From positions 434,001 through 496,425 of the forward strand of contig ML978139.1 of the NCBI GenBank assembly GCA_010015805.1: 62,425 nt of DNA, given 5' to 3'. A program made the translations under genes and the position numbers. This DNA is from Rhizodiscina lignyota (lineage: Eukaryota). The first letter of the stretch is position 1. The number at the start of each line of letters is the position of its first letter. This document shows positions 1 to 62,425 of the stretch, piece after piece. Under the pieces are notes generated by a model, which ran no database searches, was not told the origin of the DNA, and saw nothing but the letters and a program-made list of their open reading frames with translations.

Positions 1-212
1 ATATCGGCGAAAAGTTTTGTCGAGTGGCTTGTCGCTGCACCCCGCGATTGACGTCTCCCACCCTGGCCGCATCCCGGCACCGCCAGACCGGCCTCGCTCA
101 TATTTTTCTCACCTCTTGACACATGGCCGTGTGACTCTTACCACACCCTCTGCTACAAATAATCACCTCCCCTCCCTTCAATTGCCTTTTCTTCTTCACT
201 TCCACCTTCACA

Positions 213-1915
<1,703 letters not shown>

Positions 1916-2280
1916 GCATAAATAGAGCGCAACGTTCTGTGAAGAATTACGAACTGTCGAAAAGTGCTTGCTATTGCATATACGGCATTTTCATCTGGCG
2001 TCTGCGATTTCTGGGGCCTATCTCCGTCAAAAGACGAGCCGAAAAGCCAATGGGGCAATGTACTGCGAATATAGAGACGAATTGCGGATAGAAAATCATA
2101 TTAGAACATGATTAATGCTACAATTTCGGCGGGCCTTGTAAGCGTCCGAATCAGGTCATTCCCTGGACTGCTGTAACTTTCAGCGCCGTTGCCAAATTCC
2201 ATGATTTCGCTCATTATGATCGCTACTCCGAAAAAGGCATCCAGAAGAGGCATCCAGCCGATTCTTTTCAGCACCAAGCC

Positions 2281-3408
2281 TCAAAACAGTCCAGGAACAA
2301 TCGTATACCTCTTCTTCTTGTACTCCCCGGGAAATTCCTTCCGTAGCCTCCTCTCCTTTTTCTTCGCCCAAAAGAACATCTGAACTATGGCGACCAGCAA
2401 GAACAATCCTGTGCTCCAATTCCTGTTTACCATCCAAATGCCCACCCACGCGAGCACTTCAAACAGATAATTCGGGCACGTGACCCAGTCGAAGCCCAAG
2501 CCTTTCGGAACAGCCCTCTTCGTGGGATTGTCCCGCGGCCGCAACGATGAAAGGCTCAAGTGTGTGTTGAAGTTGAGCAGCTCTCCTAGCACAAAGAGCA
2601 GTAAGCCGAAGTAGGTGAAGACGTTGTTGACAGGAGAGGCTTCTAAGTTTGGAGTGGAGATGCGCGCGAACGGTGCGCAGGTAAAGTATGCGAGCACGAG
2701 GCCCGACAGACCCCAGTAGTGGCCGCTGTTCTTGAATATGTTGAAGACCGGCATCGTCGCGGAGGAGAATTTGTGCACGAACAGTGTCTCAAGCTCGCGC
2801 TTGACGAAGTGCAGGAGAACGAGCACCATGCTGAGGTGCTGTAGGGAAGAAGGAGGCGGTGGTCGATGCGAAGAGGATGGGAGAAGGGAGGAGATGCTGA
2901 AGGAGGAAGTGTGTGGGTAGATGTATGGGTAGGCGATGTAGAAGATGAGCGGGTGGATGATGAGCGGGCCGGCGTATTCAATTACGAAGACGGTGCGCCA
3001 GTCTATTTGTGGTCCTGTATAGCATTTCTGTTAGAGCAAAAATTCCATGTTCAACTACTGGATCGACGTACCGAGGTCCTTGACGTTGACGACTCCGCCA
3101 TCTTTGCACCCGGCCGCCTCAATCGTGGTGTCCTTGGAGTTGGGAATGAAAGAGCCATCACTGGCGTTAGTAACGCGCAGACGATAGATCGAGCATCCCG
3201 CTGCACCAGAAAGTTTCTTGTACAGCTCCTCAGTCGTAGATGAAGAGCTGAGGTAGGCTTCTTTTGGGAGGCGCTTGATGGGCTTGCCTAGGCACAGATG
3301 TCAGCTTATGATCGCGATGCGAGACGGATATAGCATGGCTCCAAGTCGATTGAGCGAGAGGTACCAACCTCGAGGTTTGACTTGCAGTGTTACTGAATCC
3401 AAAGCCAT
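2281..3408 (-). CDS. TSC13: Very-long-chain enoyl-CoA reductase (steroid 5-alpha-reductase C-terminal domain), spliced
   Basis: C-terminal motifs HFVKRELETLFVHKFSSATMP, NSGHYW and VTCPNYLFE. The N-terminal ubiquitin-like part (MALDSVTLQVKPRG) and KDLG-PQI-WRTVFVIEYAGPL are read on the minus strand across introns. Confidence 0.9.
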
Positions 3409-3938
3409 TGCGAGAATAATTCTAGAGAAGCTGAACGTCGAAATGAAGTCGGCCAAAATTTCGGACAGGGGTGCGAGCTAAAGATATTAAACGCGTCTCT
3501 GCGCCGCGGCTCACACGATTGGCTGCTTCACGCACTTCACCTCACCTCCTTCTTTCCACCGGGATCAATCTTCGCAGCATCATTTCCAAGTCCTCGAGAT
3601 ACTATCGAAAGAGATGCAACTCCATGCAAAAGCAATAGAGACATGACTGGAACTGTGGAGAGTCAAGTCGCTGAGCGCGCTGCGCAGTCGCACGTGGTCA
3701 GCATGCGAGCACCATGGATCCTTGCTTGAAACTCTACAGCTTCAGAAGACCGCCGTATCTTTCCTATTCCGTCTGATCTCTCATTGTCTCGTTATTTCCT
3801 ACAACGTCTTGATTCAAATAAATTTCGCTACAGTTCTCAGAGTGTTTTGAGGAGCGAAAGTGCTGGAACGACTCCTCCGTCTACGAAGGCTTCATATCAA
3901 GCAGAAGCGTAGTCTCAGACACCCAAGACAGAATCAAC

Positions 3939-4346
3939 ATGTCATCATCCTCATCTACCGCCGCCGCCACTCCTTCTTCTGCCTCCGCCGATAAACGCAC
4001 CGCTGAAGCGCGAGCAGCCGTGACCGCCTCCCTCTCCTCCGTCGGCTCGTCTTACGATGCGGAGCTCGCCTCTCGCGCTGCAGATCTCCACTCCAACGCC
4101 AAGTCCATATCGAAACAGGAGGCCGAGCTGCAGAAGCAGACTGCTGCCCTGGCCAAGCAGAACGAGAAGTTTGAGAAGCTGGCACAGAAGAGCACAAGGC
4201 AGCTGAATGAGATAGGCGACGTGCAGAACTGGGCCGAGACTATTGAGCGCGATCTGCTGGTCATTGAGGAGACGCTGCGGTTGGCGGAGGGGAGGGACGG
4301 CGTGGAGAATGCGAGTGGGACAGGAGGTCTGGGCCCAGGTACTTGA
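3939..4346 (+). CDS. BLOC-1 complex subunit 1 (GCN5L1/BLOS1-like) coiled-coil protein
   Basis: 135-aa single-exon ORF with the family motif LNEIGDVQNWAETIERDLLVIEETL. Confidence 0.8.
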   Translation: MSSSSSTAAATPSSASADKRTAEARAAVTASLSSVGSSYDAELASRAADLHSNAKSISKQEAELQKQTAALAKQNEKFEKLAQKSTRQLNEIGDVQNWAETIERDLLVIEETLRLAEGRDGVENASGTGGLGPGT

Positions 4347-5791
4347 CTTTATTTGGGGTTTTGCTCCTTTTAGCTGAGATGGGAAGGGAAGATAATGAAG
4401 AGATGAATTGGGCAAGCGCTTTCCTCACTGTTTTTCGCTGAACCATGTCGCAGACATTCTGAAAAATTACAAATCTTTGTCGCTCCTTTGTGCACACTCG
4501 TGCACCTGTATGACCAACACCTTCTCCACGTTTCCGTGGTCTTCTTGGTTTCTCATGCTCTCATCAATAGTGTTTGATGCATGCAAGCCACTCTTTCGGT
4601 TTTATGCCCCATTCATGATTAGCCGTTTGCGCAGCTTATAGCTTGTCATAAGAGGCAAGACAGCAAGTTGAGTGTGATTAAGCCTGTCTCAGTGTTTGGA
4701 ACGGTTCTTTCCTGTCTATCTTTGCTACTCCTTACGTATGAGCCAGGCTTTGGAATAAGAACTTGAGTGTTGCTCAAGGAACTTTTGGTCTCAATTTGCT
4801 CTGAAGCTAGCGCTTCACTGAGCCCTGTTGTTCCCCTTTCATACATTAAGCGCTACTCCCAACTGTTGTCAACTCTTTTTCGAGAGATGGTCCATCCTTC
4901 ATTCGGGGATGCCGCTTCTGCCGATGTCATTCCCACTTCAAGCCCTGCCAACACTCAGCGTACCTCTTAAATCACAGCAGGCGCTTAGAGGCTGATCAGA
5001 GTACGACAAGTAATCTTATGCCCTATGTCAAACACCATCCTAATCTTATCCATGTTATATTTCTCCAGGAGACTAGACGCTCAGATACTCGCTATGCTGA
5101 GATCTGATGTCCTTTCTCTATCTTCTGGAAATTACGAACCACATCGAGTCGATCATTGTAACTGTGGTACTGCGGGACCCGGTAGTCACGCTCATGATTT
5201 TCGCTACTTTACGTTTCACTTTCAGTCAGAGAGAGTCTTAATCTTGGGGGTTTTTATTTCGGGGTTTTTGGATATAGGGTATTGTTTGCGAGTCGCTCAA
5301 CATTAATGCTCATCACATTTTCATTGATTTTCGTCTCCGCTTCTGCTTTTTTTCACTGGCGGATATGGGCTGCTGTTTTAATATTGGTACATTATGGGGA
5401 TGAAGTGAAATAACTTTCACCTCTTGACAACATCTCATATAATTTAAGATGCTTGTTGTAATCATCATTCACGGTTTATTGAGGCTTGCAAGTGAATACT
5501 TGAGGTGGATCTCCGCCTTCAAAAGTTCAAACGCCTCCCTCCCACACCCTGACGAACAGTCGAACACCCGTGTACATCGTGCCCGCTTTTTCAGACCTGA
5601 GCATAATCCCGTCAGCTACAACAGTAACGACCTCTCGAGGTGAGAAGCCGCTGGAGGTGAGAAGCTCTCCCGAAAGATCACTGCACCCGAGGAGCGACCC
5701 TCGGACCAGGCTGCTCCAAGCGAAGAGCTTCCCCCGCAGACACCGCTGCAATCGAGGAATGGCAGACCGGAAACACTTGCTCAAGTAGTCT

Positions 5792-7886
5792 TCAGACAAG
5801 GGTGATCTCTTCCTTCTTAAGAAGCCCGCCCACCAATCCGCTGCTGCGAAATTGTCCTTATTATCATGCATAAGCTCATAGACGTAGCATGCTCCGACGA
5901 GTTTGTATTCTGAAGAAACATTTGTAGGGCGTAATATTATCGGCACGCAACATCCGAACACGATTGCTAGAATGTCGGATTTGCGGAGGATTCCTGGTCC
6001 CAAACCGCATCTGCCACCAGTTGTGGTGAAAAAGATCCTGTCATGACTGGAGTTGGTTTCATTGGGGAACCGCTGCGGATCAGGCTGTTTCGATGATACC
6101 CCTCCGGATAAGGATTGAAAGACTGAATCTTTACTCGCCAACTGGTGGAATTCCGTACCACAGAATCTTTGGCAGTATGCAAGGAAATCCTGTTCAATCC
6201 AACTGGCCTCTAGATAGATTCCGGAGACCAGAGTCCACATGAATATTACCCAAGGTGACACCTTTACACTCAATTTGGCTGCTTGTCGAGCATCCGAGTA
6301 AATGGTCCATAATCTGTCCATAGTATGACTCTTGCTTGTAGCTGATGAAGGCTCGATAGCCTTTGTGAAATCTTCCGATTGGAGCGGTTGTGAGTGCTCG
6401 CCAATCCTCTCGATGAGAAGGGCGGCCACAGATAATCGGCTGTCTGAAACGACAGGAAATACCTGCTCAGTATCTTCTTCTAAGCAAGACCAGGCATAAT
6501 AACTACATTTTTGATTGTGGCGTCCATGCCACTGAGGGACCCAAGAAGGTCGTGAAGAAGCCAGATCCTGTTCCGATCGATGTACATAACATAGAAAGTC
6601 CAGCGAACGAGTGGATGTAAGAAGTTGTTCAGCAGCACGTCGATTTGCTTCATCCAGAGAAATATCGTAGTTTGGATCTATGAGATTCTGCAGAGAGGGA
6701 TGTCCCAAAAATGCGTAAATGTGATCTCGGTCGTCTGTTGCAAGAAATCGACGGCTCATATCAAGGATCAGGGCCGGTAATAATTTGTCATAGGCCAGCT
6801 GTGACTGTCTATATTTTGCCAGGCTTCTCAATGCCTCAGTTTCAGTTAGCCATGACTTGTCCCTGGGCATTGTTGACCACATGAAAGCGAATGCTTCAGA
6901 CAAACGCCCAACTGGCAAGTAACAGAAAGTAGGATCCGGATTGTATGTAAACATTGTGCTAAAGAGTGCAATGTGGCTCCAGGGTATGGAAAAACGCCCA
7001 CAGAATGCTGTTACGCGTTTGGAGAGCCCAACCTCGCCCAATACCCAACATCGAGAAAACCACGCCCGTGAGAGGAAGTCTTCCAAGCATTTTAGATATT
7101 CAGAGCGTAGCTTCTCCTGCGGGAAGTCCGGGGCATAAAAGATCAGGTATTTCTTCTGCCAAAAGGCTATCTCTTGAGACCTGTCAGGCGTGTAAATTGG
7201 GAGTCGACGTAATTAACAAATTCGATGATGAGGCCCAACGCACACTCGACGCATTCTGGATTCGACCTTGGGCAGGAGGAGTGATCGGATTGACTGTCTT
7301 CTTCTCCCAACCAGACAAGAGTGCGATATCCGTGTTCGTATATTTCCTTCATAAAAGCAACTTGGTGATTCTTTTCTAGATTGCTCTTCTGGTCAATACA
7401 TATATTGTCTGCCCAGAGTAATCGTGGTTGCATCCTTCGAAACCGACGAAGTGCTTGGAATAAATTGATGGTGATGAAGTGCGGTAGCCTATTGCAGATG
7501 ATTTCGCAAGTGTCGGTAAGGTCTCCCCAAGCGTATGAGATAGGTTCGTAATCCGGTGCTTTGTTTAATTCGTACGTAATCAGTTGACATTCGACGGGGT
7601 CGTCGAACTCTCCAGGAAGAAGCCTGAGTAGCCTGAACCACGGTCCACTCGGCAGTGGATTGTGTTTGAACAGCTCCCGGGTTTCGCTTGTACTGTTATT
7701 CGCTGACGAGTTCGACAGCCGAACATTTCCTTGTTCACTTGTCTCCGAAACAACTGTCTTCTCGTCCATTGTAGTAGAGGGGTGACCGCCTAGTTCGGAG
7801 TGTGGTTTGCTGGACGGCGTGTTAAACTTCCGTTCAATCATCGAGGCGTGATCTGTGGGAACGCTCAAGCTAAGGACGATAATCAC
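5792..7886 (-). pseudogene. HET-domain (heterokaryon incompatibility, HET-6-like) gene with two apparent frameshifts
   Basis: HET motifs FRLLRLLPG, YEPISYAWG, LWADNICIDQ, QVAFMKEIY, WFSRCWVLGEV and PSWVPQW. The coding is split between two frames near 7170-7210. The typical C-terminus (KKEEITLV-stop at 5792) lies in another frame. Confidence 0.7.
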
Positions 7887-8298
7887 ATCGTCGAGAAAGA
7901 ATTAGACAGGCACTGCAGTTTGCGACAAGAGTCTCTTTGAACCATAGAAAGCTGTGAAGTGAAGGATTGTTGCCTTTTGCAGTCTGGTGGCGCAGCTTTG
8001 AGACGTGCGAGGTTTGCGGCTGAGCTGCACACGTCTGCAAGCTAATGAAGGCCGAGAACATCCACACCGCGTCAAGGGTATTTGAACTGTATACCGAGGT
8101 GGTATTTCCAGCTCAGATATATCTGTGGCGATCTTGTTGAAGATAAAAGAATAACTCGAAGGTATGGGATGTAGCCTTAGGTAGTGTTAAAGATTTCACA
8201 TGGCTGAGGCAGGCGGGCGCGGTTCGACTTAGACAAGAGCATTTGAATCCCTAACGAACTCAAATGGTGTTCCTCTTCCATATAAGAATACATATGGC

Positions 8299-9834
8299 TT
8301 AGTCCGAAGAGATTGCATACATGGCCGGACTCTTCTTCCCATCCTTCCCAACACTCCGCAACCCAAAGACCGCATTATCCTTGCTTATTGGCAGTCTTAC
8401 CGTCCCAGCGGCCATCTCTGTTTGCGCGAGCGGCATCATATGCGTCCACTGCTGGCTCGCAAGCGGCCTCCACACAATTTCGAAATGATCAAGCAGCGGA
8501 TCTTTGCTCTTCGCGTCCTTGTCCCAATACAGTGTGCTGATGTTCTCGAGCCAGTCAGCGGGTGTGCTCTCATTTGTCGCAAGGAATCCAATGTCTGTGT
8601 CGTATGTGAAATTAGTTGGTGTTCCGGGAGCATTCGCGGCACTCCAAATGCTGAGGAGGTTGACACGTCCAGAGCGCGCTGTGTAGTCGAAATCAACGAA
8701 TTCGATCTCGTCGCCATACTGTATGCCATCCTGCACACGCGGGTCCTGATGCTGGTGGAAGAAGTCCTCTTGCGGTTCTGTAAAGCGGATCCCAGGGAAG
8801 CCCGCGCTCAAGAAGGACATGTGATCTCCGCCACGACCGTTGCGGTCAGCCTTGTAGATGAGCGAAACTTGCATGTCCGTTACATGCGCAGCACCAGCGT
8901 TGACTTCCTGGATGAATCGACCAAGATGGCGAGACGGCGTGTCGTCCTGATAGCCTGTTGAGAGGAGTTCATCGACTAGATCAGGGTCTAAGAGTGGGAG
9001 AAATTCCGTGCCACCGCTGAAGATACGAATGGTGTGCTGGTTGAGAGGGGAGAATGGTGCGTTGGAACCTGAGCCGACAATGTCGTTGTTAAAGTTTCCC
9101 TGTACATTGACGGAAGCATTTTTGAGGGTCTGTGCGAGGAAATTGCTGCCGTAGAGGTCTTGCTCTTCACCCGCAACAGCAGCTATGATGATACTCGCAG
9201 CTGGCGGAGTCTTTGCTACGACTGGTGCAAGAATGCGGACAAGCTCGAGAGCGATCGCAACTGCACTAGCATTGTCATCGGCGCCAGGAGCATAGTTTGT
9301 AAAATCGCTAATGTTTATGCGGCGAGAGTCATAGTGTCCCGTATACACATACGTCCGGTTTGGGTCCACGTGGCCCTTGATCTCCGCCTGGACGTTGCAG
9401 ATATCAACGGATCGAGGTAAGCCAGGCTGGGCAACTTGAAAATAACACGGCATGGAGACCTTGATCGCTCCATTTGCAGGTTTCGCAAGCTCTTCCATTT
9501 CTTTCTGTATCCAATTCCGTGCCGCTCCAATACCGACCGTGGTGCTGTTCGTAATTGACGCCGTATGGCGCGTATGGAAGTTGACGAGCGTCTGAATGTA
9601 GGACTGTATCCGATTGGGATCAAACTTTGGCAGCAGCGACAATGTCAGGGCGTCTGTCGACTGTGGCACCAGAGGTACTCCAACGTCGGATGGAGGAAAG
9701 TCGGCAGCTCCCCAATTCGCGAAGCCATTGGAACCGAATGTGACCGGAGGAGCATTGAAAGAATCGCTGCTATGTAGCGCGGTTGAAATACCCACTACAA
9801 TGAGCACATTGAAGATTGATCGAAGGGACGGCAT
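8299..9834 (-). CDS. Secreted M28 family metallopeptidase
   Basis: 511-aa ORF with signal peptide and zinc-binding motifs GHYDSR, PGADDNASA, GEEQ, NNDIVG and GGDHMSF. Confidence 0.88.
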   Translation of the reverse strand: MPSLRSIFNVLIVVGISTALHSSDSFNAPPVTFGSNGFANWGAADFPPSDVGVPLVPQSTDALTLSLLPKFDPNRIQSYIQTLVNFHTRHTASITNSTTVGIGAARNWIQKEMEELAKPANGAIKVSMPCYFQVAQPGLPRSVDICNVQAEIKGHVDPNRTYVYTGHYDSRRINISDFTNYAPGADDNASAVAIALELVRILAPVVAKTPPAASIIIAAVAGEEQDLYGSNFLAQTLKNASVNVQGNFNNDIVGSGSNAPFSPLNQHTIRIFSGGTEFLPLLDPDLVDELLSTGYQDDTPSRHLGRFIQEVNAGAAHVTDMQVSLIYKADRNGRGGDHMSFLSAGFPGIRFTEPQEDFFHQHQDPRVQDGIQYGDEIEFVDFDYTARSGRVNLLSIWSAANAPGTPTNFTYDTDIGFLATNESTPADWLENISTLYWDKDAKSKDPLLDHFEIVWRPLASQQWTHMMPLAQTEMAAGTVRLPISKDNAVFGLRSVGKDGKKSPAMYAISSD

Positions 9835-10865
9835 CTTGACTCGAGGTCCGCCAAGGAGGGCACCAGATTCCGAGTTGCATCCCGAAAATCTGGAGCTGCA
9901 TGCTCGAATTTATTGTCCAGCATTTTGTCGTCATCATTGTCTGTTCCTGGTGAGGATGATAGGGTCGTCTATCGCGAACATGGATCGTCCCACAGCGCTC
10001 CGAAACGCTCTTTCCCAGGCTTGGAAGGTCGAAAATCCGGCAAACCTGCTATCGAGATATATAGCGCGGGCATGACACCATCATGGGAAAATTGGATTGA
10101 CAATTTGAGTTATGGGTGTCCTGCTCCACGATACCTTCGCTCCTGCCTGATTGACCCTAATAAATGAGACTACAATGATGTATGCGGGTTCAAGCGGCAG
10201 CGAAAGAGGGGTCAGGATGTTGCGAAATGCGGAGATGGATCTATCTTGTCACTTGTTAAGGAAGCTCAAAGTTGATTGAAGATGATAAAAGAATGATAGG
10301 AGTGAGAAAAATAAGAAACCATTGGCAGCCTCGTGCAACCTTGCGGTCGCCGAAAGGAAGGAATTTTCTTCAACCATCGGAGGGAGGAGATGGCTTTGGT
10401 GCCAACTGCAGCGGACGATGCGATAAATGCCTTATCCCATCCTGATGATACCCTAATCAATATTCATCACTTGACTGTAACAGCCTTCTGAGCTCGTCAA
10501 GATTGAAGGAAGTAGAAGCAAAAATAAGCGGCGATGTGAACTGGGATGGGGCCGGGTGGAGTGGGGAGGTTTCAAATTGCTTGGGCATGTAAGCAGGGTA
10601 AAGTGGTACCGAATGTCCGGGTAGCAATGCCCTTATAAATGATTGATCTCCGGGTGCCTCACCCAGCACACGTCTCCAGACTCCACGTTGAGATCAGAGA
10701 TCCGCATCGTGAAAAGTGTTTTCAGAATAGCACTTCACGACTTCACGACTTTATCACCCATGGCGAAATCCTTGGACATTATCCCAGATGACCTCTACGT
10801 CTAACAGGCCTTCGATACGCTCTCGTCGAGCCTCGAAGTACACATGTAGGCACTAGCAACTTTGG

Positions 10866-11063
10866 TCAGATCGTCGAAGCAGGAGCGAGATATGTCAGCT
10901 TCACCAGACTCTCTGCATCTTCCAGTGTTGCACATGCGCCTTGGCTTCCCCACATACCGTGCGCTGCATCGCCGAGTAGGCATGTTGTGGACTTGACGCT
11001 TCTCCATAGCCCACAAGTCGATGTGTCAGCCAGCGTCAAATGTGGGATGGTATTGAGGATCAT
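10866..11063 (-). pseudogene. Fragment of FAD-dependent monooxygenase (salicylate hydroxylase-like)
   Basis: Isolated GD motif CLLGDAAHGMWGSQGACATLEDAESL with no intact flanking ORF. Confidence 0.55.
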
Positions 11064-11860
11064 CTCAAAGCTGTGTAGTGTCGGAACAATCCTTCATTGT
11101 TTCTTTTCAAAAGTTTATGAGAAACGTGTAGTCTGCAATACAAATAGCGTGAGTATATCCCAGATTGCCTGCTACTCGGACATAAAGAGCGAGCTAGAAG
11201 ACGGAATCACGAGGCTGACCGCGCTGGATGAGTCTTCCTTGCCTGTGGTGACGACCAATGCCTTGTAATTGAATCTCTCACATATGCATAGCTTCTGTCG
11301 TCAATTTTAAATGCTTATCATGCCTGATATGTAAATTTCTCCTCGATATATGATTTGGAAGTCATTCACGCTGACACGCACCGCAACCGATCCTGCTTTT
11401 CATTCGCCTGATGCATGCGGCTCGGCCACCAACGCACACCTCAAGTATCGGGCCGGCCCGACGACAAGTCAAGCTCTTACATCCGAAGGTGCGGCCTTGG
11501 TCACTCACAAAGGTTATACGAGTTTCTTCTCTGGCTCCAAGACTTGGATTACACCACCAAATACATGGCGACATGTCAAACTTCGACAGGCTAGGCTGGG
11601 CCGAGTCCGACAAGGCTGAATAAATGGGATGAAGCTCTGAAGGTGCTGAGCAGAAGAGATCAAGCTCAGTTCCACTTTGTGAAGAGTCAGTAGGATTTCT
11701 GAGTTCTCTCCCTCTTCCAGAGACTTTCGGGCAAAGGTATAGAGATTCCATCTCAACAAGCATCAACGATCCATAGCGCATCAAGTCGCTTTGTTCTAGA
11801 CTCGAATCAAGATGAGTGCGCGTCTGCATTGTTTACTCCAGGTGAGTGCGATCGAAGCGT

Positions 11861-12777
11861 TCATCCATTGGGTGGCCGAAGCATCTCCTGAAGCCTTGTC
11901 ACATTTCCAGTGAAAGCCTCGAAATTGTCTGCTACGTCCGCCAGGTTCCTGAGAAGATCATCCTTGGTGCGAAGCTCATCTCTAGCATGAGCAAGTTCCG
12001 ACTCCTGCGCGGCAACAGTTGTTTCCAGATGATGGACGGTTGCCCTCAGCTCCTGCACTTGATTTCGTAGCTCCAGAACTTCCGTGGATTGGGGAATCGT
12101 GGAGTCTGCAGAAGCTGCAAGCTGAGACACAGCGTGAGGCTGAGAGGAGAGATTTACAGCTTCATCTTCTCCTTCCTTGTCTCGCAGATCTGTCTCTTGC
12201 TCAGCTGCTGTGTCTGGTGCCATTGGTCCTGCCATTTCTTCCTCAACCCTTCGATTCGACGCCGATCTCAAATATACTTCATCATGTGTCTGAGGATCTA
12301 TTTGCGTGGTCGATTCGCTCATGTAGGGGGGCGGCTCCTCGTCCCAACCACGACCTCTACACGTAGGACATTGGAAGCCCGAATCGGATGGCGAAATTGG
12401 ATTGCAACATGCGATATGGTAGGATCTGCAGCAAGTCATGCATTCCAGCATGTCACCCGCCGGTCTGCGACACGTGTAGCAGATGGAGTTGTGAGGGCAT
12501 CCTGCGTCTGAAGCAACTTTTTGTTAGCACAGTTCGCAGAGGGAGAACTCAAGGGCAGTGTTGGTGAGACTAGAGACTTACTCCGCCATGCTTGATATAT
12601 GTGTTTTTGCCCCTCAAGGGTGAACACTCTTGCAGTTTCAGCGTAGGTGCCAATACGATAGCCATGCACTACAGGTTGAGAGGCATGGAATGAAGACCTC
12701 GCAGTGCTTGATAGGCGCGGTCGCTTCGCTGGTGGATCAGGCTTGGCATCATTCTGCAAGCCCATGGAGGGCGGCAT
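11861..12777 (-). CDS. PHD-finger plus coiled-coil protein
   Basis: Intron 12581-12508 (GTAAGT...CAG) joins ORF 12777 to a frame reading ICYTCRRPAGDMLECMTCCRSYHIACC...FQCPTC (C4HC3 pattern). C-terminal heptad coiled coil. Confidence 0.65.
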
Positions 12778-13307
12778 CGCCGTAGATGACGGACATGGGT
12801 GGCATTAATGTGCAACTGTGGTTGATCTGAACCGAGTCGCAAAGTCGTTCTCGGTGTCACTGCGGACCTGTTCGTCGAAAGGGGAAGATTGCCATATTGG
12901 GATAGAGTACATGTATCGAGATCTTAGTCAGCAAGCAGCTGTTGACGAGGCTCATCTGAGCTTTCTCAGATTGAGAAACCTCATTGCTTTCACTGTTTCC
13001 CTTTCTTACCAGAGAGGAGCTCTCAATGCCGATATCGAAACAGTCGTCACTGTGCATGAAGGACTCTTTATCATCCGTGATCGCGCCATATCGGCACGTG
13101 AGAACGCGGTGTGCAGATCGCGTCAAGCAAGGCAGACGCGCCGAGAAAGTCTCCGCAAAGTCTTCAGCTTTGTAATTGATTGGCAATTGTGACTCTTAAC
13201 CTACAGATATCGACCCGCGAAGGTTTCAATTGCAAGATATATCTTTCATTGAGTGTTCTCTTTCGCAGTTTCATTGGTCTCGACCATCAATCGTCTCTCA
13301 GTCCATA

Positions 13308-14856
13308 ATGGCAAACGCGTTTCGTAGTATTCCTGCGACCGCAAAGGTCCAGCCCAGTCCTTTCAAGATTTCCATTACAGAGGAGAAGCTCGCCGCCTTC
13401 ACACAGCTTGTAAAGTTGTCAGAGCTAGGTCCAGAGACGTACGAATGCCTACACGAAGATGGAAAGTACGGACTACCTCGCAAATGGCTTGCGGCAGCCA
13501 AGCAGGAATGGGAAGAGTCATTTGATTGGTATGATCATCAAATTCCTCTTGAGGTGAACAGATTCATGACCACGGATACAGGAGAAAGCACGAGGCATAC
13601 TACAATTCTTTCCCGCACTTCATCATGCCCGTCATGCAAGGCGATGACTCGTTCAGTGTTCATTTTGTTGCCCTGTTCTCTGACAACCCTGATGCTCTTC
13701 CCATCATGTTCCTACACGGATGGCCTGGCAGCTTTCTCGAATTTCTCGGTCTTCTTGCGCTATTGAAGAAACGCTACTCCCCAGAAACACTGCCGTACCA
13801 TATCATCGTGCCCTCTCTCCCGGGCTGGGCATTCTCGAGCCCACCGCCACTTAACAGAGACTTCAAACTGGAGGATATGGCTGAAATTATGAATGGCCTG
13901 ATGAACAATTTGGGGCTAAGCGGTTATGTTGTGCAGGGCGGAGACATTGGGAGCTATGTCGCCCGTGTGATGGCCGCAGCATATCATCAGTGCAGGGCTG
14001 TTCATTGTTCGTTCCTGCTTCTTTTCCTCCTATTGATGTTCTCTCTTAGACAGAATAGTAGACAGCTAATCAAGTATTAGTGAACTACTGCATCATGGCA
14101 GAGCCCGACGGCATAAAAGCGAAGGACATCACCGAAGCCGAACAACACGGCGTCCTCCGCGCCCGTGAGTTCACTAAGTTCGGAGCCGCATATGCGCTCG
14201 AGCATGCGACGAGGCCCGGCACAATTGGCCTTGCGCTGGCGAGCAGTCCGGTCGCATATCTCGCTTGGTGAGTGCAACGTACTTGCGTCTCTCTTTCCTG
14301 CCAGCTGTTGCCTCGTATCCATATCATTACAGCTAACCACATCTCTCACAGGGTCGCAGAAAAGTTCCTCCTCTGGAGTGACGTGAACCCCTCGACAAGC
14401 GAGATTCTCCAAAGCGTCTCGCTCTACTTCCTCACGTCAACCATATCGACGAGCATCTACACGTATCGCCAAGCAACGCCGCCTCCCGACTTCTTCCCCC
14501 TGCCTAAGAACTCTGGTGCCATTGCATGTCAGGCAATGCCAGATCGCGCCGACGGAGTTGAAGATAAGCCCAAGAGCCATGACTGGCCGCAGTGGTTCAT
14601 CGACAAGCCGATGGGATACAGCTGGTTTCCGAAGGAGCTGGCGCCGATGCCGGTAGCGTGGGTCGGCAAGACAGGAAAGTTGGAATGGTGGAGACGGCAT
14701 GACAAGGTTAGTTTGCTTCTGTAAAGGTCGCTTGACTGGATAGTGGAAGGGTTGAAAGCTAATGTGGCATAGGGCGGACACTTTGCTGCTTTGGAGAAGC
14801 CAGAGCTACTTCTTGGCGATGTAGAAGACTTCGTGAAGCAGGTGTGGAAGAAGTGA
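13308..14856 (+). CDS. Microsomal-type epoxide hydrolase (EHN plus alpha/beta hydrolase), multi-exon
   Basis: Motifs HGWPGSFLEF, PSLPGWAFS, QGGDIGS, YALEHATRP and terminal GGHFAALEKP, spread over GT-AG separated exons. Confidence 0.9.
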
Positions 14857-15006
14857 CGATCAGCGTGATTCTGGAGAGCGGATTCTATCCATTAAATTAT
14901 CGGATCCCAATCTAATTTGCTTCGCAACCTTTATCGCCAAATTCAATATTACAGCAGCACGTACCCAGTCTGTCGAAACAGTGATTACGCGCCGCGGCAC
15001 GCTTCT

Positions 15007-16157
15007 CTACTCCTTGAAGCCAACAAGCTCATTGCTCAATTTCCACAGCCTCTCTTCCGACTCATCATCAAATGCCCAGTGAGCATATCCAATATCAAAT
15101 GGGCCCGCATCGTCGCGCTTCAGTCCGCAAGTCTGACAGTCTTCGAGCCATTGGCCTCCGACGCCTTCCAAATCCTTCGCAATCGCAGCCCAAACCGAAG
15201 TGTTGGCGCCTTGCTCCGGACTCTTCGCGTGTTTCATTGCGTCCGGTTGCTGCCATCCTTTCATGATTTCAGGGTCAACATTCTTGTATAGTCCAGTACT
15301 TGAAATTCCTCCTGGATTCAACGGGTTCGCATGCAACCCTTGGCTCCCGAAATGTCTCTCAATGTAGTTTGCCATGTATATTGTCGCCGTCTTCGACTTT
15401 CCATATGCCAACCAAGGATTGTACTTCCCGTTTTCGAGGTTGATGTTGTCGAACTGCACTGGGCCGTTCCGATGGCCTTCAGAGCTGACGACTACGACGC
15501 TAGACGCGAAGCCTGGCTTTGAGGACTTGAGCATCGCCGGACGCAGGAGCTGGAACAGGTAAAAGTGCGCCAGGTGGTTTACTCCGAACTGCATCTCGAA
15601 ACCATCTTTCGTTCGAGACTCTGGAGTCGCCATGACGCCTGCAATGGAGGGAGCATCAGTATTTCGACCCCGCTGCACTTCCGCATTTCAATGACGCTCA
15701 GCAGAACATTACATCGCTTACCTGCATTCGTTATCAACACATTCAGCTGTGGGCTCTTCGTCAAGAAGTCTTCCGCTGCCGCCCGGACAGACGCCAGCGA
15801 CTCGTTATCCATGACAATCGCCTCGATTCCATCTTTACGATCGCTGCTTCTCAACACCTGGTCCACCGCAGACTTTCCATTCTCCTCGCTTCGAGTCGTA
15901 ATGAATATCTTGGCTCCAGTTGCATGCAACGCTCTCGCCATCTCGATGCCAATTCCTGATGATCCGCCAGTGATCAGCATGGCCTTCTTCGACAGTATTC
16001 CTTCCATCCCAAGATCTCGCACGGCTTGGAGCGCCGTTGGGCGAGCATCACAAGGCCCATTGGGTGATTCATGCTCCTTGGCATATGGGGCAATATATGG
16101 AGGAGCATGGAGGATTGAGGAATGATAGTCAGAAGCTTTAGTGTTGTATTTGAACAT
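15007..16157 (-). CDS. Short-chain dehydrogenase/reductase (retinol dehydrogenase/WWOX-like)
   Basis: TGGSSGIG Rossmann motif, NAG split by intron 15721-15639, FGVNHLAHF and YGKSK catalytic motif. The start codon is uncertain. Confidence 0.85.
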
Positions 16158-16788
16158 TCTTGGTGTATCTCTAGCTTGCTTCGTGTTGTAAAATGCGGAG
16201 GCAACTCCTAAATCGATAGCATGGCGCGATGTGCGGGAGGGTGGACATGGCTTTTAAGATGGCCGACAGGTCTTTAACTTTCCCCATTGTCTTATTTTAA
16301 TAAAATTTACCCCTCATCCGCCGCTGCGAGTCCGTTAAACCTTTCCATTGCGTTTCGCTTAGAATAACTCGATCAAAGAGTCATGCTCAGATTGTTCCGA
16401 CTGTCGGCCAATCAGAGTGCTGGAAGTCCGAGCCAGACTCAGTGGTCGCCGAAAACGCTGCATGGTACCTCAAACAACTATGGAGGAACCTGCTAGTCGG
16501 GAGATATAATCTCCGAGTGATTCTACCTAAGTTTCAATATCTAGCATTTCGTGGAAAGAGAGACGGACGAATTTGGGGCATCTCGAAGCTCATTGTATCG
16601 ACCTTTAGCCAATGACGGAGTTTACTGTCCAAAAAGGGAAGAGAGTTAGATGTCTCACTAGGAGACTCTTCTGCAAGCCTTCTACATTAACGATCTTCTC
16701 ACAAACATCTTGTGTGGAAGTGACAAGCTCATATAACAATCTGATCATCGTAGACAGGATATTCAATGAGACTATGCGGAGAACTATT

Positions 16789-17637
16789 TCACAGTCTTGC
16801 TGCCTTCCAGACGGGCTTGCGCTTCTCCTTAAATGCTCTCAATCCCTCCTGCATATTCTCTCCCTTCTGCAATTCCGCCCATTCCCTCCCGTTGCTAATC
16901 TTGGTGGCCTCCACTACGTCCGCCGTCGTCCAGCCTTCCCTCAGCATCGCTCTCGTGCAAATGATCGAGTCAGGACTAATCTCCGCAACCTCACTCGCCC
17001 ACTTCACCGCCTCGTCAACCAAATGATCCTGCGGGACGACCTTGTTCACCATTCCCCATTTTTCAGCAGTTGCGGCATCAATGATCTTCCCTGTCAGTGC
17101 AAACTCGCTCGCCCTCTGCAAGCCCACCGTTCGAATGAGTCTTGGCAAGACGCCAGAGTAAGGCGCGAGACCTCTTTTCACCTCGAGCAAACCAAACGTC
17201 GCCGTCTCGCTCGCAATCACAATGTCGCAGTTGACCACATTCTCACAGCCACCACCGTAAGCCATACCATTGACAGCTGCTATGAATGGCTTCTTGCCCC
17301 GACGATTCGACAGTCCTTCCGCGCCAGGGACATTGCCGGGGCCAGCACCGCCGGTGTCCTTCCCCTCTGCCGCGGCTTGAGCGACTTTTGCGTTCCATTC
17401 TTTCAAATCCGCACCGGTTGAGAACGCTTTCTTGCCTGCTCCTGTGAGAATGCCGACAGAGAGAGACGGCTCCGCATCGACCCAGCGATAGACAGCCGTC
17501 ATTTCGAGGACGGCCGCTGCGTTTGTGCAGTTCAAGTCCTTCTCACGCGACATGGTGATGAGAACGACGCGCGGAGCTGGGTAGGTGATCCTGAGGAATG
17601 ATGTCGGTGGAGGGGGGATTTGTAATTCCGCTGGCAT
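16789..17637 (-). CDS. Enoyl-CoA hydratase/isomerase (crotonase family), probably peroxisomal
   Basis: Motifs FSTGADLKE, KPFIAAVNGMAYGGGCE and FGLLEVKRG. The C-terminal ARL is a PTS1-type signal. Confidence 0.9.
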   Translation of the reverse strand: MPAELQIPPPPTSFLRITYPAPRVVLITMSREKDLNCTNAAAVLEMTAVYRWVDAEPSLSVGILTGAGKKAFSTGADLKEWNAKVAQAAAEGKDTGGAGPGNVPGAEGLSNRRGKKPFIAAVNGMAYGGGCENVVNCDIVIASETATFGLLEVKRGLAPYSGVLPRLIRTVGLQRASEFALTGKIIDAATAEKWGMVNKVVPQDHLVDEAVKWASEVAEISPDSIICTRAMLREGWTTADVVEATKISNGREWAELQKGENMQEGLRAFKEKRKPVWKAARL

Positions 17638-18567
17638 TTTCGTATGAAATTATCAGAAAAATCTATGTATAAGAAGAGCGGATTGAATTGTTAGATGTAG
17701 TTTGAAATTACGAGCTGTTTTGAATGCGTGTGTAGTGTCGAATGTGTGGGTCGATGTGAGCTTGTAGAACTCCCTGCGAAATGACACTCAGGGTGTATTT
17801 TACGCTTGCTGCTTAATACGAATAAGTGAATAGAAAGTAAGGAATTTGACCCTTTCTATTCGTTAATGTAGGAATGCCTTTTGAAACCCCCGTCTGGAGA
17901 TTTTCATTCTCTTCCGAGGCATCGGCTGCTGCGGGGAAAACGAGTTGAGGTCGGCGATATCAAGTGTGATTCTTTTCCTGGTACTTGAACAGCGACCTCA
18001 CCACTTTGCGAAAAGTTGGACAAAGCATTTACTAACTACCCAGATTATACCGATTTAGAGAATGGATGCCTTTCGTTCAGGGAAGATGCAGTCAAGCCGT
18101 GGCTGCATGCGCATCATGCCACTAAAAGCTTTAGAAGGGGCTCTCACAGCGTTTTATTCGCTCAGGCAATACTAGAGAAAGTGAGGGTGCTTTCCCGTTC
18201 GAGGAAATACATTATTCATCATCTCTTCGTTCCACAGCCGTTATGCTGCACTTGAAGCAGGAGCACTACGACATCCAGATATCGCTCTGAGATACATCTT
18301 ACGGACAACACTTCTCTCCTCATCATTTATGCTACAATGCTATATTTTTGCTTCGGAAGAAGCGTGATGTTTATAACATGCCGTGTTACTTGAAGAGACG
18401 AGACAGAAGTTTACATGGGTGATGGGATTGATTTGTTTTTAAGTCTGCTCCTAAGTTCCCTTATTGCATGGTCGTCAACATGATACCAAAACCTCTTTGA
18501 TTCCAAGCCTTCAATAATGAGCGTAGTTCTTTCTCATCTTCCTTTTTGATTCCTTCAAATCCATATT

Positions 18568-18789
18568 TCACGCCTCCTCAGTGTCAAACCCAAAGCTCCT
18601 CTTAAGACGAGCAAGGCGGCAACTTGGTGGGCATGGAAGACCGCAAGTCGGCGGAGGACAGTTGTTGCCGGTGGACCCGCTCTGGCAGGTCGGATCACAG
18701 CCTTGTGGATTGGCGATGGCCATTGCCGCCGGGTTGGGCGAGGCGAGCGCGGTGGTTGCAGTGAGGAGGACGAGAATGGAGATCTTCAT
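18568..18789 (-). CDS. Small secreted cysteine-rich peptide precursor (effector/defence peptide candidate)
   Basis: 73-aa ORF with signal peptide MKISILVLLTATTALA, a 6-Cys core and a dibasic KR before an acidic tail. Confidence 0.75.
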   Translation of the reverse strand: MKISILVLLTATTALASPNPAAMAIANPQGCDPTCQSGSTGNNCPPPTCGLPCPPSCRLARLKRSFGFDTEEA

Positions 18790-20312
18790 CTTGTCTGGTA
18801 TTTTTGAGGAATCTGCTTGAGATTAGCTCAGTCCAACAGTAGCACAGCACGGTCGAATAGCAGCTTACATACCTCAGTAGAAATTTATGTTTTAGCTGGC
18901 TGATGATGATTCCAACGCTGCCGTCTGGAAAGGATGTTCAACTCCCTTCTAGAGTTTATATTGACATCAATTTCACGGCTAAAGCAGTGGTGAGCAACTG
19001 GCGCAGCTTCGGAGGATGTGCTGAATTTTTCCTTTTTGCCTGTTGCTCCTCATCCACATGGGCTTCAGGGAAGCGCATTGTAGCGGTGATACCAGCGGTG
19101 TATGCGAGGGGCCAACTCACTGGGCGGCCTCTCGGAATTGCTGATTGTTGAAGCTGTGCGGGCGTGTTCTGGAGAAGTGGAGCCCCGTTCGCTTGCATTT
19201 TGGAGGATGCGCATAATCGCATTTCCCGATTGAAGTCACAGTAAGCAAACATGTAGCGTTTCAGGGTGAAATTAATATATGAAATGGCTAAAATTCAATG
19301 CTTCAAGCTTCCCTATCCTATGGAAAGTGCATAGCCTAGAACATAGGTTCTATGTTTTAGTCTACGGGTAAATGCGGATTTACACAGAAGTAGTGTGGAA
19401 CCATCGGTTAAATGTAGATTTCGTATTTATTTCAGGGACAAAGTAGAATGACTTGAATGAAGAATTGGATGTGCGGGGAAGTATAAGCTTGGTTTAATTC
19501 AGAAGGGAGAGATATAAAATTGAGGTCGTATAACCCCTGTCCGGATCTCACTTACAAGGATAGTAAGGTACGGTCCGAGTGGTACCTCTGCATGTATTTA
19601 TGCTAATATCAATACTATGTATAGCGTTATCTGGGGTATCATCAAGGTCTTGCTCGAACAAGACATAATCATCTGGGTCATCTATGACTTTGTGGATGAG
19701 ATCGACAGTCGTTAACTCCGAAGACTACTTTTGAAGAGGTAGGATCAGGCGCACACCTCTAGGGGTCAAATGCATCCAGCTGCAGTCTGGTTTCCTCTAG
19801 GTCGGTAGTAAAGAAGCAATGATGAATGTCTCCACAAGCCGAGCTGTGTCGGAGTTCGTAATCAGTACAGGTTTTTGACAAGCAAACGAAGATCTTGCTG
19901 TATCGAGTCAATGGCGAGACTACATTCCGACTCTGGAATGATTGGTCTTGTGTGTGATAGCGAAGGATCCAGCGTCTCGGTCTTCAAAGGTACCAGAGGT
20001 AGCTGGCAGACAGCTCACATAAGATAGTGCCAAAATATTGGGCGCATCGTAACCGAGATGATTTGATTAATTTGTGGATATGATCAATTTCCAACAGCCA
20101 AGATAGCGAGAAGGGAAAGGAACGGATTAATGCGTTCGTGGAGTGGGATAGTTTTGTTGCAGTTGGCCAAGTGCCGTGTGGTGCCAGGCGGCGGAGCTTG
20201 CTTAGTCATCTGACACATTTGCAGGGGAGTTTCGCTTCGTAGTCGTAGTCGTAGGAAATTTTTCCACAGCAGCTCCGCACGTTCACATTCATCATCCATT
20301 GCAAGCGTGACG

Positions 20313-21290
20313 ATGAGACTATACCTCATCCGCCACGGCGAAACAGTTGATAATGTAGCTGGCATATAGTAAGATGTCTTTGTCAACTCCACACATGCAC
20401 GCCCTGACGAGAACAGCGCAGGAAGTCGAGATTCTGCGCTGACGAACCACGGCTTCCAACAAGCAACGCGACTCGGTCAACACTTTCAAACCAACGGCAT
20501 CAGATTCACACACATTTTCTCTTCCCCGCTTCAGAGAACTCTTAAGACCGCCGAGCTAGTCCGACATGGCCAGCTTCTTTTACCCGATGTCGATCATACT
20601 TCGATCCCACGGGTGAAGCCCGTCCCGGAGCTCATCGAGCAGGACTTTGGATACTATGAAGGGAAGAACTGGACTCACATGCCGAGCAAAGGTGGGAAGC
20701 ATGATCGGTATGAGCAGCACCGGGCGCAACCTGGCTTCAAGGAGCCTGAGTCTGTTGACTCTATGGCGGCGCGCATGGATTCGTTCTTGAGCGACCACTT
20801 GTTTCCTCTGCTCCGCGAAGATACTACTGCGGAGGATGCTTGTGTGGCAATCGTATCGCATGGCCTCGCTATGCCTGTGATGTGGCAGCAGATGATACTT
20901 CACCTGCCATTCAAGAGTCTTACTGCTGCTGACCACCTCATTGAGGCCAGAGGCACTATCGTCGTGGACCGTCTTGGAGGCTGGTCGAACACGGGATATC
21001 TGGAGCTAGACTTGCAACGCACAATGACGGATAAATTCTACCCCGGCGCTGAAGCTTATGCCGAGTTCATCGTCGATGGAGGCGATAAAGACGGTACTTG
21101 TTCGACATCCGATGATGTGGTGGCCAAGCCGAAGCGGTCTATCCATCAGTTCACTGTGACGATCACGGCCATCAACAGTGTCGAGCACCTGAAGGGCCTC
21201 AAACGTACTGGTGGAGGCGTCGGCAGCTCGAAGCATGACGAGGCACAGAAGACTATTGATACGTTTTTCAAGCGGAGAAGAGTATCATGA
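20313..21290 (+). CDS. Histidine phosphatase / phosphoglycerate mutase family protein
   Basis: MRLYLIRHGETVDN start and one short intron near 20369-20416, then SSPLQR, LIEQDFG and IVSHG motifs. Confidence 0.87.
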
Positions 21291-23342
21291 TATCTTTACC
21301 TTTCTTCTTCTACGAGCTTCCATGTTGCACTATGTGTAGCACTGGCGCACATCTTTGGGTTGAAGTTCATGAAAGTGAGTACCTTCCAATTACACTCCTG
21401 TCCTCTAATGATGATTCTACAATTACACAGACCTGTTCTGAAATAACCATGTGGTCAGCAAGTTGTCCAACTGCTGTCTGATTCTTTAAGCTAGCTGCTG
21501 TTATGTTTCGTGCTTTTTACATTGAACGGAAGCTGACTTGAAGTCGCATAGCTGTCTCGTAAACAGGTTTTGCTCAACACAAGCGAGAGCATTTCCGGAA
21601 GCCAGACGTGCTATGATTTTGGCATTATGTTATATGCTACGGCCGAGTAACTTTAATGGCATACATGCGACCAGAGAGCGACCGAAACGCGCACGACTAA
21701 GCTTCCTTAGCAGGAGCCGTAGCCTTCTCCTCCCTCATCCCCATCCTCTTCTCCCCTCTGAACATAGAAGGAGACTCCTCATCACCTTGTCTTGTAGGGT
21801 CTTGTGCTGCGCGACGCTTACACGTCCAGCATACCTCACATCATTTGGCATGTTGCACTCTTATCCGTCAGGGGGAAGACACCAATCTCCACCGCAGGAA
21901 TGTGTGAGAACGCAGAGGTCCGCGATGGGCCTCTGGGTGACGGTACATATGAGCCCTGTTTGGGCATAAAGTCAGTGCGGTGGTGGTAATTGGAGCTCTG
22001 GTGATCTCTGCAGCGGTTAGCGGCCACGCTTCATGGGTTCTCTTGGCGCGTCGGGCTTCAGCATGTTTGACAAACCACCTTAAAGGAGGAATGGATTCTA
22101 ACGCTTTGGATCGATGCTGGATATTGAACTGTTTGCGTCGGATCGACTGCCTGGGCAGCGACATAGTCAATGTGGAAAATAAATAAGTGGTGCTTTTCAG
22201 AACTAGCGACAGCATCTCTGGAAGCTCGATACAATATACCTTTGATAGTGAGTGATAGGACTTCACCACTTCAGCGCCCACATTTTGCGTTAGCTGTAGA
22301 GGGCATACACCCCGCATGTTATCGCCGTTGGTAGAGGCTTTACTCCGTGCGGTGAATGTACCGCTGTCCTTTGCTGCGCTCCGTTGACTGCTTCTTGCTT
22401 GGCCTCGAGGGTGACAAGGTGATGGAGCCCCGATAGAGCCGAACAATTGTAAAGTAACTAAGAGTTATTCCTCAACACTGGCGGAAGCGTTCCTGAAAGT
22501 TGGATACAGCATGCTTCGGACAATGACACGTGAATTGCTGGAGAATCCGTTCAGCCACTCGTCATCTCGGGATATGGCATGCACATATTTCAAAAGAGAA
22601 GACTACATCTCCTTATGTCTTCACCTTACACTGAAGAAGTTCCGTGACTTGTGGAACAGATCCAGAAATCCTTTGTAAGTGACAAGAATCCGCCGCTCTA
22701 TCACTTATGTTCGATATGGACGGTCAGGTGTAGACATGCAAGGCGAAAGATGGCGCCGGTGCAGAGGTACCCCTAGCGTGGGTTGTTGAGTACCCGATGT
22801 TGAACCGGGACACGGTGCTTAAGCGCCTGTCATCTGCTTACTTGGCCTCGAGGTAACTGGACACGATAAGCTCGAGAGATATACGAGTTTTGCTCTTCAA
22901 TTCATGCACGAGCATCTCTGAAGGCTTGGTGGAATGTATTTTAGCTAGTATTACGTAAGACTTCGCGGTTTGAATGGGCAAACTTGTCATGACCGAAGAG
23001 GCTAGATGTTTGACAGTCACGTGCCTCAGGAGAGACGTCCTCTCTTGCAGTGGATGTCTCTTTACCAACTACCGCGCTTGGCCGGTCAGTGCTACTCTGA
23101 CCTCGAGGATTATGAAATCTTTAAGCACTGAGAAAGTCAAGCAGCTGCGATATTGACGAGTTTTGCCACTCCATGAATTCGAGTGCACCACTGAAAGCAT
23201 GATGTAATATGCACGAGGCATTAAGATATGGGAGGTTGCAGGTTCAAAGTGCTCAAGTTCTATTACTTGAAGAGTTTGTGCTACCCAAAGTTATTCGTAC
23301 AGTCATCTTCTCATAAACGTCATTCCTCGTCTCGTCTCCTAT

Positions 23343-24353
23343 CTACACCGCCCTTCTGCACGCAATGGTGCGGCCGACCTTGCAGGTGTACGACCACACC
23401 ATGCGCCAGAATGGACAGTCTTGCTCGCGCTCCTCCACCTCCCCCTGCATTCCTGCTCCCTCCTGCAACTCGTGCTCCTCTCCATCATCCAGGATTTGGT
23501 CCTGCGCCAGCGAGACGCCGCGAGGAGGAGTTGGTGGTACCGGCCGGGGATTCTCGAATGCAGAGTAGCGGCGACTGGAGCGGCGAGGCGGGTAACGTCG
23601 GCCGAAATCCCCGCTGGGGGAGAGGTACTCTGGTTGCTGCTCTGCCTCGACAGTATCCGCAGTGAGGTCGTTTGAGGAAGGCGCTTGTACTGCGTATCTA
23701 AGGGTAAGCGTGGGTTCTCGTGCAGCTGGAGGTGACGGAGCTGGACCTTGAATTACCGGGCCTCCTTCCACCTCTGTTCCAATACGCGGCAATGGCGCAA
23801 AGACGTCTTGTGAGCGGAGGTAAGCGATGGTCTCTGGAGTGAAGTTGAAGGGAGGGAGAGGATAGTGCGCATTACTTCCAGAGTTGCGCGGGCCGGGTGC
23901 TGTGCTTGTGCTGCTTGCTGTCCGGGCGCTGTGCGTGTTCGCAACCACGCGCTCTGCATATGCGGCAGGCAACTCACTTGATGCTCGCGAGGGAGCATGT
24001 CTCGCTGGCTGATGTGTTGGTGTTGGAAGTGGCCGAGCATCGCGTGGCGCGAAGGGACTGTGAGCAAGCTGGCTGCCGACGCTCAAATACGCGCGCTCTT
24101 GCTGTGAGCTACCGACCGTCGAACTCGAAGCTTGGTCGTGTTGGCTGCTGCTGCTGGCGCGCGCCACGTGAGTGCTGTTGCTGTTCTCATAATCGGACTC
24201 GCTGTCGGATTCCTCGACCACACGAATGGTGCTGGCCGGACGTGCCGCTCGTCCTGCTTGCATTTGCGCATTCCTCAGCGCGTTTCTCTCCGATAGCTGG
24301 CGCTTGAGCTTCTGCGCGCCCGAGTTGATGTTGGTGTTGTTGCGTCTGTCCAT
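23343..24353 (-). CDS. Hypothetical low-complexity protein (Ser/Pro/Arg-rich)
   Basis: Long ORF from ATG 24353 (MDRRNNTN...). No recognisable domain, and the 3' end may be spliced. Confidence 0.45.
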   Translation of the reverse strand: MDRRNNTNINSGAQKLKRQLSERNALRNAQMQAGRAARPASTIRVVEESDSESDYENSNSTHVARASSSSQHDQASSSTVGSSQQERAYLSVGSQLAHSPFAPRDARPLPTPTHQPARHAPSRASSELPAAYAERVVANTHSARTASSTSTAPGPRNSGSNAHYPLPPFNFTPETIAYLRSQDVFAPLPRIGTEVEGGPVIQGPAPSPPAAREPTLTLRYAVQAPSSNDLTADTVEAEQQPEYLSPSGDFGRRYPPRRSSRRYSAFENPRPVPPTPPRGVSLAQDQILDDGEEHELQEGAGMQGEVEEREQDCPFWRMVWSYTCKVGRTIACRRAV

Positions 24354-25061
24354 GGTGAAGATCAGTAGGGTGAGGAGGACACGCTCTTCGTAACACGCTG
24401 TGGACGTGAAGATAAGACCGGAGTTCAAAATGAAGCTTCCGTAACGAGAGCACAGTACGCTATTGCTGACACGCAGATGGTGCGGGCAAACGTCGTGCAG
24501 AAGTATGTGCGGGAGGATGTTGTCGTGGAGGTGGTGGAATTTTGAAGCAGGAAGAAAACATAACATCACGGGTGTTGATCCTGTGGTGATGCCCATCAAT
24601 GGGAAATGAAAGGATTGCTCCCCTTCTCTGAACGTCTCTCGCGGAACTTGCGTTTGAACAACCAATGCGTCACAACAGAATTACACAGGAAAAGTATTCC
24701 CATTCACACGGAGAATTGAGAGTATTCACTCATTGATAAGAAGAAATGATATCAGAGGAAATGAACAATAACCACATCGTCACGGCTCTTGCTCTTACTC
24801 TTGCACATCGTACAGATTCTTGCTCCCAACTCACCATTGACAAGAGAAACATGTCAATATTGCAAGCGGCTTTACTGGAGCAAAGGGCAACCTCCAAGCA
24901 CAGAAGAACTGCAATAGAAGCTTGTTTAATATCATATCCAAACACGTACTTTAATGACTTTAGTAACTATGGAACGCCAAACCCGGACACATCTCGATCA
25001 TGGAAAATGCTCGCCATCAGACATGACTTCTTTATAGAGAGTACAATTCAATCCGCCATCG

Positions 25062-25087
25062 GGATTTCGATTTCGATTTCGATTTCG
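25062..25087. repeat. (GATTTC)4 microsatellite
   Basis: GATTTCGATTTCGATTTCGATTTCG read directly. Confidence 0.7.
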
Positions 25088-25242
25088 AGAGACATCATGC
25101 ACTAAAAACAGTTACTCCACATTCCGGAAGAACTTCTTCTCCACTCCGCCCCAGGGTGTAGTAGCAAAGGTATCATGAAGGGGAAGAGACGGAATGAGAC
25201 AGAATAGGGAGTAGGGGGATGTGCATGTTCACTGGCTGAGGC

Positions 25243-25788
25243 CTACCTAACCCGTCAGCACGGAATAGGAAAATGGGAAACTCACAACAGACTTAACGTC
25301 AGGTCGCCTCTGATACTGGCCTTCAGCTCAATCTCGACATCCAAATTTGCCTCCAGCTTCAGCTTCAGGCCCTCGTCGTCATCTACACTGCCTTTCTTGT
25401 CATCCTGCGGCATGCGGTACGGCTGGTTCGGGTTGGTCCCTCTCATCGGGATCTCGCCTCTCATCGCCCTCGCCTTTGTCACCGGTCCGTCCATACTCGT
25501 GCTGTCTGGTCCAATGCGCTCAAACACGCCCATGTTCTGCAGCTCTCCATTTGCATCTGCTTCCTCGAGTGCCTCCAAGGATGCCGTCTTCATGTACTTG
25601 CCGCTGTCGATGGCCTCTTTGATGCGTTGGCGGCGGGCGCGGCGGGAGGCCGAGCGAGAGCGATTCGACTGTTGTCCGGTCTCACGTCTATGCTGCTGGA
25701 CGGCATTTTCGTATTTTTCTTGCTGTTGCACGGTGCGGAACTGAGGGGTATCAGACTCGGAATCCGCGCCCTTATCGTCGCTGGCCAT
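25243..25788 (-). CDS. Hydrophilic fungal protein with C-terminal LxLxLxxNLDxExxLKAxIxGDLTLxLL motif (paralog 1)
   Basis: MASDDKG start. Intron 25285-25247 falls inside the last Leu codon and is followed by TAG. Confidence 0.7.
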
Positions 25789-26657
25789 GATAGAAGATTG
25801 CGGAGAGGGGACGAGCAGGCTCAGAGAGGGTTCAATGAAGGTCAATTAGAGGATTGCTCGACGAGATGTCCAGGCTAGGCGTATGATGAAGTGTTCGAAG
25901 AGATGATGTGCGGATGGGACGTCAGTTACGGAGTAGCAGCGGGAGAGGAGAACATAACGTGGGCCACTCGAACAGGTTTAGCACCGAGCCTGCCACTGTG
26001 CGCCGGGCGCCGGCAATGATCGCATCGCAGGGCCCAAAAATCAGGATTCAGAGCATCAAAGGGTCAGCTGGAAGAGGGCAACGAACGGCAGGTTGCAGGC
26101 GAAGGCGTCCCCTTTCGTCCCCATCTGGCCCCGCAATGACGAACGCACGTCCGATCACTATGCAGCGGACGAGACTCCGTTTCCAGGGCAGAATCCATGC
26201 CGTGGCGTTATGACGTCGGCGAAGATTGGTGAGATGCACAGGCAGAGCTTGAGCCAGCCCAGAGCTTGAGCCAGCCCCGCCACCCCGCGACGACGTGAAC
26301 TGTTAACGCGAGGGCCACGAGGCGTCAAAACTTTGGTAACGACTTCAGCCGACTTGGGAGCGGTGTGCAAGCCAGTCTAGTTTGATCACGGGCTAGAGTA
26401 GCTTCACGATAAGGGGGCTTGGGAGGCAATTTGGAAGCACGGTGAGATTTAGTGAGGTTCAGTCGTTCGACAGCTTCAGACTATTTTGTGGTTTCGACAC
26501 GTTTTTATTCGCACGGGAACTAGAAGTACAATGTGCTATCCAATTTGCGCCGACTGCGAAACTACATAGATCCATTTGGAAATAAGACGGAATTGTACTT
26601 GATATGACTTCTCGATATCCTCCACTGCTTGCTTGATGATAGGAATTCAGTGCTCTC

Positions 26658-27512
26658 TTAGTTACTACAATGCCCAGTCAGCTGGAATCTTTCGTAGAAT
26701 AAGGTTACTGACTTACAGTAATCCAAGAGTAAGATCACCGTGAATCTTTGCCTTCAGCTGCACCTCGATGTCCAAGTTCAGTTCCAGGCGCAGACGGAGC
26801 TGCTCGCCCTTGTCGTCTTCCTTTTCTCCGCCACCAGTAACACCGCTCAGAGTCCTGCCCACGGTGTCGGTGGCATTGTTCAGAGTGTTTCCGGCCGTGT
26901 TTTGAACCTACTCAATTCGTCAGATGAAGGGTATAAGACGGTTGTCAAACTACTCACAGCACCAGTAGCGCCCTGCACAAGCTCGCCGCCAGGCAGACCC
27001 TCAGAGATGCCATCTAGAGGGCCTCCCCCCTGCTGCGTGCGCCGCTGGCGCTGACGGTTGCGACGTCCGCCACCAGTGGCAGACACGTCGCTGCGTGTGA
27101 CGGATTCCGTGTCGCTCTCTGCCTGGTTTCTACGACCACGGCCACGAGATTGACGGCGCCTCGACTGGGTGCGTTGCTCCTCCACCTGAGGCTGCATCTG
27201 CTCTGTGCCTTGCGCTTGGTCTGCCATTTCTTCGTCGGCGTCTGCTTCACCTTCTGCTTCCTTGTCGGCTTCAGCACCGGCGTCGGCCTGTTCTTCTTGA
27301 TCTTCTTGATCTTCTTGCCCTTCTTCCTCGGGCGTGTCTGGCTCGGGGGTGGGCTGCTGCTGTGGTTCCTGCGCCTTGTTGAGCTTCTTGGGTGTTCTTT
27401 TCACGTTGCGTCGTTGCTGTGCCTGGCCTGAGACGTCACCGCTTGCACCAACGTTTGCTTGAGTATTTCCTTGGGCAGAGGCGGAAGCTTGTTGTTCTTC
27501 GGTGGTGTCCAT
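26658..27512 (-). CDS. Hydrophilic fungal protein with the same C-terminal motif (paralog 2)
   Basis: Glu/Gln-rich N-terminus. Introns 26957-26908 and ~26715-26665. The protein ends LRLRLELNLDIEVQLKAKIHGDLTLGLLN. Confidence 0.72.
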
Positions 27513-28425
27513 TCTTCAAAGGAGGAAAAGTGACGGTAAGCGGGATATATGTGTGATGCGAGTGCGGGGGGCAAGATTGGATGGGAAAGCAGGGCTATGA
27601 CAGCGGCAGGCTCGGACGCATTTGAAGGAACAGCGCAGCAGGCGAGCGTCAAAGGGGAAAATGACCGGCGCGCTGTGGAGCAGGTTTCTGGTCAAGCGGC
27701 CAGCCTTCCCGGAGCGGATACGTCAATGTGCCATCGGTGTACCATCGGTAGCTCTCATTTCATCGGGGCAGAGCTCTGGCCGTGACGCAATGGCACAGGG
27801 GATACGGCATGCAGAACGCGAAACGGGATGCAAAAATGTTGGCAGCAATCCCTGTCCTTGCAACTTGTGCACGAAACGGGTCTGCGCTTCCCAGCCATCG
27901 TCTCGATTCGTCTTGGTCGCGAAGTAGGCTTGTGAGGCTCATGGAAGGCCAATCGAGGCTCCTGTCTGGATTCCTGTGCTTCAAATTTTTCTTTGCTCTT
28001 TCACGATGACATCGTCGCACGAGATCTGCGAACCATTGGTGGCTTGCGGAAATGAGCCCGGCCGCGAGAGACATGGGGCGGGGGTAGTACCGTGGTATGC
28101 TGTCTCCCCCGTCAGCAGAAGCCTTTAGAATTGTAACTCCCAAATTCATCTCATTAGAATGCTCATGTGTCGTCTCACCACTTTGCCATTAATCTGTCGT
28201 ATTCCGCAATATGAGCGCGAAATATAGGGACTGTGTGGAGTAGGTTTGAGCGGAATTTCATGCGGACCGTGAAACCGCCAAGCCCCAATGGGCGCGTTCA
28301 TCGTGTCGGCCGTCAATTCACTGCTCACTTGTCCATGTGCTGCTTTCAACATTTCCATGTCTTCATTCCTTTCGAATCTCTCTTTCTCTACCTGTATTAA
28401 CCTTTAGAATTTCCATCACGGTACA

Positions 28426-29279
28426 ATGGCCGACCAGAACGAAGACGCTGTCCGTAAACGCGTCATTGCGCATATGAATGCCGACCACCAAGATTCGGTA
28501 TGCCAGTATCGCTATATCCACTTCCTAGAAGTCATCAGGAATTGACAATGTGTAAAGTTGATACGATACCTACGCCATCAGCATGATCTTGACGAGTCCA
28601 CCGCCTCCAACGCCCGCCTCATCGATATCAACCCCAAGCAAGTCATCCTTGTTGCGTCGAATAAATGCTACACCTTGCCAATGTCACCGCCAATGGCCTC
28701 GCTGAAAGAGTCGCGTGAGCGGCTGATTGCGATGGATGAAGAAGCGCGGAAAGCTCTCGGTCTTCCTCCAGCAGATGGAGGGCACAATGGACAGGTTGCG
28801 AATGGCGCGGCAAAGGAACCGAGTAGAACAAGCACATTGGTCAAGCGCTATGTCCCTCCATCGGGATTCCATCTCGTCGTCTTCCTTGCGTGTCTTGCGA
28901 CATTCACAGTCTTCTCGCGGCAGGAGCATGTGCGACCTGGTAGCCCGTTGTACGATCGCGCTCTGAAGCACGTACCTGCCTTTGCAGAGTTCTGCCAACG
29001 CATTCAGCTGTGGGTTTTCTCGGCAATGCTGGTGATACATACAACTGAGGCGAGTTTTATGGGCTTCGGAAGGCTGCGAAAGTATGGAGTGACGATTGGA
29101 AGCCCGTTGTGGCTGACGTGGGTGGGAAGTTGCTTTATCGAAGGTTTCGGAAGTTTTCAGCGGTGAGTCCAGGGCGGACTAAACTTTCTGCATTTGCTTC
29201 GAGATATTGTACTAATTGAAGCAGGTTGGATCAACTGGTGAAGCGCGAGAAAGAGGTTAAGGAGAACCACTCGCATTGA
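28426..29279 (+). CDS. DUF2470-domain integral membrane protein
   Basis: RVIAHMNADHQDS...YLRH motif (DUF2470-like), then transmembrane segments ending SCFIEGFGSFQR. 3 exons. Confidence 0.75.
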
Positions 29280-29453
29280 GGTGAGGTGACGAGGACTATG
29301 ATACCCAGCTTGATGCCACATGACGATTAGCGATACCCAGAACTACAGACAGTTTATATTTCTGTATGAGCCGTCACCTCGGCCCTATAAGAATGATATA
29401 TTTATATCTTGGAATCGCTCCAGTGCACCACAGTGGAAACATGGGAAAGTTCT

Positions 29454-30918
29454 TCACCGCAGTCTTGCTTTCCAGCTGCCATGTGCCTCTGGATGCTTTA
29501 TGAATACCTCCCAAAACTTTGTCTGCTCATTCTCTGGCCCCAGCAACCACATCGCATATTCGTGCACTATGCGTGCGTATTTAACAGCATTGCGCTTCTC
29601 ACCGACCTCGTTGTGCGCGTATGCGGCGGCTTCCCAAACTCGAAACTTGGGCGCAATCAGTCCTTCCTTGTCGTACAAGGACAGCATTTCCCTTGCGGAG
29701 TCTGGCGTGACAAGCTTTTGCTTCAGCTCCTGCAAACGCGAAAGACGAGTGTTTGATGCTAAGAGACGAAATTCATCTTGGCTGCAGAGTGAACATTTGC
29801 AGCTGAAACCCCAATTCTTGAGAAGCACTTCCTGGCGCTGCTCGTATGGCATTTCCGTGTCAATGTCTGTATATGTTCAGTCAGCAGCATGTAAGAAATA
29901 CGGTAAAAGCTATATTTGGTAAAGAAGATTCATTGGTCAAATCCCTCACATACAAGTGTGCAACAGTTCTTCACCCGGCTCAATCTTGTGAAGAGCGTGA
30001 CCATGATGCGTGAGTGAGTCGGTATCGAATCGATAAAGGACACTGAATATCAATATGAGCACAGCTTTCAGCATGTCGGATCGAAGTTCAGCCTTACTTT
30101 GGCCTGCAATCATGATTCAGTAGCTGTGGTCGATCAGCATTGTATACCAGAAGCTTGAATCGAGAAGAGTATCATCATACAGCAGCTTCTCGCAATAAAG
30201 TCTCATGTTTTACGTTGTCGTCCCCAAAGAACTGGGTGAAGGCGTTTGTTTGCATGATATCTTCTATCGCGTCGCCGCCAGCGCTCTTTCCCATTCCCAG
30301 AGTCAGACTCTTGGTAGCAGCAGGCAATTGATCAATGCCTCTCCAGATTAGCTGCCTCCGAGGGTCGTCCTCAAGATCTTCGTATGCGTTTTCGTTGAAC
30401 ACAAAGATTGGAGAGTCGAGCATGATCAATTCACTCTGTTGGATCGGCCGGTTTGCAATCAAGCCATTCCCACGGCCAGGCAATTGAACCTCCTCGTACG
30501 CATTATCCGGAGACATGCGACCGCAATCATCTCGATTCGCAAAGGCGGCAGATGCTGCAATTGTCGCTGCGATGGGTGGTGTAGTCACTACGCTGATTCC
30601 TTGGCCGCAGCGGAAGTTGATGTTCGTATAGACACAAAACTCGAGCATCTCTGGCGACTGACTATTATCGGACCTTTGGCTCGCCGCGACTGGCAGGCAA
30701 AACGGTTCGTGTGTCCATGGGCCGAAATCTGAAAAACCTGACGAGTTCGACGAAGAAATTAAAGTGATTCCTGGTAGCACTTGCTGCACTTGAGATACAA
30801 GACCTGCAATGCTAGAGCTGTAGAATTGACTGAGAGTATCTTTGAACCAAGAATCTCTTGCCACTGTACCCATGCCGAATAGTATGAAGACGGTGATTAT
30901 ATTGAACCGGATATCCAT
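29454..30918 (-). CDS. SET-domain protein with N-terminal hydrophobic segment, multi-exon
   Basis: PGRGNGLIANRPI, IMQTNAF, spliced NHDCRP, GEELLH and post-SET WGFSCKCSLC. Confidence 0.75.
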
Positions 30919-32788
30919 TGTAAATTCTGACAATCGACAAGGTAAGAAAATAGAGATGAGTGAGAAAGCTTGTAGAGAAACTTCTTTTTGACTATCGTGG
31001 CATCATGGCAGTTGAACGCGTACTCCCACGGCCCTTGCAAAAATGGGAGTCTAGGCCAGCGGACGAACTTGCAGGAAACTGAAATTCAGAGCTGACGGGC
31101 ATCAGTGACATTTCGGAGGTCTCGTACTTGTGGAATGCGAAAGGCGCTATAAACTCTCATTTTTCATTTCCTTAATCGGAGCGAAGAAGTTCGATACAGT
31201 AGAGTCAAGGAACCTGAAATGTGACGGGTTGAAGTTGAAGTTCTAGGGAATTTTCCTTTTCCGTTTCCGGCGCCTCAACTCCAAGTTCTCCAGCGGAGCT
31301 TCAGTCCAAGCTTGCTGCTATCTTTGCTCTGCACACTCCACAACACCACGGTTTGACGGAGTGGGCAGGACACTTTTCACTGCTTTGTGAAAGAGCCAGA
31401 AGAAAGTTTACTCTACTGATTACTCCCCGAGATTCAACCACAGAGCGCAAACTGTGTGCTTTCGACCCACCTCACGTCTCGAACCTTTGCGAAATACCTT
31501 ATACCCCGGAAGTTATGGATGAGATTTTCACGGTTTCCACATGACGATTGTGAAGGCAAGGGATCTGGATGGCGCTATTCATGTTGCCAGAGTCATTTGG
31601 CTCTGTTCTTGCGAACCTAGGAATCTTGTGCCTTTCGATCCCTTGCGAACCTTTCGATTCGACGTTGAACAATCCGGCGTGTAGACAAACAGCAGAGAAA
31701 TGAGTGTGGACCCGTTCTGTGGTGGTATTCCGTGTGATGGCAATGAGCAAGGGCGCAGGAATTTCGCTTCATATTGCTCTGGATATCATATCGCATGGTG
31801 GAACTCAGTTCAGGCAGTTCACACTCAGATTTGTGTGACACGAGTGATTTGGAGCAGCGCAGTTCCCTTATCCCTCCTTCATGTTTTAATTGAATGTCAA
31901 AATCGGTTCGTCTCATCAGTCAATTCCAATTTTCAGGGCGCACCATGCTGTACGAGAAGATGAGCTCGAGTCTACGTTTGTGGTTCAACGCTCATGGACA
32001 TAGGGCGTATCAGGCGTCTATGCTACTAACAAATCCAACTTGAGAATATCAGCAATTATTCTCCCAGGATATCATCTGAATGTTGATCACAGAGAGCAAC
32101 ATGCATAGTGTCCGAGTCGCTGAGGCCGAACGACACACTCAACCTCCCCGCACACCTTTCAAGGCCCAGATCAACCTTCAAAATGACCTGACAGATCCAA
32201 TGTTCCGATTCAGGCGTTCGCTGCGCTTCGAGAGCGACATTAGAGTGTATCTTGAATATCAATCTCCCATGTCAGCTTGGCATCGGCTGCTTGTAAGCGT
32301 GTTCGATACGACGGCAAATCGAAGGACACTGTGCCAATCCGGAACTCACAGAGGGGGACTTCTATAAGCGATGCAATGTGTTTCAAGATAAGAGACCCTT
32401 GACGCTCCGATTGATTCGGATCCTTCGCAAGGATCAACAACATGGTGGCCAATCGGCTCATCACCATTTTCATGGGAGATGCTGATAAGACCATTCTTAC
32501 ACTCTATAGCGATGCTGGCATTTGGCGATTCGAGAACGACTTTGGCGTCGCAAGCCTGCATACCGTTCCTGGCAATTCCCCGACGCCTGTCTCTGTCTCT
32601 TCTGGAATGTCCAATTCTCCGGGAAACAAGCATGGAACTGTTCGATAAGCGCATTCATGTATCCGGTGCTTTGGTACAAATGTCCTGCATCTTGCTATTG
32701 TCTGAGCTCTCTGCATTTCTCGCCTGCTGGAGCACTTCAAGCTAGATCGACGCTCTCGGCGAATTCAATACTCATACCTCGAGACACA

Positions 32789-34754
32789 ATGGGTTGGAGA
32801 GTACACCTTCCTGGCATCCACGCGCCAGCTCCCAATGGACTCAAAACGCCTCCGGAGGTCTATAATTGGCATCTTCTGCTACTTGGTCTTGTCGCTTCTG
32901 GAGGTGGAATCATTTTTGGATATGATCTCGCGTTCGTGAGCGGGGTTTTCTCATTGCCTTCGTTTCTTTCGCGATTTCACCTCGATGCTCAGTCGGCCTC
33001 ATCCCTCCAAACCAATGTTCTCGCTACATGTGAGTGTGATTCATATCACCATGCTGCAAACTTCTGCTGACATGTGCCACAGTCCAAGCCGGAGCATTTT
33101 TCGGCGTTATATTCTGTTATTGGTTCAACGAACGCTATGGACGTCGCATTGCATTGATAATGGCGGGATGTATATTCAACATTGGTGTGATCATGCAGCT
33201 AGCAGCACATGGAAACCATGCTGTCTTCTACGTCGGGCGCATTCTGAGCGGCTTTGGTGTTGGGGCTAGCACATTCATCTCGCCCCAGTATCTTTCTGAA
33301 ACATCACCACCAAGCGGAAGAGGTGCAGTCATTGGCTTTGTGTGTTGCGCTATCTAAGATCTGCCCTCCCCTACTAACTGGTGTCCAGTTTGAAATCGGC
33401 ATTCAAGTCGGCTCCATAGTAGGATTTTGGATCAATTTCGGCGTCAATCAGCATGTTTGTGAACCCTACTTCCTGGCACATCTGCTCCGCATATCAAGCT
33501 AATTCCAACAACTAGATGAATCCAAAAAACGATGCTCAATGGATGGTCCCAGTTTCGATGCAACTCGTTCCGGTCACGGTCATGATCATTGGCCTTGCAA
33601 TGCTCCACGAATCTCCTCGCTGGCTCTATCTGAAGGGTAAACGGTCTCAATCGATCAAGTCTCTTACATGGCTCCGAAAGCTACCACAGACCCATCCGTA
33701 CGTCGCCGCAGAGCTCAACGATTACGAACGCCAAATGGAACACGAGCTCGACATTACCACTTCGTCTGGATTTCAAGCCATCTGGCGCGAGACATTCAGC
33801 AAACAAGTCAGGTTCAGACTGTTTATCGGATGTTTCATGCAGATACTGCTTAATTCAACAGGCGTGAATGCATTGAATTACTTCATCGTCACGTTCTTCC
33901 AATCTGTCGGATACACTGGAACAGTATGCATGCCGTTGACACTTTGGTTTGCCAAGTACACGCTGACGTGACATAACAGAGCGTAAAACTCCTTGCCAGC
34001 GGTATATACGGCATAGTCAAGGGTTCTGTCGTGGTCGTCACTTACCTTCTCCTTGTCGACAGGTTTGGACGGCGACCTCTAATTTTCGCCGGGACAGTGG
34101 GCATTGCGTTCTCGATGTACTACATTGCCGGCTTCGCAAGTATTACCGATAGCTTCCACTCCACGCCACCGCCAGCAGCCAGCAAATCCGCAATTGCTTT
34201 CATCTATCTCTACGGTGCAAGCTACGTGAGTGGATTGCCTTGTACAATAAAACGCTCAGCTGACATCGTCCCCAGTCTCTCGGATGGTCATTTGCCTTTA
34301 TAATCGCTGCCGAAATCTTCCCGAACAGGTAAGGCACTGCATGTGTGCTGGGAAGGGAACTTTACTGACCTTCCAAAGAGTCCGAACTTTCTGCATGACC
34401 TGGACAACAGCCTTTCACTGGATCGGCGAATTCTACACGTCGTACTCTGTGGCATTTATGCTAAGGAACATCACGTATGGGACTTTCCTCTTCTACGGCT
34501 CCATCACGGTTCTTGGTGGCGTCTTTGTCTTCTTCTTCGTCCCAGAAACAAATGGAATGGCTCTCGAAGATATGGACATCCTGTTCGAGGCGAAGGGATT
34601 TGCGCGACAGCAGATGAGGACGTACAGGGAGTGGAAGAAGTCGCAACAAGTTGTAATAGAGGGAAAAGACGTAGAGCAGGACGAGCAGGGCACAGATGTC
34701 GGGCAGACTAAAGATGAGGCGGTCACAGTAATCGCGGAAGAGCGTAAGAATTGA
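32789..34754 (+). CDS. MFS sugar porter (quinate permease-like), multi-exon
   Basis: Motifs IFGYDL, RYGRR, GRILSGFGVG, SETSP, ESPRWL, DRFGRR, AEIFP and PETNG across several introns. Confidence 0.9.
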
Positions 34755-35465
34755 TGGATACCGGTCATCGATTGTCGTGTATCTGAATTTAAACATCTCC
34801 ATTTGCGGGACTCTCCGTTACCGCCAAGATAATGACTTGGACTGTCCATAATCATGGGGATATACAAGAACTATTATGAACATCCCAGTTATGTAAAAGA
34901 ACGCTCGTGCGAGCTTGAACGCGAGCGACTTCTTTGGTCTCTGTTCTGCCCTCCGCTCCGCCTCCGCCTCTCCGCCTCTCCGCCAGCGGCCAAGGCGCTA
35001 TTCAAGCGAAGCAAAGGATCGACATCCCAAGCTAAAGGAACATGATGATTTTGTTCGAAGCTGTCGTGCTCTGTCTTGAGACTTCAAGACTTGGGATGGC
35101 TATATCGTTTTGTCATAACCTCGATGCGACTCATGATCGTTTCCTCACTATGCTACCTGGCAAGACCTTGAGTTGGCTTTTGCAATTGCTAATCTTTCAT
35201 TTCTCACGAAGCCATAACAGGCAAGTTTCTCGTGCACAGGCGACGACAACCGTAACGACATGATCGTTTTCCTGCCATTAGGAGCAACCATGCTCAATAT
35301 TTGCAGATGTTTGACACACTCCTCTAGTTCCCCTCCCTCGTCGACGGCCCACCACATATTCTATTCCTCTCCCTCACTTGACGAAGACAAAGACGCCAAT
35401 GTAACTCCATAACTCCAGTATATCCATTATCGGACAACTGTATCCCACCTCTATCAGCCTCCCGC

Positions 35466-36095
35466 TCATCGGTACACAACAACGTGGAAAACGATGTAGC
35501 AGAAAACAAAACCAATCAGTACAATTGGTCCAAGGAAGATGGCGAGAAGCGCAATTTCTGCACCTGGAACAGTCGATTTAACCGCGCGAGCCATTGTTGC
35601 GATGCTCTCCTCAGCGGGTGCACGAAGCTCGTCGTCATACGGAGCGAAGGGCCGGACGTAGATAACTCCCGAATGTGGAATCGTCGCAACCTTGAAGAAG
35701 TCGCATCGGTCGGCCTCGAGTACGATCTGCGGACGCGCGAAGCCTGCCTTCTCCAACTTCTTTCTCACGTCTGAGAGATACTGGACGCACCAATCTGATG
35801 CGATGATAACCGATGCGTTTCGACTGGGCTCGATGACCCTGAAGCTGCACCACTCGCTGATATCAAAGTCACACAATGTTTCGCCCTTATATCCGAGTTG
35901 TTCAAGTCGCGTGTAGGTGGCGTTTGATGGTGTGATGGCATATTCTTGCGCTAAATGGTGCTTGTTGTTGTTCTTATGTTCATTACTTGAACTGTCTGCT
36001 GCAACGGCTGCTGCGGGTGCGGCGGCTGCGACAGCTCCACCAGCGACGACAAATGCTGGTTGGATGACGGCGAAGGCAAGCAGAAAGAGCTTCAT
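35466..36095 (-). CDS. Hypothetical secreted/type I membrane protein
   Basis: Signal peptide MKLFLLAFAVIQPAFVVA, 4 Cys in the ectodomain and a C-terminal hydrophobic helix. Confidence 0.6.
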   Translation of the reverse strand: MKLFLLAFAVIQPAFVVAGGAVAAAAPAAAVAADSSSNEHKNNNKHHLAQEYAITPSNATYTRLEQLGYKGETLCDFDISEWCSFRVIEPSRNASVIIASDWCVQYLSDVRKKLEKAGFARPQIVLEADRCDFFKVATIPHSGVIYVRPFAPYDDELRAPAEESIATMARAVKSTVPGAEIALLAIFLGPIVLIGFVFCYIVFHVVVYR

Positions 36096-37988
36096 AATGA
36101 TGATCGAGGCCTTAACCGTGGGAGGCGAATATGACGCTGAGATGCAGAATTTCAAGCAGAGGGTGAACTTGTATATTTCCTGCACTCTACAGGGTATGCC
36201 TCGTGGAAGCCTCCTAAGCCTCCTACGCCTCTACCTTCGTTTACTTCGCCGTAATGCTAATGTGTCTTGATGTGTTTGTCAGTGTTGATCTCTACGCATT
36301 TTCATTCGCCGTGGCCGTTGAATACTCCGCGCAGCCTACCAACCAACACGGCTGTGATGCATTTGCGGCTACTTCAATGAACGCCTCACTGCGGGGCTTA
36401 CATACACAATGAAGCCAGAAACCACATTGCGCTTCATTCACTTTTGTGTATGTGCTGTGGTCAAGGCTGCATTTCATTCGAGTGCTTCTTCGGAAAAGGA
36501 ACTGTCATGGTTTTTAACGGTGGCATGCTTGGATCCAAACAGAAACTTTCGCGGTATCAGGCACTGGACTTTCCTGTTACAGGCTCGAAACACGCAAATC
36601 ATCAGCGCATTAACAAAATAATATTACCAAAAATGCAACTAACGAAAGTACTTCGATACCACCGTCGCGGCTACTGGGCGCAGACCCAAGCCGCCATCGA
36701 AACGTTGCACGTGTAATTGCCACTGTTGCTATGTATGTGCCGGCGCGACATTAGAGTGCCACATGGACGGCGATGCAGCTAAGTCCTACCTCTACTCAGG
36801 TTAGCGTTGAGTAATTCGCTGAGGCCGTTATTGAGGAATGTTGGTCGCGAAGAGGTGGAGGCCGGAGAAGATGGTTTGTGAAAGTACACCTTGAAAGAAA
36901 TCAGGCCGAGGATTGGATCAAATCCTTCGCCAGGAAATGTGCTATATTTTATTTTAGCATATCTCCAAGAATAATATCTTCAGCTGTCAAGAGCTGTTCG
37001 AGTACGTCGTCGCATTGTACCCATCATTGTGAGATTACTGGCATGAATGAGCAGGTCGGCTTTGGGAAGCGCTTACGGAATCCTTTGACTTTCGAGGTCT
37101 GAGATGCAGAGGGTGCGAGTTTGGACTTCTGATGAAACTAGAATATCATATTCGAATCTCTTCCGTAAGAGATAGAAGAATTGCTAAATAATCGGGGATT
37201 CTCCCCCCGACTTCCGAAGTCCTTCGGCTCCAGCTGGACATCTCTTCCCTTTTTGAGGCTCATGACCACGTATCAAATGGAGACCGCTGCTAGTATCCTC
37301 TCTAGTCAAGTATCCCGTGTATCGCTCGCGTCATTTAGGCATAAAGACAAACAAGATGTCTGGTGATGCAACGAGCGACAAAGCCGATCAATCACTGCTA
37401 AAGGAGTTGAAAGCCTTCGCTCATGCTGCCGCATTTTGACAAGACGCGGTAAGCCAATGAGGTTCGATCGGAGTCTCTCTTACTTTTTGCAAGCAATGGG
37501 ACTATCTTGCTGCCTCATATCTGGAGTACGGCCTTCTTGTCTCTACGCCTGCGAGTGTGCCACATAAAGGGAACTGTCGATGGCACCGCCGTACCACTCA
37601 CTGGCAGCAGAAGCCAACAAACAAACAATTGCAGGCAGGATAACTGGATCCAAGCCAATATGGAACTACAGAACGATGTACACCTGCGTAGACAATTCCC
37701 CCAAGCCCGGCCCGCTACCGGCTTGCATGTCGTTCTCCACCACCTTTTAAATCCCTTGATTCCTTCTTCCAGCCCCCCACAATCCGTCTGAAGCATTTAG
37801 TGTCATCACGAAAGATACGCCTCGTCCATTTGCATCCAATTCTGCTCAGGAATTTCCCAATTGGCATTTAGAGGTCAACTATTTAACTGCAGGGGCTGGA
37901 GCTGTTCAGTTCTGCTTGCAAGCAAGGCTCACGCATTTCTCCGTCGCATTAAGAGCAGTAAAATAATCAATAGGACGCTTCCTCTGAA

Positions 37989-38957
37989 ATGACGGAAACT
38001 GCGGCAGCTTCCACGTCGTTCTCGCCGGAAAAGACATTCAAGTCATACACACGCGAGCAAGGCGAGGCCTATGCGCAGAGCCGACGCGGCTACCATCCCA
38101 AGCTATATGAAACCATTGTCGATTATCACACATCCCACGGTGGCAAACTAGACACTCTTCTTGATGTCGGCTGCGGTCCAGGAATCTCAGTCCGAGAATT
38201 TGCACCGCGCTTCGCTCACGCCATTGGGCTTGATGGATCGGAAGGAATGATCGGTACGGCTCGTTCCATTGGTGGTGCCACATCAACATCCGAATCCATT
38301 CGTTTTGAAGTGTCTCCTGCTGAAGAACTTGGATCTCAAGTATCACCGCCCATTCCAGACTCCAGTGTCGACGTCATAACCTCCGCGACTGCTGCGCACT
38401 GGTTCAACATGTCGGAATTCTGGCCACGAGCCGCAAAGATCCTGAAACCGGGCGGTACCGTTGCATTATGGACAACAAGCAGCAGAATCTTCGTGCATCC
38501 GTCGACGCCAAACCATGAATTAATCCAAGCCTCTATATACGAGCACCTTGAACGGCAGCTTGCCCCTTACGTTGAGCCTGGCAATATGCTGGCCCGGAAT
38601 CTATATGTTGACCTCAAGCTCCCTTGGACACTCGAACAGACGGTACCTGGATTTGATCAGAGCACATTCGTCCGAAGGGAATGGAATCGCAGTGGAGCAA
38701 ACGCGGCAGATGATGAATTTCTAATGAGCCAATACACATTGAAGCTGGAAGCACTCGAGAAAGTGCTCGGGACCGCAAGTTGGGTGACACGGTGGCGCGA
38801 GGCACATCCAGATGCCGCTGGTACAGAGAGTGATGTGCTGAGGATGATGAGGACAGAGACTGAGCGGCTGTTGCACGAGGCTGGCGTGGAAGAGGGAAAT
38901 GAAGTGATAACGGGTGGTAGAGCTGGTGTATTGCTGATGCTGCAGAAGAAGGCGTAA
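37989..38957 (+). CDS. Class I SAM-dependent methyltransferase (trans-aconitate methyltransferase-like)
   Basis: LLDVGCGPG motif I, GLDGSEGMI, ATAAHWF and LKPGGTVALW in a 322-aa ORF. Confidence 0.87.
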   Translation: MTETAAASTSFSPEKTFKSYTREQGEAYAQSRRGYHPKLYETIVDYHTSHGGKLDTLLDVGCGPGISVREFAPRFAHAIGLDGSEGMIGTARSIGGATSTSESIRFEVSPAEELGSQVSPPIPDSSVDVITSATAAHWFNMSEFWPRAAKILKPGGTVALWTTSSRIFVHPSTPNHELIQASIYEHLERQLAPYVEPGNMLARNLYVDLKLPWTLEQTVPGFDQSTFVRREWNRSGANAADDEFLMSQYTLKLEALEKVLGTASWVTRWREAHPDAAGTESDVLRMMRTETERLLHEAGVEEGNEVITGGRAGVLLMLQKKA

Positions 38958-40490
38958 AATCTTTCTGCGGAGTGAAGAAAGTCAAGAAAGGAACAATAGC
39001 AATGAAAAGTCAGCCTGCTCATTGAAACGACCGTATAGCTTTGTGATGAAAGCGTGATTTCAGCTGACCCATTGCACAGATGCGAGCGTATGGACTGTAG
39101 TTAACGAATCTGGGATTTTTTATATATAATGCTTATCGAAACTCTCTGGTCGGTGACGAGTCAATACTTACTTAGAAATGGGATTGTTTGATCATACACT
39201 TTCGCGCAAACTTTTTGGAGCTTATTGATTGACAAAATGCTACTTCAATACAGGCCCAGATCCCAAGAGTCAATGATGCCCATAGCTTCTGTTGCACAAC
39301 TGGCACCAGTGGAGACCATCAAACAGCAGCATCCCGACACGCATCAATTCGTTTAATAATCTCGTATAAAGTATCCTCTAACGCCAGACTTCAGATGGGA
39401 TCATATGAGAAGAGCAATGATGCTATCGCAACGAGCGATGCCAATCATAGAATCAGCGAGACTGTATCGAGAATCTTGACTTGAAATTAGAAGTGCATCC
39501 TTCAACGGTTTCAGACAGATGAAATGTAATGCATGCTGAGAGAGACTTCTCAAATATGACCATTCTGGCTTGCAACACTGCAATTACTTCACTGAATGTT
39601 CCAAGGAGGTACTAACGATGAAAAATTGGGAAACAGTCACAAGAACAAAGTGCTGTGATTTGGGAGAAGGACGAGAACAACAGACCTGCTCACGTTTCTG
39701 ACCTCCATTGCAACAGGAACGAAGTATCGATGTATTCCCACAAATCATTCACCTCCGAGGCATCAATGCCTCAAAAGTCACCTCGAGTTATTGTGGTATT
39801 CGCAGCCTGGTGCTCTCTACCGCGAGCACTGAAATAACTAACCATCTCTTCGTTTATTTCATGCTCACTTTCTCATTCTCGATGTTATCACGACTCAATG
39901 CTGACATAGATCAATTGAAATGCAGAATGACGCGTCCCTTGCTGTGCCCTTCTTTTCACATAATTCTCGCGGCGATCTTATGCCCTGAATGCAGGCTGCA
40001 AGGCAGACTTCGTATTCACCAACGGTTGCATCGATCCGGCTAGAGTCCTGACTCCCAGCCAATTCCCTGCGACCCCTGAATATGAATATACAAAAGCTTG
40101 ATCAATTGCCTGGACACACTAAAAGGCGTCGGTCAGCCTTTGGCTCACGAACAGATCACGCTAGACCGAGAAGGGTTCCATTCCTCCACAGCACAGCAAG
40201 CCCCGCATATACAACCATGAAGTCGAAATGAAGGAATCAGACGAAGGCTTCTTCTTGCAAGCCATATTCTGGAAATGAGCGTGGGAGGCATCGTTTGCGA
40301 AAGGCAGTTTTCAAAATGAGTGATTTCGGCGTAGACGACGCGGAGGATAAATTGATAGCAAGAGCGAGCATTTTCTATTCTCGAGACTCAAGGCGAATAT
40401 CTTCCGACTTGCGACTCAACTTTCCTCTAATTTGCTCTACGTCAATCTCTCAATTTTCCCTCGTTCGGTTCCTCACTCACCTGTTCCGCA

Positions 40491-42340
40491 ATGTTGTTCT
40501 TTGAGATTCTCTCCTCTCTGTCCCTGTGGCCTTTCGCAAAAGCCACCGCACAGACTTGCAAAGCTGTTCCCGGAACTGCTTTATGGCCATCTGCAGCTGC
40601 CTGGACATCTCTGAACCGCACACTCTCCGGTGCCCTCATCAAGTCAATCCCACCAGGCGGCGTCTGTCATCCAGGCTGGCCGAACTACAACCGGAATTCC
40701 TCATGCGCCGAGGTACAAAAGCTCTGGCTGACCTCTTGGGCCTTCCACTCAGATGACCCTGTAGGCAATGGGTACAACAACTGGAACAACGACAGCTGCT
40801 TGCCCAGTCCACTGGTTCCATGCACCGACCTTGGATATCCAGTCTATGTTGTCAACGCAACGAAGTCGGAACATGTCCAAGCAGGAGTCAACTTTGCCCG
40901 TGACCACAATGTCCGACTCATCGTCAAGACTTCTGGTCATGACTTCCGCGGCCGCTCAGTAGCTCCATATTCCTTGTCAATCTGGACACACAATCTTCTT
41001 GGTCTGTCGTACCATGCGAAATTCGAACCTTCCGGCGGCAGATGTGACTGCGGAGACAACTGGCTGTCAGCGTACAATGGACCTGCAATCAAAATGGCCG
41101 CTGGCGAAAATCACGGGGCCGCGTTCGACTTTGCAAACAAGCACGGCCTCATGATTCATGTCGCCGGTGCTCGTACTGTCGGCCTCGGTGGTTACATCAC
41201 AGGCGGCGGACATTCTTTGATCAGTTTCCAGAAAGGTCTCGCAGCTGACAGCATCTTGGAACTCACTGTTGTCCTTCCTTCAGGAGATATTGTCACTGCC
41301 AACGCATGCAAGAACCCCGATCTCTTCTGGGCACTTCGTGGCGGCGGTGGATCAACCGTCGGAGTCGTGCTCGACTTCACAACAAGAGCATGGCAGTCCG
41401 AATCCGTAGCAGATTATGCCTTTGGCTTTGGCAGCCCGACCTTCAACGACGATCGATTCTGGGAAGCAATGGGGTACATGGCCGGACTATTTCCGTCGCT
41501 CATTGAGGCCGGCATCATGACGTACAGCAACATCTACCCAGCTAATGGGACTACATCACCTACCTTGTTGAACGCCAACATGCAGGCACCAAACATGAGT
41601 GCAGCTCGGATGGGTGCGATTCTTGAACCCATCGCAAAGTATATCAATGCGACATTTGCGCCAGACGTCATTGCCGAGATCTTTCCTGGTGGAGAGAAGG
41701 CTTCATACTATGAATGGTGGCAGGCGAACCAAGACACTACAACACCAGTCGGGGTCGATGCCGTCATCTCGTCTCGTCTGTTGGACGCCAAAGCGCTGAA
41801 GAGCCCCCAGTTCAAGACTCTTGCCAGAAAAGCCATGGGTGGCGGCGGGATCCAGATCAATGTTGTCGGTGGACCAGGCACTCATGCCTTCCCGAGTGAT
41901 TGGAATGCTGTAACCCCAGCATGGAGGACAAGCTATGCGCATACACGTACGTTTATCTAATCAAGAACAACCTGAATTGCATTAACGAGATTCACAGTCA
42001 CTGGCGTGTACGTACCTCCTTACGATCCCGCAGAAGATGCGGCACAAATCTTCAACATAACGTACAATTTGAGCGCTGCTTTGCGTGAGCTTGCGCCAGA
42101 TACTGGTTCTTACCTCAACGAAGTAAGACCATTCCAGGAATCCCAATTACATCGCTGCTAATGCTGACCGCACAGGCAAACTCATACGAACCCGACTTCC
42201 AGGACGCATTTTGGGGATCAAACTACCCTCGTCTCCTCGAAATCAAGCGCAAAGTCGATCCTGGTGATGTTTTCTGGTGCCTTGGTTGTGCGGGAAGTGA
42301 GCGCTGGCAAGCGATTGGTGAAAAGCTGTGTCGAGTGTGA
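40491..42340 (+). CDS. Secreted FAD-linked oxidoreductase (berberine bridge enzyme / VAO family)
   Basis: Signal peptide, SGHDFRGRS covalent-FAD His motif, GGGHS and DLFWALRGGGG. Later exons encode GSYLNEA and FWGSNYPRLLEIKRKVDP. Confidence 0.9.
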
Positions 42341-42985
42341 GGTGGAGTCTTCACATCAGTTCATCACCATGATAACCGCTGATACCATGGATCTTTCAGA
42401 CTTTGTGTTAATTCTTGGAGATTTCGGAAACGCACCCAACATACTCGAACTGTCCAACAATAAGGTAGTCACTAAATACTGCGAATTCGAAGAGAGTAGA
42501 TCTATCCCTCGCAACCATCGTGGCCGACCCCCTAAACGCGCGTTGCTAGAAGTGAAAGCCGAGGACAGTCCGTCCAGACGATTGCGCAGGGCTTCCCTTC
42601 AACTACAACCGGAGGAACCCATATATTTGTACGATTGAGTAAACGACTATTCACATTTCTAATTTTAAGTCTTGAGCAGCATTCTTACTTTGGGTTGAAG
42701 TTGAAGTCCTTCATATGCGACTCGAGAGGTTGGCCCGGAAGAGAAGCCAATTGAAGGACGCTAATCTATTCCAACCGCTTTAATGCACTCCAATCTCGTC
42801 CGCTCTTCAAATTTTGCTTGCATTGTTATGCTCATTCCGAATGTCAGACGCTCCAAGTCGATCGCAGAGGTCGCACATAATTAAATTCTTTTCAATGGTC
42901 TTAAAGCTTCTCTATCTCTAGAGCCCATCATATTATCAGTACTAAATTACTTGAATTTGCTCTCGGGGGGGATTGAACTAGTTAC

Positions 42986-43723
42986 CTAGACGATTGTAAT
43001 GGTCCTTGTGCTTCCAAGTCCTGCGGATCGAACGTCTACACGCTCGCCATACCAGCAGCAGACGCCGATGCGCTTGAATTCACCATCGGCATGTCCTGTT
43101 GGAACAAGGCAAAGACAGTACTGGTTGTGAATGCGATCATCCTTATAACTCGTGCCAATGAGAAAACAAGCAAAGGTGTCTGGAACTGCCTCGTCTGTGT
43201 CAGGGTACCAGGGCTCCCAGGGCTCCCGGAAGTCTTTCTCTTTGGGGATGACTGAGCCCAGCCTTTCCCACTCTGTATATTGTTTATCTGCGTCGACTTC
43301 ATCTCGACTGGAACTGCCGTCTATGTTCTCGCCTTCTGGGCTTGCGGACGGTGGGGGTGGCCCAGGAGTCAAGAATAGCCGCTTTCCATGATGAGAGATT
43401 GAAGTTGACCGGGATGAATCAGTTACCAAAGGACTTGCGGGATCGACAGATCTGATGTTTGACTTTATGCTCCATCTTGCGAGGGCATCCTGCCTGAACT
43501 CCTCGGTCCTTTGTCTTTTCCTTGAGACGTTCGGGCTGGAACCATGATGCTCTATCAACTCATTCTGCAGGCTCTGAACAAGCTCAGAAAAACGGGGAAG
43601 CGCGGTGTGGCTCTGCTGTTGAGGTTTGGGTGCCGCCTCCGTCTCTGCATTGTTTTCCGTCTGCCATCGCTCGCCACCTTTCAACTCTCCTTCTCGAGTT
43701 CCTGATTTTCTGGCCTCTTCCAC
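42986..43723 (-). pseudogene. Probable 3' remnant of a HET-domain-like gene
   Basis: The C-terminus YCLCLVPTG...GEFKRIGVC...TITIV resembles the tails of fungal HET proteins. No HET core is seen upstream. Confidence 0.35.
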
Positions 43724-44662
43724 CGTGATGTAAGCATCCGGACCTCTACACTCTCTTAGTTTCTAGGAAGGAATTAGCAGGATGAGATCATGAGGTTCGG
43801 AGAGACCTACCCTGGGACGAACTGGTGGGTTGTCTGCACTGCGGTAGAACCATGCATCGCCGTTACTATCGCTTATAAGAATAGTGACGAAAACACCGAA
43901 GCTTCGATGTACCTCGTTGCCCTTTTTGAATAGAGTGGGCACGCGTTGGTCGAAATTCTTATCGAGGCCGTCGAACTTTTTAGTCATTGTACCGTTGCTT
44001 AGAGTTTTGAGGACTACAGGTCATGAGTTCCGGATGTTCGAATTGTGAAAACTCTACCATTTTATTTCATCCGCCGACGAGGAGTGTTGTGTAGATCCCA
44101 TTCGGGATCCATCCTCATTATCCAGGTCATCCTGCGATCCGACGAAGCTTGCGTGCCCATTTGGGCTGCGATCGCCCAGTATTCGCGGTGGTGGACATCT
44201 TCTCAGTCATAGAGTCTTCACTTACAGTACCGCGAATTGCAAAACCTCCTTCACGTTTTGCGCACTCTTCTCTTCTTTCATCCCCTGTCGAACAAGGAAC
44301 CCCTTGTGTCATCTGTATTATATTGTATTAAAATATGCACCAGTCCTAAATAGTTTGCCAACCCTAATCCATCCAAACAGTGCGCCCCGTGCAATCAAAG
44401 GCAGCGCTGGGCGTTTGGTCGAGACGCTAAGATGCGGGGTCCAGCTTCGACCTGTCGAATTCCCAACATCCTCTCCTATCATTTTTGAGGTCACATCCCA
44501 ATATCTCCGTCTTCTCATAAATTTGATTGAGGGAGAGCGGGTATGCGAACCGGATCCAACCCTTTGGCGATGAAATCTTACGATTCGCTGAAAATGAGCC
44601 AGATCCCATCTTCGGTGCTTAAGGAACACTTGTACGAGCTCTGATGACTGAAGGCGAGAACG

Positions 44663-46269
44663 ATGGCTATCATTGAAATTACCGGAAATGTTCAGAGTCG
44701 CTTTATTCAGGCTGCGGTTCTCCTTCACTTGCTCGACCCAGTCCGTGGCGAGCCAACGACGCATGGCCTCGATCGAGACTTGAACGAATTCGAACTGAAC
44801 CGAGAGCGTCTTCTTAAACGGAAGTTTCTCGACTCTTTTGCGCTTATCTGCGCAACGAAGAAAGACGGCGATACCGTATCGGCGGCTTCTTTAGAGGAGG
44901 GGCTTCCAGAGGGGACGGTCATTCGCGTCGCGAGCAATCACGGGGTCACAAAGGCTACCCTATGTGGGCTACAGGAACTGGTGTCTATCCTAAACGCTGT
45001 TGCCAGTGGCGGTGAGCAACACCATCGAGATAACCAAACTTACTGCTTATAGTAGCTTCATGTCGCAGAGTGCATCGCGTCCCATAAGGAGTCGGAGGTC
45101 CCAGCACGGATCATCAGTCTAGATATTGCCAGAATACGGTACTATCTAAAGGAACTCCGCAGCGTCAGCGACAACGTGAAAGAGGCCATCGGACGCTTCA
45201 AGTCGGGAACTGCGTATCTCCAAACTGATCATTCTCGCTCCGTAAACTTCACTGAATGGATCGCACACGTCTTTGAGATAAGAGACTTGGCTCCGGATCT
45301 TGCTCCTAACAGTCTTATCGACCACATTTGGTGGGCTCTGGAAGCTCGGCGAACTTACCTGGAGTGCTTGAAGGCTGCATTCTCTACCAAGGGCCAGGCG
45401 TTCCCTCGATGGGTCTACCTATTCTCAAGCTTGGACGATATGCGGTCGCCTCTATGGCCTTACTCCGGCTTGCTTCCGAGTTTCCGTCTCTATTCAGCCC
45501 AATGCTTGTAGAACCTGCAATCGCTCCTCAAAAAGTCCAGTTCACAATCACGAAACAGGAGATGCCCCTGACGAGTGTGCTTCGAAGACTTGTCACGAGT
45601 AGTCAAGTAGACGATTACATTTCCCGGCTAGCTCGTGTCTGGGGTGTTGTGGACGCAGAGGTCCATTTCCGAGAGGCTTGTGCTTTAAGCCTATCTGTTC
45701 ATGCCGAAATGCAGCTTCTCAACTTCTACGACCATAATCCCGGGAGAAGACCGGCATTCCGCTTTATTGGGGTGAGCAAGAAATCCTGTTTTCTCTGCCA
45801 GCGGTTTCTTGTAAACCATCCACAAGCTTTCGGCGTTTCGTCTTGCCACCAGAAGCTTTATCTCCCTTGGAGGCCTCCGCCCGCAGCCAATGCCACCATC
45901 TACAGACAGTACAAGAGTATTACAACTGACCTTAGTAAAGATATGGAGGCGGCAGCGAAGCAGGAGTTGCAAAATCGTCTCGGTCTCCGCCGGCCTGTTC
46001 CTCCTGACTCAACTGCTGGTGTGTCTCTCTCTGGTTTGTCGGGAGAATTTGTGGTGGGGGAAACTCTATACGCGACGTCATCGCTCTCGCCGATTGACGT
46101 GGTGGACCTCACATCGCCAGATGAGGAACTGTCCCAGTCCTCGTTTAACATCTCTCCTGTCGGCGACGCATTCTCAATTGCTAAAATGGTATTCCATGTG
46201 ATGCGCCCTGGCGAGACTCAGAGGCAAGACATTATCGCTATACGCGATATACTCTTAGGGGAAAACTGA
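44663..46269 (+). pseudogene. OTT_1508-like nucleic-acid deaminase gene with a 1-nt frameshift
   Basis: FLDSFALICA...IRVASN N-terminus, intron 45012-45068 and catalytic HAEMQLL...IGVSKKSCFLC. The frame changes at ~45419 (FPRWVY to ILKLGRY). Confidence 0.7.
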
Positions 46270-46299
46270 CCTCACTAAGGTCCATTTCGGCTTTCGAAC

Positions 46300-46640
46300 C
46301 TGAGTATACAAGGATTTAAAACTGAGCAGTGACTAAGTAACCTGAGCTTGTAGCTATGCAAGCCTGAGCAAGCCAAGTATTGGCCCGAATCTGGGACAGC
46401 AGACGTCCTAGATTCGGCCTACTCCCCTGTTTAGTAGCCTAGTTCTTAACGTGTAGCCCAGTTTCTGGCACCAAGTAGCCCAGATTTAGGCCCTTAGGCG
46501 CGTTTATACTTTCCTTTTAAAAGTATAGGCGAAAGTGTCTTAATAAGGATACTGTTCTTAACTTACAAGAATCTTTAGCCACTATTAGCGCCTTTTCCAA
46601 TTTCAGCTACGACTTCATAGGATTATATATATAGAATGTT
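46300..46640. mobile_element. Degenerate RIP-like relic with short internal repeats (possible DNA transposon end)
   Basis: Repeated GTAGCCCAG(T/A)TT-like and CTGAGC motifs followed by a TpA-rich AT stretch. Confidence 0.35.
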
Positions 46641-47735
46641 TTCAAGTGACCGTGATCATGAACATCGAGTATGCGATAAGGAACTTCCGAATCACACGGC
46701 AGGGCACCCGAACCACGCCTCCACTAATCAAGAGCTAGATACTGCTCCACAGCCTTGCCGCTCTCCGATACGGACGAGTGGAAAATCACTCAGAGGTAGC
46801 GCTAAAAAAGGAAGAACACCGTCGAACCCCATTTTCCGGATGCAACGCCTCCGCAAGACCTCGAACAGGTTCATAAATACCGAGCGTCGAGGCCCTGACG
46901 ACTATACTCACGTCCGGATCCTATGACTTCAACGACGAATTTTCCCAGGGTTGATGACCATACCTACCGATGGTGAGAGCAATGACGAAGGCAACAGCGA
47001 GCGGGAGCACACCGTCACTCCGGTAGTTCGGCTACGGCAGTCGAGACCGAATGGCAAGTGCAAGTCTAATCGGCTGTTGGGTCAGCCTAAAGCTCCAAGT
47101 CATACACGGAACACACGAACATCAAATATGCCGATTCGGTGGCTGAGAAGTTTTGATGTTTTAGTCAAATAATTGAATGTGAGGGGCCAAATCGCATGCG
47201 AGTTTTCCCCGCGGAATCGTTCATACGGCACCCGGTTTGCATATTCGTCTACTGTGCGATCACGGCAGGGGTCGCAGATGATCTAGGAGAATCGTTCAGC
47301 TAATGGGTCCGTTTCAGAATCCTGTACCATCATTGCCCTTAAGCCCGCTTTCAAAGTGGTCTGCTTCCGCACGCCTCCCCAGGTTAATAAGACATGTTCC
47401 GTTTCAAATATACTTCTTAACTATTGAAGGAGCAGGTACAAAGAAGGCGAGCAAAGTGTCCTTACTGAGGGCCGGGGGAGAGTTGCAGTCTCAGCCCAAA
47501 AATAGCTCAACCAGCGCAAGATACGCGTGGACCCACGGCTCCTAGCCGACAAAAAGTCACACGTCACTTCCGGACTGTTCATGCTTCGTGCCGTTCGCCA
47601 CGGGGATTCAAGAACGAATTGAGTACGACCTGGGATGCCACGCCCTTCTTATAAGCGCTCTGGCGAGCAGGAGTCAATCGCAAGTTGACGATGAGGCGTA
47701 AGACTAGCGGGGTTCAAGACGAATTGATACTGTAT

Positions 47736-49172
47736 TTACCATTGCCGCACATTGACCCCCATGTTCTGCTTGAAGCTGAAGAAATCAGACAACACTGTGG
47801 CTACTCTCTCCACAATCATGTCGATCTCGGCAGGTGTGACATTGTAAGGGGGTGCGATGAGGACATGGTCTCCAACAACACCGTCCACTGTGCCTTTGCC
47901 TGGGTATAGACATATGTTATATGGCTCCTGCATTGCCAGCTCGTGGATGGAATAGCCTGCGCTCAACTCCAGCGGCAACGGCTCCTTTGTGACCTTGTCC
48001 CGTACAACCTCTATCGACCAGAACAAGCCCCGCCCTCTGATCTCACCGACGTTTGAATGCGACGCGACGGCAGTGTGAAGGGATGTGGCAAGGCGGCTTC
48101 CCATTTCTCGCACGTTAGACAGCAGGCCATCTTCCTTGATGATGTTTTGGACTTCCAAGGCTGCAGCACATGCCGATGGGTGCGCCTGGAAGCTTTGGCC
48201 GTGTGAAAACTTTGAGGTGCCAGATTCCAGAACTCGATTCACTTCACGGTCGATGAGCACACCAGATATCGGGACATATCCTGCACCGAAAGCTTTGCCA
48301 ATGACCTGAATGTTGGGTACTACATTTTCTTGTTCCCAGGCGTGCATGGTACCTGTTCTGCCCATGCCGCACATGACTTCGTCGAGGATCAGGAGGGCTC
48401 CATGCTTTTCGCAGACTCGCTTGACCCCGTCAAAGTAGCCGTGAGGAGCAGGCACGGTGCCGGTTGATGCACCTGTCACCGGCTCTGCAACAAAGGCACA
48501 GACCGTGCCTTCAGGAAAGCGGGCAAATTCATCGTCCAGTTCTTGCACAAGTCGGGAAACGTATGCTTCGATCGATTCTCCGTCTCCGAGTCCACGATAG
48601 GTGTTGCATTGAGATACGCGGCTGCTGTTGGTAGGGAGGATCGGCTCGAATGGACCGCGACGACCTAGATGGCCACCAATTCCCAACGTTGTGAGCGTTG
48701 CGCCATGGTATGAGGGCAATCGCGCAATGAAATGTTTCCTAGATGGTTGAGGGTTCCGTAGTTCAAGATAATATTGTCTGGCAAGTTTCAGAGCCGCCTC
48801 CAGTGCTTCTGACCCAGAGCTGAGCGTCAGTAGCCTCGCCATTCTTCCTTTAGTCGAGTCTATGACCGTTGCTGCTAGCTCTTCACTTGCGGCTGTCGTG
48901 AAGAATTGGCTATGGCAGTAAGGCACCGTGTCCATCTGTTTCCGGACCGCTGTTTTGACTCTGGCGTTGTCGTGACCCACGCATGCCACCGCAGAACCAC
49001 CGCATGCATCGATTATCCGTCGTCCGTCGGCTGTATAATAATAGATTCCTGATGATTTGGTGATGACGGGTGCTTGTTGGCGGAGATCCCGGGACAATAC
49101 GGCGCTGATGCTGCTGGCGTGCGCTTGCGCTTTCAAAGACCTTTGCATAAGGCGCCTTGAGATTTTGAACAT
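47736..49172 (-). CDS. Class III PLP-dependent aminotransferase (omega/beta-amino acid transaminase, YodT/BioA-like)
   Basis: Intronless. Motifs DACGGSAV, SGSEALEAALK, SYHGAT, AFVAEPV, LILDEVMCGMGRTG and IGKAFGAG (PLP lysine). The N-terminus is Arg/Ser-rich. Confidence 0.92.
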   Translation of the reverse strand: MFKISRRLMQRSLKAQAHASSISAVLSRDLRQQAPVITKSSGIYYYTADGRRIIDACGGSAVACVGHDNARVKTAVRKQMDTVPYCHSQFFTTAASEELAATVIDSTKGRMARLLTLSSGSEALEAALKLARQYYLELRNPQPSRKHFIARLPSYHGATLTTLGIGGHLGRRGPFEPILPTNSSRVSQCNTYRGLGDGESIEAYVSRLVQELDDEFARFPEGTVCAFVAEPVTGASTGTVPAPHGYFDGVKRVCEKHGALLILDEVMCGMGRTGTMHAWEQENVVPNIQVIGKAFGAGYVPISGVLIDREVNRVLESGTSKFSHGQSFQAHPSACAAALEVQNIIKEDGLLSNVREMGSRLATSLHTAVASHSNVGEIRGRGLFWSIEVVRDKVTKEPLPLELSAGYSIHELAMQEPYNICLYPGKGTVDGVVGDHVLIAPPYNVTPAEIDMIVERVATVLSDFFSFKQNMGVNVRQW

Positions 49173-49817
49173 GATGGACACTCGTGAGTCATTATTTGTG
49201 GCTAGAGGAAGTTGTAAACTTGCAATCAAAATGGCTCATAAGGGCTATGTGAGTCCACAACGAGAGTTGCGGCATAGGCCACAGTATATGGCGTGAATGA
49301 AAATGGAACGAAGTTGGGGAACCAGATTCGTAGCTTTTTTCGAATATTCTTAGAGCCTTTTTACAATATCAGATAATAATTGTTCAGCTCCTTTAGTAAG
49401 CCGCATGGGTTTGAAATTTGAATGGCCCCCTTGATTTGTGGGGGACGCTGTGACGCTGATCCCGGTGGGTTTTACAAGTAAGCGTACACCGCGTGACAAG
49501 GAAATAACGAAATGCAATAATAATGAGGAAGGGAGTAACAATGACGAAGAAATTAGCGCTTAGAATACTGTAGGCTTCAGCATGTTTACTAACTTAAGTT
49601 TCAGTTGACAAGAAATGCACCTAGTGTCTCTGTACCTGCACACCGATCCTGGTCTGACTGGCCACGCACCGGTAAAAGAGCTTGTCACTGACTATTTTCA
49701 CAGCTCTCGAGCTCTTGTTCCATATTCGTTGTGTCTTCTGTCTTGTTTGCTGTAATTTTCAGATACTCTTCATCATCGCTCAACGAGTTGTCAATATAAT
49801 GACTTGGCCGATACATC

Positions 49818-51289
49818 ATGCTACCTAAAAACTACCAGCTCTTCTCCAAGAGTGCTCTTCCTGCACTCTTCAAAAGATTTCAGCCAAACCTCGATGGAGA
49901 TAAGTTCATTGCGGCAGCTCATGTATTTCCCATGCGAGTTAATAACCATGTGGTCGATGACTTGATTGATTGGTATATGAAACCTGGGTGTTTATATTCT
50001 TGAGTGGCTGATATGTATGTAGGTCAAATGCATCGACCGATCCCATGTTCAGACTGAGCATTCCTCAGCCAGATATGCTGCGTCCCCACCACCTTAACTC
50101 CATTTTAGCAGCCATGCGGAGCCCAGACACCACGAAAGTGGAAATGCGAGAAATCTCAGAGTCAATACGAAGACTTATGAATCCCCATCCAGCCGGGCAA
50201 AAGGAAGAAAATGTGCCTCGGGTGAATGGTGAGCCTGTCGCCGGCTTACAGCACAAGTACCGCGAAACTGTACTTTTCTTCCCTTCTGAGGTGAGCTATA
50301 ACGAGTCTAAGCATTTTTGAATTGAAGCAGTTCATTAAAGTATTCAGGCACAATTCTGTCACGCGTTTTGTACATATTGCTTTAGATGGGCGCAGTTCAC
50401 CTCTGTGGGCTCAGACCAGGCATTCAAGACGTCAGATCGAGATCTTCTTGTGCAGTATATCCAACAACATCCCAGGGTTACCGACGTCTTATTCACTGGA
50501 GGAGATCCAATGGTTATGTCCGCCTCAGCCTTACGCCACTATACGAAGGGATTATATGGACCAGACAGCCCACCGCATTTCAATACTATCCGGATCGGGA
50601 CAAAGTCGTTAGCGTGGTGGCCATATCGTTTCGTAACAGACCCGGATGCTAAAGAAACGCTAAAGCTTTTCTCTGAGATTGTGAATTCTGGAAAACATCT
50701 TACTATTCAAGCGCATTTCAGCCACCCCAGAGAAGTGGAGCATCCGGTAGCCCAGGAAGCCATCAAGCTTATTCGCATGACCGGTGCGCAGATCCGATCC
50801 CAAGCCCCACTCATCAATCATGTCAATAACGACCCTGATACCTGGGAGTCTATGTGGAAGCTTCAAACACGGCTCGGTATAATCCCTTACTACATGTTCG
50901 TGGAGCGTGACACGGGCGCTCGCGACTATTTCTCCGTCCCACTCGCAGAAGTCCTGCGAATATTCAAAACTGCATACTCGCGCTTGCCCGGTACGGCACG
51001 GACAGTTCGAGGTCCGTCGATGTCGGCAGGGCCGGGGAAAGTGTGTGTCTTGGGCAAAACAACCATAAACAATGAAGAATGCTTTGCGCTTATGTTCTTG
51101 CAAAGCAGGAATCCGAAATGGACAGAGAGGATATTTTTTGCGAAATACAACCGTGAAGCGGTATGGTTGGATGACCTCGAGCCTGCTTTTGGAGAGACAG
51201 AGTTCTTCTTTCAAAAAGAATATGACGAGCAGAGAGAAATGGTAAACATTGGATCATCGGGCCAGCTTAGCCTTAGTGGTGAAGTTTAG
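49818..51289 (+). CDS. KamA-like radical SAM/PLP amino acid 2,3-aminomutase, 3 exons, ~454 aa
   Basis: Introns 49973-50022 and 50291-50347. Motifs GLQHKYRETVL, CHAFCTYCFR (CxxxCxxC), VLFTGGDPM, IRIGTK, HFSHPRE, IPYYMF and SAGPGK. Confidence 0.92.
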
Positions 51290-51807
51290 TACTGGAATGT
51301 TTTCTTGACCGAATTGGTCTGAATTTTGGTTCTGTACCTAGATGTGTAGGGAGTTGGGGAAAACTAAGTGATAAGAAGTATTTCTGTCAAGGAAGCTTCC
51401 GGTCTTATGCGAGGATGTGGAATGACGGTGCTAGAAATGCGGTTTATCCTACGATAGCTTCAAATAAGGTCCAAATGAAAGAGATAAGTATTTCCTAAGG
51501 GAACATGAAGACCCTCATACCGTGAGGATTTGGATGGGACAAATCATAGCCTAAGGTAACGCAGAAAGCTCACTATCATGTTCGACTTGGAGACGAGTCT
51601 TTCTCAATGCAGCCATTTGCGATCAAAAATCCGAGTAAAACTTCTGGCCATCCGCTGCCTGTGTATCTGGACCGTTTGTGCCAGGCCAATGATGAGCGAA
51701 ATAGAAGCTATAGTATATCAAGTAATTTACGGTTTTGCAAGAATAAAAGGTTTCATAAATCTATCGGAAATTAACCTGTACCTTTCCATAATTGCTGACC
51801 GAAGGAA

Positions 51808-53744
51808 TTATCGGCGGCCATGAACACCCCAATCATCAGCGAAAGGAATCTCTGGCCAAATCTCAATGCCATGCGGCGCATCAACAGCAGTCTTTCCTTG
51901 TGCGTCCCCGAAATAGTCAGCGAAAACTCGCTTTCTTACAAGCTTGCCAGAGAGAGTGCGGGGGAGTTCTTCCTCGGGCTTGAGAACACGTAGGACGAGG
52001 GGCAACATATAATCTGACATGTTGGCCGCCGCGAGGTCTGACCGGATCTTAGCCAGATTGATGATGCCGTCATTTGGCATGTTGGCGATATTCGGCTTCA
52101 ACACCACTGCGCAGAGCTCGCGCACTCGTGTGTTCGGGACACCAACAACACACGCATCCGACACGTAAGGAAGCTCCATCACAGCGTGCTCTGCATCAAT
52201 GGTCGGTATATAGAACTGCTTGAACTGCACATCTAATAGACTATGAGCTGTAATGATCTGACGGGAACGATCGGGAAGCTTACAATCTGAACCTTTCCGC
52301 CCAAAAATAAAGAACTTGCCATTTTCATCGACTTTACCGAGGTCACTAGTCTTGTAGAACCCGTCCTCGTCAAAGGCTGCACGGGTGCTTTCCTCACGGC
52401 CAATGTAACTAAATCGGATTAGAGACACAATAAACAGGCACGATTGTCATGCATATGTGCGTAGACTCACTGTGTCATCATTGTCTTGGACTTGACACGA
52501 ATCTCGCCTAAATCCTCTAGACCCTCTATACCCTCTGGCACGAGCTTCATCTCAGCCCCGGGCCAAGGGGACCCGATGCAGCCCTACGTTCCTCTATGCT
52601 TAGAATATCGATCTTTAAAATCAATTGAGGTGACGTACCGTTGGACCAGAAATCTCACTGGATACAATCATGCCGGTCTCGGCCACAGCATATATGCACT
52701 CAAACGGCTTTCCCGTCAAGTCCACCCAAAACTGTCGCACCGAAGCTTCAATCTGGCGAGAGCCAACCATGATCGAGCGCAGGCCTCGGAACATGGTGCA
52801 ATACTTCTTCCTAGCTCCTTCTGATAGCGTACCAGTCCGGGGATCCGTGATCAAGTCCTTCATATCCTTCAGATAAGTTGGGTAGAACGTAGCGCGGGTC
52901 ACGCGGTGATCGACAAAGGCTTGCATTACATCAGGTACAGGAGCACGCAAGTCGAGGGAGTACAGGATCTTCCCTGAGAGCACAGGCTCAATGAGCGAAT
53001 CCGCTGCGCCGACCCAATGGTACGGACGGTAGTTCAGACTGATACCGTCGGGCTCTGCAAGGCTAAGAGGGACCAAAGCCGTTCGAGGAAGACAAACCGC
53101 CTTTGCATCTCCAGTAGTTCCTGATGAGAAAATTGCGAGTCCAGGACTGTCGTCGTCCAAAGGCAAGTTGTGGTCAATTTTGACATCAATGCGGTCCTTG
53201 TGTTGTGCATCACTGGATATGGGACCTGCCGCCAACGAGATCGGAGAAGCATTCGAATTTGCGAAATCACAGATATTACGCGCTTCTTGGTCGCAGTCTT
53301 TTCCATAGAGGATACATGTCGCCCTGGTTGTTTTCAACCAAAAGTAGGCCTGCTCGGGTAGGATATCGTTTGCTGTGCCAATGACTGCGTCAACAAAGTC
53401 GTGTAAACGTAAACATATGACTTGAATTACTTACCTAACGGTATGGCTGCACCACCGAGGGCGCGAATGGCAAACAGACCAACGAGAAACTCATATCCAC
53501 TCTTGACAACAATAAACATATATGGAGCTTCGTGGTGCAAGAGGCCTCGTTCGTTGAGGGCCAAAGGAGGCAACTTCTGGAGAACAGCGGTGCGCGTACT
53601 CAGGACGTCGGCGACTAAGTCTGCATAGCTCTTCTCGAATCCCATCACATCGTGTACTACAACTTCCATAAAAGGTCTTTGCTGGCTGACGCGAAGCAGC
53701 TGCTTCAGCATGATGTCGGATGGGAAGCTGCACGGAGTAGCCAT
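51808..53744 (-). CDS. Adenylate-forming (ANL) AMP-dependent synthetase/ligase, multi-exon
   Basis: P-loop FSSGTTGDAK, YAVAETG, GFYKTSDLG, GRKG and the C-terminal LPRTLSGKLVR lysine motif. Confidence 0.88.
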
Positions 53745-54139
53745 GGCTGCTGTTCAGTCTACACAATTGGTGAGTGAAACGTACGTAGGAATCGTAACAA
53801 AGCATGAGCAAGAAGAAGCTGTAGAATTTGGATGGGCTCAACAAAAGAGCGGCGTTTTGAGATGCCGAAGACGCGTGCAATGATGAACGCAATCATGATC
53901 AAGGGCAAAAAGCGGTCTGTTTAGATCATTTTAGCAACCTCAGCTGACTGTTCACAAAGCTTCTTAGAAGTAGCGAGCATAGTCACACAGTAGCACGCAG
54001 TATCAGGCCTGACTGGCAGCATCTTGAAGCACTTACAAGGTACTCCCTTCAGCGACGACGCCGCATACACATCTCACAGGGCCTGCGGAAATAGCACATG
54101 TCCCGGGCTAGGCTCTCTTTAACACCCTCGGGTGCAACA

Positions 54140-55320
54140 AGTTAAATTTAGAGGCTTCAAACCAAGTGCAAGTTTCAGGCGCAGCCCAAGAGGTCCTATA
54201 GAGTAACCACTAAGTAAAGTTTTGCGAACAAAGCTTCTCTTAATACTTTTTTAAGTCCGGAGTCAATAGTGAAAATTGAAGAATCTAAAAGCTCTAGTAT
54301 TATATAAAATATAAATAATTAGGTAGGATAGAAAGACTATAACATAGGACGGAGAGAACTTTACCAAAAATTACCCTATAGCGGTAAGACTCTCCTACAA
54401 ACACTTTATCCGAGATATTCGCTGCCTAGAAAATCATCTTACGTAACTCTCTTACCTCTAGGCTACCCTTCCTAATCCCGGTTCTCGCGCGTAGCACTTA
54501 GCCTTACTAACCGCTATGTCTTTACTTCCTAGGATGTAACTATAAATATTGGCTATAACTAGCTTACATTTAAACTAGAATTTCGGAGAGACGGTTCTTC
54601 CTAACCTTGCGAACACCCGCGGCCGCGAGGGCAGTTAAAATCGCGACAACATACTAGTTTAGCGAAACTCCGCGAGAAGATATTCTTTAGCCTAAAGAAT
54701 AGCTAAATCCGTATTATTCGATTAGTATATAGCCTTTAGTATATAGTCTTATTTTAATTGCCCTTTTAGCTGTAGGTATAAAGTATAACGTCGATCTCTT
54801 TTCTAATCCTATTAGCTCGTAGAATACGAGAATTTCCCTAATCGCGTTAGCTAGTATCTATACATATGTTATAAATTAGTGAATAGTTAAGCTAAATCGA
54901 ATACTAATCTCTAAAATTTAGGCTAAATAACAGTATTTTAAACTATAGCTAACCGCTTTAAGAGAGTAGGATTTTTTGAAGATATTTAGATCTTCCTATA
55001 TCTATACATAGATTAACGTCCGAACTTATTAGTAATTGGCTAACTAAAATAGACGACGTTATATATTTTGCCTTACGTAGTTTTACGTAGCTAGGGGTAT
55101 ACTTAATTTCCGAATTAGGGGAGGACTATATATTCGCTCCTCTCTATAGGTATTTACAAAATATCTCGAAAACCTTACGAGCCCCTAAACATATCCTACC
55201 GCCGCATAAATTATAAAACGCTTCTTAGGTTATTTAACAAGGATTAAAGGCTCCGTATAGACGGCTTAGCGGGCCGCTCGCGGTACGCAATCAGTAGGGG
55301 TTAATAGAGTACTAATACAG
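54140..55320. mobile_element. RIP-degraded repeat/transposon relic
   Basis: Abrupt AT-rich stretch, TpA-rich and CpA/TpG-poor, with no ORF of 60 aa or more in the six-frame track. Confidence 0.7.
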
Positions 55321-55560
55321 TCTTTCCTCTTAATACCTTACAGATTCGTAATTAAGATCATCCTATGACTTCCTTATTTAATGTCTTACAGGTTTATTTC
55401 TTAGGTCATCATATTTAGAGCTTTTCAGATTATGTGTTCGTTCCCTTCATACCTTGCAGTTCGTGACTCGGATGATATCATGAGCTTTTCAAACCAGAAA
55501 TCTGCTTCCTTTAATGCCTGCAGGTTCGTGACACAGATCACATTATGCGCTCTTCGAATT
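55320..55560. repeat. Three to four degenerate tandem copies of a ~60-nt unit
   Basis: Recurrent TTAAT(A/G)CCTT(A/G)CAG(G)TTCGT(A/G)A...GATCA...ATGAGCTTTTC-like unit. Confidence 0.55.
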
Positions 55561-55572
55561 GGGTGAGATTGA

Positions 55573-55747
55573 TGAAACATGAACTTTCAAGGCTGAGTGT
55601 AGTCGGTGGAGTATGGCCTAAAAATAGGGTCAGTCACGATTTGTGCTTGGGGGTTCGAACCTGTGAAGCATCAACTTTCAATTGTGAATGCAGTCGGTGA
55701 AGTATGACCTAAAAATATGTCAGTACACGATATATGCTTTGGGGTTT
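55573..55747. repeat. Imperfect tandem duplication (~91-nt period) upstream of the Pictet-Spenglerase gene
   Basis: Two copies of AACTTTCAA...AGTCGGTG(G/A)AGTATG(G/A)CCTAAAAATA...GTCAGT...CACGAT...TGCTT..GGGGTT. Confidence 0.8.
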
Positions 55748-55888
55748 GGAAGACGAGAAGAAGGCATATAAAGCCTTTCAAGTCCGTTGACCATTCGTGC
55801 CTTATCCTCCATAATCATCAAGCACTGTCTACATTGCTACTTCAACAATCTTTGCTGTCCAGCTTTTTCTAGACACTAAGAAGCAGTC

Positions 55889-57024
55889 ATGACCATCACC
55901 GCAAGCCACCGCATCAACGTGAAATGGCCCCAGCTGGGTATTACCGTTAGAGCGGAGATGGATGTGAACACCAATCCACGACTGGTCAACTTGTTGTTCG
56001 AAAACTTGCCCTACCGTTCGCTCCAGAACCATGCTTTAGTTTCCGGAGATCACTTGTACCACTTGGTGCCGACGGAAAAGCTCATTGTAAGTGAAATCCT
56101 TCATACAACAGAATTGCACTCTAGCTAATCACCTCGTCTTTCTACTTTGTAGTACACTCAAGCGGACTTCAAGGTCCCCGACAGGACGACCGAGCCCAAT
56201 GGCACGGTCTTCCTCTCCGGGCTCCAGCATTTGGCCATCAAGTATGGCCCACTGACTGAGTACCTCCCAGCGGCACCATGTGGCTATGTCATTCCTGAGG
56301 ACATGCCCGCCCTTTGTGAAGCTGGCCAGGGAATCTGGAAGGCTTGCAACGAAACAAAGCAGGTTATTGAAGTCATCGTTTGGGATGCTTCTCAGCCGGA
56401 GCCTACCGGGCATCTTCCTCTTATCCTCGAGCGGAAGGGATGCTCCAACGAAGTTGTTAAATTGGTTGAGGCGATTCACGATGAGGTAAGGCCAAATACC
56501 TTGAGTACAGACAACCAGCCTACACATCGCTCACATGTTTTCAACTTCATTAGACTGAAAAATCCTGGTCTGGCATTTCCAACGATCTTAGCCTGGTGCA
56601 CATGGGACTGACACCATCGCGTGCTGGCTCGAAGGGCTCCTACTTCGCGACCATGGTCTTCGCGAACGGAGAGATTCGCCCGCTGGGGTACAACGTCTTG
56701 AACAACATCCTGAAGGTGGCCGTAATGCAGCCGCAGTTTGACATTAAGCATCTCGTAACCCTTTACGAGACGTTCGCCTCCGTTCCCGCCGAGTTTGTGG
56801 GCTACGCGGGTGCTAACTGGTTGTACGCCACTCATCAGAGGATTACCACGCTTCTCAGGAAAACCGTTGTCTCAAATCCTAATGCAGATGATGCCCGTGA
56901 GGACTTCTTGGCCCTAGTCAGCGCCTTTTCCAAATACGTCAACCTGCTTAACGCGCAGAACCTGCATGTATTCCCTTGGAAGCATACTACGGAATATCCA
57001 ATCCCAAGGTGGCTAATGTGGTAG
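55889..57024 (+). CDS. McbB/cucumopine-synthase-like Pictet-Spenglerase, 3 exons, ~333 aa
   Basis: Introns 56087-56152 and 56486-56553. LPYRSLQNHALVSGDHLYHL, GTVFLSGLQHLAIKYGPLTEYLPAAP, RAGSKGSYF...NGEIRPLGY, PAEFVGY and NLHVFPW closely match McbB motifs as I recall them. Confidence 0.88.
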
Positions 57025-57592
57025 AGTCAATTTGGATTGGACTAGGCGGCGCAGAATATGGGTTCAATATTCAAGTTTATAGATCAGGAAGATATTTAGC
57101 TCAAGGAGAAGATAGAAAAATTGTGCTCCATCTATGGTAACTAAACTTTGCTACGAATCTTTGAGCGACAATGGGAGATGGGTCCAATCTTTTAGTATAA
57201 ATTTGCGTTTGATTTAATACACTACTCGTTTGGTACCTACTGTTTTCTAAGAAGATTGATTTGAAAAACTTTAACCTCGTTTGGTACCCTACATACAGAT
57301 TACATACGAAGATTCAAGGATGAAGTCCGAATAAGGTGGGCCAAGCAAGTAATACGGGGAAGCTGCCGAAATGCGAGTAAGCTAAGCCAAACCGAAAGCT
57401 TACGACTTGCGGCGGAAGCGGAATTTCGTCTTACCTAAGTCCCAATGTTTATGCAAGACCCGCCCAGGTGAGACTTCCCTTTTGAGGTGCAATCTCCAAG
57501 TTCATAAGCAAAGAGATCTGCCGTCGCCTAGGAAAATGAATCAGACTATACCAAGTACAACTACGCAAAATATTATTGACTAGTCCGAGAAC

Positions 57593-58133
57593 ATGACATC
57601 TGTTTTCGCAACAATCATCGTGTCGCCTCGTCCCGGCAAAACGGAACGAGTAAGTGCTCCCCATTTCACATTGCTTGCCTATAAAATATCTACAGCGCCG
57701 AGGGAATCTAATAGAGCATCTATGTAGGTCAAGGATCTTCTTTCGAAAGTTGGCAAGCAAGCCGAGGAGACTCTGAAGTCAGTTGTACAGTATCAGCTTT
57801 TCGAGCAAACTGGGAGAGACGGAAAAGATCTGGAAAATGGAAAAATCATTGTGCACATGCAATGTAAGTCATGCCAGTTATACGTGATCTTCCCACCACA
57901 TACGGGGCATCTTGGGCAATAACTCGCTTCTGTGTGCTCTATGGAAGAGAAGAACGTTGTACACGTTGCTGATGGATTCGTTCACAGATGCGAATCTCGA
58001 GGCCGTTCTCGCATACCATACCTTAACTGCCTTCCAAAGCTTCCGAAGCGCTATCGAAGAAGAACAGCTCCTCGCTACTCCACTTGAGGTTCAAATGTGT
58101 AAATTATTTGGGGGATTTGCTGCACGGAGCTAA
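57593..58133 (+). CDS. Small ABM-type (dimeric alpha+beta barrel) protein, 3 exons, ~112 aa
   Basis: Only the last exon appears in the ORF track. Exons 57593-57649, 57728-57863 and 57988-58133 with GTAAGT...YAG introns give MTSVFATIIVSPRPGKTERVKDLL...YQLFEQ...IVHMQYANLEAVLAYH...FQSF. Confidence 0.75.
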
Positions 58134-58312
58134 TCCACGTAAGCCGAGCTGTATTACATATATATATTGAATTCGTCTACGCGGTCCCTTGCTTTCTTCT
58201 TCAGCTTCGTAATATTGGATATACGGTGTTCTCTCTTTCACTACACCACCTTTACTACCGGGGGATCCGTACACGTATCAGGCCTTCACTGGCTCTCACG
58301 ACCGAACAACAT

Positions 58313-59003
58313 ATGATCCCCAGGTTCATAATGACCATTCCGAGAACGGCAAGCCGAAACCTTTTACTTCGTCAAAAAGGGCCTTTGCAACGATTTCTCC
58401 GTACCCTCAGCACCACCCATCCCCCACGACCTAACCCGAAGCGCGTTGACATGCCACGACCGTCAAGTTATTCACTTACTAGAAGGTCATTCTCTGCCGC
58501 AAAATCAGCATCACATAATAACTGGTCGCCACCAAAGGCGGGTGAAGAGTATGTGGAGACTCTCGCAATCGAAGACACTTTACCAATGCAAAATAGGCTT
58601 TATACCACCTTCATCGATAAAGGAGGAAACGAACACAAGATAGCTGTATCAAAAGGTGATAACCTGCTGGACGTTGCACAAGCGAACGATATCGACATTG
58701 AAGGTACGAACTACGAAGCTCCGTCTTTGCGATATTTGCCGCAGCTAAAGCAGAACAGGAGCTTGTCAACGATCATGCGCATGCTCCACGTGCCACGTAA
58801 TAGTTGATGGCGAGGAAATGTATGAAAAAATGACTGAGCCTGACGATAGCGAGAATGATATGCTTGATTTGGCGTTTGGTCTCACCAAGACGTCGAGGCT
58901 GGGCTGCCAGGTTATCATAGACGAGGCACTGGACGGCATAAGAGTGAAGCTGCCTTCGATGACGAGAAACGCGCAAGCTAGCGACTTTAGCAGCCAGAAG
59001 TAG
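58313..59003 (+). CDS. Adrenodoxin-type [2Fe-2S] ferredoxin (Yah1-like), 3 exons
   Basis: Introns 58549-58596 and 58704-58758. [32 protein letters not shown]...[18 protein letters not shown]. Arg-rich mitochondrial-type presequence. Confidence 0.9.
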
Positions 59004-59773
59004 AGATTAGGCCATGGAACGGTGGCGGAGCCGCGGAGCCGTGGCGATTAGGAATTCTGGTGTCCGCCATCGCTGTTTTTTAGGTCGTCATGATCTCAGT
59101 GCAATGAAAACTCATGAAGACGTAGAACTAGCTATGATTGTGAAGTTTACTGTTTATAGTACATACATTCCGCTCCTTGGAGGGGAGTAACTCCAACGAC
59201 CCTCAAAATTAAACGACACATGGTCCGATCACAAAGATCAATGATAGCTTGAGAGTCACTGATGACTCTGCTCTAGCCTCCTTAAACTGACCAGCTTGTC
59301 TAATGCCTCTCGCGGCAAAAGTTAGCTCCATGAAGCCGCTTGTGGCAATCTCGGCGAGAATTCCCTTACGGATGCCCTTGTCCAAAGGCTGCAGTATTTG
59401 GAGAATGATGCCTGCGCCACTCTGGGTGCTGACTACAGGGTGGTACATATTGTATACAAGATGTGGAGCCACATGGTGGAGGGATCTACAATGGCCATCA
59501 TGTCAAGCTGAGTAAAGTAAGCGTTCGACTGATCGACAACGCACATGCGTGTGCATCATCGATCAAATATTTTGTGAGACTTAGACTTAGAGTCCTTGGC
59601 CCCTTTCCGCGGTCTCAACTATTTTCATTGCCGCTTTGACCCCTTAAACGCTGGCCTGTGCGAACATGGGGACACGAATAGACTCTCCTCCGTAGGTATT
59701 TTTCATCAATTTCGTTATAGGTCCTGGATTTTGGAATTTCACATTCGTTCTACCAACAGACAGCCTCGACAAG

Positions 59774-61546
59774 ATGAGCAGCGCCGAAGTCTCGCTTCAC
59801 CATTCCACCCATCAGTTGGTGGTACCTCGAGAAGGAGCTGTGATCTGTACTTTACAGACCAGTCCTTCACAGGCCAGCACTTCACATTATGTATTACTGC
59901 AGCCGTCAGGTCTCGATGCCTTGGTCGATTTCGACGGCGTGGGAGACCCGCTCAACCCGCAAAACTGGTCTTTTTCCAAGAAAGTTAGAATAACGGGGCT
60001 ATGGGCGTTGACGACGTGCTGGATCACGTTGGCCTCGGCCATCTACGCCGCAGGCACGCAGCAGATCAGCCAGGAATTCGAGGTGACTGAAGAAGTGGCC
60101 AACGCCGGGACGAGTCTCCTGGTGTTTGGCTTTGCCATCGGCCCTATGCTCTGGGCGCCACTGTGTGAGCTGTATGGCCGGAAGTGGCCTTCTCTTATTG
60201 TACGTTTCCTTTGTTGTTTTCGCGTCAATGATTTTGCGCCAACTTTTTCTTCAAGCCGTATTTCATTAGCGCCGCTTTCGCCTTCGGCACTGGGGCGGCG
60301 AAAGACATCCAGACGGTTCTCATCACTCGCTTCTTCGCCGGCGTGCTTGGAAGCGCTCCGATCTCCGTCACCGGCGGGGCAATTGTGGACATTTGGGCAC
60401 CGAAGCAGCGTGGAACGCCAATCGTTTGCTACGGCGTCACTCTCGCGGCAGCTCCCACCGTAGGGCCTGTCATCGGCGGCGGCTTGGTTGCCGCCTCTCA
60501 GCACAGTGGCTGGCGCTGGACCCAGTATCTAACGGGCATTCTCATGATGATCCAGTTCTTTGTCGATGCTCTTTTTCTCGACGAGAGTCAACCAGACGTA
60601 CTTCTGACTCGAAAGGCGCAGCGGCTGAGACACGAGACTGGCAACTTTGCCCTTCATTCCAAAGTGAGCAGCCTTACCTTATCTGCCCAGGTAATGTGCG
60701 CTGATGTGGTAAATAAAGCGGGAAGAGTCAGGGCCCTCTATCAATGATCTGGTCAATACCTACCTTGTCCGGCCATTTCAGATGCTTCTCGATCCAATTT
60801 GCCAGTTGTTTACAATCTACACGTCCTTCGTGTTTGGTAGGCTTCTTCCACCCTGAATGCTGTCGATTGATCCGCTGACTTGGATGACAACAGCCATCTT
60901 GTACGCCAGCTTGACGAGCTTTGCAATCGAGTACCAGGAAGACAGGATGTTGGGTCCAGTGGTAGGGGAACTGCCGTTCCTTGCAATGTTGGTCGGTTGT
61001 TTCTTCGCTGCTGCCGCCAACATCTACAACAACAACTACTACACAAAACGCTTCGTCGCCAACAACTTCAAGCCGGTAGCCGAAGCACGGTTGCCGCCTA
61101 TGATGTACGGGGGTTTTACCTTTGCTGGAGGCCTGTTCTTGTTCGGGTGTAAGTGAATGGCATGCCGTCCTTGAATATGCGTACTAATACCACATGGGAT
61201 AGGGACTTCTTCACAGCATGTTTCGAGCCCCTGGCCTTCCATTATTGGCGTTTTCCTGACCGGTTTCGGCTTCACGACTATTTTCCAGGCCGCCCTCCAA
61301 TATTTGGTCGACACATTCACTCTTTATAGCGCAAGCGCCGTCGCTGCCAACACCTTCGTGCGGTCCCTCGCTGCTGGTGCTTTCCCACTCTTCGTGTCGT
61401 CGATGTATAGGAAGCTCGGAATTGACTGGGGCACTACTGTCTTTGCACTTTTTGGCGTTGTCCTGCTACCTGCACCATTCCTGTTTTTCAAATGGGGATT
61501 TAAAATTCGCGCTAGAGGACGGTGGAGCAGACTGTCCACTTTATAA
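59774..61546 (+). CDS. MFS drug:H+ antiporter (DHA1 family), multi-exon
   Basis: Motifs DPLNPQNWS, GPMLWAPLCELYGRK, GPVIGG, GWRW, EARLPP and YLVDTFTLYSASAVAANTFVRS. Confidence 0.9.
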
Positions 61547-61549
61547 TGC

Positions 61550-62330
61550 CTTTCTACCTAGACTAATACTGTATACAACTAGGACTTATTCAAGCGGCCT
61601 AACACGTATGTTCGCTCTAGTTACTATATAACCGCAGGTCGTTTTAGTGGCCGGCGTACGGTCCTCCCCCTAAAACCGTACGTTTAGATCCCTACTAAAA
61701 CCTCATATCGTCTAAAAGTAACTAAACTAATCTACGCCTCCGCGACACTCCCTTTTAACTAGTCTAGCAATGTTAGCGTGCTTAGAGAGTAGTAGTAGCG
61801 GAGAGGGCGTCTTTAAATTACTGCCTTAGTCGCTATACTTAGAGTAGTACTATAAGGTAGTCGTATACGCGGAGTATAGTAGTAGCTACACCCTCCGGAC
61901 TATCGACTAGTACTTGTAGGACTAGTATTACATGTTAAAGTAGGATAGGGCGGCCCTTAGGCAGTTCTTCTTAGATAGTAATAGGCTACTAGCCGCCTCT
62001 AACGCGGACGTTGTCTAGCCTAAGGATAGTATATCTCCAATCTACGGCCTCTTAATATATATAGGCTTTAAGTACTATCTATACTACTCCGACTCTAGTA
62101 ATAATAATAACGATAATAGTAATAGTAATAATAATAATAGAAATAACGATAAAAGCAAAAGTTATAGCTATAACTATAATCGCAGTTATAGGTCTTACTC
62201 TTATAATAATACTAATATATTAAAGTACTACTATACTATATATAGCCTAAAGTTAGGGTACGAATACTATTACCCGCTATATCGCTATACTAAGATATAG
62301 ACTCTATAGGCGAAGAAAGGCTAACTCGTG
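61550..62330. mobile_element. RIP-degraded repeat/transposon relic, including an (AAT)n tract near 62098-62140
   Basis: Strong TpA enrichment and stop-rich sequence beginning immediately after the MFS stop codon. Confidence 0.7.
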
Positions 62331-62425
62331 CCACACGACCGGTTCGAGTCGAACCGATTTGAACCTGCTAACAAATTTAGCGCCGGCAGGATAAGGAGGG
62401 GGTCGGACCGATTTAGGGTTTGGAG

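Follow-up and report, generated by a model that had tools for sequence, protein, structure and literature searches.

A characterised Pictet-Spenglerase and a candidate two-gene module with an adjoining adenylate-forming ligase in Rhizodiscina lignyota

The window analysed here is a 62,425-nucleotide stretch of DNA from Rhizodiscina lignyota, in which a first-pass annotation had proposed a seven-gene alkaloid cluster. The gene coordinates and orientations given there match real genes. Twelve ORF pieces of the window were scanned with Pfam and 7 of them gave matches, and our exon models reproduce three deposited proteins: the Pictet-Spenglerase (PSase; P0001, 333 aa), the KamA-like protein (P0026, 454 aa) and the ligase (P0146, 568 aa). 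The genes and other features are as follows:

47736..49172, minus strand: class III aminotransferase of the omega type, encoded in one exon, 478 aa when counted from the first ATG (Pfam Aminotran_3, NCBIfam NF005685)
49818..51289, plus strand: KamA-like radical SAM/PLP enzyme, 454 aa (exons 49818-49972, 50023-50290, 50348-51289; identical to P0026)
51808..53744, minus strand: ANL-superfamily adenylate-forming enzyme (the ligase), 568 aa, five exons (Pfam AMP-binding and AMP-binding_C at 51808-53430; identical to P0146)
54200..55300, no strand: AT-rich RIP-like relic of 1.1 kb, between the start codons of the ligase (53744) and the PSase (55889)
55573..55746, plus strand: 91-bp tandem repeat present in 1.9 copies (82% matches, scored 241 by Tandem Repeats Finder)
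55889..57024, plus strand: McbB-type Pictet-Spenglerase, 333 aa (exons 55889-56086, 56153-56485, 56554-57024; KAF2093315.1, 'Rhiz-OSase')
57593..58133, plus strand: small ORF in three exons, encoding about 112 aa, called ABM in the first-pass annotation (exons 57593-57649, 57728-57863, 57988-58133)
58331..59003, plus strand: mitochondrial adrenodoxin-type [2Fe-2S] ferredoxin (exons 58331-58703, 58759-59003; Pfam Fer2 on exon 2)
59774..61546, plus strand: multi-exon MFS transporter of the drug:H+ antiporter type (Pfam MFS_1, 5.6e-15, at 59696-60747)

Profile and structure matches confirmed six of the gene calls, namely the class III aminotransferase, the KamA-like radical SAM enzyme, the ANL ligase, the McbB-type PSase, the [2Fe-2S] ferredoxin and the MFS transporter. 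The two divergent pairs were also found as described, with about 650 bp between the aminotransferase and KamA-like genes and about 2.1 kb between the ligase and PSase genes. As had been claimed, the window ORFs that were scanned with Pfam yielded no match to PKS, NRPS or terpene synthase families. They gave no Pfam match to a decarboxylase family either, although short exons could have escaped, and no transcription-factor family was matched within 47-62 kb. Cooperation of all seven genes in one pathway would agree with their being contiguous, intact, closely spaced and arranged in two divergent pairs; against it, when six promoter regions were scanned for common k-mers, none was shared beyond shuffle level.

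The KamA-like protein gave a weak Radical_SAM match in Pfam (21.8 bits, below the 29.5 cut-off; 50339-51289, plus strand). When its exon 3 only was scanned against NCBIfam it stayed below every cut-off, the nearest being the KamA family (TIGR00238, 97.4 bits vs. a cut-off of 199.2), with lys_2_3_AblA at 73 bits vs. 525.4. Alignment with lysine 2,3-aminomutase 2A5H (68.5 bits) keeps the overall core, and the CxxxCxxC motif (CHAFCTYC) and Lys372 align with the motif and the PLP lysine of 2A5H, which counts in favour of a seven-gene pathway. In this low-identity pairwise alignment, Arg328 and Ser365 fall on Asp293 and Asp330 of 2A5H, which we take to bind the side-chain (epsilon) amine of lysine; judged from its sequence, the protein probably has a substrate other than lysine. 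It is a member of a separate subfamily of roughly 450-aa proteins, which share 56-60% identity across fungi, many bacteria, amphioxus and a coral. Its closest named relative is from Talaromyces rugulosus (78%), followed by those of three Dothideomycetes (69-73%); these are not from Hypocreales, where the nearest relatives of the PSase and the ligase are found, and this discordance argues against a common seven-gene unit. Also unfavourable is the gene's prokaryotic context: none of 160 loci carried a ligase, PSase, ferredoxin or MFS gene near the KamA-like gene and one carried an aminotransferase, at 26.6% identity, so that 159 of the 160 were without any of the proposed partners.

The aminotransferase was assigned by strong matches to Aminotran_3 (Pfam, 5.1e-79 at 47736-49235, minus strand) and to NCBIfam NF005685 PRK07483 (522.7 bits vs. 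a cut-off of 485). Among solved structures it comes closest to omega-transaminases, 6IO1 and 3I4J for example, and the homology sets in at about residue 25-35. The deposited protein begins at Met9, and the Atlas sequence likewise starts from residue 9; in composition, the basic N-terminal extension resembles what may be a mitochondrial presequence. Transaminases of the omega type transfer beta- and omega-amino groups, and in Bacillus kamA sits with the class III aminotransferase yodT, the precedent on which the first-pass annotation drew. Together with the divergent arrangement about 650 bp apart, this makes it possible, if tentatively so, that the aminotransferase and KamA-like genes make up a two-gene module of their own, apart from the beta-carboline genes. 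Such a module would turn an alpha-amino acid first into a beta-amino acid and from there into a beta-keto acid, and it is compatible with our preferred reading of the locus. The single prokaryote locus in which such genes lie near each other, at low identity, speaks against this, as does the distribution of the two families: the nearest Atlas clusters of the aminotransferase are mostly from Ascomycota, where the family is common, whereas those of the KamA-like protein are mainly bacterial. The aminotransferase also seems to have a mitochondrial-like leader, which is missing from the KamA-like protein, the latter aligning with its bacterial homologues from residue 3-4.

The ferredoxin, which has a further in-frame ATG at 58313, ahead of its modelled start, gave a Fer2 match on exon 2 (Pfam, 8.5e-05) and keeps the C-x5-C-x2-C motif. 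The best solved match was 2MJD, the 'Adrenodoxin homolog, mitochondrial' of yeast (2.1e-29, with identity at 50 of 77 aligned positions), followed by 2MJ3 'iron-sulfur cluster binding protein', 2WLB mitochondrial 'electron transfer protein 1' and then adrenodoxins. The protein is likely a Yah1 orthologue, and because it shares about 65% identity with yeast Yah1 over exon 2 it looks like a housekeeping gene and not the cluster member it was proposed to be. Its mitochondrial-type leader, which the KamA-like protein does not have, is a further point against a role as electron donor in a seven-gene pathway. The small ORF has a clean three-exon reading with canonical GT..AG introns; for its unspliced exon pieces of 45 and 47 aa, Pfam gave nothing at E up to 0.05 and the solved structures nothing relevant. 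When the MFS protein was compared with the NCBIfam multidrug and efflux families, all matches fell below the cut-offs. All of these genes are most reasonably taken as probable bystanders: an intact divergent pair in the case of the aminotransferase and KamA-like genes, generic genes in that of the small ORF and MFS transporter, and a gene of the housekeeping Yah1 type in that of the ferredoxin.

The PSase gene matches P0001, accession KAF2093315.1, at 100%. Cucumopine_C (PF18631) was found on exon 3 (56554-57024, plus strand; 4e-45, 153.9 bits vs. a Pfam cut-off of 27), and the whole protein scored 295.6 bits against the solved structure 3X27. Glu102 lies in the motif PLTEYLPAAP, which is the same in the aligned 3X27, and is invariant in 19/19 fungal PSase homologues. 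The catalytic glutamate is given as E97 in McbB and E100 in Fcs1 of Beauveria bassiana in the available text of PMC10372676; Glu102 would correspond to McbB E97, assuming a tag offset in the solved chain. As described in the available part of PMC12536604, KAF2093315.1 was synthesised and expressed alone in E. coli, and tryptopine A and B were detected; these are made from tryptophan and methylglyoxal, with spontaneous aromatisation and decarboxylation. The PSase is thus not an unknown enzyme, an activity having been published for the very same protein (PMC12536604). Since the PSase alone was active in E. coli, the core reaction requires neither a carbonyl partner made by the aminomutase and transaminase nor oxidation or aromatisation by an ABM oxidase, both of which had been suggested, and the formation of tryptopine A without any of these genes counts against a seven-gene pathway.

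The ligase has all residues that are invariant across a 12-member family alignment, including K194, E335, D408, R423 and K524. A search of 1.84 billion representative proteins gave 91 proteins at E<=1e-30, the top non-self match being Beauveria bassiana P0147 (46% identity over residues 5-564, full length), the 90% cluster of which holds 12 Beauveria proteins. In a quick tree the Rhizodiscina ligase joined the Beauveria copy and that of one further contig with SH-aLRT 100. The closest solved relative is malonyl-CoA ligase 3NYQ (97.1 bits), while 6SQ8 and 6H1B, which we take to be McbA, reached 36 bits and stand in rows 48 and 50 of the solved-structure matches. These scores rule out assignment of the ligase as an McbA-type amide synthetase and leave the analogy with McbA a functional one only.

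Between the two start codons, the RIP-like relic differs clearly from the whole window in GC content (0.362 vs. 0.495), TpA/ApT (1.61 vs. 0.67) and (CpA+TpG)/(ApC+GpT) (0.36 vs. 1.28), and nothing similar to it was found elsewhere in the window. That the ligase-PSase intergenic region is split by this 1.1-kb relic was counted against a two-gene module. Some 150 bp separate the 91-bp tandem repeat from the PSase start codon, which lies downstream of it.

Consecutive accession numbers or locus tags were found for the ligase and PSase in six assemblies of Beauveria bassiana (ligase/PSase: ACQRIU_001474/001473, ACQRIT_001300/001301, EJP64481/EJP64480, PQK14720/PQK14721, KGQ05597/KGQ05596 and KAH8710544/KAH8710545); another five assemblies have tags that differ by 16-30, on contigs equal in size. 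Ligase-Fcs1 adjacency in Beauveria is read from these consecutive identifiers, and the comparison comprises two lineages only. In the PSase tree Rhizodiscina groups with B. bassiana and Cordyceps javanica (ultrafast bootstrap 95, SH-aLRT 90), and the Rhizodiscina copy adjoins the Beauveria copy in both gene trees. Pairing of the PSase with an adenylate-forming ligase is supported by these sequence comparisons; of the McbB/McbA-style pairing first suggested, this part stands, and the likeness of the ligase to McbA does not. One Beauveria annotation merges the ligase with a Vps68-like gene, and this fusion suggests that Vps68 lies on the far side of the ligase. We propose that the PSase and the divergent ligase may constitute a two-gene module common to Rhizodiscina (Dothideomycetes) and Beauveria (Hypocreales), which would have been inherited or transferred as one unit. 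By analogy with McbB/McbA function, the ligase would adenylate the C-3 carboxylate of the beta-carboline and could then transfer the group to CoA or to an amine or alcohol.

Alternatively, the PSase could act on its own as a single-gene 'opine synthase', with the ligase a co-inherited or co-transferred passenger acting on an unrelated substrate, which we consider rather unlikely. Such a passenger would fit the closest solved relative being a malonyl-CoA ligase, and the occurrence of the ligase family in Cordyceps militaris, Microsporum, Trichophyton and Ustilaginoidea, all absent from the PSase match list (C. militaris is described as lacking Fcs1 in the available text of PMC10372676). It would also fit the published accounts: products are explained without the ligase in the available parts of both papers, the word ligase is absent from their main texts, where the adjoining adenylate-forming enzyme goes unmentioned (PMC12536604, PMC10372676), and the Beauveria tailoring genes sit on other chromosomes than Fcs1 (PMC10372676, available text). 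On the other side, the same pair is kept across two fungal classes, with each gene having its closest known relative in the other lineage, a pattern that would be difficult to account for if linkage were not selected. As a rough estimate, the chance of some ANL gene directly adjoining a given gene is about 1%. Beauveria, as far as the available text describes, makes C-3 carboxyl derivatives, namely the methyl ester and glycosyl esters, which also speaks against a passenger; no enzyme is assigned there to the methyl ester.

That all seven genes cooperate in one alkaloid pathway, with the KamA-like enzyme and aminotransferase supplying a beta-amino acid or carbonyl partner (an omega-type transaminase could in principle yield an aldehyde or keto partner), the PSase building the ring, the ligase amidating, the small ORF oxidising, the ferredoxin reducing the radical SAM cluster and the MFS exporting, is very improbable on the evidence above, and also because the only Fcs1 neighbours that the main text of the Fcs1 PNAS paper names are two P450 genes, with no mention of an aminomutase or aminotransferase (PMC10372676), and a Vps68-like gene may lie beyond the ligase. 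As the ligase is the only PSase neighbour with comparative support as a partner, the proposed seven-gene cluster is mostly unsupported. We therefore favour, with modest confidence, reading the locus as a known PSase with a conserved ligase module and neighbours without demonstrated involvement, not as a demonstrated seven-gene cluster. The PSase was already characterised, and the PSase-ligase pair is plausibly an overlooked two-gene module.

Among known systems, the PSase is identical to Rhiz-OSase, one of the fungal 'opine synthases' described together with BBA_06474 in the available part of PMC12536604, and is an orthologue (75% identity) of Fcs1 of Beauveria bassiana (PMC10372676); the R. 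lignyota aminotransferase, KamA-like gene, ferredoxin and MFS are not described in the main text of the latter paper. 'AfeA' is the source's name for the ligase and its Beauveria relative. The AfeA of Aspergillus nidulans is likewise an ANL enzyme with an essential C-terminal lysine; that protein works together with TmpA in signalling for conidiation (PMC4804170, available text), whereas no TmpA-like oxidoreductase was noted adjoining the window ligase. The KamA-like protein shares with lysine 2,3-aminomutase KamA (2A5H) the CxxxCxxC motif, the PLP-aligned lysine and the overall core alignment, and differs from it in having Arg and Ser in place of two aspartates and in its sub-cut-off scores. 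With yeast Yah1 (2MJD) the ferredoxin shares the cluster cysteines and the 50/77 exon-2 identity, and its long basic N-terminal leader is a further likeness.

The marinacarboline genes mcbABC combine the McbB Pictet-Spenglerase with the amide synthetase McbA, which amidates the C-3 carboxylate in the bacterial pathway. The window differs from mcbABC in that its ligase is not of the McbA type (36 bits vs. 97.1 for 3NYQ) and in that the Pfam scan of window ORFs, in which short exons could have escaped, matched no decarboxylase family that would stand for McbC; at one bacterial PSase locus (Micromonospora) no relative of the fungal ligase was found within 10 kb. The likeness to mcbABC lies in the PSase, which scores 295.6 bits against 3X27 and keeps the catalytic glutamate, in the ANL enzyme gene that adjoins the PSase gene divergently, and in the PSase product, which bears the C-3 carboxylate that is McbA's target.

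The window is fungal DNA. Three proteins encoded in it are 99-100% identical to deposited entries of Rhizodiscina lignyota, namely P0001 (accession KAF2093315.1), P0026 and P0146, and the exon models taken from the sequence give back all three. The seven genes that the first-pass annotation had combined into one alkaloid cluster were read as follows:

47736-49172, minus strand: class III aminotransferase (Pfam; NCBIfam NF005685, 522.7 bits vs. a cut-off of 485)
49818-51289, plus strand: KamA-like radical SAM protein (Pfam/NCBIfam; P0026, 454 aa)
51808-53744, minus strand: ANL ligase (Pfam/NCBIfam; P0146, 'adenylate-forming enzyme AfeA', 568 aa)
55889-57024, plus strand: Pictet-Spenglerase (Cucumopine_C, PF18631; P0001, 'cucumopine synthase', 333 aa)
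57593-58133, plus strand: small three-exon ORF, first called an ABM protein (sequence reading)
58331-59003, plus strand: ferredoxin (Fer2)
59774-61546, plus strand: MFS transporter (Pfam/NCBIfam)

Five of the seven calls (aminotransferase, KamA-like radical SAM protein, ligase, Pictet-Spenglerase and MFS transporter) are backed directly by Pfam and NCBIfam, and that of the ferredoxin is borne out by the Fer2 match on exon 2. For the small ORF no match was obtained with its separate exon pieces, rather than the spliced protein, as queries. In line with the proposal of a backbone-less block, none of the window ORFs scanned matched a PKS, NRPS or terpene synthase family. A further ORF at 59212-59502 on the minus strand was discarded as a gene, having neither a start codon near its N-terminus nor a family match.

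The Pictet-Spenglerase (PSase) of this locus is an already characterised enzyme. P0001 aligns with the solved structure 3X27, which we take to be McbB, at 295.6 bits, and all 19 fungal homologues compared carry Glu102. Its counterparts, E100 of the Beauveria PSase Fcs1 and E97 of McbB, are described as essential (PMC10372676). KAF2093315.1 itself was synthesised as 'Rhiz-OSase' from R. lignyota CBS 133067, and the published product of the PSase is 3-carboxy-beta-carboline (PMC12536604). For the purified Beauveria orthologue BBA_06474 the same paper gives L-tryptophan and methylglyoxal as substrates, and it describes both the oxidation and the decarboxylation as spontaneous. As the PSase is known to work without further genes, the core reaction needs neither a carbonyl made by the aminomutase and transaminase nor an oxidase. 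The roles initially assigned to these two enzymes as suppliers of the carbonyl partner, and to the ABM protein in oxidation or aromatisation, are thus unnecessary for this reaction. Searching bacterial genomes with the PSase as a single query gave 16 pattern matches and no relative, and the PSase alignment gave 31 pattern matches and one relative, at a Micromonospora locus; within 10 kb of this locus, neither the ligase nor the aminotransferase nor the KamA-like protein had a relative. At 55573-55746, about 150 bp ahead of the PSase start codon, a 91-bp unit is repeated in tandem (1.9 copies, 82% matches).

Judged by sequence comparison, the ligase is the one neighbour of the PSase with comparative support as its partner. 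Its largest exon, exon 2, gave only the self match at E<=1e-8 (2497 candidates, longer class of the named-protein database), and the full-length protein found 91 proteins at E<=1e-30 among 1.84 billion representatives. The best non-self match was P0147, a Beauveria bassiana relative with 46% identity end to end, whose cluster comprises 12 Beauveria proteins. The cluster of P0002, the Beauveria PSase orthologue, comprises 17 proteins, 15 of them listed. Ligase and PSase carry consecutive identifiers in six Beauveria assemblies, their adjacency being read from identifier numbering and not from DNA.

Consecutive ligase / PSase identifiers in Beauveria assemblies
ACQRIU_001474 / 001473
ACQRIT_001300 / 001301
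EJP64481 (XP_008599794) / EJP64480 (XP_008599793), strain ARSEF 2860
PQK14720 / PQK14721
KGQ05597 / KGQ05596
KAH8710544 / KAH8710545

EJP64480 is presumably BBA_06474, i.e., Fcs1. In five more Beauveria assemblies the two tags are 16-30 apart, on contigs equal in length, and one of the 12 Beauveria ligases is without a PSase partner among those listed. The PSase tree places R. lignyota as sister to B. bassiana and Cordyceps javanica (SH-aLRT 90; ultrafast bootstrap 95, not fully settled), and the ligase tree, a quick tree of 26 rows, places it as sister to Beauveria and a sequence from one other contig (SH-aLRT 100). The two trees are mutually congruent. As both of these adjacent dothideomycete genes have a hypocrealean nearest relative, the comparison points to inheritance or transfer of PSase and ligase as one unit. 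Both R. lignyota proteins group with Cordycipitaceae (Hypocreales), making the two-gene unit a candidate for fungus-to-fungus transfer.

Every ANL residue that is invariant in the ligase's family is present in the protein. Among solved structures it scored 97.1 bits with 3NYQ, a malonyl-CoA ligase, vs. 36 bits, at row 48, with 6SQ8, which we take to be McbA; it is not McbA-like. Ten further relatives, including those from Myotisia, Scytalidium, two Aspergillus, Trichophyton, Cylindrodendrum, Hirsutella minnesotensis and Penicillium verhagenii, come from none of the species on the PSase hit list; they thus add no cases of adjacency, and the ligase family is wider than the pairing. In Beauveria bassiana D1-5 the annotation of P0305 (789 aa) fuses the ligase to 'Vacuolar protein sorting-associated protein 68'. 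Probably two gene models were merged here, which suggests Vps68 as the immediate neighbour of the ligase in that strain.

Alignments place the KamA-like protein as a member of a distinct, strongly conserved subfamily, and it falls under every NCBIfam cut-off. In the best 120 of at least 8000 matches, identity was 58-78% for fungal relatives and approximately 56-60% for those from bacteria, coral and amphioxus. Members of this subfamily are about 450 aa long and share 56-60% identity across fungi, Acropora (coral), Branchiostoma (amphioxus) and many bacterial phyla. Relative to lysine 2,3-aminomutase (2A5H), both the cluster cysteines and the PLP lysine are conserved. Arg and Ser align with two 2A5H aspartates that we take to be lysine-binding, so lysine would be an unlikely substrate.

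Co-occurrence in other genomes was seen for PSase and ligase, by their identifiers in the six Beauveria assemblies. As for the KamA-like gene, an aminotransferase (26.6% identity) was near it in one of 160 prokaryote loci, and relatives of the ligase, PSase, ferredoxin or MFS transporter in none. These comprised 80 loci from bacterial genomes and 80 from metagenomes, some of the latter, at 1.4-3 kb, being too short for neighbours. The KamA-like gene stands alone in prokaryote genomes. PlsX-like (48 of 80 bacterial loci) and arginyl-tRNA synthetase (37 of 80) genes adjoin it, mostly in related actinomycetes, and were set aside as housekeeping genes. Among the best 120 of at least 8000 matches, the nearest named fungal relatives are from Talaromyces rugulosus (78%) and then from the Dothideomycetes Recurvomyces, Zymoseptoria and Cercospora (69-73%), not from Hypocreales, a pattern that sets its history apart from the history of PSase and ligase. 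A literature search by titles and abstract openings found no fungal KamA-type pathway, and we know of no earlier case of a fungal secondary-metabolite route that uses a radical SAM aminomutase.

Members of the aminotransferase's family are common in Ascomycota. The protein has in-frame start codons at both Met1 and Met9 (49148-49172), the deposited/Atlas form beginning at Met9; residues 1 to 25-30 are basic, without acidic residues, and fall outside the part that is shared with bacterial homologues. This leader looks mitochondrial. Exon 2 of the ferredoxin shares 50 of 77 aligned residues with yeast Yah1, and on this identity the protein fits a housekeeping mitochondrial type. No k-mers shared among six promoter regions rose above shuffled controls. 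A RIP-like relic of 1.1 kb (54200-55300) separates the ligase from the PSase, and a second starts right after the MFS gene (~61500-62250); both are AT-rich, with TpA/ApT of 1.6-3.0 and (CpA+TpG)/(ApC+GpT) of 0.2-0.4, and they show no similarity to one another or elsewhere within the window. The relics flank the block of PSase, small ORF, ferredoxin and MFS gene on either side. Three genes are found upstream of the aminotransferase, at a distance of 2-10 kb:

37974-38957: methyltransferase, a typical tailoring enzyme
40431-42337: BBE-like FAD-linked oxidase (FAD_binding_4 + BBE), a typical tailoring enzyme
45310-46269: OTT_1508-like deaminase

A HET-domain (heterokaryon incompatibility) gene, with coordinates given as 7167-7901 and 5527-7212, is also found upstream, and the first 30 kb hold ordinary genes (HMGL-like, steroid dehydrogenase, M28 peptidase, SDR, enoyl-CoA hydratase and histidine phosphatase).

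In two papers the gene for the McbB-like PSase of fungi is regarded as standing alone or "unclustered" (PMC12536604, PMC10372676). According to the main text of PMC10372676, two P450 genes neighbour Fcs1 in Beauveria; in the Fcs1-overexpressing strain the genes adjoining Fcs1 are reported as not induced, and C-3 carboxyl derivatives, among them a methyl ester, accumulate. The ligase is not mentioned in the main text of either paper, and on the basis of these two main texts and our literature searches, the PSase and ligase pairing is apparently unreported.

Taken together, the locus is read as a known enzyme, a plausible two-gene PSase/ligase module and five neighbours without demonstrated role. 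After the published step from the PSase to 3-carboxy-beta-carboline, the ligase would adenylate the C-3 carboxylate, a small dicarboxylate being the less likely substrate, and would pass the adenylated acid to CoA, an amine or an alcohol. We consider it very improbable that the whole block acts together, the aminomutase and omega-transaminase making an unusual beta-amino/keto acid which the ligase couples to the same carboxylate to give a marinacarboline-like amide. The results also warn that contiguous enzyme genes are not safely read as a cluster: of the seven genes, one resembles the housekeeping gene Yah1, and another is a member of a stand-alone family with deep conservation. For the PSase/ligase module, the comparisons suggest that an adenylate-forming enzyme is kept beside the fungal PSase in two fungal classes, and if it acts on the beta-carboline carboxylate, fungi may form C-3 amide, ester or thioester beta-carbolines. 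Such a fungal route, if true, would run parallel to bacterial marinacarboline synthesis, with a non-orthologous ligase.

Follow-up and report, generated by a model that had tools for sequence, protein, structure and literature searches.

The cucumopine synthase of Agrobacterium makes cucumopine from histidine and alpha-ketoglutarate. McbB works together with the amide synthetase McbA, which amidates the beta-carboline acid in marinacarboline biosynthesis, and the McbB gene sits in the marinacarboline cluster. McbB of Marinactinospora thermotolerans is known from its structure (PDB 3X27) and is a homodimer, as is KslB of Kitasatospora setae (PMC12012969). In fungi, Fcs1, which is BBA_06474 of Beauveria bassiana, has been reported to make 1-acetyl-beta-carboline in both E. 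coli and yeast (PMC10372676, PNAS 2023). According to the same paper, Fcs1 E100 corresponds to McbB E97, and all 19 other residues at this position abolished activity; docking and mutagenesis identified four more pocket residues besides S50, a site that is Ala in AnCs1, the inactive homologue from Aspergillus niger. It further describes the fungal proteins as a clade of bacterial descent with one active and one inactive group, of which the active “FG I” includes Fcs1 and BBO_05229, apart from AnCs1 (PMC10372676).

The family has since been described under the name of opine synthases by Kong et al. (2024, J Adv Res; PMC12536604), who give 471 members for PF18631, 115 of them fungal, and who report that BBA_06474 is silent in laboratory culture. 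Under the name “Rhiz-OSase”, these authors had the Rhizodiscina lignyota protein KAF2093315.1 chemically synthesised; after its expression in E. coli they report tryptopine A and B by HPLC (PMC12536604). The evidence given there for Rhiz-OSase is HPLC of culture extracts, and the heading on the in vitro assay names only BBA_06474 and Asper-OSase. Judged by titles and abstract openings, PMC12536604 is the only paper treating this gene among the matches listed for McbB with fungal, Fcs1, tryptopine and Rhizodiscina lignyota.

The DNA analysed here, which we call the window, is a stretch of 62,425 nucleotides from R. lignyota (contig ML978139.1 of assembly GCA_010015805.1, positions 434,001 to 496,425). 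R. lignyota is a wood-dwelling fungus, a Dothideomycete of the order Aulographales. We read the gene at 55889-57024 as encoding an active, stand-alone Pictet-Spenglerase of the McbB/Fcs1 type (a “type III opine synthase”, PF18631), which came to fungi by one transfer from bacteria and is long since adapted to the host, and we give this reading a probability of about 95%. The present analysis establishes how the gene is built, which family its protein belongs to and which residues are conserved, and product formation by KAF2093315.1 in E. coli is established in print (PMC12536604).

Gene model, protein family and pocket residues

The gene model was made from the sequence at 55500-57500 and its stop-to-stop frames, with the exons joined by coordinate in a script. 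It has three exons and two introns on the forward strand, from the ATG at 55889 to the TAG stop at 57022-57024 (Table 1). The spliced product of 333 codons plus stop is identical at every residue to KAF2093315.1 (P0001; UniRef100_A0A9P4I5Y7), publicly named “cucumopine synthase [Rhizodiscina lignyota]”, which is the sole member of its 90% cluster and, among the matches listed, the sole R. lignyota protein in the family. The two spliceosomal introns of the initial annotation are real: their ends are canonical, the reading frame is closed unless they are removed (stop-to-stop frames), McbB homology picks up again exactly at 56153 after intron 1 and at 56554 after intron 2, and the alignment to 3X27 is free of indels over the exon junctions at residues 66/67 and 177/178.

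Table 1. Features of the Pictet-Spenglerase gene and its surroundings (positions in the window)
Feature	Position	Strand	Remarks
HET (heterokaryon incompatibility) domain exon	7167-7901	-	typical fungal gene
OTT_1508-like deaminase	45310-46269	+	Pfam
Class-III aminotransferase	47736-49235	-	one 499-aa frame; Pfam
ORF with weak radical SAM match	50339-51289	+	21.8 bits, under Pfam cut-off 29.5
Adenylate-forming gene “AfeA” (P0269)	51808-53753	-	568 aa, multi-exon; next gene upstream, divergent
AT-rich intergenic stretch	53900-55888		~2-2.1 kb; GC 0.394, lowest 0.342 at 54500-54999
Tandem duplication	55573-55746		91-bp unit, 1.9 copies, 82% matches; 143-316 bp upstream of ATG
Exon 1	55889-56086	+	residues 1-66, start of N-terminal barrel domain; aligned to 3X27
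Ser52 codon	56042-56044	+	exon 1
Intron 1	56087-56152	+	66 nt, phase 0, GTAAGT...TTGTAG, CTAAT branch-like site
Exon 2	56153-56485	+	residues 67-177; motif KYGPLTEYLPAAP at 56240-56278
Glu102 codon GAG (putative catalytic)	56258-56260	+	exon 2
Intron 2	56486-56553	+	68 nt, phase 0, GTAAGG...CATTAG
Exon 3	56554-57024	+	residues 178-333 and TAG; Cucumopine_C (PF18631) ~56554-56967
2Fe-2S ferredoxin (Fer2) exon	58749-59003	+	downstream
MFS transporter	59696-60747	+	downstream

Exon 3 matches the Pfam profile for the cucumopine synthase C-terminal domain (PF18631, Cucumopine_C) at E 4e-45 and 153.9 bits, with a cut-off of 27, over profile positions 12-140 of 141, and the sole match of exon 1, to DUF3830, is weak and under the cut-off (E 0.049). 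The full protein aligns collinearly with McbB in PDB 3X27 (query 7-325, chain 23-330, E 3.9e-87), and exon 3 alone does so at E 1.4e-29. The similarity to McbB and to PF18631 is far beyond chance, and the initial assignment to the McbB family of Pictet-Spenglerases is confirmed over the full length. The single collinear alignment points to the domain order of McbB, an N-terminal barrel followed by a helical bundle. KslB, which the initial annotation had rightly placed in the same family, has both domains in common with the window protein and a Glu274 that aligns with McbB Glu97; in contrast, its helical bundle precedes the barrel, a swap of the McbB order, and it uses alpha-ketoglutarate (PMC12012969). 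A KslB-type entry matches the query in two stretches (PDB search, E 8.4e-24), and KslB is probably PDB 9ns6 and four sister entries. The same swapped, two-stretch match with the helical bundle first was seen for PDB 9uwa, 9uwb, 9k0a and 9ns6, a swap already described for KslB (PMC12012969).

The protein family is small. A HMMER scan of 1.84 billion representatives gave 204 proteins at E<=0.001, 100 at E<=1e-10 and 25 at E<=1e-30, and a word-based search gave 144 at E<=1e-5, with 120 of them listed; among these listed matches, the named fungal proteins are 46% to 76% identical to the window protein and the named bacterial ones at most 49%. As a side observation from the HMMER scan, P0136 (1908 aa, 11 stretches) and P0170 (1108 aa, 4 stretches) match short parts of the query repeatedly, at residues 116-184 and 33-97, as if they carried a piece of the fold in repeated form. 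The public label “cucumopine synthase” appears to be taken from the name of the Pfam domain; the products reported for KAF2093315.1 are Trp-derived beta-carbolines (PMC12536604).

The 13-residue motif KYGPLTEYLPAAP is identical in the window protein and McbB, and its Glu is residue 102 in the window protein, 97 in native Marinactinospora McbB (counted in P0195) and 100 in Fcs1 (P0002), with residue equivalences taken from alignment A1 of seven sequences. The catalytic Glu motif was thus correctly recognised as retained. In the same alignment Glu102, Arg77, His92, Lys96, Tyr97 and Gly98 are invariant, and Ser52 aligns with Ser50 of Fcs1 where P0180 of A. niger carries Ala. By homology to the mutagenised E100 of Fcs1, Glu102 would be the acid/base residue.

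Among described proteins the window protein most resembles Fcs1, at 75-76% identity, with a similar length class, an equal domain order, an intron-containing gene, both the catalytic Glu (E100/E102) and the Ser (S50/S52) kept, and matching products reported in E. coli (PMC12536604). It differs from Fcs1 in lacking its C-terminal extension of ~25 residues and in its host, a Dothideomycete rather than a Hypocrealean insect pathogen. The A. heteromorphus and Purpureocillium proteins, each 69% identical to it, come from species that also supplied the other two proteins in the assays of Kong et al. McbB is 49-51% identical, collinear over its full length and has the same motif with Glu97; unlike the window gene it is bacterial and intron-less, and the fungal proteins carry a short insertion at about residues 288-295 that is missing from McbB. 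CyaB is 48% identical. The AnCs1-type Aspergillus homologues (P0180, 53%) have family, architecture and the conserved Glu in common with the window protein, but carry Ala at the Ser52 position, and AnCs1 was reported unable to make 1-acetyl-beta-carboline (PMC10372676).

Origin of the gene and age of its introns

Two trees were made. The quick tree had 52 chosen rows (31 named near-full-length fungal, 10 named bacterial, four jgi and seven distant rows as outgroup) and excluded fungal models that were truncated, as well as most of the metagenome rows. The 31 fungal rows all fell into one clade (SH-aLRT 100). The distant rows lay on very long branches, and no branch separated the outgroup from the rest, which leaves the deep order of this tree unsure. 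The careful tree had 36 chosen rows, 27 fungi and nine bacteria, and omitted the jgi rows and those on long branches, as well as four Aspergillus near-duplicates and a single Streptomyces row; its root was not inferred. Here too, the fungal rows formed one clade (27/27, 100/100). Within it Beauveria Fcs1 and a Cordyceps javanica protein together make up the sister group of the window protein (98/95), and the A. niger-type proteins are a separate clade (100/100). The window protein hence groups with Fcs1 as expected of “FG I”, a group label that is that of PMC10372676. In both trees the fungal members thus come out as one clade beside the bacteria.

The positions of the introns were compared with 39 library matches of less than 260 aa with 50% identity or more to the query. 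Nine of these fragment ORFs break at 66/67, five of them exactly (“...LI” or “...LL”, with V as next residue) and four after running 3-5 residues on into “VS...”; seven of the 39 stop exactly after residue 177 (“...H.E”, then V), and two more within five residues. A phase-0 GT splice donor encodes V, so these fragments resemble ORFs called on single exons of relatives that have introns, and from their sequences both intron positions seem to be common to relatives. At least eight fragments run unbroken through 66/67 (P0039, P0044, P0046, P0055, P0059, P0061, P0068 and P0083), and these may be bacterial, intron-less or transcript-derived. BBA_06474 was cloned “intron-free” from cDNA (PMC12536604), and it therefore has at least one intron.

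Base composition is fungal and host-like, with a coding GC of 0.532 that lies inside the range of 14 neighbouring exons (0.488-0.581) and a GC3 of 0.658 slightly above theirs (0.491-0.635). Because coding GC is host-like, any transfer is old, and it is from the introns together with the fungal GC content that we read a long adaptation to the host. The old bacterial transfer put forward in the initial annotation fits the trees, the host-like GC and the shared intron positions; the pattern fits one bacterial-to-fungal transfer common to all fungal members, and its direction is left unproved by an unrooted tree.

Two other readings of the gene itself have to be weighed here. A bacterial contaminant, or a gene taken up only very recently from an actinobacterium rather than a settled fungal one, would account for the strong similarity to actinobacterial McbB, but this is refuted by the two spliceosomal introns, as the frame is open only when they are removed, and the GC of 0.532 is like that of neighbouring fungal exons. 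The window also holds typical fungal genes such as the one with the HET domain, and the identities among the matches listed (at most 49% to named bacterial relatives vs up to 76% to fungal ones) also speak against this reading, which has next to no probability left. As an observation on the HET region, a 561-aa frame that follows the HET exon (5527-7212, minus strand) has no Pfam match. The other reading, that the protein is a paralogue without activity or with another specificity, as is AnCs1 of A. niger, which makes no 1-acetyl-beta-carboline, draws on the report that some of the fungal family are inactive in the 1-acetyl-beta-carboline assay (PMC10372676). We hold it to be very improbable, since the window protein groups with Fcs1 and not in the A. 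niger clade, has Ser52 at the site of the Ala in AnCs1, and upon expression was reported to yield the products (PMC12536604).

On top of the one bacterial transfer of our preferred reading, a second step between fungi is a tentative idea, in which R. lignyota would have received the gene from near Beauveria or Cordyceps, as a single gene beside AT-rich DNA; on the sequences at hand we consider it rather less probable than its absence. R. lignyota is the only Dothideomycete among the named matches listed, and in the careful tree its protein, as sister to Fcs1, falls among those of Hypocreales and Aspergillus; a Dothideomycete gene beside Hypocrealean ones is a hint of later transfer between fungi. 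An AU test on a Hypocrealean group that was named post hoc from the careful tree did not reject a seven-row Hypocrealean clade without Rhizodiscina (lnL difference 6.1, p 0.188), and transfer between fungi therefore stays unproven. The nesting of Rhizodiscina in Hypocreales, at 98/95 in the careful tree but with this AU result, was accordingly rejected as proof of transfer.

Neighbouring genes and the question of a cluster

Immediately upstream of the gene lies an AT-rich stretch, in which we found no long ORF and no repeat with a copy elsewhere in the window. The 91-bp tandem duplication within it may be promoter DNA. A repeat or mobile-element origin of this upstream DNA was considered and rejected, the 91-bp unit and the 2-kb intergenic stretch having no other copy in the window. 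Further upstream, besides the genes of Table 1, there are an FAD_binding_4 oxidase and a methyltransferase. Downstream, the frame at 58103-58807 (plus strand) appears to be the N-terminal part of the ferredoxin gene, which as a whole (58103-59003, plus strand) looks, by eye, like an adrenodoxin-type mitochondrial ferredoxin.

Because McbB works with McbA, the adenylate-forming neighbour P0269 was tested as a candidate McbA. Among its best 60 PDB matches the nearest is the malonyl-CoA ligase 3nyq (E 8.4e-27), and 6sq8, labelled “Fatty acid CoA ligase” in the PDB and which we take to be McbA, comes far weaker at rank ~48 (E 2.8e-8). Its two AMP-binding exons, searched against the PDB, gave 0 matches and 25 generic matches to the ANL superfamily of adenylate-forming enzymes. 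An mcbA-mcbB pair was thus rejected for this neighbour. In a word-based search for co-occurrence with Fcs1-bearing fungi, made with the 269-aa exon of P0269, the only match at E<=1e-10 among 2993 candidates was the protein itself.

These results bear on the possibility that a biosynthetic cluster has gone unrecognised here, with this gene at its core and neighbours that would process the beta-carboline acid as McbA does for marinacarboline; the candidates would be the AfeA-type enzyme, the class-III aminotransferase, the radical-SAM-like ORF, the ferredoxin and the MFS transporter. A divergent AMP-binding gene does lie directly upstream, and genes of a tailoring type and a transporter are found within 10 kb, but P0269 is closer to a malonyl-CoA ligase than to 6sq8, ~2.1 kb of AT-rich DNA (GC 0.394) separates its gene from that of the Pictet-Spenglerase, the radical SAM match is under the Pfam cut-off, and the self-match of the P0269 exon leaves co-occurrence not demonstrable. 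In Beauveria, the genes adjoining Fcs1, among them CYP genes, are reported to be uninvolved, with the tailoring genes on other chromosomes (PMC10372676). In the R. lignyota window, by contrast with the Fcs1 locus, no P450 was found among the ORFs scanned. We therefore regard a cluster as unlikely; unlike McbB, the window gene has no McbA-like neighbour, and the neighbouring genes, as far as their sequences tell, lend no support to an McbA-like partner or to a cluster.

Proposed activity and meaning for the family

For the stand-alone Pictet-Spenglerase that we favour, an iminium ion would form by condensation between the alpha-amino group of L-tryptophan and a small 2-oxo-aldehyde, at the aldehyde carbonyl of the latter. 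The carbonyl substrate differs between the two papers, and the aldehyde would be methylglyoxal as in vitro (PMC12536604) or oxaloacetaldehyde, as proposed for McbB and Fcs1 (PMC10372676). Indole C2 would then attack the iminium ion, with Glu102 (McbB Glu97) as acid/base, to form a tetrahydro-beta-carboline. We infer the carbonyl substrate inside the fungus, as well as expression of the gene and product formation in R. lignyota itself. The R. lignyota gene may likewise be silent, as BBA_06474 is in laboratory culture.

The gene is real, was correctly identified and is already known: it is annotated, experimentally characterised, and its origin is published. The initial annotation had called the substrate unknown, a statement that fails because the encoded protein is the published accession KAF2093315.1, that is, the Rhiz-OSase for which tryptopine A and B were made in E. 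coli (PMC12536604). It was right that a fungal member, Fcs1 of Beauveria, had been reported (PMC10372676). The novelty that it implied does not stand, as the gene is publicly annotated and an earlier paper already covers the fungal family, including its catalytic Glu and its descent from bacteria (PMC10372676).

The gene therefore carries little weight as a discovery, with the protein synthesised, its products identified, and its bacterial origin and patchy fungal distribution in print. What is added here is the lack of an McbA-like partner and of an evident cluster in the neighbouring genes, an exact gene model checked against McbB over both splice junctions, and, for the history of the family, two intron positions that are seemingly common to relatives, together with a host-like base composition. 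If the tentative move between fungi were true, it would be a second horizontal transfer of a gene that is bacterial in origin.
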